Positions 1 through 52,977 of a stretch of DNA of 52,977 nt are shown piece by piece (position 1 is the first letter of the stretch; every line of letters starts with the position of its first letter). The notes under the pieces were generated by a model. It searched no databases. It was given only the letters and a program-made list of their open reading frames with translations, and was not told the origin of the DNA. The position numbers and the translations under genes are program-made. Location of the stretch: the NCBI GenBank assembly GCA_009786825.1, contig WQRI01000003.1, positions 1 to 52,977 on the forward strand, written 5' to 3'. The DNA comes from Bacillota bacterium (GTDB lineage Bacteria > Bacillota > Clostridia > Christensenellales > WQRI01).

Positions 1-117
1 ATAATCGGCACACTTTCAGTAGCAGGCGTAGGCGCAGCCGGCACAGCAGGCTATATAGCACAAAGCAAAATTAGAGCGCGCAGAAATAGCGAAGCAAACG
101 AGTGGGGAATGGACTAA
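1..117 (+). CDS. 3' end of an unidentified ORF entering from upstream (hydrophobic segment plus basic tail)
   Basis: Frame 1 is open from base 1 to TAA at 115-117. Translation IIGTLSVAGVGAAGTAGYIAQSKIRARRNSEANEWGMD* resembles a C-terminal membrane anchor. No family recognised. Confidence 0.3.
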   Translation: MIGTLSVAGVGAAGTAGYIAQSKIRARRNSEANEWGMD

Positions 118-123
118 AGTCAA

Positions 124-366
124 ATTCAGAATTATGAATTCAGAATTATGAATTATTTCACCCGCTACCGCGGGAAAGATTTACGTGAGTACTTATGTAA
201 TTGTCACCCTGAACGTAGTGAAGGGTCTAGCGAAGCGAAAACACGGCTACGCCTAGATTCTTCGCTTCGCTCAGAATGACACTTAAAACAAATCGCTAAC
301 TGTTCAAACGTAAAGCATTTAATGGGTTGCAACCATTATTCATTATTCAATATTCATTATTCATTC
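124..366 (+). repeat. F1 heptad-arm hairpin element, copy A (composite, carries an F4 module)
   Basis: Left arm ATTCAGAATTATGAATTCAGAATTATGAATTAT, core TTCACCCGCTACCGCGGGAAAG, then AACTGTTCAAACG, right arm CCATTATTCATTATTCAATATTCATTATTCATTC. Confidence 0.8.
202..281 (+). repeat. F4 nested palindromic module (copy 1 of 2)
   Basis: TGTCACCCTGAACGTAGTGAAGGGTCTAGCGAAGCG...CGCCTAGATTCTTCGCTTCGCTCAGAATGACA. Nested inverted repeats TGTCA/TGACA, ACCCT/AGGGT and AGCGAAGCGAA/TTCGCTTCGCT. About 85% identical to 50383-50462. Confidence 0.8.
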
Positions 367-370
367 AACT

Positions 371-405
371 AAAAAAAGTAGTACGGGTTTCCGTACTACT
401 TTTTT
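371..405. terminator. Bidirectional rho-independent terminator
   Basis: A7 run, 9-bp stem GTAGTACGG (378-386) / CCGTACTAC (391-399), loop GTTT, T6 run. Sits at the 3' end of the minus-strand ORF 404-1576. Confidence 0.8.
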
Positions 406-1576
406 AGTTGAGAGATGCTCTGGTTAGTTCTATTAGTCTGCCGTTTTGTTTTGCTGTTTTGACGACTTCGTCGTTTATTATTGTGCCTTTGGTTATTACT
501 AGGCGGCCGCCTGTGTTGTAGATATCTTTATTGACTTGGCGGCGAAGTAAGAATTTAAACTCGCCTAGAATGCGTGGTTGTTGTATTGTTGTGCGTGGGG
601 ATAGGTTTGCGTCGAATATGATTGCGTTTGTGCGAATGTTGCGCTCTGGTACGGATATTCTTGTTGTTGGGCTTTTTGTTATGCTTGATAGGTGTTGTGG
701 GTAAGACGATGGGGTTAGTGCGGGGCGCGGGGCGGGCATAGGTATAAATACTGGAAGTGGTTGCTGAGTTTCAGTTTGTTCTGTGAAAGGTTGCTCTATC
801 GGCTGTGGTTGATGTATAATGTTTGGGGTAGGTTGTGGTTGTATAAAAGTAGGTTCAGGGATATGCTGTGGTGTTGGGTGAATAGGTTGTGGTTGTATAA
901 AAGTAGGCTCTGGGGTAGGCTCGATTTCTTTGTGTATAATAATAGGTTGTGGTTGTGGGGTAGGTACAGGTGTAGGTATAGGTTCGGTAGGAACGATAGG
1001 CGGGGTAGGTATAATAGGCTCAGTAGGTATAACGGGCGCAACAACAGCGATAGGTTTTGGTGGGGCTTTGGGTTTCTTTTTTTGCGGTGCGGCTTCTCTT
1101 AGAATAACGGCATCGGTTGCGCCTATTATGCGCTCTTTGCTGTAGTTTGTGCGCTTGCGCTCTAGCGTTACTTCTATGCGCTCTGTTAGTCTGTTTTCTA
1201 AATCTATATCTGAGATAGCCCCTAGATATTTGCCAAGCGAGTTAAACACGCTTAGGTTGTAAGGCGACACTAAGTTTTCTGGCACGGGCTTTAGTGGGCG
1301 CAAGGTTTTTATAACAACCGCGTCTGTGCCTATGTTGTGTATGCTGGACATACGAAGTAGGGCGTATCCACTTTTTAGTTGCTTGCAAGCCTCGAACATC
1401 TCGCCCAAAAGGTTTTTTAAGTTAGAGAGATATTCTTCTTTAATTTCGATAAGCATACTGCTTGTTCGCCTTAGTTTTTTGTCAAATAAAAAATCTGCCA
1501 CTACGCCAATAGTGCCACTAACATTAAGTGCGATTACGGGTTTGTTAATGTAATCTTTTAGTTTGATTTTTTCCAT
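404..1576 (-). CDS. Hypothetical protein: PRC-barrel-like N-terminal modules, about 130-aa proline-rich spacer, small C-terminal domain
   Basis: 390-aa ORF. N-terminus KDYINKPVIALNVSGTIGVVADFLFDKKLRR resembles PRC-barrel proteins. The centre is P/T/Q/I-rich, with PEPTFIQPQP occurring twice. The C-terminus GRLVITKGTIINDEVVKTAKQNGRLIELT is typical of clostridial PRC-barrel proteins. Confidence 0.55.
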   Translation of the reverse strand: MEKIKLKDYINKPVIALNVSGTIGVVADFLFDKKLRRTSSMLIEIKEEYLSNLKNLLGEMFEACKQLKSGYALLRMSSIHNIGTDAVVIKTLRPLKPVPENLVSPYNLSVFNSLGKYLGAISDIDLENRLTERIEVTLERKRTNYSKERIIGATDAVILREAAPQKKKPKAPPKPIAVVAPVIPTEPIIPTPPIVPTEPIPTPVPTPQPQPIIIHKEIEPTPEPTFIQPQPIHPTPQHIPEPTFIQPQPTPNIIHQPQPIEQPFTEQTETQQPLPVFIPMPAPRPALTPSSYPQHLSSITKSPTTRISVPERNIRTNAIIFDANLSPRTTIQQPRILGEFKFLLRRQVNKDIYNTGGRLVITKGTIINDEVVKTAKQNGRLIELTRASLN

Positions 1577-1766
1577 AATTTTTTTCTCAATGCAGAATAT
1601 TTTAAGGAAGTTAGTTTTTAAGCGCTTCCTTTAATTTCGGCAATACTTTTTCCATAATATGCTATGTACTATTGTATGTGTGACAAAATTTTTATAGCAC
1701 AGATAATTTTGTCGCATATTGAAGTATAAGTTTTTAAGTTTTTTTCACTTAGAATGCTTTTATTAG

Positions 1767-1795
1767 TTGAAAAAAAATGTGTGTTGTGTTACAAT
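1767..1795 (+). promoter_or_regulatory. Sigma-A type promoter with extended -10, positioned for a leaderless transcript
   Basis: TTGAAA (1767-1772), 17-nt spacer, TGT-TACAAT (-10 at 1790-1795). The ATG at 1802 lies 7 nt after the -10. Confidence 0.55.
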
Positions 1796-1801
1796 AGAGA
1801 T

Positions 1802-2620
1802 ATGGGAAAAGTTATAAAAGAATTTGTTAAGTTTGAGACGCACCTACACACCAAAGAAACTTTTGCGTGTGCTAAGGTGGCGGCGGAAGAAATTCCGCAA
1901 ATTTACAAAAAACTTGGGTTTGACGGCATTGTTGTTACAAACCATTTTATGCAAAAAGTTTTAGACCAATACGAAGTGTGTTGCGCCGAGCCGAGCCTTA
2001 AACTACATACTGCGTATGAGGGGCGCGAGATTAGCCTTAACACAAACGAATGCTGTTGGCATAAAAAAGTAGACGGCTATTTGCAAGGCTTTAAAAATAT
2101 GCAAAAGGCGGGCAAGAAGGCAGGCGTTAAGATTTTTTTCGGGCTAGAACTTGGGCTTTTAGAGTACGACAAACTAGATGGTAAAGACCCAGCGATAGAA
2201 CTTTTAGTATACGGCGTGGAAGCGAAAGATTTATACGACACAGTAAATTTTCACGCGCTGAGCCACGCGAGGCTTTTTGAGATTGCAAACCAAAAGGGTT
2301 GGCTTATTTATCAAGCCCACCCAGCAAGAAAAGTTTCTAAGTATGCAGACCCAAAACTTTTGCACGGGGCAGAAGTTTGGAATGCAAACCCGCGCCACTA
2401 TAACTTTAACGACGAGGCGCTTGGTTGGGTGAGTAACCTAAACTTAAAAGAGGGGTTTAATTTAAAAAAGTTATCGGGTTCTGATTTTCATAGAGAGTGT
2501 ACGGCGGGCAGGGCTGGCATTATGGTTCCGAAAGGCTTAAAGAATATACAGCAACTAGTAGAGTTTTTACGCCACAACGACCCGGGGCTTATAATGGGCG
2601 ATTTACATAGGATTTATTAG
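1802..2620 (+). CDS. PHP-domain metal-dependent phosphoesterase (paralog 1)
   Basis: FETHLHTKE...GFDGIVVTNHF...LIYQAHPAR...GSDFH motifs. The start was moved from the ORF-track 1754 to ATG 1802 because the promoter lies inside the upstream part of the track ORF. Confidence 0.75.
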   Translation: MGKVIKEFVKFETHLHTKETFACAKVAAEEIPQIYKKLGFDGIVVTNHFMQKVLDQYEVCCAEPSLKLHTAYEGREISLNTNECCWHKKVDGYLQGFKNMQKAGKKAGVKIFFGLELGLLEYDKLDGKDPAIELLVYGVEAKDLYDTVNFHALSHARLFEIANQKGWLIYQAHPARKVSKYADPKLLHGAEVWNANPRHYNFNDEALGWVSNLNLKEGFNLKKLSGSDFHRECTAGRAGIMVPKGLKNIQQLVEFLRHNDPGLIMGDLHRIY

Positions 2621-2810
2621 TGTTAAATTTTAAATGTTGAATGTTGGGTGTTCAATTTTAAATTTTAAATGTTGAATGTTAAATGTCTAAACTCATTAAA
2701 TGCAAATACGTTTGAACAGTCAGCGATAGCAATAGTTTAGAATTTGCAAATGTTAGTCCGCGCGTAAGCGCGTATAAACATTTAACATTTAAAATTTAGC
2801 ATTTAACATT
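2621..2810 (-). repeat. F1 element copy B (reverse orientation, long left arm)
   Basis: Starts 1 nt after TAG 2618-2620. TAAACTCATT, TTTGAACAG, ATTTGCAAAT, CCGCGCGTAAGCGCGTATAAAC, flanked by AAATGTT/AACATTT heptad arms. Confidence 0.8.
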
Positions 2811-2819
2811 CGGGGAATT

Positions 2820-3542
2820 ATGGAAAATTATTATAAATTAGAGATGCATTTGCATACGGCGGGGGCGTCTAATTGTGGGCGCGTTGCGGCGTCGATTATT
2901 CCTAAACTATATAAAGATGTTGGCTTTGGGGGCATTGTTGTGACCAACCATTTTTCTAAGCATCATCTAAAATTTATTGGTGCAAAAAGTTGGGAAGACG
3001 GCGTAAACAGATACGTAAAAGGTTACGAGGCGGCGAAAAGGGCGGGCGAGAGTATTGGGCTTCGGGTTTTTTTTGGTTTAGAATTACACTTAAAAGAGTA
3101 TTTGCCGCACGGCGCAGTTACAGACCTTTTGGTGTATGGCATTACAAAGCAAGATTTGCTAGAGCATAGATTTATATTTAATTATACGCACAAACAACTT
3201 TTCGAGTTGGCAGAAAAAAAGGGGTGGCTGATTTATCAAGCCCACCCAGCGCGCGCTATGGATATTTTTTCTAATAGTTTTGCACCGCCACACCTTATAC
3301 ACGGGGTAGAAGTTTATAATGCTTCTGGCTTTTGGTATGAGTCTGATGCTAACAATAATCACAAAGCATTAGAGTTTGCTAACAAGCATAAACTAAAGCA
3401 AATTGCAGGCTCTGATTTTCACAACGTTGGTTGTGAGGGGAGCGCGGGTATTTACGTGCCAAACAGCGTAGATAGCATAGAGAGTTTGGTTGCGTATTTA
3501 AAAGCCGAGCAGCCTAGGCTTATCACGAATGTAAAAGATTAA
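2820..3542 (+). CDS. PHP-domain metal-dependent phosphoesterase (paralog 2)
   Basis: LEMHLHTAG...GFGGIVVTNHF...WLIYQAHPARA...GSDFH. Collinear with the 1802-2620 product. Confidence 0.8.
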   Translation: MENYYKLEMHLHTAGASNCGRVAASIIPKLYKDVGFGGIVVTNHFSKHHLKFIGAKSWEDGVNRYVKGYEAAKRAGESIGLRVFFGLELHLKEYLPHGAVTDLLVYGITKQDLLEHRFIFNYTHKQLFELAEKKGWLIYQAHPARAMDIFSNSFAPPHLIHGVEVYNASGFWYESDANNNHKALEFANKHKLKQIAGSDFHNVGCEGSAGIYVPNSVDSIESLVAYLKAEQPRLITNVKD

Positions 3543-3614
3543 GTAGGCGCTAGCCCAAAACTATAAAGGAATTCAAAAGTATTGTTAGATGCTAAAATAA
3601 GGAGAATAAACAGT

Positions 3615-3812
3615 ATGGAAAAAATTACAAAAACAACAACAATTCAAGAAGTAATTGAGATGGGGGATAAGGCAGTAGAAGTATTGCTATCTTTTGGCAG
3701 AAGATGTGTGGGTTGCCCAAAAGCCAGAACAGAAACAGTAGAATTGGTTTCTCAAAAATACGGCATAGAGTTAGAAGAGTTTTTAGCAAAACTAAACGAA
3801 GCCGTGTCTTAA
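3615..3812 (+). CDS. DUF1858 / hybrid-cluster-associated redox disulfide family small protein
   Basis: ITKTTTIQEVIEMGDKAVEVLLSFGRRCVGCPKARTETVELVSQKYGIELEEFLAKLNE, with the CxxC motif of the family. SD AAGGAG at 3598-3603 favours ATG 3615 over the track start 3582. Confidence 0.65.
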   Translation: MEKITKTTTIQEVIEMGDKAVEVLLSFGRRCVGCPKARTETVELVSQKYGIELEEFLAKLNEAVS

Positions 3813-3970
3813 GGCGGGTGTTGGGTATTGCTAAATAATTTAGGTTATTACTAAAATCGCTACAAATACTACGCCCATTAATCGTTATATTAGTGTAGGG
3901 GTTTTAAGTGCGGTTTAGTGCTGATAAATTCCTACAAACTAAATTCACAAAAAATAAGGAGAGAAGTATT

Positions 3971-4678
3971 TTGATTAAAATGCAAAATGTGTCTAAGCGG
4001 TTTGGCGATAAACTTGTTTTAGACGATGTTAACTTAGAAGTTCCTGTTGGTCGAATATTTGGTCTGTTAGGACCATCAGGCTCTGGAAAAACAACAATCA
4101 TAAATATTTTAGCAAAGCAAATTCCGGCTTGTGTAGGGACTTCTAGCGTAGAGGCTAAGCCATTTGAAGTTGGTTTGATGCTAGATGATGATGGGTTGTA
4201 TGAGAGAATTTCTGTAAAGCACAACCTAGAGTTGTTTGCACGAATTTATGGTTTAGACAAAACGGCGGCGGAACAGACCCTTAGGGGTGTTGGTCTTTTT
4301 GAAGAAAGAGACAAGCCGGTGTTAAAATTATCTAGGGGAATGAAACAGCGTTTGGCGCTGTCGCGTGCAATTGTGCATAAGCCAAAGGTTCTGTTTTTAG
4401 ACGAGCCAACAGCAAACCTAGACCCTAACACAGCGCGCGGTATACACGGGCTTATACTTGGGCTTAGAGAGCGCGGCACAACAGTTTTTTTAACAACTCA
4501 CAATATGCAAGAGGCGGTAAACCTTTGCGATGAGATTGCGCTTTTATACAAGGGCAAAATAATAGAAAGCGGCACTCCAGAGGGCGTTTGTCAAAAATAT
4601 AACTCTTATAAAACTATACCAGACTTAGAAAGCGTTTTTATCAGGCTAACCGAGCAAGCGGCGGGAGGTGCAGTATGA
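3971..4678 (+). CDS. ABC transporter ATP-binding protein
   Basis: Walker A GPSGSGKTT, signature LSRGMKQR, Walker B LFLDEPT. SD AAGGAGA at 3955-3961 favours TTG 3971 (MIKMQNVSKRFG). ATG 3980 is the alternative. Confidence 0.85.
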   Translation: MIKMQNVSKRFGDKLVLDDVNLEVPVGRIFGLLGPSGSGKTTIINILAKQIPACVGTSSVEAKPFEVGLMLDDDGLYERISVKHNLELFARIYGLDKTAAEQTLRGVGLFEERDKPVLKLSRGMKQRLALSRAIVHKPKVLFLDEPTANLDPNTARGIHGLILGLRERGTTVFLTTHNMQEAVNLCDEIALLYKGKIIESGTPEGVCQKYNSYKTIPDLESVFIRLTEQAAGGAV

Positions 4679-5424
4679 GAATAGTTTCAGCATTATTTTT
4701 AAACAACTTTCGCGACTTGCTTAAAACACCTACGCTTTTAATAAGTTTACTTATGTTTCCGGCAATAGCAGTTATAATGGCAATGTTCTTGCCTGTGCCT
4801 GAATATGGCGAAGAAAACTATTTAGAAGGGCTTACTGCCGGGCTTTTAGCGGCGAGTATGTTTGCGCCGATGTTTGTTGCTATGGGACCAATCAACACAG
4901 CCTCTAATAGCATAGCGGAAGATATAGAAAAGAAGCGCTTACGCTTTTTGATTATGGCAGGGGTAAATGCCGGGCATTATTTGGCGGCTATAATACTTTT
5001 TGTTATGGCAACATCTATACCGCCGATTATTGTTTTTGGGCTTATTGCACAGTTAAGTGTGTTTGGCTTTTCGGTGTTTTTTGGGGTTATGTTGGTGTCT
5101 ACGCTTGCGGCTACTGTTTTGGGTGCTATGGTTGGTATACTGTCTAAGAGTTTGCAACAAGCGGGGTCTATTAGCATAATGGCTATGATGTTTTTTGGTT
5201 TTATACCGATGTTTGTACCAATGATGGATATAGATGCGCTGAGCAACATAGCACAGTTTTTGTTTACGTATCAACTAAGGGAAGTTATGTTTTACGAATT
5301 AGTAGATGATGTAAATTTACTAAGGGCTATCGGAATAATTTTAGCAAATTTTGCTGTGTTTATAGCATTGTTTGCATATGTATATAGAAAGAGAGGCTTA
5401 AAGGGCAAACTGAGTGAAGAGTAA
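4675..5424 (+). CDS. ABC-2 type transporter permease
   Basis: 249-aa polytopic hydrophobic protein. Its ATG overlaps the ATPase stop (ATGA at 4675-4678). Confidence 0.75.
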   Translation: MRIVSALFLNNFRDLLKTPTLLISLLMFPAIAVIMAMFLPVPEYGEENYLEGLTAGLLAASMFAPMFVAMGPINTASNSIAEDIEKKRLRFLIMAGVNAGHYLAAIILFVMATSIPPIIVFGLIAQLSVFGFSVFFGVMLVSTLAATVLGAMVGILSKSLQQAGSISIMAMMFFGFIPMFVPMMDIDALSNIAQFLFTYQLREVMFYELVDDVNLLRAIGIILANFAVFIALFAYVYRKRGLKGKLSEE

Positions 5425-5426
5425 AC

Positions 5427-5585
5427 AATTTTAAATTTTAAATTTTTAATGTTAAATGTTTTCACCGCTAGCGCGGGCAAGATTACGTTTTGCAAATTGC
5501 GAGAATGTGTAACTTGTGGCTGTTAAAAAGTTTTGTCTATTACGAGTTTAATAATTTAACATTTAAAATTTAAAATTTAACATTA
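5427..5585 (+). repeat. F1 element copy C (forward)
   Basis: Arm AATTTTAAATTTTAAATTTTTAATGTTAAATG, TTTTCACCGCTAGCGCGGGCAAG, TTTGCAAAT, GCTGTTAAAAAG, CGAGTTTAA, right arm AATTTAACATTTAAAATTTAAAATTTAACATT. Confidence 0.9.
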
Positions 5586-5592
5586 AAATAAT

Positions 5593-6528
5593 ATGTTACA
5601 TAAATCTATTACAACCCTTGTGGGAAATACACCGCTTATAGAACTTGTTAATTATAACAAGGCTAATGGTTTGGGCTGTAAAATTATCGGTAAGTTAGAG
5701 AGTTTTAACCCAGCGGGCAGCGTTAAGGATAGAATTGCCCTTAATATGATTTTGGAAGCAGAGCGCGCGGGCTTGTTAAAGGCAGATAGTACTATTGTAG
5801 AGCCAACAAGTGGCAACACGGGGATTGGGCTTGCTAGTATTGCAGCGTCGCGGGGCTATAAAGTTATACTTACAATGCCCTCAAGTATGAGCAAAGAGAG
5901 GGTGCAATTGTTTAAAGCATACGGCGCGGAAGTTGTTTTAACCGAGGGCGCTTTGGGTATGAAGGGCGCAATTGCTAAGGCAGAGCAAATTGCTGCCGAA
6001 ACCAAAAATTCTTTTATGCCAAAACAGTTTGATAATGCGGCTAACCCTGCCGTTCATTTCGCAACTACAGGTCCAGAGATTTGGAAAGACACGGGTGGTG
6101 CTATAGATATTTTTGTAAGTGGCGTTGGCACGGGCGGAACAATTACGGGGGCGGGCAGTTTTTTAAAGTCTAAAAACCCTAGTCTTAAAATTGTTGCGGT
6201 AGAGCCTTTCGACAGCCCGGTTTTGTCTAAAGGCGTTGCTGCGCCACACAAAATACAAGGCATAGGGGCGGGATTTGTTCCAAGTATATTAAACACAGAA
6301 ATCTACGACGATATTATAACAGTTACAACAGAAAACGCAACACTCACTTCACGCGCCCTTGCAAAACTAGAGGGCTTACTTATGGGGATATCCTCAGGCG
6401 CTGCGCTTTTTGCAGCAACCCAGTTAGCAAAAAAACAAGAGAACAAAAACAAAACCATAGTAGTAATACTGCCCGACACGGGCGAGCGATATTTATCGAC
6501 AGAGTTGTTTTGCGAAGCAAAACAATGA
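5593..6528 (+). CDS. cysK: Cysteine synthase A (O-acetylserine sulfhydrylase)
   Basis: GNTPLIEL...[16 protein letters not shown]...[10 protein letters not shown]...[10 protein letters not shown] motifs, 311 aa. Confidence 0.9.
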
Positions 6529-6529
6529 T

Positions 6530-6679
6530 AAATGTTAAATTTTAAATGTTAAATGTTTTCACCGCTATCGCGTACAAAATCTATTTGCAAATTGCTTGCA
6601 AGCAAAAATTGCGACTGTTCAAAAGTTGTGGATTTTATGAATTCAGACATTTAACATTTAAAATTTACAATTTAACATT
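6530..6679 (+). repeat. F1 element copy D (forward)
   Basis: AAATGTTAAATTTTAAATGTTAAATG, TTTTCACCGCTATCGCGTACAAAAT, ATTTGCAAAT, ACTGTTCAAAAG, ATGAATTCAGA, CATTTAACATTTAAAATTTACAATTTAACATT. Confidence 0.9.
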
Positions 6680-6695
6680 ACCAAAAGGAGATTTT

Positions 6696-7361
6696 ATGGA
6701 AAATTTTTTAGAAAGACGTCAAGGTGTAGAAGACTTGCTTAGTTGTTTATTACGAGAGCCGTTCAGCGAGACTGAAGCAAAAGTTTTGCTAAAGTTTGGT
6801 ATTGCAAAAAATATAGACAACAGCAAGTTAGAAGAATTTCTAAGTGCGCTAGGCGAGACAAAACAAAGCATAAAAAAAGACCAGCAGTTTTTGTATGATA
6901 ACGACCCGTCCGTTACGGGCGTAGACCAAATTGCAAGTTTTACAAGTTTTTTTGCAGTAGCCGCTTACAGAATAGCGCACATTTTTCCGTGCGAAAAAAT
7001 TGCAAGGCAAATCTCTGAGTTTGCAAAATCTCTTACGGGGGTAGATATTCACCCAAAAGCAAAAATAGGCGTACCCTTTGCGGTAGACCACGGCGTAGGC
7101 ACAGTTATAGGTGAGACTGCCGTTATAGGCGATAGTTCTATGCTATACCACGGCGTAACCCTAGGCGCAAAGCATCTAAAAGAGCGCGAGCAAGTAGGGG
7201 AAGACCGCCACCCAAAACTAGGCAACAAAGTAATAGTATACTCTAACACAACAATACTAGGCAACATAAACGTACCCGACGGGCTAATCATAGGCGCAAA
7301 CAAATTCATAAAAAGCCAACAAGAAATAGATGAACTACAATCTAAATTCGGAAGCAGGTAG
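6696..7361 (+). CDS. cysE: Serine O-acetyltransferase
   Basis: Hexapeptide-repeat region HPKAKIGVPFAVDHGVGTVIGETAVIGDSSMLYHGVTLGA...HPKLGNKVIVYSNTTILGN. SD AAGGAG at 6685-6690. The first 50 aa of the track ORF are translation of F1 copy D. Confidence 0.85.
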   Translation: MENFLERRQGVEDLLSCLLREPFSETEAKVLLKFGIAKNIDNSKLEEFLSALGETKQSIKKDQQFLYDNDPSVTGVDQIASFTSFFAVAAYRIAHIFPCEKIARQISEFAKSLTGVDIHPKAKIGVPFAVDHGVGTVIGETAVIGDSSMLYHGVTLGAKHLKEREQVGEDRHPKLGNKVIVYSNTTILGNINVPDGLIIGANKFIKSQQEIDELQSKFGSR

Positions 7362-7364
7362 GTG

Positions 7365-7446
7365 TGCAAGCCACCACTTAAATGCTAATCGCGTACCACT
7401 TAAAATGTTAAGTGGCACGCTTGCATTCTGCTTTCACATTTTTTTA
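7365..7446 (+). terminator. Nested hairpins after cysE (weak terminator candidate)
   Basis: Outer stem TGCAAGC (7365-7371) / GCTTGCA (7419-7425), inner stem CCACTTAA (7396-7403) / TTAAGTGG (7408-7415). The T-run comes only at 7439-7445, not adjacent to a stem. Confidence 0.3.
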
Positions 7447-7509
7447 ACTAACATTTTTACCTAAGCGAAAAATATTCGGAAAGTTTTTTTAAAAGATGTG
7501 TTCAAACGC

Positions 7510-7538
7510 TTGCGTTTTTTTTGGGTTTGTTATATAAT
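7510..7538 (+). promoter_or_regulatory. Candidate promoter of the S10 operon
   Basis: TTGCGT (7510-7515), 17-nt spacer, TATAAT (7533-7538), with an A/T-rich upstream region. Followed by the hairpin AAGACTGT-TTGT-ACAGTCTT and an approximately 290-nt leader. Confidence 0.5.
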
Positions 7539-7836
7539 AATAAGACTGTTTGTACAGTCTTATTTGTTCAAGTTGCGCGACACACACGGGCGAGTGTAAG
7601 TTCGCTTGATACGAAAAAATTTCTTGCGCGCGTTTTGTTCCAAAACGCTAATGCCGAAATTTTTTGTATCTGCGCTCACACGCTTCAAATACCTTAAATC
7701 TGTAAGGGTGAGTTTTGGGGCTTTGTGGCTTTTGGTAGTTTGGCGCTTGCGTTTGCGCTTGGTAGGATTTCGTATAGGCAATATTAAAAATTAAAGTAAT
7801 TCACATTTAGATATATAGTAAACAGGAGTATTTAGA

Positions 7837-8154
7837 ATGGCACAAATTATGCGTGTAAAATTAAGGGCTTACGACCACAGCGTTTTAGACTTGGCTGCTA
7901 AAAGGTTAGTTGATACTGCTAAAAGGGCAGGCGCTAAGGTTACTGGTCCTATTCCTATCCCAACGGACGTAGAGAAAATTACTATTATAAGGGCGACTCA
8001 TAAGTATAAAGATAGCAGAGAGCAGTTTGAAAAGCGTACGCACAAAAGGCTTGTAGATATCTTTAACCCGTCGCCAAAAATAGTAGACAGTCTGACAAAA
8101 CTAGACTTGCCAGCGGGTGTAGATGTTAATATAAAGTTGCGCTCTATGAAGTAG
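7837..8154 (+). CDS. rpsJ: 30S ribosomal protein S10 (uS10)
   Basis: [13 protein letters not shown]...GPIPIPT...[29 protein letters not shown] lies upstream. Confidence 0.97.
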
Positions 8155-8398
8155 ATTGTTTAAAGCCCATATACGCGTGCATTTAAACTGCTACGTGTCT
8201 AGGCTTCAAAACAACTTTGGTAATAATAAAGTAAATATAAAAAAATGCAAATCGCATTAGAAAAAATAAAATCTAGGTAACCTATGGTTTAGTCTATGTT
8301 ACCAATTGCGAGGAGGGAATGCAAGGCTTGTTGTTTGTAAAGTTTTGCGATGTGTGTTTGGGCTTTTATATTATAAAGGTCGGGACACTAAAAAAGAT

Positions 8399-9112
8399 AT
8401 GAAAACGTTTAAGACTTTTAAAAAGAAGCCTGCAAAGGCGGGCAAAATTACTAAGGCTATACTTGGTAAAAAAATTGGAATGACACAAGTTTTCTCGGAC
8501 ACGGGTTTAAGAATTCCGGTAACAGTTGTGTTGGCTACGCCAAACGTGGTTGTACAAAAAAAGACAATAGAAAAGGACGGGTATAACAGCGTAGCATTCG
8601 GCTTTGGCGAGATAAGAGACAAGTTAGTTAACAGACCAAAAATGGGGCTGTTTAAAAAGGCGGGCGTTAAGCCTGTTAGGCATTTAAGAGAGTTTAGGTT
8701 TGTAGACATACAGCCTTACGAAGTTGGCGCGCAAGTAAAAGTAGATGTGTTTAATGTGGGCGACACGATAGATGTGCAAGGCATAACTAGGGGTAGGGGT
8801 TTCACGGGCAGAATTGCAAGGTGGAATATGAGCCGCGGACCAGAGACGCACGGCTCTAAGCACCACAGACAAATGGGTTCTACGGGCGCTTGTTCTACAC
8901 CATCTCGCGTATTTAAAGGCAAAAAGATGCCGGGTCACTACGGGGTAGAGAGAGTGACAATACAAAACCTAGAGATAGTAAAAGTAGATTTAGACAGAAA
9001 CGTATTACTTATAAAGGGCGGAATACCGGGACCAAAGGGAAGTTTAGTTATAGTTAAAAATGCTGTAAAGGGGCAGAAGAGACCTAAGCAAATTCAACAA
9101 AAAAAGAAATAG
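8399..9112 (+). CDS. rplC: 50S ribosomal protein L3 (uL3), with an approximately 20-aa basic N-terminal extension
   Basis: [12 protein letters not shown]...VTVV...[17 protein letters not shown] 8399 chosen, but no clear SD, so the start is uncertain (track ORF starts at TTG 8306). Confidence 0.85.
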
Positions 9113-9121
9113 TAATTTGGT

Positions 9122-9248
9122 AATTTAAGCCCTATGTGCTACGCAATACGGCGTCAAACATCAAATTTGTTCGGATTGCGTACATCAAGTACGCGCACCT
9201 CACAAATTTTCGTTTTTCTTGTCTTGCTTGCACCTAGAACTTAAATTT
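9122..9248 (+). repeat. F2 element copy 1 (short form)
   Basis: Outer IR AATTTAAG/CTTAAATT, CTATGTGCTACGCAATACGGCGTCAA, stem AAATTTGT/ACAAATTT around hairpin GCGTAC-ATCAA-GTACGC, CTTGTCTTGCTTGCACCTAG. Confidence 0.85.
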
Positions 9249-9321
9249 CTTGTGACAAACTTCTGACTTTCAGAAAAATACGCGAGTTGTGTCTACAGCA
9301 ATAGAGAACAAAATATTAAAA

Positions 9322-9361
9322 GTGAAACAATTCATAATTCTGAATTCTGAATTCAGAATTA
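9322..9361 (-). repeat. F1 fragment E (core end plus one arm)
   Basis: GTGAAAC followed by AATTCATAATTCTGAATTCTGAATTCAGAATTA, directly upstream of the rplD SD. Confidence 0.6.
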
Positions 9362-9376
9362 CCAAAAGAGGATATT

Positions 9377-10039
9377 ATGCCAAAGGTAAAAGTATATAAT
9401 CAAAAAGGTGCGGCGGCTGGTGAGTTGCAGTTGAAAAAAGAAGTGTTTGGGGCAGAGTACAAGCCTGCGCTTATTCATCAAGTAGTGGTTGCACAACAAA
9501 ATAATTTAAGGCAAGGCACAAAGTCTACACTAACAAGGGCGCAAGTAAGGGGCGGTGGGCGCAAGCCTTGGAGACAAAAGGGTACTGGTAACGCAAGACA
9601 CGGAAGTATCAGAAACCCGCAATGGAAAGGTGGTGGGGTTGTATTTGCCCCAAAGCCTAGAGATTTCTCTCAAAAGGTTAACAAAAAGGCTAAGCGCGTT
9701 GCTATAAAGTCGGCGCTATCAAGAAAAGTAGAATTAGGCAACTTTATAGTGTTAGACGAGATTAAACTTAAAGAAGCAAAAACAAAGCAGATGGTTAAGG
9801 TGTTAGAGAACTTGAAGTTAGCAAAATCTGTTTTGATAGTAACAGATGTTAACGATGCAAGTGTTGTAAGGGCAACTTCAAACATACCAAAGACTAATAC
9901 AATAACGGCAGAGTTAATAAACGTTTTAGACTTAGTAAAGTTTACACACCTTGTAATTACAAAAGCGGCGGTTGCAAAACTAGAAGAGATGTTTACAGAC
10001 CAGCCAGTAGAAAAGGTGGCAACAAAAGTTGCAAAATAA
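9377..10039 (+). CDS. rplD: 50S ribosomal protein L4 (uL4)
   Basis: QGTKSTLTRAQVRGGGRKPWRQKGTGNARHGSIRNPQWKGGGVVF motif. SD AGAGGA. Confidence 0.97.
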   Translation: MPKVKVYNQKGAAAGELQLKKEVFGAEYKPALIHQVVVAQQNNLRQGTKSTLTRAQVRGGGRKPWRQKGTGNARHGSIRNPQWKGGGVVFAPKPRDFSQKVNKKAKRVAIKSALSRKVELGNFIVLDEIKLKEAKTKQMVKVLENLKLAKSVLIVTDVNDASVVRATSNIPKTNTITAELINVLDLVKFTHLVITKAAVAKLEEMFTDQPVEKVATKVAK

Positions 10040-10088
10040 CAAAGGCAACAACAATTGTAAATAAAATTTTCAAATAGGATATAAAATT

Positions 10089-10379
10089 ATGAATGCATAC
10101 GATATTATCTTAAAACCTGTTTTAACAGAAAAGAGTTACGATGGGGTTGCAATTAAGCGATATACATTTATTGTACACCCAGATGCTAACAAAACACAAG
10201 TTAAGCAGGCAGTAGAAGAAATATTTAAAGTACAAGTTGAAAAAGTAAATATACTAAACCAACTTGGCAAAATTAAAAGACAAGGCAGAACAAAGGGCAG
10301 GCGCGCTTCTTACAAAAAGGCATACGTTCAACTAAAGCCAAAGTCTAAATCGATAGAGTTTTTCGACAGTTTATCGTAA
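10089..10379 (+). CDS. rplW: 50S ribosomal protein L23 (uL23)
   Basis: YDIILKPVLTEKS...YTFIVHPDANKTQVKQAVEEIFKVQVEKVN. Confidence 0.95.
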   Translation: MNAYDIILKPVLTEKSYDGVAIKRYTFIVHPDANKTQVKQAVEEIFKVQVEKVNILNQLGKIKRQGRTKGRRASYKKAYVQLKPKSKSIEFFDSLS

Positions 10380-10381
10380 AA

Positions 10382-10416
10382 GCGCAAATATATATTTTAA
10401 CAAATATATATTTGCG
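10382..10416. repeat. A/T hairpin immediately after the rplW stop
   Basis: GCAAATATATAT-TTTAACA-ATATATATTTGC perfect 12-bp palindrome arms. Confidence 0.6.
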
Positions 10417-10575
10417 AATGAATAATTAATAATTAATAGTGAATAATGGTTTCACCTGCTTCGCAGAAAAGATTGCTATTTGCAAAATATACGCAATTTG
10501 TAATCGTAGGCTGTTCAAAAGTTGTATCAATTATGAGTTCAGCAATTATTCATTATTCAATATTCATTATTCATT
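10417..10575 (+). repeat. F1 element copy F (forward)
   Basis: Arm AATGAATAATTAATAATTAATAGTGAATAATG, GTTTCACCTGCTTCGCAGAAAAG, ATTTGCAAAAT, GCTGTTCAAAAG, ATGAGTTCAG, arm CAATTATTCATTATTCAATATTCATTATTCATT. Confidence 0.9.
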
Positions 10576-10599
10576 AAAAAAAGAAGTGAGGATATATAT

Positions 10600-11430
10600 A
10601 TGGGAATTAGAAGGTTTAAACCAAGAACACCGGGAACGCGTTTTAAAAGCGTATTAACCTACGAAGAGTTACAAGGAAGTACCGAGCCGGAAAGAAGTTT
10701 ACTTACATCTAAAAAGAAAAACGCGGGTCGTAACTTTCAGGGTAAGATTACAATAAGGCACAGGGGCGGTGGTAATCGTCAAAAATATAGAATTATAGAT
10801 TTTAAAAGAGACAAAGATAACATACCAGCAAAAGTAAACTGTATTCAGTACGACCCTAATCGCTCGGCAAACATAGCGCTATTGTTTTATGCAGACGGCG
10901 AAAAGAGATATATACTAGCGCCGCTTGGGCTTAACGTTGGTGACATAGTTGTGTCGGGTCCGACTTCAGACATAAAGGTTGGAAACGCGCTACCGCTAAA
11001 TGCTATACCTGTAGGTACTGTTGTTCATAACATAGAGATGCAACCGGGTAGGGGCGGACAGATTGCTAAGTCTGCTGGAACATCGGCTCAGTTAATGGCA
11101 AAAGAAGGTAAGCACGCAACGCTTAGGCTACCTTCAGGTGAGATGCGCTACATTCCGATAAATTGTAAAGCAACAATCGGACAAGTGGGCAACATACATC
11201 ACGAAAACGTATCTTTAGGTAAGGCGGGCAGAAAGCGCCACTTAGGTATTCGCCCAACAGTACGTGGTTCTGCTATGAACCCAGTAGACCACCCGCACGG
11301 TGGAGGGGAAGGTAAATCTCCAATCGGTAGACCGGGTCCGGTAACGCCGTGGGGTAAGCCAACACTAGGATACAAAACAAGAAAGAAAAAGAAAAACAGC
11401 GACAGATTTATTATAAAAAGAATTAACTAA
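10600..11430 (+). CDS. rplB: 50S ribosomal protein L2 (uL2)
   Basis: RHRGGG.RQKYR..DF.R...YDPNRSA.IAL...[26 protein letters not shown]. Confidence 0.98.
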
Positions 11431-11438
11431 CTAACTAG

Positions 11439-11594
11439 AAATTACAAATTACAAATTACAAATTACAAATGTTATACTCAGAATATGCAAAACGTTTTGT
11501 CAGTTATAATTGCACTTGTGCGCATAGTTCATATGAATTTTGCCCGCGCTAAGCGGTGAAACATTTGTACACTGTACATTGTACATTGTAATTT
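11439..11594 (-). repeat. F1 element copy G (reverse)
   Basis: Arm GAAATTACAAATTACAAATTACAAATTACAAATG ... TTTTGCCCGCGCTAAGCGGTGAAAC, arm ATTTGTACACTGTACATTGTACATTGTAATTT. Confidence 0.85.
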
Positions 11595-11605
11595 ACGAGG
11601 ATATT

Positions 11606-11896
11606 ATGGGTAGGTCATTAAAGAAAGGACCTTTCGTCTGCGAGAGGTTATTAAAAAGAGTAGAAGATATGAACGCAAAAGGCGAGAAAAAGCCAGTTAG
11701 AACTTGGTCGCGCTCGTCTACTATCTTCCCAGAGTTTGTAGGGCATACGATTGCTGTACACAACGGAAAAAAGCATATACCAGTATATTGCACGGAAGAT
11801 ATGGTAGGGCATAAACTTGGCGAATTTTCTCCAACAAGAACTTACTATGGGCATATAGTGGATAAGAAGAAGAAGGGTTCGGGCAAGAAGAAATAA
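11606..11896 (+). CDS. rpsS: 30S ribosomal protein S19 (uS19)
   Basis: [10 protein letters not shown]...[47 protein letters not shown] at 11597-11600. The track ORF's N-terminus is translation of F1 copy G. Confidence 0.97.
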
Positions 11897-12049
11897 TGTT
11901 AAATGCTAAATGCTAAATGTTAAATTGTTATACCGCTAGCGCGGGCAAGTTTCACCTTGCAAACTATCAAAAGGCAGAAATTGCAAACTGTTCAAATGCA
12001 GATGCTGTTAATGTGTTTAACCATTTAACATTAAAAATTTAACATTAAA
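11896..12049 (+). repeat. F1 element copy H (forward)
   Basis: AATGTTAAATGCTAAATGCTAAATGTTAAATTG, TTATACCGCTAGCGCGGGCAAG, CTTGCAAAC, ACTGTTCAAATG, CCATTTAACATTAAAAATTTAACATT. The arm begins with the last A of the rpsS TAA. Confidence 0.85.
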
Positions 12050-12108
12050 AATTATAACTTAAATTACAAAACTTAAACCGAATATTTTAAGTTTTAAGGG
12101 ATAACAAA

Positions 12109-12495
12109 ATGGCAACAAGAAGTAAAGAAAAAGCAGCAAAAAGAAAAGAAAATAAAGACAAGCGCCCGCGCGCTCACGCGAGATATATAAGAATATCTCC
12201 AAGCAAGGTGCGTATTGTTATAGATTTAATTAGGGGCAAAGAGTATTACGAGGCTTTGGCTATTTTAGAAAATACTCCAAAGGCGGCGTCTCCTATTGTA
12301 AAAAAGGTTTTAAATTCGGCGGCAGCAAATGCTGAGAATAACCTTAACCTTTCTAAAGATGGTTTGTTTGTTGCAGAAATTTTTGCAGACAGCGGACCAA
12401 CATACAAAAGGTTCAGACCACGCGCAAGGGGCAGAGCGCACAGAATATTAAAGCGCACTTGTCATATAACGGTAATACTAGAAAGCGCGATATAA
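12109..12495 (+). CDS. rplV: 50S ribosomal protein L22 (uL22), basic N-terminal extension
   Basis: [19 protein letters not shown]....A..IL...PK.A...V.KVL.SA.ANAENN. Confidence 0.95.
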
Positions 12496-12496
12496 T

Positions 12497-12655
12497 AAAT
12501 GTTAAATGCTAAATTTTAAATGTTTAATTGTTACACCGCTTAGCGCGGGGCAAAATCAATTTGCAAATTTTATACAAATCAAAGTGCTAACTGTTCAAAA
12601 TTAAAGTATTTAAAGGGTTTAAACATTTAACATTCAACATTTAAAATTAAACATT
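12497..12655 (+). repeat. F1 element copy I (forward)
   Basis: AAATGTTAAATGCTAAATTTTAAATGTTTAATTG, TTACACCGCTTAGCGCGGGGCAAAAT, ATTTGCAAAT, ACTGTTCAAAAT, AACATTTAACATTCAACATTTAAAATTAAACATT. Confidence 0.9.
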
Positions 12656-12670
12656 ATATAGAGGAAAATA

Positions 12671-13360
12671 ATGGGACAAAAAGTTAATCCGATAGGCCTT
12701 AGAGTAGGCATAATAAAAGATTGGGAATCTAAGTGGTTTGCAGACAAAAAAGACTTTGCAAATTTTTTGCACGAAGACCATAAAATCAGAAACCACATAT
12801 TTAACAAGTATGGTAACCATAGTTCTAGTAACTATTGCGGTATTTCGCAAGTTATAATAGAGCGCGCGGCTACAAGGCTTACTGTGTCTATTCACACTTT
12901 TAAGCCGGGGCTTTTAATTGGTAAGGGCGGTGCTGGTATAGAGGCACTAAAGCGCGAGCTTAAAAGAATAGTTAAAACAAACAAGCAAATTTTTATAAAT
13001 GTTATAGAAGTTAAGCGCCCAGACTTAGATGCAAAACTTCTAGCAGAGAGAGTTGCCCTGCAACTAGAAAAGCGTGGCTCGTTTAGGCGCGCTATGCGTT
13101 CTGCAATTCAGAGCGCTATGAGAGCGGGTGCTAAGGGTGTTAAGACTATGGTAAGCGGGCGACTAGACGGGGCAGAAATTGCAAGGTCAGAGCATTACCT
13201 AGAAGGTTCTATTCCGCTTCACACACTAAGGGCAGATATAGATTATGCTATTGCAGAGGCAAGAACAGCCTTTGGTCAGGTTGGTGTAAAAGTTTGGATA
13301 TATAAAGGCGACATTATCGGTAACGAGACTAGCAAAGAAAAGCAGAAAATAACGTTGTAG
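12671..13360 (+). CDS. rpsC: 30S ribosomal protein S3 (uS3)
   Basis: [12 protein letters not shown]....W.S.WFA....KPG..IGK.G..IE.L...EV..P.LDA.L.A...A.QLE.R..FRRAM. Confidence 0.97.
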
Positions 13361-13368
13361 AAAAATAG

Positions 13369-13440
13369 CCAATTAACAATTGGGGCTAACAATTCAAGTT
13401 TAAAATACTTGTTAACTGTTACTTGTTAGTTGTTACTTGG
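13369..13440. repeat. Arms-only heptad hairpin (F1-like arms, no core)
   Basis: CCAATTAACAATTGGGGCTAACAATTCAAG, 9-nt loop TTTAAAATA, then CTTGTTAACTGTTACTTGTTAGTTGTTACTTGG. Confidence 0.7.
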
Positions 13441-13455
13441 GTGGAGATAAATATT

Positions 13456-13992
13456 ATGTTAATGCCAAGAAGGGTAAAAAGAAGAAAACAACATAGAGGT
13501 AGAATGAAGGGTATTGCCACAAGGGGTAATGTTATTGCCAATGGAGAATTTGGTATAATGGCACTAGAACCTTCGTGGATGACAAGCAGACAAATAGAAG
13601 CCGCACGTCGTGCTATGACAAGGTCTATTAGGCGTGGTGGTAAAGTATGGATAAACGTATTCCCTCATAAGCCAATTACTAAAAAGCCGGCTGAGACGCG
13701 AATGGGTAAAGGTAAGGGTAGCCCGGAGTATTGGGTTGCTGTTGTTAAGCCTAATCGTATTTTATTTGAAATGAGCGGGGTATCGGAAGAAGCGGCAAGA
13801 GAGGCTATGCGCCTTGCAATTAACAAACTGCCTATGAAGGCTAAGTTTGTTACGCGCAAAGAGTTAGAGGCAAGTGGCGTTATATCTCAAAAAATATTAA
13901 ACAATAAAATAAGGGCAGAAAAAGAAACTGCTAAAAAGGCTACAGAAGTGGCAGAAGCAACACAAGCAACTGACAAAGTGGAGGGCAAATAA
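13456..13992 (+). CDS. rplP: 50S ribosomal protein L16 (uL16), with an approximately 40-aa C-terminal tail
   Basis: [24 protein letters not shown]....GEFG..ALE. SD GGTGGAG at 13439-13445. Tail [39 protein letters not shown]. Confidence 0.95.
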
Positions 13993-14390
13993 TGAAAGCA
14001 AAAGAATGGAACAAGTTAACGGACGACGAGTTGATGTCTAAACTTAAAGATTTAAAAAATGAGTTATTTAACCTGCGCTTTGCCCACGCGACAAGACAAT
14101 TGTCTAACCCTTTGTCGCTTCGCACTACAAAAAAGGATATAGCAAGAATAAAAACAATTCTGCACGAGAGAGAACTTAAAACGGGTATAAAGCCTACGCA
14201 AGTTAAGGCACTAGAAACTAAGGCTGTTAAAAAGCCGGTGGAAACTAAAAAAGTTGAAGCAAAAAAAGTTGAAGCAAAAAAATCGGCTGAAGTAAAAAAG
14301 CCTACTGAGACTAAGGCGACAAGTGTTAAAAAAGTGGCAGAGGCTAAACAGACTGGCGCTATAGAAAAAAAGGCAGGAGGAGATAAATAA
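13992..14390 (+). CDS. rpmC: 50S ribosomal protein L29 (uL29), with an approximately 65-aa Lys-rich C-terminal tail
   Basis: [32 protein letters not shown] core. The ATG overlaps the rplP TAA by 1 nt. The tail contains [12 protein letters not shown]. Confidence 0.93.
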
Positions 14391-15817
14391 TGAGTGAAAA
14401 AAATATCCCTGCCACCAAGGCAGAAAAGTTAAAACAAACTATAGCAGACAACAAAGAAAAGGTTAAAGAAGCAAAGGTTGCACTATCTACTCTTCAAAAA
14501 GATGAAAAGGCAGCGTCTGCTTTAGTACTTAAATACGAAAAAAGTCTAGATACTTCTAACAAGTCTTTACAAAAGGCTGTTGGGCTTAAAGAGAGTTTAG
14601 CTTTAGCGGTAGAAAAAGCAAATGCTGGCAAGGCTGATGCGGCTGCAAACCTAAAGCAAAAGCAAGCAGATGCTAAGGCTAAAAAGGGTGACGGCAAAGC
14701 GGCGGAAGCAGTAGCAAAAGCGGAAGAGAGGCTTCAAAAAGCGAACACGTCCCTAGAGGCTGCTAAAATTAAAAACTCAGCAAACGAAATTATCATAAAA
14801 GAAAAGACTAAAGAAGTAGCGGGCATACAAAAAGATATAGAAAAAACGCAAAAAAGCGTTGCGGGTATAACTTCTAAACTACCTACGGCGCAAAAAAAGA
14901 TAGACGACCTAGAAGCAAAACTTACAAAAGCACTAGCAGACTTAGAAGCAGAAAAGGCTAAGGGCGCAGAGACTAAAGGCAAGGTTGCACCAGCGCCAAA
15001 GGCTACAGAGGCTAAGGCGGCTGCACCAAAAAAAGTTGCGGACAAGCCGGCGGCTAAGGCAGGGGCGAAAGCTGAAAAGCCGAAAGCTAGTCCAAGGGCA
15101 ACTGAAAAGGTTGCGACTAAGGTCAGTGAAAAAACAGCACCAAAGGCTACTACGGCAGAACCTGCAAAGGCTGTAAAGGCTACTACGCCAGCACCAACAC
15201 CAATAATTACTAAAAAGGCGGTAACTGTTAAGGAAGTAGATGGCGCAATTGTTGCTACTAAAAAAGTGGTAACAGTTAAGCAAGCGGGTGATAGCATAGC
15301 GGTTGTAACATCTAAGCAGGCAGTAACAGTAAAGCAAGCAGACGGAACATCAGTTACGCACAAGCCAAAAATTGTAGGCGAGTCTGATGTATCTGTATCA
15401 GAGTTTACAAGACCAGAAAAAAGGCAACAACTACAAACTGCTAAAAAGCAAAAACCACGTAAGGCGGTTGCATACTCTAGACCAGTTAAAACAATTAAAG
15501 AGGTTAAGCGCCAAAGAGAAGATGCGGCTAAAAAATCTGCAGAACTACTAGTAGAGCGTGCAGAGCGCAGACCACTTAGAAAAACAAGAACAGGAATTGT
15601 CGTATCTAACAAAATGGACAAAACAATTGTTGTTGCTGTTGTGTCTAAAGTTAAGCACCCAATCTACAAAAAAACAGTTAACCAAACAAAGAGATATAAA
15701 GCGCACGACGAAAACAACACAGCGGGCATAGGCGACACAGTATTAATTGCAGAGACTAGAAAACTTTCTAAAAACAAGTATTTTAGACTAGTAGATATTG
15801 TTGCACGCGCCAAATAA
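14390..15817 (+). CDS. rpsQ: 30S ribosomal protein S17 (uS17) fused to an approximately 391-aa N-terminal Lys/Ala-rich extension
   Basis: The C-terminal 84 aa (from about 15563), [69 protein letters not shown], are canonical S17. SD AGGAGGAG, and ATG 14390 overlaps the rpmC TAA. No start codon or SD lies near the core. Confidence 0.9.
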
Positions 15818-15972
15818 TGTTAAATTGTAAATGTTAAATGTTTAATTGTTTCACTCGCTAACGCTACAATATTTTTTGCACATTATACGTAATACAAAAT
15901 TTAGACTGTTAAAAAGCAAAAGCCTTAAAAGCGTGCAAACACTTTACACTTTACATTCTACATTTTACACTA
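15817..15972 (+). repeat. F1 element copy K (forward, diverged core)
   Basis: AATGTTAAATTGTAAATGTTAAATGTTTAATTG, TTTCACTCGCTAACGCTACAAT, TTTTGCACAT, ACTGTTAAAAAG, arm CACTTTACACTTTACATTCTACATTTTACAC. Confidence 0.8.
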
Positions 15973-16029
15973 TAAAAAAGAGTTGTGATTTGTAAAACAA
16001 GTTATAAATAGACAAGGAGACCAAACAAA

Positions 16030-16404
16030 ATGGTACAAATGCAAACGAGGCTAGTAGTTGCAGATAACTCTGGTGCAAAAGAGATTATGTGCATTAGGGT
16101 ACTAGGCGGCTCATTTAGAAAAAGCGGTAATATTGGCGATATAATTGTAGCAAGTGTTAAGTCGGCAAACCCGGGCGGAAACGTTAAAAAGGGTGATGTT
16201 GTAAAGGCACTTATTGTTAGAACGCACAAGGGCATAACGCGCCCAGATGGCTCTACAATTAAATTCGATGATAATGCGGCAGTAATAATAGATAATAACA
16301 AGCAACCACGCGGAAGCCGTGTTTTCGGACCAGTTGCAAGAGAAATAAGAGATAAAGATGCGGCTTTTGCAAAAATAGCATCTTTAGCACCAGAAGTTTT
16401 ATAA
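16030..16404 (+). CDS. rplN: 50S ribosomal protein L14 (uL14)
   Basis: [23 protein letters not shown]...[36 protein letters not shown]. Confidence 0.98.
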
Positions 16405-16608
16405 ATGTTAAATTGTAAATGTTAAATGTTTAATGGTTTCACCGCTAGCGCGGGCAATATTATATTTGCAAATTGTATTAATTATGAAAATGCAGGCTGT
16501 TAAAAAGTTTGGTATATAATGAGTTCAGCCATTTAACATTTAAAATTAAACATTTAACATTTACAATTTAACATTAAAATAAGCATTTAACATTAAAAAT
16601 TTAACATT
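16404..16608 (+). repeat. F1 element copy L (forward, extra partial right arm)
   Basis: AATGTTAAATTGTAAATGTTAAATGTTTAATG, GTTTCACCGCTAGCGCGGGCAAT, ATTTGCAAAT, GCTGTTAAAAAG, ATGAGTTCAGC, CATTTAACATTTAAAATTAAACATTTAACATTTACAATTTAACATT, plus a second arm piece at 16584-16608. Confidence 0.9.
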
Positions 16609-16623
16609 AATATAAGGGTGAAT

Positions 16624-17094
16624 ATGAATACTTTACACGTAAAAAAAGGTGATACGGTTTTGGTACTTGCTGGAAAAGACAAAGGTAAAAAAGGCAAGGT
16701 GTCTGCTACGTTCCCTAAAAAAAATAGAGTAGTAGTTGATGGAGTTAACACAATTACTAAGCACAAAAAAGCAAGAGACCCTAAAGATAAGTCGGGCAGA
16801 ATAAAGTTAGATGCGCCAATTAATGCATCTAATGTTATGGTAATTTGCTCTAAGTGCAACAAAGCAACGCGTATTGCAAAAGTAAAGGCAGAAAACGGCA
16901 AAATGGTAAGGGCTTGCAAAAAGTGTAATGCATTACTTGGTAACACTAGCATTGCTAAAAAGCGTACGGCTAAGTCTGACAAGGCTGATAAGGCGGTAGA
17001 CAAGGCAGACAAAAAGGTTGCTAAAAAAGAGAAAGAGCCAAAAGTTGCAGACGAGAAAGAAACCAAAAAGAAAAAAGATAAAATATTAGTGTAA
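16624..17094 (+). CDS. rplX: 50S ribosomal protein L24 (uL24), with a Cys4 knuckle and an approximately 50-aa Lys-rich C-terminal tail
   Basis: LHVKKGDTVLVLAGKDKGKKGKV...KNRVVV.GVN. KOW core. CSKCNK...CKKCN. Tail AKKRTAKSDKADKAVDKADKKVAKKEKEPKVADEKETKKKKDKILV. GTG 16618 is the alternative start. Confidence 0.92.
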   Translation: MNTLHVKKGDTVLVLAGKDKGKKGKVSATFPKKNRVVVDGVNTITKHKKARDPKDKSGRIKLDAPINASNVMVICSKCNKATRIAKVKAENGKMVRACKKCNALLGNTSIAKKRTAKSDKADKAVDKADKKVAKKEKEPKVADEKETKKKKDKILV

Positions 17095-17104
17095 TACTAT
17101 TACA

Positions 17105-17149
17105 CTAGCGGTGAAACCATTAAACATTTTACATTAAAAATTTAACATT
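17105..17149 (-). repeat. F1 fragment M (core end plus arm)
   Basis: CTAGCGGTGAAAC then CATTAAACATTTTACATTAAAAATTTAACATT. The following AATATAAGGGT(G/T)AAT...ATG duplicates the sequence upstream of rplX. Confidence 0.65.
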
Positions 17150-17167
17150 AATATAAGGGTTAATAAA

Positions 17168-20100
17168 ATGAGTAAGGAAAAAAATCAGGTTGCTAAAGCA
17201 ACTGCAACCGATAAAACGAAAAAGCCAGCAGACAAAAAAGTTGTGGCTAAAAAAGAAACTGCTGCTAAAAAGCCAGCGGTAAAAAAAGAAGCGAAGCCAG
17301 CAGTTAAAAAAGAAACTGCTGTTAAGAAGCCTGCTAGTGCGGGTGCTTTAGATATTTCTAAGCAAAAAGCGGCGGCGTACAAAGTGTACGAGGCTAGCAT
17401 TAAAACAATCGCTGGTATAGAAAAAGATTTAGGGGCTTCTCACCTACAGCAAGCAAAAGCACTAGAGGCTGTAAGCAAACTTAACAAGTCGGCGGAAGCG
17501 CTTGTGACTAAGCAAGGCTCACTTCAAAAGCAATCTGATGATGCTAAGAAAAAACTTGAGGTGGCAAACAAAGAAGTTACAACTGCTAAGGCAGAAGTTA
17601 CAAAAGTAAAGGCTACGGCAACAAAAGCAAAGGCAGATGCATCTAAGGCAGAAGCAGATTTTAAAAAGGCGCAAACAAAAGTTGCACCTATTAAAGATGC
17701 GGTTGCAAAACTAGATAAAGAGTTAAAGGGCGCAAACGAAGCAACGCAAAAGGTTAAAAAAGCGGTTGTAGATACGTCCAGTGCGCTTAACACAACGGCT
17801 AAAGATGTAGAGGCTACATCTAAGGCTGTGCAAGATACATCTAAAACATTGCAAGACAGCACTAAGGCTTTAGGGGTTGCTGCTAAAGAAACTATTAAGG
17901 CACTAGAGAAGTTAAACAAAGTAAAAGCGGGTGACGACAAAGCAAAAAAAGCGGCAGAAGCCGAGCATAAAAAAGCGGTTAGCGCAGAAGAAAAGGCTAA
18001 GGCTTCTAACGAGAAGGCTAAGGTTGCAAGCGAAAAAGCAAAAGCGGCAAGCGAAAAGGCTAAGGCTGTAAACGAAAAAGCAAAGGCGGATAATGCTAAG
18101 GCTAAGACTGAGTCTAAAAAGTCTGATGAAAAACTAGCAAATGCGCAAAAAGACCAAAAGGCAAAGCAAGCAGACTTAACAAAGGCAGAGGCAGATGTTG
18201 CTAAGTTGTCTAAAGCGGTTGAGAGTGCAAAAACGGCGCAAAAATCGGCAGAGACAAAAGCGACGGCGCACGAGCAAAAAGTTAAGACGCTTGAGACAAA
18301 ACTTAAAGCAGAAAAAGATAAAGAAACAAAAATTTCGGCAGATATAAATAAAACAAAAGCAGAACTAGATAAAACAAAAAAGCAACTAGTTGTAGAGACT
18401 AAAAAAGAAAAAGACATAACAACTAAAGTATCTAAACTAGAAAAAGATGTAGACAAAGCGGCAAAAGAAAAAGAGAAGGCTTTTAACGCTTTAGTTAAGG
18501 TTATAACAACAGACATCAATCAAACAGAAGCGCAAAAAATTGCGGTAGACAAAGAGTTAACAAACGCTAAAGGGCAAGTTAGCACATTGGCTAAAGAAAA
18601 CACGGCTTTAAGCGCGCAAGTTAAAAAGTTAGAATCAGATGTTGCAAAAGCAACGCAAGGCTCTAACAAGTCGGCAGAAAAGGCAAAGCAGACAGCAGAG
18701 CGTGTTAAAAAGGCGTCGTTAGATGTTAAAGAAGCAAACAAAAAAGTACAAGAGAGTTTAAACGACCTTGTAAAAATAGATAAAGACACTAAAAAAGAAA
18801 GAGACGATTTTGCTAAAGCAGTAGAAAAGGCGGGCGCGCAAGATAAGGCGGCTAGTGATAAGTTAAACGCTAATTTTGCTAAAGCAAAAGCAGATATAGA
18901 TAAGGCTAATGCAAACAAAACAGCGCTAGAAGATGCTAGAAAAAAGGCTACAGAGCAACTAGCGCAAGCGCACCAAAAGTATAAAGATGCAGATGCGAAA
19001 GTTAAACTAGCGGGCAAAGAAAAGGTTTCGGGAGAGCTTCTAGATAAAATTAACAAAACGTTTGCGGGCGCGGCGGAAAGGCTAGAAAAGGCAAAGGCAA
19101 CAGAAAAGACTGCTAAAGACAAAATTGTGGCAAACGACAAACTAGTTAAAGACAAAGAAAAAGAGTTAGCAAAACACAAAGCAGACCTAGACAAACTTAA
19201 CAAAAAAATACAAGCAGACAAAACTAAGAGTGCGGACGCTAAAAAGAAACTAGATGAAAAAATAAAGGGGCTGATAGAAAAAACTAATGCTAAGCGCGAG
19301 GCGGCAAGTAGTGCTAAAGCAAAAGCAGACGAGGCTTTCAAGCAAGCAGAAGCACAAAATGCTCAGATTGTAGATGAAAAGAAAAAGGCAGATGATGTTA
19401 CAAAAACGTTGTCAGCGCAAAAGCAAGATGTAGATAAGAAGTTCCCTGTTGTTGCTAAACAACTAAAAGATGTTGAAGCGACTATTGCAAAAAATGAGCC
19501 TGTATCTAAAGCGCTAGGGGTAGAGATTGCAAGTAAGCGTGCAGAACTAGAGGCACTAATTGGCAAAACTAAAATGCCGGCGGTTAAAAAGCCAGCGGAA
19601 GTTAAAGTTGTTGCTAAGCCAAAACCACCAGCAGTTATTGCTAAGCCTGAGACTAAGGTGGCAGACAAAGCACAACCTAAGGTGGCAGATAAGGCAGAGC
19701 CGGTTAAGCCAGTTGCCCAGCCAATTGTAAGGGACAGAACTGCTGCTAAAGCGGATGCGGCGGCTCAGCGCGAGCAGCAACGTGCAGACCAAGTGGCTGC
19801 TAAACTGCAAAGCCAAAAGCAAGCGGCAGAGGCAGAAGCGGCAAGGCGCGCGACTGCTAAAGTTGAGGGTGATACTAGGCGTGCGGCAGAGCAAGCGGCA
19901 GCGGCTGCAGAGCAAGCGGAAGCAAGGCGTGCAGAAGCACTAGCAAGGCGCGAAGCAGAAGCACAAGAGGCGGCGACTAGCGCAGAAGCGGCAGAGCGCG
20001 AAAAACTAGCGACTCAAAAAGCAGAAGAAAAGGCAGCGGCAGAAAAAGCGACAAGGGAAGCAGAGGCAAAAGAAAGAGCAGAGCGCGAAGCGGCAGAAGC

Positions 20101-20749
20101 AAAAGCAAGGGCAGAGCGCGAGGCACTAGAGCGCGCTAAAAGAGAGGCTCAAGCACGCGAAAAAGCGGCAGAAGCGGTTGCAAAACTTAAGCGCCCAGCA
20201 ACGCCAAGACACCGCCTAAAACAGCACTACATCAACAACGTTATGCCGGCTTTAATGAAAGAGTACGCATACAAAAATGTAATGCAAGTTCCTAAAATAG
20301 ATAAAATCGTACTTAATATGGGGCTAGGCGATGTTAAAGACGACAGCAAAAAACTTCAGCAAGCGGTTAAAGAGTTAGAGCTTATCGCGGGTCAGCGCCC
20401 TGTTATCACTAAGGCTAAAAAATCTATAGCAACATACAGACTACGTCAGGGTATGAGCATAGGTTGTAAGGTAACACTTAGAGGCGAGCGTATGTACGAG
20501 TTTTTAGATAGATTTATCTCAATAGCACTACCAAGAAAGCGCGACTTTAGGGGTATCCCATCAAAGTCTTTCGATGGTAGGGGTAACTACGCAATGGGTA
20601 TAAAAGAACAACTTATTTTCCCAGAAATCTCGTACGATACTGTAGACAAAATAAGGGGCTTCGACATTGCAATTGTTACAACAGCCTACACAGATAAAGA
20701 AGCACTATCTCTACTTAAATCACTAGGCTTACCATTTACGACAAACTAA
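17168..20749 (+). CDS. rplE: 50S ribosomal protein L5 (uL5) fused to an approximately 1015-aa N-terminal Lys/Ala/Glu-rich, coiled-coil-like extension
   Basis: The last approximately 178 aa (from about 20213), [40 protein letters not shown]...[20 protein letters not shown], are canonical L5. A single uninterrupted ORF of 1193 aa. No ATG/GTG/TTG with SD lies at the core boundary. Confidence 0.88.
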
Positions 20750-20796
20750 GGGCGAGATGTTGTGGAAAGGCTTCTCAAAGTAAATTAATTTTAAGG

Positions 20797-20835
20797 GTAA
20801 AACAATTCAGAATTCATAATTCAGAATTCGTAATT
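20797..20835 (-). repeat. F1 fragment N (core end plus arm)
   Basis: GTAAAAC then AATTCAGAATTCATAATTCAGAATTCGTAATT, just upstream of rpsN. Same arm type as fragment E. Confidence 0.55.
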
Positions 20836-20844
20836 AAAAAGATT

Positions 20845-21030
20845 ATGGCAAGAGCAGGTATAAAACAAAGACACAAAAAACAGCAGAAATTTGCTGTTAG
20901 AGAATACACAAGGTGCAACATTTGTGGGCGCCCTAAGTCTGTATTCAAAAAATATGGTATTTGCCGTATATGCTTTAGAAACCTAGCGTATAAGGGGCAG
21001 ATTCCGGGGGTTAAAAAGTCCTCCTGGTAG
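20845..21030 (+). CDS. rpsN: 30S ribosomal protein S14, type Z (zinc-binding, 61 aa)
   Basis: [38 protein letters not shown]. Confidence 0.95.
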
Positions 21031-21215
21031 TATCAAGCACTATAAACGGCGCAATACTTCGTTAAGGTTTACGGTTTTCTTGTTTGCGTACGCCAAGTAC
21101 GCGGCACGGCGAAAATCCGCACCTTTCCGACCGAGCCGTAAACCGTAAGGTTTTAGCCTTTTGCGTAGCAAAAGCGTCAAAAGGCGAGGTGTCTTGCTTG
21201 TTTCTAGCACTTGAT
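21031..21215 (+). repeat. F2 element copy 2 (long form, with the 65-nt module)
   Basis: Starts at the base after TAG. Outer IR TATCAAGCAC.../...GCACTTGATA, hairpin GCGTAC-GCCAA-GTACGC, module CGACCGAGCCGTAAACCGTAAGGTTTTAGCCTTTTGCGTAGCAAAAGCGTCAAAAGGCGAGGTGT at 21128-21192. Confidence 0.88.
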
Positions 21216-21337
21216 ACGACATTCTACTCAATTTGGTTAGTTTAGAAATATTGAATTGTAGAGACATATTCACAAACCAAAATCTAGGGGGTAAGTAGGT
21301 TTTAAGCCTATACTGCTTCCAAGGAGGTATAAATAAA

Positions 21338-21730
21338 ATGACAGATCCTATAGCAGATATGTTAACAAGAATTAGGAATGGGCTGATGGCAAAGCACGAC
21401 ACGGTTGAGATTCCTACAAGCAAAATTAAAAGAGCAATAGCAGATATATTGCTAAGTGAGGGCTTTATAAACAAGGTAGAATACTTCGATGAAAAGCCTC
21501 AAGGCAGTATACGCATAACACTAAAGTACGGCAAGGGTGGCGAAAAGGTTATAAGGGGCATTAAAAGAATATCCAAGCCGGGTCTTAGAATTTACTCGGG
21601 CTATAAAGATATTCCGCGTATTTTAGGTGGTATGGGTGTTGTAATACTTTCTACTCCGCACGGCGTGTTGTCAGACAAAGAAGCAAGGCAACATAAGGTG
21701 GGGGGCGAAGTATTGGCTTATGTATGGTAA
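21338..21730 (+). CDS. rpsH: 30S ribosomal protein S8 (uS8)
   Basis: [15 protein letters not shown]......V.IP.SK.K..IA.IL..EGFI...ISKPGLR.Y......P....G.G..ILST..G...D. SD AGGAGG. Confidence 0.97.
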
Positions 21731-21766
21731 AAGTTCTATGTACTTCGTTATGCTTCGTTGAGATTT
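21731..21766 (+). repeat. F2 left-end fragment
   Basis: AAGTTCTATGTACTTCGTTATGCTTCGTTGAGATTT matches the F2 left end (compare 48961-48990). Begins right after the rpsH TAA. Confidence 0.5.
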
Positions 21767-21922
21767 TTACCAGCAATAATAAAGAATACCCATTAAGTCA
21801 ACTTAGTGGGGAACGCCCGCCTAGTCGCATTTGCGATATATAGGTTGCACCTTTGGTTTATGCCGTTGGTTTGCACTATAAGCAATGCGTTATAAGTTTA
21901 TAGGCGGAAGGAGATAAATATT

Positions 21923-22465
21923 ATGTCAAGAGTTGGAAGAAGCCCGATAGTTATTCCGGCGGGGGTAGAGGTTGATATCAGCGGTACAACCATTACAATC
22001 AAGGGAAAGTTGGGCGAACTTAAAAGAGAAATAAACCCAAGCATCAAGGTGGCTGTTGAGGGTGGCGAAATTATTTTAACAAGGTCGTCTGATGTTAAAC
22101 AGCATAAGTCGCTTCACGGACTATACAGAGCGCTTATTGCAAATATGGTTAAAGGTGTTAGCGAGGGTTGGGAAAAGACGCTTATACTAAATGGTGTTGG
22201 TTACAGAGCGGCAATTGCGGGTAACAAAATAACGCTAAACATAGGCTATTCACACCCAATAGAAGTAACAGCGCCAGACAACTTAAAGGTAGAACTTATC
22301 TCTAACACAGAGATTAAAGTAAGCGGTATATCTAACGAAGAAGTAGGGCAGTTTGCAGCAAACGTAAGGGCATTCAGAAAGCCAGAGCCATATCACGCGT
22401 ACGGAATCAGATATAAAGACGAAGTTATTATACGTAAGGAAGGCAAAACCTCAGGCAAGAAATAA
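21923..22465 (+). CDS. rplF: 50S ribosomal protein L6 (uL6)
   Basis: MSRVGRSPI.IP.GV.V......I..KG.LGEL...GVGYRA......L.L..GYSHP......PEPY.G.GIRY..E. Confidence 0.97.
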   Translation: MSRVGRSPIVIPAGVEVDISGTTITIKGKLGELKREINPSIKVAVEGGEIILTRSSDVKQHKSLHGLYRALIANMVKGVSEGWEKTLILNGVGYRAAIAGNKITLNIGYSHPIEVTAPDNLKVELISNTEIKVSGISNEEVGQFAANVRAFRKPEPYHAYGIRYKDEVIIRKEGKTSGKK

Positions 22466-22653
22466 TTAAAATCCGTATATACTTCGCAATACGGCGTCAA
22501 GGCTTACGGTTTGCGCGGTTACGTACCGAGTGGTACGCGCCCTTGCAAATCCGCGCCTTTTCGACCGAGCCGTAAACCGTAAGGTTTTAGCCTTTTGCGG
22601 TAGCAAAAGCGTCAAAAGGCGAGGTGTCTTGCTTGTATCTACGAATTTTAATT
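22465..22653 (+). repeat. F2 element copy 3 (long form)
   Basis: Outer IR AATTAAAAT/ATTTTAATT. The first A is the last base of the rplF TAA. GCGCGG/CCGCGC stem, hairpin CGTACC-GAG-TGGTACG, 65-nt module at 22562-22627. Confidence 0.88.
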
Positions 22654-22737
22654 CCTTTGAAAGTTAGGCAAGCGAATAAAGAATATTATTTTGCGGGTGG
22701 GGTGAATTGTAACCCCTGCCCAAATGCAACAAAGACA

Positions 22738-22770
22738 CAATTTAAAATTTAACATTTAAAATTTAACATT
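22738..22770. repeat. Solo F1-type arm bracketed by a short IR
   Basis: CAATTTAAAATTTAACATTTAAAATTTAACATT, flanked by AGACACA (22733-22739) and TGTGTCT (22775-22781). Confidence 0.5.
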
Positions 22771-22798
22771 GACGTGTGTCTATAAATAAGGAGAAAGA

Positions 22799-23167
22799 AT
22801 GATTACTAAAAGAGATAGCAATAAAGAGAGAAAAAAGCGTCATAAAAGAGTAAGGGCTAAAGTAAACGGAACGACAGAGAGACCAAGGCTTAATGTTTAC
22901 AGAAGCACGGCTCACATTTATGCACAAGTAATAGACGATGTTAAAGGACACACACTAGCAAGTAGTTCTACACTAGACAAAAAGTTAAAGGCAAAACTTA
23001 AGGGCAAAACAAAAAAAGAACAAGCAAAAATAGTAGGGCTAGATGTTGCTCAAAAGGCAATGGCTAAAAAAGTAACCACAGTAGTATTTGATAGAGGCGG
23101 GTATTTGTACACGGGTCGAGTAAAAGATTTAGCAGACGGGGCTAGAGAGGGTGGTCTAATATTCTAA
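22799..23167 (+). CDS. rplR: 50S ribosomal protein L18 (uL18)
   Basis: [40 protein letters not shown]...[22 protein letters not shown]. Confidence 0.97.
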
Positions 23168-23227
23168 CAGACAAAACTGAAGCAATTTCTACGATAATTT
23201 TTAGAATAAAAAATAGAGGATATAAAA

Positions 23228-24511
23228 ATGTCAGAAGTTAAAGATAAAACAAAAAAGGAAGCAAAGCCAAAGGCAGAACCTAAAGCAAAGGCTGAAAAAG
23301 CGCCAGCAAAGGCTAAAGCTGAACCTAAGGCTACTACTGCAAAGGCAGAGCCAAAAGCAAAAGCAGAAAAAGTACCTGCTAAGTCTACTGCTACTAAAGT
23401 AGAAAAGCCAAAGGCAGAGCCTAAGGCTAAGGCTGAACCTAAGGCTAAGGCTGAGAAAGCGCCGGCTAAAGCTACTACTGCTAAAGCAGAGAAGCCAAAG
23501 GCTGAGCCTAAGGCTAAGGCGGAGCCAAAAGCAAAAGCTGAAAAAGCACCTGCTAAAGCAAAGGCAGAACCTAAGGCAAAAGCAGAACCAAAAGCAAAAG
23601 CTGAAAAAGCACCTGCTAAGTCTACTGCTACTAAAGCAGAGAAGCCAAAAGCAGAGCCTAAGGCAAAAGCAGAAAAAGCACCTACTAAAGTGGAAAAGCC
23701 AAAGGCTGAGACTAAGCCAAAGGCAGAGCCAAAGAAAGCAGAGCCTAAGGCAGAAAAAGTGGTTGCTGAAAAGGCGGTGGCTAAGGCTACTGCTAAGCCT
23801 GCTGAAAAGGCAGTCGTTGCTGAAAAGCCAACTGATAAGCCAGTTAGGGCAGACAAGGCTACTGCTACTGGGGCAGACAAGGCGGCGGCAAGAACTGGTG
23901 GTGCAGATAGAACAAGACAAACGGATAGACCAGCGGGCAGAGATGGTGAGGCTCAATCTAGCGAAAGAGGTCAGCGCGAACGTGGCGACAGACGCCCACC
24001 AAGAGAGCAAGACGATACAAAGCGTAAACTTATTGCTGTTAGGCGCGTTACTAAAGTTGTTAAGGGCGGACGCAATATGCGATTTAGTGCTTTAGTAGTT
24101 GTAGGGGATGGCGCTGGTATGATAGGCATAGGCTCGGGGCGCGCTAACGAAGTTCCGTCTGCTATTGAAAAGGCGGTGCAAGAAGCAAAGCGCAAAATGC
24201 AAAAGGTTTCACTTTTCGATACAACTATACCGCACAATGTAATCGGCAAGTTTGGCACTTCTCGCGTTATAATGTTACCAGCATCTAGGGGTACTGGTGT
24301 TATAGCGGGTGGTCCGGTTCGTGCTGTTATGGAAGCGGTAGGAATTAAAGATATCAGAACAAAGTGCCACGGCACGAATAACCCTATAAATGTTACAAGG
24401 GCTGTTATAGATGGGCTTATGCAACTAAGAACCAAAGAAGAAGTAGCGGCGCTTAGGGGCAAAACAGTAGCAGAATTAATGGGACAAAAAGAGACTGGGG
24501 AGGTGAAGTAA
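23228..24511 (+). CDS. rpsE: 30S ribosomal protein S5 (uS5) fused to an approximately 264-aa N-terminal KAEPKAKAE-repeat extension
   Basis: Core from about 24020: [55 protein letters not shown]...[25 protein letters not shown] precedes ATG 23228. No internal start at the core boundary. Confidence 0.9.
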
Positions 24512-24512
24512 T

Positions 24513-25160
24513 ATGTCTAAAGAGAAAGAAAAAGTAAAGACTACTACCGCCTCAAAGCCAAAGGCAGAGCCTAAAGCAAAGGTAGAAAAGCCAAAGACTG
24601 CGGACAAGCCAAAAGTAGAAAAGGCAAAGGCAGAAAAAACTTCGCCATCTAAAATGGAAAAGCCGGCTACAAAAACCAAAGAAGTTGCTACAAAAACAGA
24701 AAAAGCAAAGGCAGAAGTTACTAAGGCTACAAAGACTACGGAAAAGACTGCACCAAAAACTACAACTGAAAAGGCAGAAAAAACAGCAAGTGCTAAGCAG
24801 TCTGTGCCACAAGTTAAGGCTTCTAAAGCGGCTAGTAAAACTACAAAGTCTAACAGACAAGTTCATATAACTAAAAAAGCAAAAAAGAAGCCAGACTTTA
24901 AAGGCTCTGTAAAAATAGTGCTTGTAAAGTCTACAATTGGGGCTTTACAAAGGCACATAGATACTATTACGTCTTTGGGCTTAAAGCGCATAAGAGACGA
25001 AGTTATACAACCTTTTAACGCGGCAACGGCGGGCAAAATTCACCACATCAAGCACTTAGTAAAAGTAGAATATATGCCTACAACTAATGCCCCAAAAAAG
25101 CCAAAGCACGTAAGCAAGTATAAAGCAAGCAAGTTAGAAGCAGCAAAAAAAGCAAAGTAG
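24513..25160 (+). CDS. rpmD: 50S ribosomal protein L30 (uL30), with an approximately 132-aa N-terminal Lys/Thr/Ala-rich extension and an approximately 25-aa C-terminal tail
   Basis: Core VKIVLVKSTIGALQRHIDTITSLGLKRIRDEVIQPFNAATAGKIHHIKHLVKVE from about 24909. SD GGAGG, and the ATG lies 1 nt after the rpsE TAA. Confidence 0.88.
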   Translation: MSKEKEKVKTTTASKPKAEPKAKVEKPKTADKPKVEKAKAEKTSPSKMEKPATKTKEVATKTEKAKAEVTKATKTTEKTAPKTTTEKAEKTASAKQSVPQVKASKAASKTTKSNRQVHITKKAKKKPDFKGSVKIVLVKSTIGALQRHIDTITSLGLKRIRDEVIQPFNAATAGKIHHIKHLVKVEYMPTTNAPKKPKHVSKYKASKLEAAKKAK

Positions 25161-25162
25161 TC

Positions 25163-25326
25163 AATGTTAAATGTTTAATTTTAAATGTTAAATGGTTAAA
25201 CTCATTATTGCAAATAGTTTCAAACAGCCTGCATTTAATCTTTTATTATAATTTGCAAAATGAGATTTTGCCCGCGCTAAGCGGTGAAACCATTAAACAT
25301 TAAAAATTTAACATTAAAAATTTAAC
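25163..25326 (-). repeat. F1 element copy O (reverse)
   Basis: AATGTTAAATGTTTAATTTTAAATGTTAAATG, GTTAAACTCATT, TTTCAAACAGCC, ATTTGCAAAAT, TTTTGCCCGCGCTAAGCGGTGAAAC, CATTAAACATTAAAAATTTAACATTAAAAATTTAAC. Confidence 0.9.
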
Positions 25327-25341
25327 CAATAGAGGTAATAT

Positions 25342-25788
25342 ATGTTTTTACACGAATTAGCGCCAGCAGATGGTGCAAAAAAAAGAAGGAAGCGCTTAGG
25401 TCGCGGTGTTGGAAGTGGAAAGGGCAAAACCAGCGGAAAGGGTCATAAAGGTCAAAATGCACGCTCTGGCGGTGGTGTTAGACCGGGCTTTGAGGGTGGA
25501 CAAACTCGCCTTGCTATGCGCCTACCAAAGCGTGGCTTTAAAAACAGAAACAAAAAGATTTACACAATAGTAAACCTAGACGACTTAGAAAAGCGTTTTA
25601 AAGCAGGCACAGTTATAGATGCTGCCTTCCTATTAAAAGAGGGTGCTATTTCTAAAATAGAAGAGTACGGGCTTAAAATTTTAGGGGACGGCAACTTAAC
25701 AAAGGCTTTTACTATAAAGGCTAAAAAATTTACAAAGCAAGCAGAAGAAAAAATCACAAAGGCTGGCGGTAAATTTGAAGTTGTATAA
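25342..25788 (+). CDS. rplO: 50S ribosomal protein L15 (uL15)
   Basis: [48 protein letters not shown]. Confidence 0.97.
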
Positions 25789-25857
25789 AGATAAGTTTAA
25801 AACGATGTTTTGTACTATAAAAATTATCGCGAAGCGGGTGTAGCATCCGTTAACAAA

Positions 25858-25917
25858 TCATATCATACAAGAATTTCCTTGTGTAGCGTAGCGGAATAGA
25901 AATTCGTTATGATATGA
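25858..25917. other. Long imperfect hairpin in the rplO-secY spacer
   Basis: TCATATCATA (25858-25867) pairs with TATGATATGA (25908-25917). Inner GAATTTC (25871-25877) pairs with GAAATTC (25899-25905). Confidence 0.55.
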
Positions 25918-25981
25918 CTTTGTTTGGGCGATACTTAAAGAGAGAATACTAAAGCAGGCGGGCTTCGATAAAAGGAGTAAA

Positions 25982-27304
25982 ATGTTCAGTACATTAGTAA
26001 GAGGGTTTGCAGACCCATCAATTAGAAAAAAGTTAATCGTAACACTTTTGCTGGTTGTAGTATATAGAATAGGTTGTATTGTTCCGGTTCCCGGAATTGA
26101 TGCACAAATTTTTAACGACGAAGTTGCGAACAACGAGTTTTTAGGAATATTAAGCGCGATAACAGGTGGAGCGTTAGCCAACGGGGCTTTCTTTGCTATG
26201 GGTATAGCGCCGTATATTAACGCTAGTATAATAATGCAACTTTTAACTATTGCCTTGCCACGACTTCAAGCATTATCTAAGCAAGGCACAGATGGGCGTA
26301 AAAAAATAGCACGATATACAAGATACCTAACACTTGTTCTAGCAATTATACAAGCGGTTGGCTTAGTTGTTGCGTGGGGCGATGCTTCAATTTCAACAAC
26401 TCTACTAGAGCCTATTTTCGGAACGAACGATGCGGCTAATAGGTGGGTAACAACCATTATGGTTATATTGTTCTTTACGGCGGGTACTGCATTTACTGTT
26501 TGGATAGGAGAGCGCATAACAGACCTAGGCATAGGTAATGGTATATCACTACTAATTTTTGTAGGAATAATAGCAACGGCGGGTAACGCATTAAGAGACA
26601 ACATACTAGCAATTTCTATGGATAACTTGTACCCAGTTTGGGGACTCTTAGGCTTTGTCGGCTTGTTAATACTGATATTTGCGCTAATTATATATGTAGA
26701 TATGGCACAGCGGAAAATCCCCGTACAGTACGCAAAACAAGTTAAGGGCAGAAAAATGTATGGCGGACAAAGCACTTTCATACCAATGAAAATAAACGCG
26801 AGCGGTGTTTTACCTATTATATTTGCTTCCAGTTTGGTTGCATTCCCAAGCCTTATACTAATGGTTTTCAATATAACTGATGGGTGGTTTGCAGACTTTT
26901 GGAACAGATTTATGTTAATGGGTCGCCCGCTATATACAGTTGTAACTGGTTTGTTGATATTAGGTTTTGCGTTTTTCTATGCGCAGGCTAATTTCGACCC
27001 AATAGATGTATCTAGAAACATTCAGCAAAACGGGGGCTTCATACCGGGAATCAGACCGGGCAGACCAACGGCAGAATATCTAAAGCGGGTTCACACGCGC
27101 ATAACACTTTTTGGTGCGCTATTCTTAGCGGCAGTTGCAATAATACCGGCATTTATATTTGGCTTTGTTGTTCCGGGTAACCAAACGCTTATTAATGCGT
27201 TTACAGCAACCGGTATGCTAATTGTTGTATCCGTAGCGCTAGAGTTAGACAGACAAATACAAGCACAATTAATGATGAAGCAATACAAAGGCTTTTTAGA
27301 TTGA
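25982..27304 (+). CDS. secY: Preprotein translocase subunit SecY
   Basis: 440-aa polytopic protein. RKKLIVTLLLVVVYRIG..VPVPGID...GI.PYI.ASII.QLL...GGFIPGIRPG..T..YL. SD AAAGGAG. Confidence 0.97.
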   Translation: MFSTLVRGFADPSIRKKLIVTLLLVVVYRIGCIVPVPGIDAQIFNDEVANNEFLGILSAITGGALANGAFFAMGIAPYINASIIMQLLTIALPRLQALSKQGTDGRKKIARYTRYLTLVLAIIQAVGLVVAWGDASISTTLLEPIFGTNDAANRWVTTIMVILFFTAGTAFTVWIGERITDLGIGNGISLLIFVGIIATAGNALRDNILAISMDNLYPVWGLLGFVGLLILIFALIIYVDMAQRKIPVQYAKQVKGRKMYGGQSTFIPMKINASGVLPIIFASSLVAFPSLILMVFNITDGWFADFWNRFMLMGRPLYTVVTGLLILGFAFFYAQANFDPIDVSRNIQQNGGFIPGIRPGRPTAEYLKRVHTRITLFGALFLAAVAIIPAFIFGFVVPGNQTLINAFTATGMLIVVSVALELDRQIQAQLMMKQYKGFLD

Positions 27305-27307
27305 TAA

Positions 27308-27457
27308 AATGTTAAGTGTTAAATTTTTAATGTTAAATGGTTTCACCGCTTAGCGCGGGCAAAATGATTTTGCAAAATGGGTAAAATTTTCTAGCATACA
27401 CTTAAACAGTTTTGTGGTTTAACAATTTAAAATTTAACATTCAACATTTAGCATTAA
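27308..27457 (+). repeat. F1 element copy P (forward)
   Basis: AATGTTAAGTGTTAAATTTTTAATGTTAAATG, GTTTCACCGCTTAGCGCGGGCAAAAT, TTTTGCAAAAT, ... right arm AACAATTTAAAATTTAACATTCAACATTTAGCATT. Confidence 0.85.
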
Positions 27458-27462
27458 AACTT

Positions 27463-28152
27463 ATGAACATAATTATACTTGGTGCGCAGGGGTCTGGAAA
27501 AGGCACTCAGTGCGAAAAATTGAAACAGCATTATAACATACCGCACATAGCAACGGGTGATATACTAAGGTATAATATAAAAATGCAAACGGAATTAGGC
27601 AAAAAGGTAGAGCCGATTGTTAAAAGTGGCGCACTTGTTCCGGACGACATACTAATAGAGTTAATGGGCGGCAGAATAAAAGAGGCGGATGCAGAAAAGG
27701 GCTTTTTACTAGATGGCTTTCCGCGTACTTTGGCGCAAGCGGTAGGGCTAGAAAACATTAAGGCTATAGATGTTTGCGTATATATAGAAGTAGACCAGCA
27801 AGCATTAATACAAAGGCTTTCTAATAGGCGAATGTGTGATACGTGCGGTAACATTGTAAGTGTGCTAACACACACGGGTGATGTTTGCGGTAAGGCTAGC
27901 CAAACTACTAGCGAGGGCGAGAGCAAAGGCAAGGTTAAGGGCGAAGCAAGCCAATGCAAAGGCAAATTATTTCAGCGAGACGACGACAAGCCAGAAGCAA
28001 TAAAAACAAGGCTAGATGCTTTCTACACACAAACTTTTCCGCTTATAGACTATTACAAAAATCAGAACAAACTTGCTCGCGTAGATGGCAACCAAAGTGT
28101 AGAGCAAGTGTTTACAGACATCAAAGAAGCGCTACTAAAAGCAGGTTTTTAA
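27463..28152 (+). CDS. adk: Adenylate kinase, with an enlarged zinc LID
   Basis: MNIIILGAQGSGKGTQ...GDILR...LLDGFPRT..Q...RR.C..CG...QRDDD. The track ORF's first 17 aa are translation of an F1 arm. Confidence 0.95.
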   Translation: MNIIILGAQGSGKGTQCEKLKQHYNIPHIATGDILRYNIKMQTELGKKVEPIVKSGALVPDDILIELMGGRIKEADAEKGFLLDGFPRTLAQAVGLENIKAIDVCVYIEVDQQALIQRLSNRRMCDTCGNIVSVLTHTGDVCGKASQTTSEGESKGKVKGEASQCKGKLFQRDDDKPEAIKTRLDAFYTQTFPLIDYYKNQNKLARVDGNQSVEQVFTDIKEALLKAGF

Positions 28153-28228
28153 TTAAGTGTAGCAGGTTTTTAATAAAGTTTTAAGACCCGCCAAAACTTA
28201 CTAATACCAAATTATAAAAGGCTAGTTT

Positions 28229-28978
28229 ATGAGAATTATTCCAAAAAGTGCAGACGAAATAAAAAAAATTAAAGCCAGTAGTGCCATCGTAAAAAGCGTG
28301 TTAGACCACCTAGAAGAATACCTTTGCGTTGGCATATCAAGTTTAGACCTAGACAAAATCGCGCACGACTACATTGTTAAGCGCGGTGCAAAGCCTGCAT
28401 TTTTAGGCTATGGTGGTTTTCCTGCAAGCCTATGCGTATCCATAAACGACGAAGTTGTACACGGGCTTCCAAAGGAAGGCAAGGTTGTAAGGTGTGGCGA
28501 TGTTGTGGCTTTAGATGTTGGCGTATACTACAACGGATATAATTCGGACGCGGGCAGAACTTACATTGTCGGGCGCGGGAATGAGCATAAACAAAAACTT
28601 GTAGACACCACAAAAAATTCACTTTACGTTGGGCTTAAAAATATAAAAGCGGGCAGTCGTGTTGGAGATATATCTAAGGCTATACAAAAAACTGTCGAGG
28701 CGGGCGGATACTCTGTTGTGCGCGACTTAACCGGACACGGCATAGGAAAAAAACTTCACGAAGAGCCAAGCATACCAAATTTCTTTCACCCACGCTACAA
28801 TCAAATTTTACCGGCGGGCGCAACAATTTGTGTAGAGCCAATGGTAAATGCCGGCAAGTACCACGTGGTGCTAGACATAGATGGCTTCACATACAAAAGC
28901 AAAGACGGAAGCCTATCAGCCTTTTACGAGCATTGTATAGTTATATTATCAGATGGCATAGAAATACTAACAAGTTAG
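28229..28978 (+). CDS. map: Methionine aminopeptidase, type I
   Basis: GYGGFPAS.C.S.N.EV.HG.P....GD.V..DVG....GY..D...T...G...H.IG..HE.P.IP...EPM...G. Confidence 0.95.
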   Translation: MRIIPKSADEIKKIKASSAIVKSVLDHLEEYLCVGISSLDLDKIAHDYIVKRGAKPAFLGYGGFPASLCVSINDEVVHGLPKEGKVVRCGDVVALDVGVYYNGYNSDAGRTYIVGRGNEHKQKLVDTTKNSLYVGLKNIKAGSRVGDISKAIQKTVEAGGYSVVRDLTGHGIGKKLHEEPSIPNFFHPRYNQILPAGATICVEPMVNAGKYHVVLDIDGFTYKSKDGSLSAFYEHCIVILSDGIEILTS

Positions 28979-28980
28979 AT

Positions 28981-29004
28981 GATACTAATTTGCAAATTAG
29001 TATC
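28981..29004. other. Perfect 11-bp palindrome after the map stop
   Basis: GATACTAATTT-GC-AAATTAGTATC. Confidence 0.6.
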
Positions 29005-29053
29005 AGAATTCAGAATTTTAGGATTTAGGATTCCGAATTGTTTCACCGCTAGC
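29005..29053 (+). repeat. F1 fragment Q (left arm plus start of core)
   Basis: AGAATTCAGAATTTTAGGATTTAGGATTCCGAATTG then TTTCACCGCTAGC. The rest of the element is absent. Confidence 0.6.
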
Positions 29054-29081
29054 ATTAGTTTTTTTGCAAGGGGTACATTAA

Positions 29082-29450
29082 ATGAATAAAACAGCAAAGT
29101 CAGCAAAAAAGAAAAAAGGCAAAATAGAACATAGCAAAGTTTTACTAGGGGCGCAGATGCCAGAATCTAACCCAAAGCCTGTCTACATTGCAAAAGTAGG
29201 TAGTGTGGTGAAATCACTCGCGGGCAGAGACAAGGGCAGTTTGTATATAATATACAGTATTATAGATGCGAATTTTGTCTACTTAGTAGATGGGCGTGGC
29301 AAAAAAATTACAACTCCTAAAAAGAAAAAACTAAAGCACATAAAACTAACGGGAGATGAGTTAGCAAACATAGCCTTAAAAATTAAAGAAAGCAAAGTTA
29401 TACACGATGCGGAAATCTCAAGCGCATTAAGAAAGTTATCACAAGTTTAA
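29082..29450 (+). CDS. KOW-domain RNA-binding protein, found between map and infA in Clostridia
   Basis: VGSVVKSLAGRDKGSLYIIYSIIDANFVYLVDGRGKKITTPKKKKLKHIKL. The start is ambiguous (ATG 29082 with AAGGGG, or ATG 29157 with AGGGG). Confidence 0.7.
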   Translation: MNKTAKSAKKKKGKIEHSKVLLGAQMPESNPKPVYIAKVGSVVKSLAGRDKGSLYIIYSIIDANFVYLVDGRGKKITTPKKKKLKHIKLTGDELANIALKIKESKVIHDAEISSALRKLSQV

Positions 29451-29548
29451 GGGTGTTTGTAGCAAAGTTTAAGGTTGCTTGTGATAAGGTTAGTGGTTGC
29501 AATAATGTTTAAAGCATTTGTAAAAACAAAAAAACAAGAGGTGGGTTT

Positions 29549-29770
29549 ATGGCAAAAAGTGATATGATAGAAGCAGAAGGTATTGTACTAGAGACATTAA
29601 GAGACGCAAGGTTTAAAGTGCAACTAACTAATGGCCATATTATCACGGCGGTAATAAGTGGTAGGCTAAGGCAAAACTGGATAAAAATATTAGAGGGCGA
29701 CAAAGTAAAAGTTGAGATGTCACCCTATGATTTAACAAAAGGGCGCATAACGTGGCGTGACAAAAAATAA
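29549..29770 (+). CDS. infA: Translation initiation factor IF-1
   Basis: [70 protein letters not shown]. Confidence 0.97.
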
Positions 29771-29900
29771 TATTTGAAGTGCTATATACGGCGTTATACT
29801 TCGGCGAGTGTTGCGGTTTTCTGCGGTTGCGTACAAGTAGTACGCGCCCTTCGCAAAGCCGCAGACTTCCATGCCTAACTCGCATCTAGTCTCAAATATC
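29771..29900 (+). repeat. F2 element copy 4 (short form)
   Basis: Starts at the base after TAA. Outer IR TATTTGAAG/(T)CTCAAATA, CTATATACGGCGTTATACTTCGGCG, stem CTGCGG/CCGCAG, hairpin GCGTAC-AAGTA-GTACGC. Confidence 0.85.
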
Positions 29901-30000
29901 TAGTGTTAGCCTGTGTTTGAGTATTTTTAAGTAGTTTTCGCTTGTAATCAGATTTCGATTTACTAACGCAAAAAGTCAGTTTTAAAAGGAGTATATAAAA

Positions 30001-30117
30001 ATGAAAGTAAGAGCAGGGGTAAAACCAATCTGCGATAAGTGCAGAATAATAAGGCGCAAGGGTAGGGTAATGGTTATTTGTGCTAAATATCCGCGTCACA
30101 AGCAAAAGCAAGGCTAG
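30001..30117 (+). CDS. rpmJ: 50S ribosomal protein L36 (bL36)
   Basis: Not in the ORF track (38 aa): [47 protein letters not shown] at 29986-29992. Confidence 0.95.
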
Positions 30118-30187
30118 TTAGTTATAGCGTTTGCAAAAAACTTTTTTTGTAAAGTTTTGTCAAATGCTTTCAAAATTAATTAATTTA

Positions 30188-30196
30188 TGGTATAAT
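30188..30196 (+). promoter_or_regulatory. Extended -10 (TGGTATAAT), a candidate internal promoter upstream of rpsM
   Basis: TGG-TATAAT at 30188-30196. Only a weak -35 (TTTCAA) at 17-nt spacing. Confidence 0.35.
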
Positions 30197-30289
30197 TGAT
30201 AAGTTAAGGGTTTTCAAATAAACTTGTCAAATATTTTTTAAAACAAAAATATTGTAATTAATATAATTACACATTAACACGGAGGAGTT

Positions 30290-30664
30290 ATGGCTCGTAT
30301 AGCAGGTGTAGATTTACCAAGAGAAAAAAGGGTTCTTATAGGGCTTACTTATATATATGGAATCGGAAGGCATACTTCAGAGCGCATACTTAATGCGGTA
30401 GGTATTCCTTTAGACGCGCGCATTAAAAACTTAACAGAGTCAGATGTTGGTGCATTAAGAAACTATATAGATACTAATATTAAGGTAGAGGGAGACGCAA
30501 GGCGCGAGGTTCAACTTAATATTAAAAGATTAATGGATATAGGCTCTTACAGAGGCATACGCCACAGAAAAGGTTTGCCAGTAAGGGGGCAGTCAACAAA
30601 GCAAAACGCAAGAACTAGGAAGGGACCGAAGAAGACTGTGTCTAAGGGCAAAAAGAAAAAATAG
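30290..30664 (+). CDS. rpsM: 30S ribosomal protein S13 (uS13)
   Basis: [29 protein letters not shown]...GI.......L.E.......I....[47 protein letters not shown]. Confidence 0.97.
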
Positions 30665-30665
30665 G

Positions 30666-30794
30666 TTTTTAATGGTTATAAACTTCGCAATACTTCGTCA
30701 AACTTCGAATTTGCTCAGTTTGCGTACGCCAAGTACGCGGCACTTCGCAAATTCTCGTTTTCCTTGTCTTGCTCGCTTCTAACCATTAAAAATA
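30666..30794 (+). repeat. F2 element copy 5 (short form)
   Basis: Outer IR TTTTTAATGGTTA/TAACCATTAAAAA, ACTTCG x3, stem GAATTTGC/GCAAATTC, hairpin GCGTAC-GCCAA-GTACGC. Confidence 0.85.
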
Positions 30795-30947
30795 CGCAGC
30801 ATATCTCAGAACTTCAAACGGGCTTGCGAGATGCTCGCTTCTAACCATTAAAAATGCGCAAAACGGGCTTGCGTGCGTAACCATTAAAAATATTCCCGCG
30901 ATAGCGGGTGAAGCCATTTAACATTTAGCATTTAAAATTTAACATTA
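30795..30947. repeat. Repeat debris: two extra F2 right ends plus reverse F1 fragment R
   Basis: GCTCGCTTCTAACCATTAAAAAT recurs at 30833-30855, GCGTGCGTAACCATTAAAAAT at 30871-30891, and CCCGCGATAGCGGGTGAAGCCATTTAACATTTAGCATTTAAAATTTAACATT at 30895-30947. Confidence 0.65.
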
Positions 30948-31020
30948 AGTATACGAGAAAAGTAATTTTTTCGGAGGGTTTTGTGGTAGGCTTGTTAAAA
31001 GTCGGTCACTTGAAAGAAAT

Positions 31021-31422
31021 ATGTCTAAACAGAAAAGGGGGCAGTCATCTGCCAGAAGAAAAAAGTCAACCAAAAATATTGATAGGGGCAAGGTATTTAT
31101 ATCTAGTTCTTTTAACAATACAATTATCACAATAACAGATATGGGCGGGAACGCTATCGCTTGGGGTAGTGGCGGTTCTGTGGGCTTTAAGGGTTCTAGA
31201 AAGTCTACTGCTTATGCGGCACAAGTTGCGGCAGAAAAAGCAGCAAGGGCGGCTAAAGAACACGGCTTTCGCTCTGCAGAAGTTTACGTTAAAGGACCGG
31301 GCGCTGGTCGCGAGTCTGCTATAAGGGCGCTTCAATCTGCACAGATTCAAGTTACACTTATAAAAGATGTATCCCCAATCCCACACAATGGTTGCAGACC
31401 ACCAAAAAAGAGAAGAATTTAA
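31021..31422 (+). CDS. rpsK: 30S ribosomal protein S11 (uS11)
   Basis: G...I..SFNNTI.T.TD..GN...[25 protein letters not shown].......VKGPG.GRE.AIRAL...G......[16 protein letters not shown]. Confidence 0.97.
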
Positions 31423-31684
31423 AAAAGGCGGCTTTGCCGCTTCCCTCGCTTGAGGCTCGGCTTTTTTGGCGAGGCAGTTGTACTAGGTTCTCAAAAACGA
31501 TATTTCCTAGTGCATAAAAAAAACCACACGTTTTACGTTGTGTCTTAGAATTAGTAGTCTACGTGTAAGTGTGCGATTAATCAGACTATACTAATCAGAC
31601 TATACATTTTTACGATGTGTTAGAAGTTGCCTTTAATCAGCAACATTGTACTTAAAAACAAACAAAAAACATAGAGGTCAAAAT

Positions 31685-32305
31685 ATGGCAAGGTATACAG
31701 GTCCGGTTTGCAGACTTTGCAGACGTGAAGGAACAAAATTATTTTTAAAGGGCGACAGATGTATGGGTCCTAAATGTGCTATTGTTAAGCGCCCATTTAT
31801 ACCGGGTGTACACGCACACGGCAGAAAAAAGTTTTCTGAATACGGAATTCAGTTAAGAGAAAAGCAAAAGGTTAAGCGCGCTTATGGCTTGTTAGAAAAG
31901 CAGTTTAAGGGCTATTATTTCAGAGCCATCAAAGTTAAGGGTAAAACTGGCGAGGCGCTTTTACAGTTTTTAGAGCGTCGTTTAGATAACGTTGTTTACA
32001 GAATGGGCATTGGGGCTTCTCGCCCGCAAGCAAGGCAGTTTGTAAACCACGGACACATCACAGTTAACGGAAAAACTGTAGACATACCATCTTACTTAGT
32101 AAAGGCGGGAGACATTATATCCATTAAAGAAAGCAAGCAGTCTATGCAAATGTATAAAGACTTACGCGGCGCAAAGGTAACAATGCCAAAGTGGTTGCAG
32201 TTCGACTTTAATAAACTTAGTGGCTCTGTGCTTCAACTGCCAGAGCGCGATGATATAGATTTAAACATTAACGAGCAGTTAATCGTAGAATTATACAGCC
32301 GTTAA
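31685..32305 (+). CDS. rpsD: 30S ribosomal protein S4 (uS4)
   Basis: [24 protein letters not shown]...C...R...PG.HG....K.SEYG.QLREKQK.KR.YG. SD AGAGGT at 31673-31678. Confidence 0.96.
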
Positions 32306-32327
32306 TTTTTAAAGCACTATGCGCTAG

Positions 32328-32476
32328 TATTCAATGAACATTGAACACTTAACATTGAATAATTTTTTTGTCTTAGCGGACGGCAAAGTTCGTACAACCA
32401 AAAAACACTAACAATTAAAAAGGCTTCGAAGAAGCCATAAAGCAATTGTTCAGTGTTCAATGTTCAGTGTTAATTG
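32328..32476. repeat. F1-like element copy S (GAACATT-type arms, divergent core)
   Basis: Left arm TATTCAATGAACATTGAACACTTAACATTGAATAATT, right arm CAATTGTTCAGTGTTCAATGTTCAGTGTTAATTG. The interior lacks the GTTTCACC core but has the hairpin GGCTTC-GAA-GAAGCC. Confidence 0.65.
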
Positions 32477-32513
32477 TAATTTGTAATTTAAATTAATCGG
32501 AGAAAAATAAATT

Positions 32514-33470
32514 ATGATGCAAGTAGAAACGCCAAAAATCAGACTGGAAAAAGAAAGTGCAGATTTGTCTTTTGCTAGATTTGTGGTAGACCCACTAGAG
32601 CGCGGTTACGGAACTACTTTAGGAAATTCGCTTAGGCGAATGCTTTTGTCTCAGTTGCCGGGTGCGGCGGCGGTTGGTGTTACTATAGATGGGGTTGCAC
32701 ACGAGTTTTCAACAATTAAGGGTGTTAAAGAAGATGTTGTAGACATCATACTAAACCTTAAAGGCTTAGCGGTTAAAATTTTAGATGAAGATATCACAAG
32801 CAAAAAAACTCTAAGGCTTATAGCAAACAAGGCAGGCATACTAACAGCGAAAGATTTTGAAACTAACCCAGAAGTAGAAATTCTAAACCCAGAACACTAT
32901 ATCTGCACGCTAGACAAAGGCGGTAAGATAGATATGCACGTTGTTGTGGGTAGGGGGCGCGGATATGTGTCTGCAGAGCGCAATAAAGACCCTCGCCAAC
33001 CAATTGGTTACATACCAATGGATAGCACTTTTACACCTGTTATAAAAGCAAACTATTTTGTAGAAAACACGCGTGTTGGACAAAATATAGACTACGACAA
33101 ACTAACGCTAGAAGTTACAACAAACGCAACAGTATCAGCAAAAGAAGTAGTAGCACTATCTGCAAAAATTGTAGAAGAGCATACTCAACTGTTCGTAACG
33201 CTAGTAGAAGATATAGCCAGAACAACAATACTAACTCAGCCGCAAGAAGACAAAGAGAAAGAAATTTTAGAAATGTCTATAGAAGACTTAGAGCTTTCTG
33301 TTAGAAGTTCTAACTGCTTAAAGCGCGCAAACATTCACACAGTACAAGATTTAATAAACAAAACAGAAGATGAAATGCTAAGGGTTAAAAACCTAGGCAA
33401 AAAGTCTTTAGACGAAATTGTAAACAAGTTAGCGAATATGGGGTTGGGATTCCGCACGGAAGAAGACTAA
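32514..33470 (+). CDS. rpoA: DNA-directed RNA polymerase subunit alpha
   Basis: F.V.PLERGYG.TLGN.LRR.LLS.LPG.A...V.IDGV.HEF....GV.EDV..I.LNLK...L..S.R..NCLKRA.I.T...L......E....KN.G.KSL.EI. Confidence 0.97.
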   Translation: MMQVETPKIRLEKESADLSFARFVVDPLERGYGTTLGNSLRRMLLSQLPGAAAVGVTIDGVAHEFSTIKGVKEDVVDIILNLKGLAVKILDEDITSKKTLRLIANKAGILTAKDFETNPEVEILNPEHYICTLDKGGKIDMHVVVGRGRGYVSAERNKDPRQPIGYIPMDSTFTPVIKANYFVENTRVGQNIDYDKLTLEVTTNATVSAKEVVALSAKIVEEHTQLFVTLVEDIARTTILTQPQEDKEKEILEMSIEDLELSVRSSNCLKRANIHTVQDLINKTEDEMLRVKNLGKKSLDEIVNKLANMGLGFRTEED

Positions 33471-33658
33471 ATTTGAAGTCGTATATACTGCGCAATACTT
33501 CGTCGAGCGTTACGGTTTTCTGCGGTCACGTACATTTAGTACGCTCCCTTGAAAATCCGCCGCTCTTCGACCGAGCCGTAAACCGTAAGGTTTTAGCCTT
33601 TTGCGTAGCGAAAGCGTCAAAAGGCGAGGTGTCTTGCTTGTATCTACAACTTCAAATC
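33470..33658 (+). repeat. F2 element copy 6 (long form), followed by a duplicated right end at 33675-33693
   Basis: Outer IR AATTTGAAGT/ACTTCAAAT. The first A is the last base of the rpoA TAA. Hairpin CGTAC-ATTTA-GTACG, 65-nt module at 33568-33632. ATCTACAACTTCAAATCAT is repeated 14 nt downstream. Confidence 0.88.
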
Positions 33659-33745
33659 ATAAAGGAAACTAATTATCTACAACTTCAAATCATTAGGGGA
33701 ACTATTTTTCAAGTTTTAAACGCTTGACACTTTGGAGATAAAATA

Positions 33746-34264
33746 ATGGGAGCAAATAATCAAAGAAAATTAGGTAGAGACTCAGCACACAGAAAAGCGC
33801 TTTTAAGAAATCAAGCGTCGTTTTTACTGTGGTATGGCAGAATAGAAACTACTTTGCATAAGGCAAAAGAAGTTAGGTCTTACGCCGAGAAAATAATTAC
33901 TCTGGCAGTAAATTCTTACACCGATGTAACTAAGGTTAAAAAGCAAAAGGTAAACGTTAAGGGCAACAAGGTAACAGTAGATGTTGTTAACGACGGACCA
34001 AAGCGTTTAAACGCAAGGCGTCTTATAATGTCTAAAGTGTACGACTTGCAAGAGTTACAACACCCAAAAGAAAAAAAGGCAGCATTCAAAGCAAGAACGC
34101 GCTCTATAAACCACCCACTAGTAGAGAAAATCTTTAACGAATACGCACCACGCTACGCAAAGCGCAAAGAAGAAACAGGACAAGGCGGCGGCTACACTCG
34201 CATAATCAAACTAGGCAGGCGCCAAGGCGACAACGCAGAAATCGCAATCCTAGAACTAGTGTAA
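33746..34264 (+). CDS. rplQ: 50S ribosomal protein L17 (bL17), with an internal insertion
   Basis: RKLGR.S.HRKALLRN.A..L...G.I.TT..KAKE.R...EK.IT.A...GGYTRI.K...R.GD.AE.A..ELV. About 40 extra residues (SYTDVTKVKKQKVNVKGNKVTVDVVNDGP) compared with typical 115-130 aa proteins. Confidence 0.93.
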   Translation: MGANNQRKLGRDSAHRKALLRNQASFLLWYGRIETTLHKAKEVRSYAEKIITLAVNSYTDVTKVKKQKVNVKGNKVTVDVVNDGPKRLNARRLIMSKVYDLQELQHPKEKKAAFKARTRSINHPLVEKIFNEYAPRYAKRKEETGQGGGYTRIIKLGRRQGDNAEIAILELV

Positions 34265-34287
34265 CACTATTTTTATTGTATGGAACC

Positions 34288-34326
34288 AAAACCTTTAAAT
34301 GTGCTTTGCTATTTAAAGGTTTTTTG
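34288..34326 (+). terminator. Rho-independent terminator closing the ribosomal super-operon
   Basis: Stem AAAACCTTTAAAT (34288-34300) / ATTTAAAGGTTTT (34311-34323), 10-nt loop, trailing T-run. Confidence 0.8.
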
Positions 34327-34397
34327 CTATACCGCAACTTTTTTCACAGAACCTAAAAATTGTTATATCTAGTAAGAGAATTTTTTGCTTGAAATGC

Positions 34398-34426
34398 TTG
34401 CTTTATTTTGCGGAATTTGGTATAAT
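34398..34426 (+). promoter_or_regulatory. Strong sigma-A promoter with extended -10
   Basis: TTGCTT (34398-34403), 17-nt spacer, TGG-TATAAT (-10 at 34421-34426). Confidence 0.6.
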
Positions 34427-34580
34427 ATGGGGGTTGGATTTGTTGTGTGATTTTTTTGAAATATGATTAACAAAGGTTTTTGTAGATGAAGCGTAGTAAA
34501 TTCCAAAATAAAATAGTAATGCATATTGATAGTAAGAGAGTTGCTTGCGTGTTTTATATTTTTATCAGTTGTTATAATTA

Positions 34581-34612
34581 ATACCGCTACTTTTGTAGTG
34601 GTATTTTTTTTG
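34581..34612 (+). terminator. Rho-independent terminator or attenuator about 150 nt downstream of the 34398 promoter
   Basis: ATACCGCTAC-TTTT-GTAGTGGTAT (one G-U pair), followed by T8. Confidence 0.65.
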
Positions 34613-34789
34613 TGAGTTGCGTAAGTTTTGGATAGGTGACACACGCTTAACTGTTGGTTTTGCAAAAGGTTGAATAAGGTAGAAAGGTGGCAAGGCAGAA
34701 AGTGCGGTAGAAAAACTTATAGTCAGAAAAAATATTTTTATATATAAATACCGGTTTTAAAAACTGGGCAAAAAAGGAGACACATCAAA

Positions 34790-36496
34790 ATGAATGACAA
34801 CACGGACAACAAAGAAGTGGAAAGCACAGAAGTGCAAACCACTAACGAACAGGTGCCTGCTGTGGCGGGCGGACAGGCTGGCTTTTCTGTTAAAAGAAAA
34901 ATCAGTTTATCTACAGAATACGAGGCTGGTCATATACCAGACAACAAGCGCAAAGGCTTTTTAGTTATGTTTGTGCTTATGGTTACCTTCACGCTTTTTT
35001 CGGCTAGTATGTGGGCTGGAAACACGCTTGGTGGTGGACTTCAACTTTCTGATTTTATTTGGGCTATTGTAATTGGTGGTCTTATTTTAATGACCTACAC
35101 ATCTTTACTTGCATACATAGGTAGCAAGACGGGTTTTAGTATGGACCTTTTAGCAAGGCGCTCTTTCGGTAAATTCGGCTCTTTCTTGCCATCTGTAATG
35201 ATAGGCTTTACGCAAATCGGCTGGGTTGGTGTAGGTATTGGTATGTTAGCGATTCCGGTTGCTAATTACTTAGATATTAACCACTGGTGGTTGATTATTG
35301 GTGGTGGTGCGCTTATGACTGCTACTGCGTTTTTTGGCATTAGAGGACTACAAGTTTTAAGCTTTATATCTATGCCATTAATTGTTATACTTGGTAGTAT
35401 TTCTATGGGTATGGCGCTTAATGATTTTGACGGACCATTCCGCAACATTTTTGGTGGTGGCGAACAAATTACAGTTATGGCTGGTATCGGAATTGTTATT
35501 GGTACGTTTATAAGTGGTGGTACGGCTACGCCAAACTTTGCACGATTTGCAAAAAGCGCTAGAATTGCTGTAATATGTACTGCGGCGGCTTTCTTTTTAG
35601 GAAACACGCTTATGTTTATGTTTGGTGCTGTGGGTGGCGGTGTTATGGGTCCGGATTACAACGACATATTTAATGTTATGATAGCGCAAAACTTAGCACT
35701 TGTAGCAATAGTTGTTTTAGGTTTAAACATTTGGACAACGAACGACAGCGGGTTATACTCGGCGTCTTTAGGTATGCACAATATTGCAAACACAACAAAG
35801 GACGAACTTTATGAGAGCGGCGCTATAAAGCAAACGCAGGTTGTAAAGCAAAACGTAAAACCACAAGAGACAGAAGAGAAAGGCTTTACATTACTTAGCA
35901 AAAGAAATATGGTATTAGTGGGCGGTATTATCGCAACACTTGCGGCATACTGGCTTTACTGGAATTTTGTTACGTGGCTTGGTTTTTTAAGTGCTACGCT
36001 TCCGCCGATTGGTATAATACTAATACTAGACTATTTTATTAGAAAAAGAAACTACGCAAAAGACACTAACCCTACAAGAACAATAAATCATTTTGCGATA
36101 GCGGGTGTTGTTGTTGCGGCTTTAATTGCAAATATACCAACCATTTTCGAAGTAGAGCCATTTGGTATTGCGCCAGTTAATGCGATGGTAGTTGCTGCAT
36201 TGTTCTATTTTATTGGCTTGTTTGTAAACTTTAGAGTAAACAATTTAAAGGCTGATGGGCAAGCGGCAGAGATAGGCAGAACAATTGTTGCAAGTGTTAT
36301 GCTTTTAGCGGGTGCTATTTTTGTGGCGGCTTTCTTAGTGGGCTTTGTGATTATCCACGGGTTTACATCTAACATAACGCTTGTTGTTACGCATATTGCT
36401 TTAATAATAGGTGCTATATTTATTTGCGCGGCTGGTACGCTTTTCCAAGGTAAAGAAAAAGACCCGCTTGCACAGCAAGAGGTGCTTGATAAATAA
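34790..36496 (+). CDS. codB: Cytosine permease (NCS1 family), enlarged
   Basis: Collinear with E. coli CodB: FSASMW.G.TLG.GL...F....IG.L.L..Y.S.L.YIG.KTG....LLAR.SFG..GS.LPS...G.TQ.GW.GVG...LGLNIWTTND..LY.ASLG. Has extra N- and C-terminal segments and a hydrophilic insert (TKDELYESGAIKQTQVVKQNVKPQETEEKG). Confidence 0.9.
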   Translation: MNDNTDNKEVESTEVQTTNEQVPAVAGGQAGFSVKRKISLSTEYEAGHIPDNKRKGFLVMFVLMVTFTLFSASMWAGNTLGGGLQLSDFIWAIVIGGLILMTYTSLLAYIGSKTGFSMDLLARRSFGKFGSFLPSVMIGFTQIGWVGVGIGMLAIPVANYLDINHWWLIIGGGALMTATAFFGIRGLQVLSFISMPLIVILGSISMGMALNDFDGPFRNIFGGGEQITVMAGIGIVIGTFISGGTATPNFARFAKSARIAVICTAAAFFLGNTLMFMFGAVGGGVMGPDYNDIFNVMIAQNLALVAIVVLGLNIWTTNDSGLYSASLGMHNIANTTKDELYESGAIKQTQVVKQNVKPQETEEKGFTLLSKRNMVLVGGIIATLAAYWLYWNFVTWLGFLSATLPPIGIILILDYFIRKRNYAKDTNPTRTINHFAIAGVVVAALIANIPTIFEVEPFGIAPVNAMVVAALFYFIGLFVNFRVNNLKADGQAAEIGRTIVASVMLLAGAIFVAAFLVGFVIIHGFTSNITLVVTHIALIIGAIFICAAGTLFQGKEKDPLAQQEVLDK

Positions 36497-36621
36497 AATT
36501 TTTGTCTGAGTGCCTCCGCAGTTTTCAGGTAGCGTTTGGCTTAAGGCTTGCGGGCGTAGTCACAAGGTCAAAAATTTTATATATCTGCGCTGACATCTCA
36601 CCACAACCTAGAACTATAATA
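36493..36621 (+). repeat. F3 element copy 1
   Basis: ATAAAATTTTTGTC (overlapping the codB TAA) pairs with GTCAAAAATTTTAT at 36567-36580. The block AAGGTCAAAAATTTTATATATCT...CACAACCTAGAACTATAATA is shared with 38669-38765. Confidence 0.65.
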
Positions 36622-36769
36622 GGGCTAAGGAACTTGCGAGATAAGGCGTGCTATTTCACCTTTAATAATATGTAGGGGTGGTTACGGAAGTTAAGGGGGC
36701 GGTGGAATGTTAACCGCCCTTTTGATTTAAGTAGAATTTTCAGTTCTGCATTCTCTGATGGGGATAATT

Positions 36770-38002
36770 ATGCTTATAAAAAATGTATTTTTAGAAAACG
36801 CTAAAGAAGCGGTTGATGTTAGGGTAAAAGATGGCAAGTTTGAGACTATTGCCAAAAACATTACAAAAAAGGCGGGCGAGAATGTGTTAGACTTAGGTGG
36901 TAAGTTGATGCTTCCGCCATTTATAGACTCTCATATGCATCTAGATTCTGTGCTGACGGCGGGCGAGCCGGTTTGGAATTTAAGTGGTACGCTGTTTGAA
37001 GGGATAGAGATATGGTCTAAAAGGAAGCAAACGCTTACGGCAGATGATGTGAAGTCGCGCGTGAATAGGGCGGTTAGAATGCAAGCGGCGCACGGCATTC
37101 AGCATATTCGCACGCACGTAGATGTGACGGACGAAAAACTTACGGCGCTAAAAGCGATTGTAGAGTTAAGGGAAGAGTTGAAAAATTTTGTAAACATACA
37201 AATTGTTGCCTTTCCGCAAGAGGGGATAATGTCTTACAAAAATGGGCGCGCGCTAATGGAGAGAGCAATTGCAGAGGGGGCAGATGTTGTTGGGGCTATT
37301 CCGCATTTTGAGTATACGAGAGAGTATGGGGTCGAGTCTGTAAATTTTGCGATAGAACTAGCCCTAAAGCACAACAAACTTGTGGATATTCATTGCGATG
37401 AGATAGATGACGATGCTTCGCGCTTTTTAGAGACTGTTGCGACTCGCGCGTACGAGAGCGGTTTAAAAAGCAAGGTTACGGCTTCTCACACAACGGCTAT
37501 GGGTTCTTACAATAATGCTTACGCTTACAAGTTGTTCAGGATTTTGGGCAAGAGTGATATCAACTTTGTATCCAACCCGCACATAAACACTCACATTCAA
37601 GGTAGGACTGATACCTACCCAAAAAGGCGCGGGCTAACGCGAGTGAAAGAACTTTTGGCAAACGGCAATAATGTGTCGTTTGGCTACGACTGCATACAAG
37701 ACCCGTGGTACCCACTAGGCACGGGCAATATGCTAGACCCGGTTCATATGGGGCTGCACGTGTGCCAGATGATGGGCTATGAAGAAATTCTAAACTCTTA
37801 CAAACTAGTAACCACAAACGCAGCAAAAACCCTAAGCCTAAAAAACTACGGCATAAAAAAGGGCAACCCCGCAAGCTTTATAATACTAGATGCGACCAAC
37901 TTCCACGAAGCCCTAAGCACGCGCGCACCAGTTCTATACTCTTATAAAAACGGAAACCTACTAGCCTCAACACAACCCGCAAAAACCCAAATAACATTCT
38001 AG
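36770..38002 (+). CDS. codA: Cytosine deaminase
   Basis: PPFIDSHMHLDSVLTAGEPVWNLSGTLFEGIEIWSKRKQTLTADDVKSR......AHGIQHIRTHVDV matches the E. coli CodA metal-site region. ATG 36770 is preferred (GGGGA 5 nt upstream); ATG 36758 is the alternative. Confidence 0.92.
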   Translation: MLIKNVFLENAKEAVDVRVKDGKFETIAKNITKKAGENVLDLGGKLMLPPFIDSHMHLDSVLTAGEPVWNLSGTLFEGIEIWSKRKQTLTADDVKSRVNRAVRMQAAHGIQHIRTHVDVTDEKLTALKAIVELREELKNFVNIQIVAFPQEGIMSYKNGRALMERAIAEGADVVGAIPHFEYTREYGVESVNFAIELALKHNKLVDIHCDEIDDDASRFLETVATRAYESGLKSKVTASHTTAMGSYNNAYAYKLFRILGKSDINFVSNPHINTHIQGRTDTYPKRRGLTRVKELLANGNNVSFGYDCIQDPWYPLGTGNMLDPVHMGLHVCQMMGYEEILNSYKLVTTNAAKTLSLKNYGIKKGNPASFIILDATNFHEALSTRAPVLYSYKNGNLLASTQPAKTQITF

Positions 38003-38174
38003 ATGTATATCTCGCCGGGTACTATAAAAGATTGACTTGTGATTTTGAATGTGGTAAAATAAATGCACGAAGCACAGGGTGATTTATAAGTTGTACGTGC
38101 ATTCGCAAAACCCTGTTGGCAAAGCGAATATAAGGAGAGTTAGAGCATTTTAAAATTTTTAGGAGTGAAAGATT

Positions 38175-38774
38175 ATGGTTGTTATTGATGTGAGTGGGGT
38201 TGTGTTGGAGACTGAGCGGCTTGTTTTGCGGGCTTTTAGGTTAGACGATTTGGACGATTTTTATGAGTATGCGAGTGTGGCTGGTGTTGGTGAGATGGCG
38301 GGTTGGAGTTATCATAAAAGTAAGACCGAGAGCCTAGAGATTTTAAATATGTTTATAAGTGGTAAGAAAGAGTTTGCTATTGTAGACAAGGCGACTGTTA
38401 GTGCTGTTCACCCGCGCGGTAAACTTATAGGCAGTTTGGGTATTAATGAGAGTGTTAGAACCCAAGCGGACAACAAAATTTATGCAGGGCTTATTATGAG
38501 AGAGTTAGGGTTTGTTTTGTCTAAGGCTTATTGGGGGCGCGGGCTTATACCCGAGGCTTGTCGCGCTGTGATTGAGTGGCTGTTTAGTGAGACTAACTTA
38601 GATGCCATTACGATTAGCCACTTTATAGAAAATGCACAAAGCAAGCGCGTAATAGCCCGGCACTCGAAGTATAAAATTTTGTCGGTTGTTTGCCTACGGC
38701 AAGCCAAAGGTCAAAATTTTATACATTCTCGTGCCAACGAACAACACAACCTAGAACAATATACTCATTTATGA
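38175..38774 (+). pseudogene. GNAT (RimJ/RimL-like) N-acetyltransferase, with the 3' end replaced by F3 repeat sequence (possibly truncated)
   Basis: LETERLVLRAF...DDL.DFYEY....GEMAGW....ELGFVLSKAYWGRGLIPEACRAVIEWLF....LDAITISHFIENAQSKRVI is a typical GNAT sequence. From about 38652 the frame reads through F3 copy 2 (RHSKYKILSVVCLRQAKGQNFIHSRANEQHNLEQYTHL). Confidence 0.5.
38669..38765 (+). repeat. F3 element copy 2
   Basis: GTATAAAATTTTGTC...GTCAAAATTTTATAC inverted repeat enclosing the hairpin TTGCC-TACG-GCAAG, then CATTCTCGTGCCAACGAACAACACAACCTAGAACAATATAC. Confidence 0.65.
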
Positions 38775-38848
38775 ACTTACGTGCTGAAAGTAAGGAGGTA
38801 AGTGGGGGAGTTGCTGAAAAAATTCTAGAAAAAGTTTTACAAAAATGA

Positions 38849-38877
38849 TTGCATTATTTTTGTAAAAGTGTTATAAT
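38849..38877 (+). promoter_or_regulatory. Strong sigma-A promoter with extended -10, upstream of rpiB
   Basis: TTGCAT (38849-38854), 17-nt spacer, TGT-TATAAT (-10 at 38872-38877). Confidence 0.6.
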
Positions 38878-39087
38878 ATTATTGTATAGGGAGTTAAGCC
38901 CTTTAAATATATAGCGCTTTTGTTAGTGGCTGGCTATAAGTTTTTTTTCTAACGTTTGTCTTTTAAGTTAGGTTTAAATCGTTTGCTACATATCTTGTGT
39001 AGCAAGGCTGGTGACTAGCGCGGTGCGTATTTTACACTATTTTGTTTAATGCAAATTAGTCCACCATATGTTTTGGGGGTAAGCGGA

Positions 39088-39549
39088 ATGATTGCTATCG
39101 CTTGTGACCACGCTGGATTTAAACTTAAAAACCAGATTATTAAACATTTTAGCGGCAAGGTTCTACCTTGTAGCTTTAGTGGTGAAAGCCAAAAACTAGA
39201 GTTTAAAGACTTAGGAGCCGACTCTGAGCAGTCTGTTGATTATCCCGATTTTGCAAAATTAGTGGCATTTTCTGTTGCCGCGGGGGAGAGCAAGGTCGGT
39301 TTTTTAATTTGCGGCAGCGGGATAGGAATGAGCATAGCGGCAAACAAAGTTGGTGGCATAAGGGCAGCACTTGTAGAAGACGCCGAGCGCGCAAAACTTA
39401 CAAGGCAACATAACGACGCAAATGTTTTAGTGTTGGGCGCAAGATTTTTAGAAAACGAAGCAGAAGTATATAGTATTATAGAAAACTTTTTAACCACAAA
39501 GTTTGAGGGCGGTAGGCACAAGGCTCGGGTGGATAAAATAGAGAAATAA
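39088..39549 (+). CDS. rpiB: Ribose-5-phosphate isomerase B (RpiB/LacAB family)
   Basis: MIAIACDHAGFKLKN.I......VDYPDFA..V......G....G.LICGSGIGMSIAANKV.GIRAAL..D...A.L.R.HNDANVL.LGAR........I...FL.T.FEGGRH..RV.KI. The track start 39049 was moved to ATG 39088. Confidence 0.88.
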   Translation: MIAIACDHAGFKLKNQIIKHFSGKVLPCSFSGESQKLEFKDLGADSEQSVDYPDFAKLVAFSVAAGESKVGFLICGSGIGMSIAANKVGGIRAALVEDAERAKLTRQHNDANVLVLGARFLENEAEVYSIIENFLTTKFEGGRHKARVDKIEK

Positions 39550-39564
39550 GAAATTTATAGAATA

Positions 39565-39726
39565 AATTAAATTACAAATTACAATTTACAAATTACAAAT
39601 GCGAAACTCATAAAACGCAAAGCGTTAGAGCAGTTACACAACTAGTGCGCACAATTTGAACTTGCAATATTCTCGCGAAGCGAGTTAAATCATTTGTACA
39701 TTGTACATTGTACACTACTGTAATTT
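39565..39726 (-). repeat. F1 element copy T (reverse)
   Basis: Arm AAATTAAATTACAAATTACAATTTACAAATTACAAATG, GCGAAACTCATAA, ... TCTCGCGAAGCGAGTTAAATC (hairpin CTCGC-GAA-GCGAG), arm ATTTGTACATTGTACATTGTACACTACTGTAATTT. Confidence 0.85.
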
Positions 39727-39735
39727 GGAGAAGTT

Positions 39736-40173
39736 ATGCAAAACAAGTTAATTAAAGAGATTTTAGCGGCAGAGGCAGAGGCAGACATTATTGTTAAAGA
39801 TGCAAGAGAGAAGTCTGCACAAATTGTTACTAGCGCAAAAAGGCAAGCAGAGACCATTATTGAAGAGTTAGCAAAAAAGGCTAACATTGAGACTGCTCAG
39901 ATATTGTCTAGCATAGAAACAGATGAGAGAGTTATAAAAAAGTACGAGGCAGAGTTTAGCGAAAAGGCAAAAAACTTAAAGGCGGAAGCAACAAAAAAGT
40001 ATGCTAAAGTTGCTGATTTTATAGTTGGCGCTGTAGTGCAAAAATATTCGGGCGTGGAAGAGACTGCGGCTAAAAAAGCACCGGCTAAGGCTTCGGCTTC
40101 TAAGGCTACTGCTAAGGCTGCGCCAAAGACTACTGCTTCTAAAACTACGGCTAAAAAGCCAGCAAAAAAATAG
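39736..40173 (+). CDS. ntpF: V-type ATPase small peripheral-stalk subunit (NtpF/G-like), with an Ala/Lys/Thr-rich C-terminal tail
   Basis: First gene of the ntp cluster. N-terminus LIKEILAAEAEADIIVKDAREKSAQIVTSAKRQAE is typical of stalk subunits. Tail AAKKAPAKASASKATAKAAPKTTASKTTAKKPAKK. Confidence 0.6.
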   Translation: MQNKLIKEILAAEAEADIIVKDAREKSAQIVTSAKRQAETIIEELAKKANIETAQILSSIETDERVIKKYEAEFSEKAKNLKAEATKKYAKVADFIVGAVVQKYSGVEETAAKKAPAKASASKATAKAAPKTTASKTTAKKPAKK

Positions 40174-40203
40174 AGCAGAATGCAAAGATAGAGCAGAATG
40201 CAA

Positions 40204-40239
40204 TTTAACATTTACAATTAAAAATTTAACATTCAACAT
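40204..40239. repeat. Solo F1-type arm (fragment U)
   Basis: TTTAACATTTACAATTAAAAATTTAACATTCAACAT, upstream of the ntpI SD. Confidence 0.5.
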
Positions 40240-40255
40240 AGAAAGGTGAGCAAAT

Positions 40256-42268
40256 ATGTCTATCATCAAAATGAAAAAAATGACAGCCGTTGGGTTGCTG
40301 TCTGATAGAGATGTAATACTTAACGAGATTGAAAGGCTGCAATGCATTGATATATCTAACCTAGATGGCGTAGAGCGAACAAAGTTTGACGCTGATAGTG
40401 GTTTTGTGTATCAGACTAAACTTGAAAGGGTTACGCAGGCTATTAAATTTGCTAACGAGTATTATAGCATCTTAAAAAAGAAAAAGCAAAATACATATGG
40501 GGCGGAAGCGGTAATAGAGGGTGGCAGTTTAGACATCTCGCACGATAAGTTTTTGTCTTTTTACGAAAACGAGCAAATATTTGTAGAGGCAGAAAAACTT
40601 TTAGAAATTGCGGGCAAAACTACGCTTGCTAAAAGAGAGTACGACTCACTTTTAAACAAGCGTAATGACGCTAGGTTTTTTAATAATTTCTCTAACAAGT
40701 TTTCTGAAATGAGACTAAGCGCGGCTACTGTAAAGTTTTTAGGAACAGTAAAGACCAAAGCGGTAGACAGCATTATAAAAGAGATTGGCGAGAGCGAAGA
40801 GTATTCTAGCCTTGGCATTTTATTCGAAGTTGTGGGCGGCGCTAAAAAAACAAGTGGTGTTTTGGCGGTTGCGGCGGTTGAGCATAAAGAGAAGTTAGAG
40901 GCTTTATTACACACTTACGATTTTAAGCCAACAATGCTTAAAGACGACAAAACGGGCGTAGAGCTTTTAAACTATATAGACACAAAGGTTGCGGCTTTAG
41001 AAAAAGAAATTTTTGATGGTCAAACGCAGGTTATGCAAATTTACGCAAAAAGTGGCACAGACTTTAAAATTGCTCACGATAGTTTGCTTTCAGCGCTAGC
41101 AAGGTTAGATGCAACACAAAGCAGTTTAAAAACAAGAACGGCGTTTGCGTTTACGGCGTGGGTGCCAGAGACTCATCAAGATGATGTTAAAACTGCGCTT
41201 GAGAAAGCCTGCACTAGAATAGAAGTTGGTTTTGATGAGGCAAGCGAAGAAGAAACCCCACCTACATATTTAAAAAACCCTAAGTTAGTAAAGCCATTTG
41301 AGAGCGTTGCTAATATGTATAGCCCGCCAAGCCACAAGCAAACTAACCCAACGCTTTTTGTTGGTGTGTGGTTTTGGATATTGTTTGGCGCGATGTTGGG
41401 CGACTTGGGCTATGGGCTTATCTTATTTGTGGGTCTTGGTCCTTACCTTTTAATTAAAAAGCCACAAGGTGGTTTTGCGGCAGTACTAAGAGTTTTAGCA
41501 ATGTGCGGACTTGCGGCAATATTCTGGGGATTAGCCTTTGGCTCTTTCTTTGGAGTTCCACCACAGTATTTGGGCGGTTTTGGTGACTTTTTAACAACAG
41601 TATCATTTATAGACCCACTATCCGATGCAGTAGATATGATGATGCTTTGTATAATAATAGCGTGCTTACACCTTGGCACATCTAACATATTTGGTTTGGC
41701 AGAAAGGGCAAGGGAAGGCAACTTACTAGAGGGCATAATTAAAAACGGAAGTTGGATGCTAATATTGTTTGGGCTTTTCTTTGTACTGATTGGTCAAGAA
41801 GAGTTTATGGGCGCTGAGTTATTTATGACGGGCATAGCGGCGCTAACTACACTAGGCTTGGTGTTTATTGTGGGCGGAACAGTATTACTTTTAGCAAATG
41901 GATATCAGAGTAGGTCTATATTCGGAAAAGTGTTTGGCGGGCTTGGCGGGCTTTATGGTTATGTTAATCATTTATCAGATGTACTATCATATCTACGTGT
42001 ATTAGGTTTGGCACTTTCTACGGGCGTATTCGGGCTTGTATTCTTTAGTTTGGCGCAGATGTTTGCAGATGCGGGCGGGGCTGCTATAATAGGAAGCGTG
42101 CTAGTTTTAATTGTGGGGCATACATTCTCACTTGCGCTTGCACTTTTAAGCACGTATATCCAAACACTTAGATTACAGTTTGTAGAATCGTTCCCGCGTT
42201 TTTACGAGGGTGGCGGTAGACTGTTTGTTCCATTCGGCGGACAACATAAATATGTAAAAGTAAATTAA
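40256..42268 (+). CDS. ntpI: V-type ATPase subunit I (a-type membrane subunit)
   Basis: 670 aa: hydrophilic N-terminal half, polytopic C-terminal half with LSYLRV.GL.LS motifs. Position is second in the ntp operon. Confidence 0.88.
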   Translation: MSIIKMKKMTAVGLLSDRDVILNEIERLQCIDISNLDGVERTKFDADSGFVYQTKLERVTQAIKFANEYYSILKKKKQNTYGAEAVIEGGSLDISHDKFLSFYENEQIFVEAEKLLEIAGKTTLAKREYDSLLNKRNDARFFNNFSNKFSEMRLSAATVKFLGTVKTKAVDSIIKEIGESEEYSSLGILFEVVGGAKKTSGVLAVAAVEHKEKLEALLHTYDFKPTMLKDDKTGVELLNYIDTKVAALEKEIFDGQTQVMQIYAKSGTDFKIAHDSLLSALARLDATQSSLKTRTAFAFTAWVPETHQDDVKTALEKACTRIEVGFDEASEEETPPTYLKNPKLVKPFESVANMYSPPSHKQTNPTLFVGVWFWILFGAMLGDLGYGLILFVGLGPYLLIKKPQGGFAAVLRVLAMCGLAAIFWGLAFGSFFGVPPQYLGGFGDFLTTVSFIDPLSDAVDMMMLCIIIACLHLGTSNIFGLAERAREGNLLEGIIKNGSWMLILFGLFFVLIGQEEFMGAELFMTGIAALTTLGLVFIVGGTVLLLANGYQSRSIFGKVFGGLGGLYGYVNHLSDVLSYLRVLGLALSTGVFGLVFFSLAQMFADAGGAAIIGSVLVLIVGHTFSLALALLSTYIQTLRLQFVESFPRFYEGGGRLFVPFGGQHKYVKVN

Positions 42269-42271
42269 TTC

Positions 42272-42430
42272 AATGTTAAATTTTAAATGTTTAATGTTTA
42301 ATGGTTTCACCTGCTTCGCGGGCAAGTTTCATTTTGCAAATTTAAAGCAAATGAAAACTGCGACGCTCAAATGTACGGCATATAATGAGTTTAACCATTT
42401 AACATTTAAAATTAAACATTTAACATTTTA
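42272..42430 (+). repeat. F1 element copy V (forward)
   Basis: AATGTTAAATTTTAAATGTTTAATGTTTAATG, GTTTCACCTGCTTCGCGGGCAAG, TTTTGCAAAT, ATAATGAGTTTAAC, CATTTAACATTTAAAATTAAACATTTAACATTTTAAAT. Confidence 0.88.
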
Positions 42431-42486
42431 AATAAATAAATAAAATTCATAAAGTTGGTTTTGTGTAACCAACAAGGAGAAAAAAA

Positions 42487-43020
42487 ATGATACTTACTAT
42501 GGGTATAGCGTGGGGCTTCTTAGGAGCCGCTATAGCAGTAGCGGGTGCTGGTATCGGTTCTAGTATTGGTGCTGGTAGAATAGGTGCATTCTCAACGGGC
42601 GTTGTTGCAGAAAGACCAGAACTTTTTGCAAGGGCATTAATTATTCAATTATTCCCGTCTACACAAATTATTTACGGACTTTTAATATCTTTCTTAATAC
42701 TTTTAGATATCGGAGTTATCGGTGGAAGCGACGATATTTACATCTCTACAGAGCAAGGTATTGCTTATGCCTTTGCTGCACTTCCGGTTGGTATATTAGG
42801 TTTTGCGTCTGCGGCGGCGCAGGGTGGTGCTGGTCAGGGCGCTGTTGCTATGATAGCGAAAAACCCGGCGTTTATGGGTCGTGCGTTTATTAAGGTTGCA
42901 CTAATCGAGACGTTCGCGATTTTCGGCTTACTTATAAGTTTCTTACTTGTTAACGCGGTTTCGGGTTCTGAGCCATACATTCCATACGTACCAACATTGC
43001 CAATATATCCAACGCCGTAA
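42487..43020 (+). CDS. ntpK: V-type ATPase proteolipid subunit K (c, double hairpin)
   Basis: Four predicted TM helices, Gly-rich GAAIAVAGAGIGSSIG, PSTQIIYG in helix 2, LIETFAIFGLLISF in helix 4. SD AAGGAGA. Confidence 0.9.
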   Translation: MILTMGIAWGFLGAAIAVAGAGIGSSIGAGRIGAFSTGVVAERPELFARALIIQLFPSTQIIYGLLISFLILLDIGVIGGSDDIYISTEQGIAYAFAALPVGILGFASAAAQGGAGQGAVAMIAKNPAFMGRAFIKVALIETFAIFGLLISFLLVNAVSGSEPYIPYVPTLPIYPTP

Positions 43021-43051
43021 AAATGCTTAGTGAATGAGTATTGCTTAGTGT

Positions 43052-43129
43052 AAAAAACAAATATTTTTGGTGTTAGTGCAAAAAATAAATATTTTGGTGT
43101 TAGTGCAAAAATAGGTATTTTTGGTAGAC
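43052..43129 (+). repeat. Tandem direct repeat of about 27 bp, 2.8 units
   Basis: AAAAAACAAATATTTTTGGTGTTAGTGC / AAAAAATAAATATTTTGGTGTTAGTGC / AAAAATAGGTATTTTTGGTAGAC. Confidence 0.8.
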
Positions 43130-43226
43130 TAAGTTTTAAGGGCTAGGGGCAGTTTAACGGTAACACTTAAATTATAGAGAGCAAAAAGTTAATGCAAATT
43201 TTTAGAGTTTGCACGAGAGTAACAAA

Positions 43227-43808
43227 ATGGGTAAAAAAGAAATTATTTCTAAAATTTTAGAAACTGCTAAGGCAGAAGCAGACCTTCTTTTGTCGGAGGC
43301 ACAAGCAGAAGCAGAAGCGCTTATAGGTTCGGCTCAAGCTATGGCAGACAGAAGTTATAAAGATGCTTTGCAACAAGCCGAGGCAGAAGTTAGGGCAATT
43401 AAAGAAAGGCAAGAGGCATCTAGCAAAAATGCAACTCGTGATGTTTATGTAAATGCGCAAAACGAGGTTTTAGAAATTGCGTTTTCTAAAGCGCGCGAGG
43501 CTTTTGCAAAGATGAAAGACGCAGACTATAAAAAATTGTTTGAGACACTTATAATATCAGTTGCGGACGATGGCGACGAGGTTGTTGTATCTAAAAAAGA
43601 TGAGAAAGTGTTTACGCAAGCTTTTATAGATGGTGCTGCTAAAAAGGCTGGTAAGAAGTTAAAAATAGCAAAGCATAAAAATGAATTGCAGTCTGGGCTT
43701 TTATTAACGGGCAAAAGGGCAGACAAAATTATAACAATAGAAGCACTTGTTGCAAACACGCGCGTAGATATAGAGCCAAGTGTTGTAGCGCAACTAATTA
43801 ATGCATAA
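43227..43808 (+). CDS. ntpE: V-type ATPase subunit E
   Basis: Charged helical N-terminus ISKILETAKAEADLLLSEAQAEAEALIGSAQ. Size and position match NtpE. ATG 43227 is preferred over TTG 43209. Confidence 0.8.
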   Translation: MGKKEIISKILETAKAEADLLLSEAQAEAEALIGSAQAMADRSYKDALQQAEAEVRAIKERQEASSKNATRDVYVNAQNEVLEIAFSKAREAFAKMKDADYKKLFETLIISVADDGDEVVVSKKDEKVFTQAFIDGAAKKAGKKLKIAKHKNELQSGLLLTGKRADKIITIEALVANTRVDIEPSVVAQLINA

Positions 43809-43820
43809 ATGCATTAATTA

Positions 43821-43979
43821 GATTGAACATTGAACACTGAACATTGAATAATTGTTAAATACGATAAACACAAAAGCGTTTTAACAGTTGTAACTTGGTT
43901 TTGCTGGAATTTTTGAAATGTAATATTTCTTGCGAAGCAAGGTGAAACAATTGTTCATTGTTAATTGTTCAGTGTTCAG
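43821..43979 (-). repeat. F1 element copy W (reverse)
   Basis: Arm GATTGAACATTGAACACTGAACATTGAATAATTG ... TTTCTTGCGAAGCAAGGTGAAAC (hairpin CTTGC-GAA-GCAAG), arm AATTGTTCATTGTTAATTGTTCAGTGTTCAG. Confidence 0.85.
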
Positions 43980-44004
43980 TTAAAAAAACGGAGTTTTTTT
44001 AGAT

Positions 44005-44991
44005 ATGGGAAATTTATTTGCGAATGGTAGAATTGTTGTTATCAGAAACAACTTAATGTCGGCAGAGGCTATAAACAGACTTGCTAAGGCTGAGAATATG
44101 TCTGTTGCTTTATCTATGCTAACGGACGCGGGCTACAACGCAGAAGCGCTTAAGGCGGGCGACTTCGAAAAAGCAATAAGGCTAGAGCAAGCTAAGACAA
44201 TAGAGGTTTTTGAGAGCGTAGCAACAAATTCTAGCGTGCGACGGGTTTTTCTATCTAAACTAAACTATCACAACGCTAAGGCGCTTTTAAAAATAAAGTT
44301 TGCGGGCATTAAAGAAGGCGACTTAATGCTTTATGATGGTAGCGACATTAGTGTTGCCGAGTTAAACAGATTTATAGAGCAAGGGGACGGCAATTTCGAC
44401 ACTAACTTGCACGCGGCTATACGCGAGGTTATAGACACTAGCAAAAGAGAAAGCCCAAGGGATATAGATTTAACAATAGACGGCGCACTTTTCGAAGTTA
44501 TTAAAAACGAGATAAGGGGTGTTAAGTGTACTACGCTTGCAACTTACGTGAAGTCTGAGATAGACTTTATAAACATACTATCCGTTTTAAGAACAAAGCC
44601 TTTAAACTTTTCGGTAGACCAACTTGCTTCGTCTTTAATTAGTGGGGGCAACATACCTTTAACTACTTTGATAATGGCTTACGCAAACGAGCAACCTTTA
44701 GAGTTTTTAAACTCTATAAGGCTGTACTACCCGCAAGTTATTGCAGATGTTATAGATGGTAGCGCGCAAGGTAGTGTGGGTGATATCACACTTATTCTAG
44801 AAAGAGAAGCAGACAACTATTTGCTAAAACTGTTTGATGAAAAGAAAAACAACTTTACGGGAATACAACCCTACATCGCATACTATCTATCTAAACTAAA
44901 CGAGATAAGGGTTGTAAAACTAATACTAATAGCAATAAAATACGAGTTGCCACCAGAAGCGTTGGCAAAACGTATGCGCAAAATATTTTAA
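44005..44991 (+). CDS. ntpC: V-type ATPase subunit C (d-type)
   Basis: 328 aa. Position between E and F(G) subunits, and helical composition typical of V-type subunit d/C. Confidence 0.75.
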   Translation: MGNLFANGRIVVIRNNLMSAEAINRLAKAENMSVALSMLTDAGYNAEALKAGDFEKAIRLEQAKTIEVFESVATNSSVRRVFLSKLNYHNAKALLKIKFAGIKEGDLMLYDGSDISVAELNRFIEQGDGNFDTNLHAAIREVIDTSKRESPRDIDLTIDGALFEVIKNEIRGVKCTTLATYVKSEIDFINILSVLRTKPLNFSVDQLASSLISGGNIPLTTLIMAYANEQPLEFLNSIRLYYPQVIADVIDGSAQGSVGDITLILEREADNYLLKLFDEKKNNFTGIQPYIAYYLSKLNEIRVVKLILIAIKYELPPEALAKRMRKIF

Positions 44992-44993
44992 TT

Positions 44994-45147
44994 AATGTTA
45001 AATTTTAAATTTTTAATGGTAAATGTTTTCACCTGCTTCGCAGAAATATTTATTTGCAAGTTGTTCGCAAGTGAAAATTCTGACTGTCAAAAGAAAAAAA
45101 CACAAAGGATAAAACAATTAAAAATTTAACATTTAAAATTTAACATT
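44994..45147 (+). repeat. F1 element copy X (forward)
   Basis: AATGTTAAATTTTAAATTTTTAATGGTAAATG, TTTTCACCTGCTTCGCAGAAAT, ATTTGCAAGT, GACTGTCAAAAG, arm CAATTAAAAATTTAACATTTAAAATTTAACATT. Confidence 0.88.
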
Positions 45148-45161
45148 GCGGAGCGTTATAA

Positions 45162-45488
45162 ATGGCAAAAGGTAAAATAGCAGTAATTGGGGATAAAGAG
45201 AGTATAATTGCTTTTAAGGCAGTTGGTATGGAGACGTTCCCCGTAGAAAAAGATAAAGACGAGATAAGAAAAACTTTGCGCCGCTTAGCAAACGAAGAGT
45301 ACAGCGTTATATTTATAACAGAAGAAGCGTGCGAGGGGCAAGACGAAATTCTAGAGCGCTTTATGGCACAACCTTTCCCATCAATCATACCAATACCAAG
45401 CTCTAACGGCACAATGGGTTTAGGTATGACCAACTTGAAGCGAAATATAGAGAAGGCTATAGGGGCGGACATTCTATTAGGCGAATAA
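45162..45488 (+). CDS. ntpG: V-type ATPase subunit F (NtpG)
   Basis: KIAVIGDKESIIAFKAVGMETFPV......E......L.....Y.VIFITEE is typical of V-type F subunits, 108 aa. Confidence 0.85.
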   Translation: MAKGKIAVIGDKESIIAFKAVGMETFPVEKDKDEIRKTLRRLANEEYSVIFITEEACEGQDEILERFMAQPFPSIIPIPSSNGTMGLGMTNLKRNIEKAIGADILLGE

Positions 45489-45613
45489 TTTAAGCGCTAT
45501 ATGCGGCGTAATACTTCGTTGAATGTTACGGTTTTCTGCGGTCACGTACAATTAGTACGCTCCCTTGAAAATCCGCCATTCGCCTTGTCTTACTTGCATC
45601 TAGCACTTAAATT
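45488..45613 (+). repeat. F2 element copy 7 (short form)
   Basis: Outer IR AATTTAAGC/GCACTTAAATT. The first A is the last base of the ntpG TAA. CTATATGCGGCGTAATACTTCGTT, TTACGGTTTTCTGCGG, hairpin CGTAC-AATTA-GTACG, CTTGTCTTACTTGCATCTAG. Confidence 0.88.
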
Positions 45614-45749
45614 TAGCGTTTAGCATTGCACTTTTAAAGATATAAAAAGGTTTTATATATAAACTACACACAAAATAATTTTTTTAGGGGGTGTGGGGGA
45701 ATTTTTTTCCCAAAAAACTGTCCCCCGCAAAACAAATAAAGAGGAAAAT

Positions 45750-47513
45750 ATGGCTGGTAAAATTGTAAAAGTATCGGGACCATTAGTTGTAGCGTCGGGA
45801 ATGGCAGATGCTAGAATGTACGACGTTGTACAAGTTTCTAAAGAGAGGCTGATTGGCGAGATTATAGAGCTTAGGGGCGATATGGCGTCTATTCAAGTTT
45901 ATGAAGAGACATCGGGAATCGGTCCGGGTGAGCCTGTAGTTTCTACGGGCGCGCCGCTAGAGTTAGAGCTTGGTCCGGGGCTTGTTGAAGGAATTTTCGA
46001 CGGAATACAGCGTCCGCTAACAGAAATTATAAAGTTAAGCGGCGAGCGTATTGCGCGTGGCTTAGAAGTTCATAACCTAGACAGAAATAAAAAATGGGAG
46101 TTTAAAGCAACCGCTAAAGTTAAAGACAAAGTGGCGGCGGGCGATGTTATTGGCGTTGTTCAAGAAACCCCGCTTGTAGAGCATAGGATAATGGTGCCGT
46201 TTGGGGTTGATGGCGAGATTACAGAAATCAAGTCGGGCAACTTCACAATAGTAGATGTTGTTGCAAAAATCAAAACTAAAGACGGCGTACGCGATGTTAT
46301 TATGATGCAAAAGTGGCCTGTTAGGCGTGGCAGACCTTATGCTTCTAAACTTAGCCCAGATATCCCACTTATGACAGGACAACGCAGCATAGATATGTTT
46401 TTCCCAATTGCTAAGGGGGGTGTATCTGCTGTTCCGGGTCCGTTCGGGTCGGGCAAAACAGTTGTTCAGCACCAACTAGCAAAGTGGGCAGATGCCGAGA
46501 TTGTTGTATACGTAGGCTGTGGCGAGCGCGGTAACGAGATGACAGACGTTTTAGTAGAATTCCCAGAACTTGCAGACCCAAAGTCTGGCAGACCACTAAT
46601 GGAGCGCACAGTTTTAGTTGCTAACACATCAGATATGCCCGTTGCGGCGCGCGAGGCTAGCATATACACGGGTATTACAATAGCAGAATATTTTAGAGAT
46701 ATGGGCTACTCTGTTGCTATAATGGCAGACAGTACATCGCGCTGGGCAGAAGCACTTAGAGAAATCTCGGGCAGACTAGAAGAGATGCCGGGTGAAGAGG
46801 GCTACCCTGCTTACTTAGGCTCGCGAATTGCAGAGTACTACGAAAGGGCTGGTCGCGTAAACTGTTTAGGCACACAAGGGCGCGTTGGTGCAATATCGGC
46901 AATCGGTGCAGTATCGCCACCGGGTGGCGACTTAGCAGAGCCAGTATCTCAAGGCACGCTGAGAATAGTAAAAGCATATTGGGGGCTGTCATCATCACTT
47001 TCTTACAAGCGTCACTTCCCAGCAATAGACTGGCTATTATCATACTCGCTTTATGTAGAAACACTAGGCAAGTGGTACGACGAAAACGTTGCGCCTGATT
47101 GGTCGGCTAACAGAAAAGCGGCAATGGCATTACTTCAAGAAGAAGCGAAGTTAGATGAGATTGTAAGGCTTGTAGGTATGGATGCATTATCGCCAAGAGA
47201 TAGATGGAAAATGGAAAGCGCAAAATCGCTAAGGGAAGACTTCTTACAACAAGATGCATACGACAAAGTAGACACTTACGCATCGCCACAAAAAATGATA
47301 ACGCTGCTTCGCATAATAATGAATATGTATAAGTTGGGTAACGACGCTTTAGACGCAAACGTAGAAATTAGAGACCTACTTAAAATAAAAGCGTTCGAGC
47401 AACTAGGTCGGGCAAAGTTTAACCCAGAAAAAGACTTACACATTATAGAAAAAATCGGCACAGATATGGTTGATGAAATTGGCGAATTAATTGCAAAAGG
47501 AGGGCAAGACTAA
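45750..47513 (+). CDS. ntpA: V-type ATPase catalytic subunit A
   Basis: [15 protein letters not shown]....A.MYD.V.V....L.GEII.L.GD.A.IQVYEET.G..PGEPV. P-loop [17 protein letters not shown] at 45739-45744. Confidence 0.96.
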
Positions 47514-48949
47514 TGTTTGTAGAATATAAAACGATTAATGAAAGTGTCGGACCTCTTATGCTTGTAGAGGGTGTTAGGGGCGTTAAGTATAACGAACTTG
47601 TAGAAGTTATTCAAATTGATGGGCGCGTTAGAATGGGCAGAGTTTTAGAAATGAACGAAGATAAGGCGCTTGTTCAGTTGTTCGAGTCTTCTCAAGGGCT
47701 TCAGATTAATACTTCACGCGCTAGGTTTATCGGTAAGTCTCTAACTTTCGATGCTAGCCCAGACATTTTAGGGCGCGTATTCGACGGGCTAGGCAGAACA
47801 AAAGATAGCGGACCACCAGTAGTAGCGCACCAGCGTTTAGACATAAACGGGCTACCAATAAACCCAGCAGCAAGAACATTCCCATCAGACTTTATTCAAA
47901 CAGGCGTATCGGCAATAGATGGCTTAAACACGCTTGTTAGGGGACAAAAACTTCCGGTTTTCTCGGCTTCGGGCTTGCCGCACGCGCAACTTGCTGCACA
48001 AATCGCAAGGCAAGCAAGGGTTTTGAAAGCAGATGAGAGTTTTGCGGTTGTTTTCGCGGCGGTTGGTATAACGTACGAAGAAGCAGATTATTTCGTACAA
48101 AGTTTTAAAGAAACGGGCGCAATAGACAGAACAGTTATGTTTATGAACCTAGCGGACGACCCGGCGGTAGAGCGTATCGCTACACCGCGTATGGCGCTTA
48201 CGGCTGCTGAGTATTTGGCGTTTGAACTTGATATGCACGTACTTGTTATAATAACAGACATCACAAACTATGCGGACGCGCTTCGCGAAGTTTCTGCCGC
48301 TAGAAAAGAAGTTCCGGGCAGGCGTGGTTATCCGGGCTATCTATATACAGACCTAGCATCTATGTATGAGAGAGCAGGTTGTATCAAGGGCAAAAAAGGC
48401 TCTATCACGCAAATACCAATTCTAACAATGCCAGAAGATGATAAGACTCACCCAATTCCAGACTTAACGGGCTATATCACAGAAGGGCAGATAATGCTAG
48501 ACCGCTCACTTAACAAAAAGGGTATATTCCCACCAATAGATGTACTGCCGTCACTCTCACGCTTAAAAGATAAAGGTATGGGCGAGGGCAAAACAAGAGA
48601 AGACCACTCTAGCGTACTAAACCAACTTTTTGCGTGCTATGCGCGTGGTAAAGATGCTAAAGAACTAGCGTCTATACTAGGTGAAGCGGCACTAACAGAT
48701 ATAGACAAAATCTACGCAAAGTTTGCAGAAGAGTTTGAAAAAGTATTTGTAGGGCAAGGCTGGCAAACAAACAGAAATATAGTAGACACGCTAGATATAG
48801 GTTGGAAACTTATGGGTATGCTTCCAAAGTCAGAACTTAAGCGCGCCAAAGCAAACCACATAGAAAAATACTATGTGCCAACTCAAATAGGCGAGGGCGG
48901 CTTAGCAAAAAAGATACCGGGGCAGATTGACAAAAAAGAACAACACTAA
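47513..48949 (+). CDS. ntpB: V-type ATPase subunit B
   Basis: EYKTI..V.GPL..VE.V.GV.Y.ELVE......R.G.VLE...D.A.VQ.FE...G...RGYPGY.YTDLA..YERAG. The ATG overlaps the ntpA TAA by 1 nt. Confidence 0.96.
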
Positions 48950-48952
48950 TAA

Positions 48953-49080
48953 AAATTAATGTCTATATGCGGCATAATACTGCGTTGAGATTTACGTTTT
49001 GTTTCGGTCACGTACAATAAGTACGCTCCCTCACAAATCCGCATCTCGCCTTGTCTTATTTGCATCTAGCCATTAATTTA
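48953..49080 (+). repeat. F2 element copy 8 (short form)
   Basis: Outer IR AAATTAATG(T)/(G)CCATTAATTT, CTATATGCGGCATAATACTGCGTTGAGATTTACG, hairpin CGTAC-AATAA-GTACG, CTTGTCTTATTTGCATCTAG. Confidence 0.85.
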
Positions 49081-49123
49081 AGGGTATCTTAAAACGATTT
49101 TTAAAAAAGCAAAGTGTAATGCA

Positions 49124-49254
49124 TAATTAAGCACTAGAAGCAAGCTAGGCAAGGAAATCTGCGGCTTTGCGAAAGGCGCGTACCACTCGGTACGTAACTT
49201 GAGCAAAACGTAAAGATTGACGAAGCATAGCGAAGTTTATAGGGCTTAATTAAC
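49124..49254 (-). repeat. F2 element copy 9 (reverse orientation)
   Basis: The reverse complement reads GTTAATTAAGCCCTATAAACTTCGCTATGCTTCGTCAA...CGTACC-GAG-TGGTACG...CTTGCCTAGCTTGCTTCTAGTGC. Convergent with copy 8. Confidence 0.85.
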
Positions 49255-49265
49255 TAAGGGATATT

Positions 49266-49946
49266 ATGGCAGAATTACTTAGAGTCAACCCCACAAGAAT
49301 GGAGTTGAAAAGGCTTCAAGCGCGTCACAAAACGGCGGTTAGGGGTCATAAGTTATTAAAAGATAAAGCAGATGAAATGGTAAGGCAGTTTTTATTAATC
49401 ATAAAAAGGTGTCGCGATTTACGTATTGAAGTAGAGCGCGAACTTACAGCAGCCCTTAGACAGTTTAAACTTGCAAGTGCAATATCGCCAACCCAAAGTA
49501 TAGAAACGGCGCTTGCTATGCCGGCGGCTAAGGCTACACTTGCAGTCTCACTAGGCAACATAATGAGCGTTAAAGTACCAATACTACAACTTAATGTAGC
49601 AGATTCTACAGACCTTATCCCGTACAGTTTTTTAGGCATAACGGCAGATTTAGATGCAAGCATAGTTACTATTTCAAAACTTTTAGAAAAAATGGTGTCC
49701 CTTGCGCAACTAGAAAAAACTTGTTCTATGCTAGCAGATGAGATAGAAAAAACACGTCGCCGCGTTAACGCACTAGAACACGTACTTATCCCGCAAATGC
49801 TAAAAACAATAAAATACATCAAAATGAAACTAGGCGAAGATGAGCGGAGCGTAATAGTAAGACTAATGAAAGTTAAATCTATGATACAAAAGCGCGATGA
49901 GCAACTAGCCGCAAAAAAAGCCGAAGCCCAAAAGGGCAACAAGTAA
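49266..49946 (+). CDS. ntpD: V-type ATPase subunit D
   Basis: NPTRMELKRLQARHKTAVRGHKLLKDKADEM......R.NALEHVLIP. is typical of V-type D subunits. Confidence 0.92.
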   Translation: MAELLRVNPTRMELKRLQARHKTAVRGHKLLKDKADEMVRQFLLIIKRCRDLRIEVERELTAALRQFKLASAISPTQSIETALAMPAAKATLAVSLGNIMSVKVPILQLNVADSTDLIPYSFLGITADLDASIVTISKLLEKMVSLAQLEKTCSMLADEIEKTRRRVNALEHVLIPQMLKTIKYIKMKLGEDERSVIVRLMKVKSMIQKRDEQLAAKKAEAQKGNK

Positions 49947-49986
49947 ATCAACAAGTAACTATAGTCCAAACTCAAAAAAGCGTATT

Positions 49987-50016
49987 AAACCACCCATTCG
50001 TTATGGGTGGTTTTTT
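49987..50016 (+). terminator. Rho-independent terminator of the ntp operon
   Basis: AAACCACCCAT-TCGTT-ATGGGTGGTTT, followed by a T-run. Confidence 0.85.
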
Positions 50017-50196
50017 CTAATGACCTAGGATATATCGCCACCTTTTTTATTTTCCAGCACCGCCGTGTCGAATTTTGTCGCCAAAAATAATGTCCAGTCG
50101 CTTAAAAGTAGTATTCAACTAAAACAATAAAATTTGTGTTTAATTTAATACATAAAAGTTTGTTGTTAATATTTGTTAAAAGTTTGTTCATATGCT

Positions 50197-50227
50197 TGAC
50201 TTTTTTTTTTTTTTGATAAAATATACT
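50197..50227 (+). promoter_or_regulatory. Candidate promoter whose spacer is a T13 homopolymer
   Basis: TTGACT (50197-50202), then T-run 50202-50214. Possible -10 sites are TAAAAT (50217-50222, 14-nt spacer) or TATACT (50222-50227, 19-nt spacer). Neither spacing is optimal. Confidence 0.35.
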
Positions 50228-50306
50228 TATACACTTTAACAGAATGTTCATAGGTTTTGCGCGCGAAGTGGCGTATTTGTGGACATAGTGTTAAAACGGA
50301 AACGGT

Positions 50307-50462
50307 AATTAATTGAACAATGAATACTGAACATTGAACAATGGTTACACCCGCTTGCGCGGTAATTAAATCAAAATAAAAGTGTCACCCTGAACGAAGT
50401 GAAGGGTCTAGCGAAGCGGAATTCGGCTACGCCTAGATACTTCGCTTCGCTCAGTATGACAT
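50307..50462 (+). repeat. F1 element copy Y (forward, composite with F4 module, right arm missing)
   Basis: Arm AATTAATTGAACAATGAATACTGAACATTGAACAATG, core GTTACACCCGCTTGCGCGGTAA, then F4 copy 2 at 50383-50462 (GTGTCACCCTGAACGAAGTGAAGGGTCTAGCGAAGCG...TTCGCTTCGCTCAGTATGACAT). Confidence 0.8.
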
Positions 50463-50480
50463 AAAAAGGGGGAAAGAATT

Positions 50481-52977
50481 ATGGGGAAACAAAATTTAAG
50501 AGTTGGGGCTGGTAAATCTAAGTGGTTTACTAGGCTTATAATGCTAGCGATGGGGCTAGTTTTATCAGTTGGGGGTGTAGTGGGCGTTGTTCACTTTACA
50601 AACTCTAACGAGCAAGAGTATGCTGATGCTCAGATATTTGATAGAGCGTTTTTTAGTGGGGGTGCAATACATTGGGAGGTAAGGGCAGGTAGAGCCAGTC
50701 CAAACTCTAATAACAATAACAGATATATTTATAGTATTAGAATTATAGGTGGCGGAGCAAATGTAAGAGTATTTCATCAGTCAAATGCCGTGGCTGCACC
50801 AAATACGCATACTGGTAATTTAAACTTGAACAATGGAGTTCATTTTGCATTTGGAACACATTCTGTGCGTATAGAAATGCGAACAGGTCAAAGAAGTGGA
50901 GATGCTGGTGCTTGGACTAGTGGTTCATTTAGATATTTGGATAGTAATGCTTTTAATATAACGCAAAGCCATAACTTAGCACAGCCTACTAATGTTAGGG
51001 TAGACGGTGACACGCTTAGATGGAACGCAGTTGCTCACGCAAATGGTTACCAAATTAGAGTAGGAAGTAGTATTGCGCATTCAGTTGGAAATGTAACATC
51101 AGTTAATCTTGCGGGCATATCCGGCATACCCATTGGTAATAACAATAACATAAACGTTGTTGCTACAAATACTCACGCCAATGTACATAATTCGGCGGCG
51201 AGTAGTAATGTGTCGTGGACGCGGAGTGGGACTTTGGGTGTGCCGGGTAATGTTAGGCTTGAGGGTAGTGTGCTTAGGTGGAATGAGGTTGCTAGTGCTA
51301 ATCAGTATAGGGTGTATAGGAATGGGGTGTATTTTAGGACTGTTGGTGCGGTGCTTGAGTTGAATTTGGCGGGGCTTACGACTGTTGGAAATGGTGATAC
51401 GTTTAGGGTGCGTGCGCGTAATGCTGGGGCTTCGTATTGGGCTGATAGTTTGCAGAGTACTGCTGTTGGTTGGACTGCGCTTGGTGTGCCGGGCGGTGTT
51501 AGTGTGAGTGGTGGGTCTACGCTTAATTGGAGCGGGGTTGCTAATGCGACTCACTATAGAATATATCGCGACAATGTTTTTGTGACGCAAGTGGCGGCGG
51601 CTGGGGCGAGTGGCGCGGCTCAGGCGGGCGTTGCTAACAGCCTTAACTTACTTACTTGGGCTGGCACTAATGATGCGGGCGGCTCGGTTATTCCGGCTAG
51701 GGCGAATATGCAAATGAGAGTTGTGGCTGTGAATACTGGCGCGAATGCCTTTGTAAACTCGGCTCAGTCGGCACCCGTAAACTTTACGCGCGCGGGGCGT
51801 GTAGACAGCGTTAGCATAAGCGCGCCGGGTGTTAGTGGCGGTATAATGTCGCTTGGTATTGCGTGGCCGCGTCCACTAAGCGTAGAGCAGATGCCAAGTG
51901 TACAACTATCGGCAAATGTGGCTGGCATATACGGCACGGACACGGGCGTTACGTGGTCTTCCAACAGAACGAGCGTAGCCACAGTTGACGCGGTAAGCGG
52001 TTTTGTGCGCGCGACGTGGCAAGCGAATATGTGGGAGCATAGTATGCTTCCAGACCTATCCACCATAATCACGGCGCGCTCTAACTTCGATAACAGCGTT
52101 GTGGGTCAGTTCACCATTCAGGTTGTTTTCTCAGACCCACCTTACGCGTGGGCTGTAGGTGTGGCGATTGAAGCGGGCGGGCTTAGAGAGATAGAGCTTC
52201 CGCCTTGTGGCTCACCTCTTACAAACGTAACTCAGTTTTTTGCGAGTGCTTATGGCTACAACTTGCCAAGCGCTATGCGCGGCGTAGTATGGAGTTCTAG
52301 CGACACCGAGATTGCTACAATAGATGCGACTACTGGTAGGCTTACGGCGCACTCAGAGGGCGTTGTGAGAATAACCGCAACAAGCCTTGTTCAGCCGTTT
52401 GTGCCAAGCGCGTTTTACATAACTGTTGCGCGTGACGGCTCTGCAGTTGCAACAAACGTAACAATTTTCTGCACGGCTGACAGAACAGATGAGCATCGCC
52501 TTGTAATACCGCACGGCGACGCGGCACTTCCTTTCGTAGACCTTCGCGCAATAATAGAAGGGCATAATATTGCAAGCCAACTTGTTACGTGGACGTCTAG
52601 TTGCGGCGCGCGTATTGGTAGCCCAAGCGAGTTTTTAACTCTTTCACACGCGGCTTACGGCGTGCGCGTAACAGGCACGGCTGCTGCTGGTCCTATAATT
52701 ATTACGGCTACACCGGTTGGCGCTATTGGCGCAGTCGGCACGTTCAGAATATTTGTGGCGGTGTCTGACCCGGAAGTAACGGCAGTAACAATTGCCCCGC
52801 CTACAAACTCAACGCTACTAATACCTATGACGCGCCCGATAGAAACTGCACTTCCGCGTGTAAGCCTAACAGCAAGCACAAGCGGCTTTGGCGGTGGAAC
52901 AAACTCGGGGGTTGTGTGGACAAGTTCTTGTGGCGCAGTTGCGGGCGTTGGCATACAAAACGTAGCGGGTCAGTTCG
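50481..52977 (+). CDS. Large surface protein (5' partial): signal-anchor, FN3-like repeats, Big_2-like Ig domains
   Basis: Absent from the ORF track because it has no stop in the window. My translation from ATG 50481 (SD AAAGGGGG) is open for 832 codons. N-terminal TM FTRLIMLAMGLVLSVGGVVGVV. Three W..V..A..Y.(V/I)(Y/R) modules (LRWNAVAHANGYQIRV, LRWNEVASANQYRVYRNG, LNWSGVANATHYRIYRDN). Big_2-like VTWSSNRTSVATVDAVSGFVRA and VVWSSSDTEIATIDATTGRLTAHSEGVVRITAT. Confidence 0.8.
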   Translation, partial: MGKQNLRVGAGKSKWFTRLIMLAMGLVLSVGGVVGVVHFTNSNEQEYADAQIFDRAFFSGGAIHWEVRAGRASPNSNNNNRYIYSIRIIGGGANVRVFHQSNAVAAPNTHTGNLNLNNGVHFAFGTHSVRIEMRTGQRSGDAGAWTSGSFRYLDSNAFNITQSHNLAQPTNVRVDGDTLRWNAVAHANGYQIRVGSSIAHSVGNVTSVNLAGISGIPIGNNNNINVVATNTHANVHNSAASSNVSWTRSGTLGVPGNVRLEGSVLRWNEVASANQYRVYRNGVYFRTVGAVLELNLAGLTTVGNGDTFRVRARNAGASYWADSLQSTAVGWTALGVPGGVSVSGGSTLNWSGVANATHYRIYRDNVFVTQVAAAGASGAAQAGVANSLNLLTWAGTNDAGGSVIPARANMQMRVVAVNTGANAFVNSAQSAPVNFTRAGRVDSVSISAPGVSGGIMSLGIAWPRPLSVEQMPSVQLSANVAGIYGTDTGVTWSSNRTSVATVDAVSGFVRATWQANMWEHSMLPDLSTIITARSNFDNSVVGQFTIQVVFSDPPYAWAVGVAIEAGGLREIELPPCGSPLTNVTQFFASAYGYNLPSAMRGVVWSSSDTEIATIDATTGRLTAHSEGVVRITATSLVQPFVPSAFYITVARDGSAVATNVTIFCTADRTDEHRLVIPHGDAALPFVDLRAIIEGHNIASQLVTWTSSCGARIGSPSEFLTLSHAAYGVRVTGTAAAGPIIITATPVGAIGAVGTFRIFVAVSDPEVTAVTIAPPTNSTLLIPMTRPIETALPRVSLTASTSGFGGGTNSGVVWTSSCGAVAGVGIQNVAGQF

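Follow-up and report, generated by a model that had tools for sequence, protein, structure and literature searches.

The question raised by this locus is whether a ribosomal protein can be made as part of a polypeptide several times its usual size and, if so, what the added part would do on the ribosome. Ribosomal proteins are among the most size-constrained of proteins, and their extensions in bacteria usually amount to tens of residues. In an uncultured gut-type Clostridia bacterium, the gene for uL5 (rplE) lies on a stretch of DNA that was analysed over its whole length of 52,977 nucleotides (the window) and, as the initial annotation had read it, is a single uninterrupted ORF (17168..20749, forward strand), which begins with ATG and runs for 1193 codons plus a stop, with no internal stop in the ORF listing. 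The predicted product has a mass of 129 kDa and a pI of 9.7, about 6.6 times the normal size and outside the canonical range of ~180-200 aa, with about 1,015 residues (109 kDa) making up the extra part. The ordinary protein is found at the C-terminus, near codon 1016 as had been proposed, where the NCBIfam L5 equivalog NF000585 aligns to aa 1015-1192 over profile positions 3-180 of 181 (283.7 bits, cut-off 186), leaving 1,014 residues ahead of the first aligned residue in the same ORF, with no SD-bearing internal start. Both Pfam L5 domains are confined to this C-terminal part, PF00281 (Ribosomal_L5) at aa 1037-1093 (88.6 bits, gathering cut-off 34.9) and PF00673 (Ribosomal_L5_C) at aa 1098-1190 (133.3 bits, gathering cut-off 27.8). 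The core is 62-73% identical to the uL5 of relatives, and the gene order rplX (uL24)-rplE-rpsN (uS14) is kept here and in those relatives. The observation of an oversized uL5 is confirmed, and the testable parts of the initial interpretation were each supported.

Within the extension, the coding frame (frame 1) has 0 stops, against 63 and 118 in the two remaining forward frames; the probability of such a frame being open, from base composition, is 7e-27, and the longest open run among 500 shuffles of the extension was 190 codons. The codon usage of the extension is that of the ribosomal protein cores (GCC 1%, ACC 2%, GTC and CTC 0%). Antisense ORFs of 331 and 273 aa also run across it, and these were set aside as a consequence of the high purine content of the sense strand. 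In E. coli, uL5 is essential and is needed for assembly of the central protuberance (PMC10531944), and if this is valid here, the organism could not survive a stop or frameshift in the 3 kb ahead of the core. The frame would have to stay open even if the extension were useless, because the essential core lies downstream.

The extension is arranged in an ordered series of blocks, in which a hairpin-encoded tag is followed by a basic Lys/Ala/Pro tail, ~740 aa of heptads, a Pro/Lys/Val linker and a ~150-aa Ala/Glu/Arg helix that lacks heptads (Table 1). The KKxxAKK-type repeats noticed at the start in the initial annotation are KKPAxKK-type repeats of aa 16-60, its A/K/E/T heptads with a 21-nt DNA period correspond to EKAKAxx heptads with a 21/42-nt periodicity at 18008-18110, and its P/K/V-rich linker (aa ~797-857) and Arg/Glu/Ala-rich block (aa ~858-1010) were both recovered. 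Its suggestion of a coiled coil is borne out by a hydrophobic 3.5-residue periodicity over aa 61-800, with a power of 0.66 that 0 of 1000 shuffles attain (shuffle mean 0.15; z = 15.4), and by long helices (75-150 residues) among the eight that AlphaFold2 predicts in this region, at aa 63-144, 176-250, 257-406, 417-495, 500-613, 622-758, 760-774 and 784-796. Its heptad periodicity, near lack of self-repeats and predicted helices show that the extension is structured and not mere low complexity.

Single-sequence AlphaFold2 gave a pLDDT of 52.8 for full-length uL5 and, for aa 257-613 modelled alone, a pLDDT of 84 and a pTM of 0.40, with two short turns between predicted helices of 57, 177 and 113 residues. 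A Foldseek search with both models returned no significant match, the best matches of the aa 257-613 model being antiparallel coiled coils of MCP, Smc and MukB (2ch7, 5nnv, 6h2x), which are weak (TM 0.38-0.41, E >= 0.08). The basic tail has a pLDDT of about 30 and no predicted secondary structure. In aa 858-1010, which would span ~22 nm if fully helical, the 3.5 periodicity is absent (z = -1.1), charged residues make up 44% and Ala 37%, and pairs of opposite charge at i/i+3 and i/i+4 number 37 versus 26.1 expected (z = 2.7). A short coil is predicted at aa 1006-1012, between this helix and the core. The arm as a whole carries a net charge of +74. When the extension was compared with itself for large internal repeats, only two weak matches were found, repetition at both the DNA and protein levels being almost nil, and the idea of a tandem domain array was rejected on this comparison.

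Table 1. Coordinates of features of rplE and of neighbouring genes in the window
Feature	Position	Strand	Details
uS17, 475 aa	14390..15817	+	N-terminal extension about 395 aa: heptad helices, A/P/K linker, charged segment, core
SD-like AAGGG	17155..17159	+	9-13 nt upstream of rplE start codon
Conserved mRNA hairpin	17185..17211	+	Within codons 6-15; U-C-[A]-GGUUGC, loop UAAAGCAACU, GCAACC-G-A
Basic Lys/Ala/Pro tail	17213..17347	+	aa 16-60; K 32%, A 23%; KKPAxKKE repeats
Heptad-repeat alpha-helical region	17348..19555	+	aa 61-796; eight predicted helices, 665 residues total
DNA tandem repeat, sole clear one in extension	17990..18115	+	21/42-nt units; EKAKAxx heptads; family D14
Pro/Lys/Val-rich linker, unstructured	19556..19738	+	aa 797-857; from composition; AlphaFold2 coil, pLDDT about 28-34
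Ala/Glu/Arg(/Lys)-rich long helix without heptads	19739..20197	+	aa 858-1010; AlphaFold2 helix 858-1005
Canonical uL5 core	20210..20749	+	aa 1015-1193; NF000585, PF00281, PF00673
Internal ATG, codon 1026	20243..20245	+	No SD; inside conserved helix 1
uS5 (427 aa) and uL30 (215 aa)	23228..25160	+	uS5 N-terminal extension about 260 aa, K/A/E/P repeats

Several searches were made for homologues of the extension. With the full-length protein as query against an index of 5.8 billion proteins, 8,000 candidates were scored, which shared short words only and of which none had E <= 1e-5, and the less repetitive aa 400-640 gave no match. An exhaustive phmmer search of aa 1-1015 against 1.84 billion representatives produced one generic coiled-coil match (E = 4e-5), and a PDB sequence search of the extension produced none. 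A metagenome scan with six extension peptides gave 599 pattern matches, of which 0 were confirmed. All recovered copies of the gene are 100% identical and show no population variation. The 1,193-aa protein itself was returned by neither the index search nor the phmmer search. Because a local phmmer control indicated that a homologue is detectable down to about 30% identity at the 1.84-billion database size, the extension is read as a probable orphan and the negative results as unlikely to reflect a filter failure.

The uL5 of relatives places this orphan in a series. In a clade survey, as opposed to an exhaustive census, ~300 rplE genes from related genomes and metagenome contigs encode 179-377 aa, against 1193 here, which within this clade agrees with the initial annotation, to which no extension on this scale was known. 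At the site of the extension, most relatives have a spacer of about 5-10 aa and some have one of about 20-185 aa, their inserts being 20-200 aa, giving intermediate uL5 lengths of 213, 233, 242-316 and 377 aa with the same insertion point; in those of 213-377 aa, the K/A/T/E/P inserts are similar to the aa 16-60 tail. All relatives have RLKxHY at the start of helix 1, and they also vary in the length of an insert in uL24. Among the relatives surveyed, the uL5 arm appears as an extreme, new form of ribosomal-protein extension.

The other end of the spacer is marked by the hairpin, which encodes the 10-residue peptide tag. Its first stem nucleotides lie about 20-25 nt downstream of the A of the AUG, a distance that is the same in the rplE of about 90 relatives, and third codon positions across it are invariant in 54 relatives. 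The sequence is predicted to fold into a continuous stem of 6+2 bp with a conserved 10-nt loop, UAARGNANCU, and pairing of the stem is complete (100%) in all 42 distinct hairpin sequences, among which 3 compensatory double changes and 1 G.U occur and no pair is broken. A search of Rfam at gathering and permissive thresholds found nothing real and no family for the hairpin. The idea of the N-terminal peptide as a protein-level tag was dropped, since synonymous sites are invariant and the stem covaries; the start-proximal tag is conserved as RNA and not demonstrably as peptide. The hairpin is a candidate regulatory element of the spc operon in Christensenellales-like bacteria that is absent from Rfam.

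The explanation towards which the balance tilts, from a reading of the 53-kb window as opposed to the whole genome, is that this is an authentic rplE and that uL5 is made as one 129-kDa polypeptide, in which the expanded-spacer arm would serve as a tether or spacer. Translation would begin at ATG 17168, pass through the hairpin (codons 6-15) and 1,000 extra codons, and then continue into a complete uL5 core, the extra codons having arisen when a hypervariable spacer, bounded by the start-proximal RNA element on one side and the core on the other, underwent runaway expansion. The distal end of the product would be the basic Lys/Ala/Pro tail, which is histone H1-like, followed by about 740 aa of heptad helices, where aa 257-613 is modelled as folding back into an antiparallel coiled-coil rod. 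Next would come a flexible Pro/Lys/Val hinge and then a stiff ~150-aa Ala/Glu/Arg helix joined to the core. In ribosome structures the N-terminus of uL5 is solvent-exposed. The core would take its normal place beside 5S rRNA in the central protuberance, and the stiff helix may act as a stand-off of about 20 nm, by which the cationic arm would be kept off tRNA and factor traffic. The best guess for the arm is a tether or spacer whose partners might be nucleic acid (through the basic tip), other ribosomes or the uS17 arm, and it would belong to a wider elaboration of the ribosome in this lineage, with ~2,000 residues added in the seven extended proteins of the window.

Other proteins in the same window are also enlarged. 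The uS17 of relatives has 83-116 aa, and here aa 1-200 of uS17 show a heptad periodicity of their own (z = 6.3); a common origin of the uS17 and uL5 extensions was not established, the similarity being compositional only (37 bits). In relatives, uS5 mostly has 165-198 aa, apart from one ORF of 244 aa, and most uL30 proteins have 59-104 aa, apart from one of 162 aa; in this genome uL29, uL16 and uL24 are enlarged as well. The seven extended proteins of the window together have roughly 2,000 added residues, and K/A-rich tails occur in seven ribosomal proteins and a V-ATPase subunit.

These neighbours bear on an alternative that is considered unlikely and yet deserves real weight, namely a neutral, ratchet-like expansion, in which the extension is translated and stays attached with no specific function in a lineage prone to Lys/Ala/Glu/Pro-rich insertions. 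Once a tolerant N-terminal spacer had grown in this way, neither nonsense nor frameshift mutations could remove it, as they would also destroy the essential core that follows. This alternative accounts for the K/A-rich tails of these proteins, for the variable-length inserts of relatives at the same uL5 site and in uL24, and for an orphan extension to which no homologues were found. It also agrees with intergenic spacers of 70-330 nt here, full of species-specific repeats, versus about 10 nt in relatives, which suggests weak selection for compactness. However, heptads over about 740 aa together with ordered blocks are unexpected from slippage-driven low complexity, DNA-level repetition is almost nil, and uS17 shares the ordered architecture. 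Moreover, ~1,000 residues are costly in a once-per-ribosome protein, and in-frame deletions could remove them. A wider version of the tether reading, in which the uL5 arm, the similarly built uS17 arm and the disordered polycationic brushes of uS5, uL30, uL24, uL29 and uL16 together act as long-range tethers that connect ribosomes with one another, with the nucleoid or mRNA, or with the envelope, is doubtful.

It is rather improbable that the 1,193-aa product is a pro-protein, from which the arm is cut off, for instance in the Pro/Lys/Val linker or beside the core, so that a uL5 of ordinary size and a separate coiled-coil protein result. Such cleavage would make the large product compatible with a conventional ribosome, and the 60-residue linker (aa 797-857) and the predicted coil at aa 1006-1012 are plausible protease-accessible sites. 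However, Pfam and NCBIfam revealed neither a protease motif nor an intein or self-cleaving domain, like processing would be required for six other ribosomal proteins of the operon, and the 100-200 aa inserts of relatives form a continuum rather than a separable domain.

Where translation starts decides between one product and two. The AAGGG ahead of the ATG at 17168 is also found ahead of uL24 and uL22 in the operon, most other genes here having GGAG or GAGG. Internal initiation near codon 1016-1026 would give a normal uL5 and would make the 3 kb ahead of it a separate coiled-coil protein with in-frame read-through, and the gene called on the 53-kb contig of the window itself (P0001) does start at the ATG of codon 1026 (nt 20243), giving 168 aa. 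However, none of the in-frame starts near the core (GTG codon 876; ATG codons 1026, 1030 and 1039), nor any from codon 850 onward, is preceded by an SD, which nearly every gene of the operon has. The 168-aa form also lacks the conserved RLKxHY of helix 1, the upstream cistron would have no stop codon, and the rplE-specific hairpin is located at the 5' end of the ORF (17185-17211), away from the core. No promoter or terminator was found on the + strand at the core boundary. The initial annotation had held that the boundary has no SD-preceded start, that the first Met past it lies inside the conserved first helix and that separate initiation of a normal L5 is unlikely; the first two points are borne out by these codons, and the third agrees with the hairpin and AAGGG at the 5' end, the lack of an internal SD and the rplX and rpsN flanks. 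The evidence favours one gene and not two, and two products are regarded as very unlikely.

An assembly or sequencing artefact, in which unrelated sequence was fused to rplE by chimeric joining or because a frameshift or stop was overlooked, might be expected of a short-read metagenome assembly with error-prone low-complexity regions, but it is scarcely credible since the exact 1,193-aa protein is encoded on five contigs, in five size-blocks (one of 2-5 kb, four of 50-200 kb), the two contigs whose DNA was read, one from an ENA megahit metagenome assembly and one from a Logan run assembly (which may share one biological sample), match the window at 100%, the region is essentially non-repetitive, codon usage is native, and both ends are orthologous rplE features (5' hairpin and core).

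Extensions of bacterial ribosomal proteins are common and of mostly unknown function (PMC9534751). One such example is Mycoplasma pneumoniae, in which 11 ribosomal proteins are extended and disruption of the extensions affects fitness (Xue et al., 2022; PMC9534751). Like these, the uL5 arm is a lineage-specific N- or C-terminal addition to a universally conserved ribosomal protein, and it exceeds the threshold used in that work, in which an extension had to reach more than 20 aa past the termini of the E. coli protein (PMC9534751), its extra residues being contiguous with the core. It differs in that those extensions are mostly predicted to be disordered, whereas uL5 here has gained 1,015 aa, mostly predicted to be helical with heptads, and in that seven proteins of one operon are extended. 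Another lineage-variable N-terminal extension of a core translation component is that of IF2, which is disorder-prone and has been linked to stress adaptation (bioRxiv 10.64898/2026.02.08.704698); IF2, however, is a factor and not a stoichiometric ribosome subunit, and its extensions are disordered as opposed to coiled coil.

The individual blocks have counterparts elsewhere. The long heptad helices that are modelled as folding back are like the arms of SMC, MukB and Rad50 and the cytoplasmic hairpins of chemoreceptors, although the uL5 extension has no ATPase head, hinge or signalling tip; SMC_prok_B (TIGR02168) matches weakly, over a coiled-coil segment only (44.8 bits versus a cut-off of 567), and the extension is not a member of the SMC family, the resemblance being architectural only. 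ER/K-type single alpha-helix (SAH) spacers and Ala-based E/K(R) peptides resemble aa 858-1010, a candidate SAH, in its Ala/Glu/Arg/Lys-rich composition, lack of hydrophobic periodicity, salt-bridge pairs and single predicted 148-residue helix, although classical SAHs are more charge-dense. The KKPAxKK repeats of aa 16-60 and the K/A/T inserts of relatives are similar in composition to the histone-H1-like tails of chlamydial Hc2 (PF07382), to which one relative (P0012) has a precomputed match; here, in contrast to Hc2-type nucleoid proteins, the tail is part of a ribosomal protein and its nucleic-acid binding is putative.

A uL5 enlarged 6.6-fold by an ordered arm of coiled coil and stiff helix would widen the range of what is borne by working ribosomes in bacteria, and the ~2,000 added residues are estimated to add about a quarter to the protein mass of the ribosome. 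If retained, the arm would offer a natural case for studying ribosome positioning, spacing and tethering, and could itself be used as a handle on the central protuberance; should it prove to be junk, it would be a striking case of an essential downstream domain locking in a costly neutral expansion. If the wider tether reading is true, the ribosomes would carry a scaffolding system of their own, to which known bacteria have no counterpart.

The hairpin also recalls a known regulatory element, as the spc operon of E. coli has an S8 operator that overlaps the rplE start (PMC3616713; PMC4176348) and is likewise a conserved structured RNA at the beginning of this cistron. The operator motif is an internal loop that mimics 16S helix 21, with A595-(A596-U644), (G597-C643)-U641 and an invariant A642 (PMC4176348). 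In contrast, the rplE hairpin here does not have this seven-nucleotide internal loop, and the position equivalent to A642 varies (A/G/C/U). An E. coli-type S8 operator was rejected on the basis of the continuous stem and the varying A642 equivalent, the helix-21 motif being absent. S8 itself is encoded at 21338-21730.

The rplE gene lies between uL24 and uS14 in an ordinary S10-spc-alpha ribosomal protein cluster, where it forms one unbroken ORF of 1193 codons encoding a protein of 129 kDa (pI 9.7). Both Pfam L5 domains are confined to residues 1037-1190, and the NCBIfam bacterial L5 equivalog aligns over positions 3-180 of its 181 with residues 1015-1192 (283.7 bits; cut-off 186). Since this alignment runs nearly end to end, the C-terminal part is a complete, ordinary uL5 preceded by 1,014 extra residues, as had been proposed in the initial annotation, which described a single ORF with a C-terminal L5 core. 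The extension has no stop codon in frame 1, against 63 and 118 in the remaining forward frames; the probability of 1015 open codons from base composition is 7e-27, and open runs in 500 shuffles reached 190 codons at most. Purine-rich composition does not account for the open frame.

The start of this gene carries an RNA element that is common to the rplE starts of Christensenellales-like bacteria (relatives' loci L083-L404). In relatives with a uL5 of 195-203 aa, the protein begins M-A-E/D-K-K-N/T-Q-V-A-K-x-x-A-T-D/E, with the core following some 5-10 residues further on. The codons for Q7 (CAG), V8 (GTT), A13 (GCA) and T14 (ACC) are unchanged in 54 distinct sequences, collected with a pattern that accepted any synonymous codon, while adjacent Lys codons vary. 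GGTTGC is complementary to GCAACC, and in the RNA the strands U-C-[A]-GGUUGC and GCAACC-G-A pair around a 10-nt loop (consensus UAARGNANCU), giving a stem of 6+2 bp whose eight pairs are all unbroken in 42 of 42 distinct sequences. Three independent compensatory double changes were found, GGUAGC/GCUACC (L175), GGUCGC/GCGACC (L207) and GGUUAC/GUAACC (L210), the last at the price of two amino-acid replacements, together with a single G.U pair (L218). The encoded tag is therefore conserved as RNA, not demonstrably as peptide. In the window, the hairpin lies at its usual spacing from the start codon, with the core 1,000 codons downstream and in frame, and ATG 17168 is the orthologous rplE start.

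No Rfam match was obtained for the rplE hairpin. The published S8 motif comprises A595-(A596-U644), (G597-C643)-U641 and the invariant A642, arranged in an internal loop (PMC4176348). An E. coli-type S8 operator was considered and rejected, as this motif is not recognisable in the hairpin; the two elements occupy the same site, but the hairpin is without the S8 internal loop. It may represent a new r-protein leader or operator.

All sub-features of the extension named in the initial annotation were recovered at their places. Its coiled-coil reading is borne out by the heptad periodicity and by long AF2 helices, which in the full-length model span residues 63-144, 176-250, 257-406, 417-495, 500-613, 622-758, 760-774 and 784-796. 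In the last helix before the core, heptads are absent (z = -1.1) and salt-bridge pairs are enriched (z = 2.7). Trp and Cys are absent from the extension (109 kDa), whose net charge is +74. Run on the full-length single sequence, AF2 gives a poor model (pLDDT 52.8); residues 257-613 modelled alone reach pLDDT 84, with helices of 57, 177 and 113 residues joined by two tight turns. In Foldseek, the best matches of this part (TM 0.38-0.41; E of at least 0.08, not significant) are antiparallel coiled coils, namely the T. maritima chemoreceptor hairpin, the B. subtilis Smc arm and the MukB elbow, and an SMC profile match is weak (44.8 bits against a cut-off of 567), which is generic coiled-coil likeness. 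Taken together, the extension is predicted to be structured, ordered, cationic and helical.

Features of the window, with the lengths of r-proteins in relatives
Feature	Position	Length in window	Length in relatives	Remarks
uL5 (rplE)	17168-20749 (+)	1193 aa	179-213 aa in most (outliers 233-377)	
rplE hairpin	17185-17211			codons 6-15
uL5, hairpin-encoded tag	residues 1-15			conserved RNA element
uL5, Lys/Ala/Pro tail	residues 16-60			K 32%, A 23%; unstructured in AF2
uL5, long helices	residues 61-796			3.5-residue hydrophobic periodicity z = 15.4, reached in 0/1000 shuffles
uL5, Pro/Lys/Val coil	residues 797-857			from composition and AF2
uL5, single predicted helix	residues 858-1005			Ala 37%, Glu 21%, Arg 13%, Lys 10%
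168-aa uL5 call (P0001)	20243-20749	168 aa		start at internal ATG 20243
uL16	13423-13992	189 aa	140-218 aa	K-rich C-tail
uL29	13992-14390	132 aa	mostly 63-82 aa	K-rich C-tail
uS17	14390-15817	475 aa	83-116 aa	three ~17-aa VTVKxxDG repeats
uL24	16618-17094	158 aa	up to 293 aa	K-rich C-tail
uS5	23228-24511	427 aa	mostly 165-198 aa	63/87-nt tandem repeats in coding DNA
uL30	24513-25160	215 aa	mostly 59-104 aa (one 162)	
Composite spacer element, examples	2613-2810, 5421-5603, 6520-6698, 11889-12072, 12492-12674, 15810-15971, 16398-16616, 25157-25326, 27295-27482, 42266-42454, 44988-45147			in nearly every spacer
Second intergenic repeat family	21035-21212, 22470-22647, 29772-29904, 33471-33652, 45487-45619, 48953-49085	~130-170 nt		65-92% identical; S14-S8, L6-L18, rpoA-L17, V-ATPase genes
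V-type ATPase cluster small protein	39736-40173			Lys/Ala/Thr-rich tail AAKKAPAKASASKATAKAAPKTTASKTTAKKPAKK
ORF with globular ends	404-1576 (-)	390 aa		long Pro/Thr/Ile/Gln-rich centre PIPTPVPTPQPQPII...

An exhaustive phmmer search of the extension against 1.84 billion representatives returned one generic coiled-coil match only (E = 4e-5), in a setting where a local control showed that homologues with as little as ~30% identity would clear the threshold by a wide margin. Protein index searches, a PDB search and a metagenome peptide scan likewise gave no homologues, and all available copies are identical. Judged by these searches, the extension is an orphan.

The genome does not occur among the GTDB representatives, and the window SecY shares no more than 55-58% identity with any of theirs. 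Nearest are uncultured Clostridia/Bacillota MAGs, some with isolate names that hint at a termite gut; Christensenellaceae, Ca. Scatosoma and Borkfalkia MAGs come next. The survey covered ~70 hairpin-bearing genomes, ~80 SecY-neighbour genomes and ~100 metagenome contigs. The claim that the scale of the extension is exceptional holds among ~300 related rplE genes, where the longest product is 377 aa as opposed to 1193 aa. The outliers are of 233, 242-316 (e.g. L147 and the related proteins P0006-P0038) and 377 aa, the last from L210 (WQSV01000001.1, MAG Co191P3bin30), which is among the closest SecY neighbours. In every case, the inserts are K/A/T/E/P-rich and follow the hairpin-encoded tag, ahead of the RLKxxY core, and this insertion hot-spot is common to the window uL5 and its relatives. 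The uL5 of L209, apparently 246 aa, is mostly a longest-ORF overcall, with a likely start giving ~220 aa.

Six other r-proteins of this cluster are also enlarged, whereas sizes are canonical in most relatives, and the extra residues encoded by this operon alone sum to ~2,000 per ribosome. The uS17 extension mirrors the uL5 architecture: helices with heptads (z = 6.3) are followed by an A/P/K linker and a charged segment, which leads into the core. The lineage seems prone to lengthening its r-proteins with K/A/P/E-rich sequence. Among close relatives, uL24 reaches 280-283 aa (L162, L173) and uL30 162 aa (L207).

The uL5 of this one uncultured organism would be an extreme case of r-protein extension, real at the level of sequence, and its arm would surprise a ribosome specialist. 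A structured arm of ~1,000 residues is not known to have been described for any bacterial core r-protein. Extensions of bacterial r-proteins are common, yet modest and mostly disordered (PMC9534751), and long variable N-terminal extensions occur on another translation component, IF2 (bioRxiv 10.64898/2026.02.08.704698). In E. coli, uL5 is essential and nucleates assembly of the central protuberance (PMC10531944); if this also applies here, the cell has to make the full-length product and keep the frame open. Read outward from the core, the extension would comprise a stiff Ala/Glu/Arg helix (~22 nm), a flexible hinge, fold-back coiled-coil rods and a basic tip, that is, a stand-off stalk bearing a long arm with a putative nucleic-acid-binding tip. 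This module order points to a role as tether or spacer. Confidence is high that uL5 is a single real gene product, moderate that the extension is retained, and low for the specific tether or spacer role; a single product with a retained tether or spacer arm is the best overall explanation and is considered somewhat probable.

A functionless, ratchet-like expansion, in a lineage that tolerates K/A-rich insertions and bloated spacers, is possible if on balance improbable, and removal of the extension by proteolysis is unlikely. Production of the core by internal initiation is very doubtful. The window contig itself is annotated with the 168-aa uL5, at odds with the gene calls on ENA and Logan assemblies, which give 1193 aa, and such automated annotation would conceal the long protein. 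Helix 1 begins with RLKxHY in all relatives, and the 168-aa product would lack this stretch. From codon 850 on, the in-frame starts are GTG 876 and ATG 1026, 1030, 1039 and 1051, none preceded by an SD, in agreement with the initial annotation, which saw no SD-bearing separate start for the core. No in-frame start across the whole ORF has a 5-nt SD, and no plus-strand promoter-like or terminator-like site was found at the core boundary. AAGGG stands at -13 to -9 of ATG 17168, an SD-like motif identical to those at uL24 and uL22 of the window, with GGAG- or GAGG-type SDs at nearly all remaining cluster genes. rplE is one cistron.

An assembly or sequencing artefact is scarcely credible, given that the exact 1,193-aa protein occurs in five contigs, each from a different size-block of the collection (a single block of 2-5 kb, four of 50-200 kb), that two of them, read as DNA, come from ENA megahit and Logan run assemblies, which may share one biological sample, and are 100% identical to the window, as holds also for the 475-aa uS17, that codon usage in the extension is that of the window r-protein cores (GCC, ACC, GTC and CTC nearly absent), and that the extension DNA is essentially non-repetitive save for 21/42-nt units at ~17990-18115, with just two weak internal matches in protein self-comparison.

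Nearly all spacers of the window hold a composite element: after the stop codon come 7-nt units (AATGTTA/AATTTTA) in a run, then a GC hairpin (CCGCTAGCGCGG) and ~40 nt of middle sequence, and the reverse-complement 7-mer run (CATTTAACATT...) stands directly before the next SD. Its arms match 45 times against 0 expected, and the rplN-rplX spacer pairs into an AU-rich stem of 31 bp (z = -5.5). None of the other ~400 fetched loci carries the element, and in two relatives whose operons were inspected spacers are ~10 nt. Candidate explanations are an RNase III-type processing site and a MITE-like invader. A second repeat family is also present between genes. The tail of the small V-type ATPase cluster protein indicates that K/A-rich tails here are not limited to ribosomal proteins, and a minus-strand ORF near the start of the window has a long Pro/Thr/Ile/Gln-rich centre flanked by globular ends.

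What the first reader, a model, noticed from the sequence alone, without database searches (positions are those of the whole stretch)
23228..24511. uS5 fused to an approximately 264-residue N-terminal extension made largely of KAEPKAKAE(KAPAK) tandem repeats
The S5 core starts at about 24020. Upstream, residues 10-190 are almost pure repeats of [14 protein letters not shown] / [20 protein letters not shown], visible in the DNA at about 23270-23760 as near-identical GCAGAGCC(T/A)AAGGC(T/A)AAGGC units. An R/D/G/E-rich stretch follows ([39 protein letters not shown]).

Such perfect repeats are prone to length variation by slippage. The antisense strand also yields long spurious ORFs. The AKP-type composition resembles histone H1-like or nucleoid-associated tails, which raises the possibility of ribosome-nucleic acid or ribosome-envelope tethering.
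Basis: partly seen in the sequence, partly recalled or inferred. Interest (0 to 1): 0.68.

Follow-up and report, generated by a model that had tools for sequence, protein, structure and literature searches.

The report
Ribosomal protein S5 with long lysine-rich tail
A termite-gut Clostridia bacterium encodes ribosomal protein S5 with a real, translated 264-residue disordered lysine/alanine/glutamate/proline repeat tail at its N-terminus, an extreme case of a known kind of ribosomal-protein extension that the public annotation hides and that at least six other ribosomal proteins in the same operon share.

Summary
ORF 23228-24511 (+) encodes 427 aa. Residues 265-427 are a standard bacterial uS5. 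Residues 1-264 are a low-complexity extension containing 11 KAEPKA units in 21- and 29-residue super-repeats, followed by an R/D/G/E-rich linker.

The extension is coding and belongs to S5:
- Differences between repeat copies are 80% synonymous in the S5 frame, against 23% expected.
- The only good start is ATG 23228.
- Conserved S5 residues lie upstream of the ATT start used in the public NCBI annotation, which gives 159 aa.

It is not an assembly artefact. The longest exact repeat is 32 nt, and independent assemblies give identical DNA. The repeats are not "perfect", so the slippage argument is weak.

AlphaFold predicts pure coil. Composition is K32/A29/E14/P13 with net charge +32, so it is only partly H1-like.

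The S5 tail is not isolated. uL5 (1193 aa), uS17 (475 aa), uL30, uL29, uL24 and uL16 in the same operon carry similar tails, about 1,970 extra residues in all.

Disordered A/E/K-rich r-protein extensions and short actinobacterial uS5 N-extensions at the mRNA entry are already known. This one is four to five times longer than any solved uS5.

The likely role, a flexible polycationic RNA-contacting or spacing brush, is inferred and untested.

The parts
23215..23220 (+). Shine-Dalgarno-like AGAGGA, 7 nt upstream of the S5 start codon
   Evidence: It is of similar strength to the AAGGG sites ahead of L24 and L5.
23228..24511 (+). Complete uS5 (rpsE) gene, 427 codons plus a TAA stop
   Evidence: TIGR01021 scores 200 bits against a cutoff of 164.
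23228..23269 (+). N-terminal cap [14 protein letters not shown] (residues 1-14)
   Evidence: It resembles the N-termini of the extended L30, L5 and S17 (MSKEK.., MSEKN..).
23270..23767 (+). Repeat block (residues 15-180). It holds 11 KAEPKA units organised as [[15 protein letters not shown]-(TTA/STAT)-KAEKP] super-repeats of 21 and 29 residues.
   Evidence: Differences between copies are 80% synonymous.
23768..23899 (+). Less repetitive A/V/K/T/E-rich segment (residues 181-224)
23900..24019 (+). R/D/G/E/Q-rich linker (residues 225-264). Its last ~20 residues align with the normal short N-tail of Christensenellales-type S5 (..RRPxRRxEExDG..).
   Evidence: (R256 conserved in at least 90% of sequences).
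24020..24508 (+). Conserved uS5 core (S5_N dsRBD-like domain plus S5_C domain)
   Evidence: (pLDDT 83-95).
24032..24034 (+). ATT codon used as the S5 start in the public NCBI annotation (159-aa product P0121). Judged wrong.
   Evidence: There is no SD, and this start cuts off conserved residues and the first ~8 positions of TIGR01021.
23690..23779 (+). The only other canonical in-frame starts: GTG at 23690, 23759 and 23777 (residues 155, 178, 184). A minor shorter isoform from these is not excluded.
23164..24010 (-). Two antisense shadow ORFs (23164..23880, 238 aa; 23231..24010, 259 aa), not genes
   Evidence: The S5 frame has the highest synonymous fraction. The 238-aa ORF shares wobble positions with S5.
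24513..25160 (+). uL30 with a ~130-residue K/T/A/E/P-rich N-extension. It shares a 31/32-nt stretch with the S5 5' end (23262-23293 vs 24552-24583).
17168..20749 (+). uL5, 1193 aa. A ~1000-residue K/A/E-rich, mostly helical insertion sits between a conserved N-terminal peptide and the L5 core.
14390..15817 (+). uS17, 475 aa, with a ~395-residue N-extension. Its start overlaps the L29 stop (ATGA).
13992..14390 (+). uL29 with a ~65-residue K/A/V/E-rich C-tail
16618..17094 (+). uL24 with a ~50-residue K/A/D-rich C-tail
   Evidence: A 40-88-aa tail is common in related species.

Best explanation
This is the genuine rpsE gene of an uncultured Christensenellales-like Clostridia bacterium from the P3 hindgut of the termite Cornitermes sp.

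Translation starts at ATG 23228 and yields a 427-residue uS5. The normal short R-rich N-tail has been expanded in situ into a 264-residue extension by tandem amplification of an 18-nt KAEPKA module and its 63- and 87-nt super-units. The extension is intrinsically disordered and proline-punctuated, a lysine-rich polyampholyte (net +34, pI 10, no aromatic residues).

Shown here:
- The extension is coding in the S5 frame and under purifying selection at the peptide level.
- It has no alternative good start.
- It is contiguous with conserved S5 residues.
- It is predicted to be coil.
- It is lineage-specific.

Inferred from solved actinobacterial ribosomes: the uS5 N-terminus emerges at the solvent side of the mRNA entry channel formed by uS3, uS4 and uS5. 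The R/D/G/E-rich proximal part therefore probably sits at or in that entrance, and the KAEPKA part projects tens of nanometres into the cytoplasm.

Inferred mechanism, held with low confidence: the tail acts as a flexible cationic brush. It would make weak, sequence-independent contacts with RNA (incoming mRNA or rRNA surface), and it would set spacing and solubility of ribosomes. It would do so together with the similar tails on uL5, uS17, uL30, uL29, uL24 and uL16. Together these add about 1,970 residues (~210 kDa) to each ribosome.
For: Identity:
- Pfam S5_N and S5_C and TIGR01021 are all above cutoff.
- The gene sits between L18 and L30 in a complete S10-spc operon.

Translation of the extension:
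- The frame is open for 264 codons.
- 59 of 74 codon differences between repeat copies are synonymous in the S5 frame (80%). Random expectation is 23%, and the other two sense frames give 3-8%.
- The 11 KAEPKA units use 10 different DNA spellings.
- Codon usage matches the conserved r-protein parts.

Start site:
- ATG 23228 with AGAGGA 7 nt upstream is the only ATG.
- The only other canonical in-frame starts are GTGs at residues 155, 178 and 184.
- R256 and the RRP..EQDD..KLI tail are conserved across homologues. TIGR01021 aligns from residue 263. Both lie upstream of the annotated ATT at residue 269.
- No promoter or terminator sits inside the block.

Not an artefact:
- DNA is 100% identical in a JGI contig and an ENA k141 contig, and the exact protein is found on 5 contigs.
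- The longest exact repeat is 32 nt.

Disorder:
- AF2 gives residues 1-264 no secondary structure and pLDDT 42-56, while the core folds at 83-95.
- Composition is given.

In situ growth:
- Relatives show graded N-tails of 172, 187-192 and 208-217 aa with R/G/D/N-rich proximal parts.
- No gene lies between L18 and S5 in about 160 related loci.

Position on the ribosome:
- In C. acnes, density in the mRNA entrance was attributed to the uS5 NTE and may plug the channel (PMC10085706).

Ribosome-wide context.
Against: - There is no expression, proteomic or ribosome-association evidence of any kind.
- All contigs carrying the gene probably come from a single metagenome sample.
- The extension has no detectable homologue: HMMER against 1.84 billion representative proteins gave 0 hits, and Pfam gave none. 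No function can therefore be transferred.
- Different r-proteins are extended in different related species. A V-ATPase-operon subunit in the window also has an AKP/T tail. Both fit a generic proteome tendency rather than an S5-specific role.
- The synonymous excess shows constraint on the peptide or its composition, not a particular function.
- A shorter isoform from the GTG codons cannot be excluded.
Confidence: 0.65

Rival explanations
1. S5 is initiated internally, as in the public NCBI annotation (ATT 24032, 159 aa). The repeat block would then be untranslated spacer or an unrelated ORF.
For: NCBI's own gene call for the source contig is the 159-aa P0121. S17 is likewise called as 67 aa. 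Standard uS5 is about 165 aa.
Against: - ATT is a non-canonical start with no SD.
- It removes the first residues of the Pfam and TIGR01021 domain and the conserved RRP..DD..KLI tail, including R256.
- It would leave 865 nt of stop-free spacer whose repeat copies differ 80% synonymously in exactly the S5 frame.
- Prodigal-type callers (JGI, ENA, Logan) give 427 aa.
- The matching S17 call of 67 aa cuts into the Pfam S17 domain, which suggests a systematic trimming artefact of the annotation pipeline.
Confidence: 0.05
2. The tail is translated but functionless: a neutral product of replication slippage and duplication at a solvent-exposed terminus. It would be tolerated because it does not disturb assembly, as part of a genome-wide drift toward K/A/E/P low-complexity tails.
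For: - Which protein is extended varies between related species: L5 in L005, L30 in L002, L24 in most.
- A non-ribosomal protein (39736-40173) carries a similar tail.
- The sequence is low-complexity with no homologues.
- S5 and L30 share a 31/32-nt stretch, which suggests the module spreads by recombination.
Against: - The repeat copies are old enough to have diverged, yet they stay 80% synonymous, so the peptide or its composition is constrained.
- About 1,970 extra residues on some of the most abundant proteins of a cell is a large cost.
- No frameshift or stop has accumulated in 264 codons here, or in ~1000 codons in L5.
Confidence: 0.2
3. The tail is a histone-H1-like DNA or nucleoid tether, or an envelope tether, that physically anchors ribosomes.
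For: - K+A+P make up 74% of residues 1-190, with net positive charge and pI 10.
- Eukaryotic precedent: Drosophila RpL22 and RpL23a carry H1-like N-extensions (PMC3074143).
- The uL5 extension is a ~950-residue helical arm long enough to bridge to other structures.
Against: - With 14% glutamate and only +0.17 net charge per residue, the tail is unlike H1 C-tails or bacterial Hc1/HupB/AlgP tails, which are nearly free of acidic residues (own knowledge).
- No Pfam match even at E<=10.
- There is no hydrophobic or lipid-anchor segment.
- The attachment point at the mRNA entry favours RNA as the ligand.
Confidence: 0.08
4. The repeat number is an assembly artefact (collapsed or expanded repeats).
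For: - The data are short-read metagenome assemblies.
- The JGI contig breaks at 23092 and 24544, next to sequence shared between S5 and L30.
Against: - The longest exact repeat inside the block is 32 nt, and the longest stretch shared with the rest of the window is 21 nt. Both are far below read length and k=141.
- Different assemblies (JGI, ENA, and also NCBI, GEM and Logan by protein identity) give the same sequence.
- The frame stays open and periodic throughout.
Confidence: 0.03

Closest known systems
Actinobacterial uS5 N-terminal extension (M. smegmatis, M. tuberculosis, C. acnes ribosome structures; PMC6133939, PMC10085706)
   Same: It is an N-terminal addition to a standard uS5 core with an R/G/D/E-rich segment next to the core. 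It is largely flexible and emerges at the uS3/uS4/uS5 mRNA entry site.
   Different: Those extensions are 45-70 residues (chains of 213-220 aa), against 264 here. They have no KAEPKA tandem repeats and a different, acidic/T/A-rich distal part. They come from a different phylum, and there is no alignable homology beyond the proximal R-rich stretch.
Low-complexity and disordered extensions of bacterial ribosomal proteins in general (Ntountoumi et al. 2019, PMC6821194; Xue et al. 2022, PMC9534751)
   Same: They are A/E/K-dominated low-complexity regions at r-protein termini on the ribosome surface, mostly predicted to be disordered and found in many phyla. Eleven of 52 M. pneumoniae r-proteins are extended, and disruption of these extensions affects cellular fitness or survival there.
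   Different: The reported cases are mostly C-terminal and tens of residues long. S16, L21, L19, L10, L3 and others dominate the lists. Here the extension is N-terminal on uS5 and 264 residues long, and it sits alongside a ~1000-residue extension on uL5 and a ~395-residue one on uS17.
Organellar ribosome protein expansions (Chlamydomonas chlororibosome 'arm', PMC13481248; mitoribosomes)
   Same: [quoted passage not shown]
   Different: Those extensions fold into a defined extra domain seen by cryo-EM. Here the S5 tail is predicted to be pure coil, and the organism is a free-living gut bacterium, not an organelle.
Histone-H1-like N-extensions of Drosophila RpL22/RpL23a (PMC3074143) and bacterial AKP-repeat tails (HupB, Hc1, AlgP; own knowledge)
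   Same: They are lysine/alanine/proline-rich repetitive tails fused to a conserved nucleic-acid-binding core.
   Different: The S5 tail has 14% Glu and about half the net charge density. There is no sequence-family match and no evidence of DNA binding.
Eukaryotic uS5 (RPS2) RG-rich N-terminus; titin PEVK and TonB Pro-rich spacers (own knowledge, physical analogues only)
   Same: Eukaryotic uS5 also has an R/G-rich proximal N-tail. PEVK and TonB show that P/E/K repeats of ~28 residues behave as extended entropic spacers.
   Different: There is no homology. These are analogies recalled from memory, not tests.

Membership tests
Bacterial uS5 (rpsE) | S5 N-terminal (dsRBD-like) and C-terminal domains | tested here: met
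   PF00333 scores 2.6e-24 (residues 265-327) and PF03719 scores 2e-29 (residues 340-410). AF2 folds the core with pLDDT 83-95.
Bacterial uS5 (rpsE) | Equivalog model above the curated cutoff | tested here: met
   TIGR01021 scores 200.2 bits against a cutoff of 164, aligning residues 263-415 to profile positions 3-155 of 156.
Bacterial uS5 (rpsE) | Position between rplR (L18) and rpmD (L30) in the spc operon | tested here: met
   L18 is at 22799-23167, S5 at 23228-24511 and L30 at 24513-25160.
Disordered terminal extension of a bacterial r-protein (sense of Xue 2022 / Ntountoumi 2019) | More than 20 residues beyond the conserved core terminus, of low complexity | tested here: met
   264 residues with K25/A26/E12/P11. 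PDB bacterial uS5 chains are 145-220 aa.
Disordered terminal extension of a bacterial r-protein (sense of Xue 2022 / Ntountoumi 2019) | Predicted intrinsic disorder | tested here: met
   AF2 assigns no helix or strand in residues 1-264, with pLDDT 42-56. There are no aromatic residues.
Disordered terminal extension of a bacterial r-protein (sense of Xue 2022 / Ntountoumi 2019) | Present on the mature ribosome | not testable with these tools
   This needs proteomics or cryo-EM of 30S subunits from the organism.
Actinobacterial-type uS5 NTE | R/G/D/E-rich segment immediately N-terminal to the core | tested here: met
   Residues 225-263 have R16/D12/G9/E8. Compare P0052, P0078 and P0083.
Actinobacterial-type uS5 NTE | Sequence homology of the whole extension | tested here: not met
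   Actinobacterial hits cover only 36-44% of the query, i.e. the core. The distal parts differ in composition.
Actinobacterial-type uS5 NTE | Occupies or approaches the mRNA entry channel | not testable with these tools
   This is known only from cryo-EM of other species.
Histone-H1-like / AKP nucleoid-associated tail | K/A/P-dominated composition | tested here: met
   K32 + A29 + P13 = 74% in residues 1-190.
Histone-H1-like / AKP nucleoid-associated tail | Near absence of acidic residues and high net positive charge | tested here: not met
   There are 28 D+E in 190 residues (E 14%), giving net +32, or +0.17 per residue. The H1 reference values come from own knowledge.
Histone-H1-like / AKP nucleoid-associated tail | Match to a curated H1/Hc-type family | tested here: not met
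   Pfam scan of residues 1-264 at E<=10 found 0 families.
Histone-H1-like / AKP nucleoid-associated tail | DNA binding or compaction | not testable with these tools
   This needs recombinant protein.
Slippage-prone contingency repeat | Long perfect tandem DNA repeats | tested here: not met
   TRF gives 79-92% matches. The longest exact repeat is 32 nt. Ten of the 11 units have a distinct DNA spelling.
Slippage-prone contingency repeat | Length polymorphism between strains or reads | tested here: inconclusive
   All 5 contigs carry the identical protein, and both fetched contigs are 100% identical in DNA. They probably derive from one sample, and no reads are available.

The most novel reading that the evidence does not exclude
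This bacterium may build a structurally distinct ribosome. At least seven conserved r-proteins carry lysine-rich extensions totalling about 1,970 residues (~210 kDa). They include a ~950-residue helical arm on uL5 at the central protuberance and a 264-residue cationic coil on uS5 at the mRNA entry. Together these would form a functional protein coat or tether that organises ribosomes relative to mRNA, to each other or to the nucleoid. That would be a bacterial counterpart of the protein-expanded organellar ribosomes. It has so far been invisible because the reference annotation trims the genes to standard length. A second, unrelated termite-gut S5 with a ~180-residue K/A/E/P/T tail (P0007, Embiratermes P3) hints that the gut environment may select for such tails.
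Probability: 0.25. Interest if true: 0.75.

Novelty: new member of a known kind. Interest (0 to 1): 0.5.

Why it matters
Disordered extensions on bacterial ribosomal proteins are known, but their functions are largely open. This locus gives an extreme, natural test case:
- The uS5 tail is four to five times longer than any in a solved structure, anchored at the mRNA entry.
- The same operon also encodes a 1193-aa uL5 and a 475-aa uS17.

If these tails are on mature ribosomes, the particle carries roughly a quarter more protein than an E. coli ribosome. That would bear on how ribosome surfaces tune RNA contacts, crowding and localisation.

There is also a practical point. The NCBI annotation of the source contig starts S5 at a non-canonical ATT and truncates S17 inside its domain. 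Surveys of r-protein length that rely on such annotations will systematically miss cases like this.

Tried and rejected
1. HMMER search of the extension alone (residues 1-264) against 1.84 billion representative proteins gave 0 hits at E<=0.001. Composition correction probably removes everything, so this is uninformative about homology.
2. Pfam scan of the S5 and L30 extensions at E<=10 found no family.
3. Word-indexed search with full-length uL5 returned nothing at E<=1e-15 among 8000 low-complexity candidates, so the rarity of giant uL5 could not be measured.
4. The full-length S5 search was dominated by the core. It did turn up other long S5 proteins (P0007, P0014, P0059 with N-terminal extensions; P0009, P0020, P0048, P0109 with C-terminal ones), but no close relative.
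5. A SecY-anchored scan of GTDB species genomes and an S5-anchored scan of metagenome contigs found no close relative. The best identities were 58% for SecY and 68% for S5. Repeat-number variation between strains therefore could not be examined.
6. Rfam at gathering threshold and a tRNA scan over the whole window found nothing.
7. A promoter and terminator scan found nothing on the + strand inside the extension.
8. A gene fusion with a formerly separate upstream gene was considered and rejected. L18 and S5 are directly adjacent in about 160 related loci, and relatives show graded growth of the same R-rich tail.
9. The antisense ORFs were considered as real genes and rejected. The S5 frame has the highest synonymous fraction, and only the S5 frame joins a conserved domain.
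Full report
**Observation.** The ORF 23228..24511 (+) encodes 427 residues.
- Pfam places the S5 N-domain at residues 265-327 and the C-domain at 340-410.
- NCBIfam TIGR01021 (rpsE_bact) scores 200 bits against a cutoff of 164 over residues 263-415.
- Upstream of the core lie four segments:
  - A 14-residue cap.
  - A repeat block at residues 15-~180, with 11 copies of KAEPKA arranged as [[15 protein letters not shown]-(TTA/STAT)-KAEKP].
  - A less repetitive A/V/K/T/E-rich stretch at residues 181-224.
  - An R/D/G/E-rich linker at residues 225-263.
- Tandem Repeats Finder reports periods of 18, 63 and 87 nt with 79-92% matches.
Ten of the 12 fall in 23273-23724.
- The two long antisense ORFs exist.
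- One correction is needed: the repeats are not near-perfect.
  - Only one motif hit is exact.
  - The 11 KAEPKA units have 10 different DNA spellings.
  - The longest exact repeat is 32 nt.

**Genomic context.** The gene lies in a complete S10-spc-alpha ribosomal operon (S10 ... L18, S5, L30, L15, SecY, Adk, Map, IF1, S13, S11, S4, RpoA, L17).
- The organism is an uncultured Christensenellales-like Clostridia bacterium. Its SecY is at most 55-58% identical to any GTDB species representative. The nearest include termite-gut MAGs.
- A contig 100% identical in DNA comes from JGI metagenome 3300002450. The contig prefix JGI24695J34938 is the same dataset as MAG Co191P3bin30, which is the P3 hindgut of Cornitermes sp..

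**Is the extension translated as part of S5?** Five lines of evidence say yes.
- First, repeat copies compared in register differ mostly at codon position 3. In the S5 frame, 59 of 74 differing codons are synonymous (80%). Random change would give 23%, and the other two sense frames give 3-8%.
- The best antisense frame reaches 64%, only because its wobble positions coincide with those of S5.
- Second, the only in-frame ATG is at 23228, with AGAGGA 7 nt upstream. The only other canonical starts are GTGs at residues 155, 178 and 184. Nothing lies between residue 184 and the core.
- Third, homologues conserve residues upstream of the core. R256 is conserved in at least 90% of sequences, and the ..RRPxRRxEExDG(L/F)IKKLI.. 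tail aligns with the window's [17 protein letters not shown].
- Fourth, codon usage matches the conserved r-protein segments.
- Fifth, no promoter or terminator on the + strand interrupts the block.

**The public annotation disagrees.**
- The NCBI gene call for the source contig is a 159-aa S5 (P0121) starting at ATT 24032. S17 is called as 67 aa.
- The ATT start has no SD. It deletes conserved residues and the first positions of the family model. It would leave 865 nt of stop-free, codon-periodic 'spacer'.
- I judge it an annotation artefact. JGI, ENA and Logan gene calls give the long forms.
- A minor shorter isoform from one of the GTGs cannot be excluded.

**Assembly artefact?** This is unlikely.
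- Exact repeats are at most 32 nt, well below read length and the k=141 of the ENA assembly.
- The exact 427-aa protein is recorded on five contigs, and both contigs fetched (JGI and ENA) are 100% identical in DNA.
- These assemblies probably share one sample. They therefore say nothing about strain-level length polymorphism.

**Nature and origin of the tail.**
- Residues 1-190 are K32/A29/E14/P13 with net charge +32 and pI 10. The whole extension has no aromatic residue.
- AlphaFold2, run with a 20-sequence alignment, predicts no secondary structure in residues 1-264 (pLDDT 42-56). The core folds confidently.
- Closest S5 homologues show a graded series of N-tails of 172-173, 187-192 and 208-217 aa. 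All have R/G/D/N-rich segments next to the core.
- In about 160 related loci, L18 and S5 are directly adjacent, and the S5 N-extension measured from the first Met is at most 70 residues.
- The tail therefore grew in situ by amplification of an 18-nt module and its super-units. It was not acquired by gene fusion, and its size is specific to this lineage.
- S5 and the adjacent L30 gene share a 31/32-nt stretch at their 5' ends. The module has evidently moved between genes.

**The S5 tail is one of many.** In the same operon:
- uL5 is 1193 aa.
- uS17 is 475 aa, and its start overlaps the L29 stop.
- uL30 is 215 aa.
- uL29, uL24 and uL16 carry 45-67-residue K-rich C-tails.
- All seven extensions together add about 1,970 residues, roughly 210 kDa.

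Further points on this context:
- The uL5 addition lies between a 12-residue N-terminal peptide ([12 protein letters not shown]), identical in the L5 of relative L002, and the core. It is therefore an insertion behind the authentic start.
- Single-sequence AF2 predicts the uL5 addition as long helices. This is low confidence, because the L5 core itself was not folded.
- Related species extend different proteins. L5 gains +200 aa with KAEPK motifs in L005, L30 gains +102 aa in L002, and L24 gains +40-88 aa in most.
- A V-ATPase-operon subunit in the window also ends in an AKP/T tail.

**Comparison with what is known.**
- A/E/K-rich low-complexity regions are frequent at the termini of bacterial r-proteins and lie on the ribosome surface (PMC6821194).
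- Eleven of 52 M. pneumoniae r-proteins have extensions, mostly predicted to be disordered. The authors report that such extensions are common throughout bacteria and that their disruption affects fitness or survival (PMC9534751).
- Actinobacterial uS5 carries a 45-70-residue N-extension. [quoted passage not shown] In C. acnes, density there was attributed to it and may plug the channel (PMC6133939, PMC10085706).
- Those actinobacterial tails also have an R/G/D-rich proximal part.
- No bacterial uS5 chain in the PDB exceeds 220 aa.
- Large folded extensions around the mRNA channels are known from the Chlamydomonas chlororibosome (PMC13481248).
- H1-like N-extensions are known on Drosophila RpL22 and RpL23a (PMC3074143).
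- The kind is therefore known. This is a new and extreme member: N-terminal, tandem-repeat built, and four to five times longer than characterised uS5 tails.

**Mechanism.**
- Shown here: the tail is a translated, constrained, disordered, net-cationic polyampholyte fused to uS5.
- Inferred from solved ribosomes: it is anchored at the solvent side of the mRNA entry. The R-rich proximal segment is nearest the channel, and the KAEPKA part projects outward.
- Inferred with low confidence: it makes weak electrostatic contacts with mRNA or rRNA, or acts as an entropic spacer, as part of a ribosome-wide coat.
- The H1/nucleoid-tether idea is weakened by three points:
  - 14% Glu.
  - A charge density of +0.17 per residue.
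  - No family match.
- A purely neutral origin is weakened by the synonymous excess and the cost of the extra residues, but it is not excluded.

**Verdict.**
- The fusion reading is well supported.
- The 'perfect repeat / slippage' reading is not supported, and the H1-tether reading is only weakly supported.
- The finding counts as a new member of a known kind.
- Interest is moderate for S5 alone. It is higher for the operon-wide pattern and for the annotation blind spot it exposes.

Noticed in passing
window 17168-20749 (+): uL5 is 1193 aa. About 1000 K/A/E-rich residues sit between the core (residues ~1015-1192) and a 12-residue N-terminal peptide that is identical in relative L002. The inserted region is predicted to be mostly long helices and gives a weak SMC coiled-coil match. 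It is far larger than the S5 tail.
   Followed up: partly
window 14390-15817 (+): uS17 is 475 aa with a ~395-residue N-extension. Its ATG overlaps the L29 stop (ATGA). NCBI annotates only a 67-aa product (P0242), which cuts into the Pfam S17 domain.
   Followed up: partly
window 24513-25160 (+); also 13992-14390, 16618-17094, 13423-13992: uL30 has a ~130-residue K/T/A/E/P N-extension and shares a 31/32-nt stretch with the S5 5' end. uL29, uL24 and uL16 have 45-67-residue K-rich C-tails.
   Followed up: partly
window 16397-16582, 25163-25326, 2621-2810, 12496-12655, 15816-~15990 and other spacers: A ~170-nt element family fills intergenic spacers, including those inside the r-protein operon. 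It has 30-39-nt inverted arms made of heptamer arrays (AATGTTAAAT... / ...ATTTAACATT, 82-93% complementary). The interior is semi-conserved and contains a small GC hairpin that occurs in both orientations, which is MITE-like. There is no Rfam match.
   Followed up: partly
window 21113-21206 and 22547-22641: A ~95-nt sequence is present twice at 96-98% identity, in the unusually long S14-S8 and L6-L18 spacers. Its nature is unknown.
   Followed up: no
window 39736-40173 (+): A small subunit in a V-type ATPase-like operon ends in an AKP/T-rich tail (..AAKKAPAKASASKATAKAAPKTTASKTTAKKPAKK). Such tails are therefore not restricted to ribosomal proteins in this genome.
   Followed up: no
L163 135-1166 (P0007; JGI 3300010049, Ga0123356 = Embiratermes neotenicus P3 gut): An unrelated S5 (41% identity over the alignment) from another termite gut carries a ~180-residue K/A/E/P/T/V-rich N-extension followed by an R/N/D/G-rich linker. 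This is the same two-part architecture. In that contig S5 is followed directly by L15, with no L30.
   Followed up: partly
L005 5031-6212; L002 9045-9533: Related MAGs extend other r-proteins. uL5 gains +200 aa with KPKAEPKPK motifs in Co191P3bin30, and uL30 gains +102 aa of AKP repeats in ERR1600705-bin.41.
   Followed up: partly
window 24032 (S5) and the S17 gene: The NCBI annotation of the source contig trims both extended genes to roughly family length. For S5 it uses a non-canonical ATT start. This is a systematic blind spot for surveys of r-protein length.
   Followed up: yes
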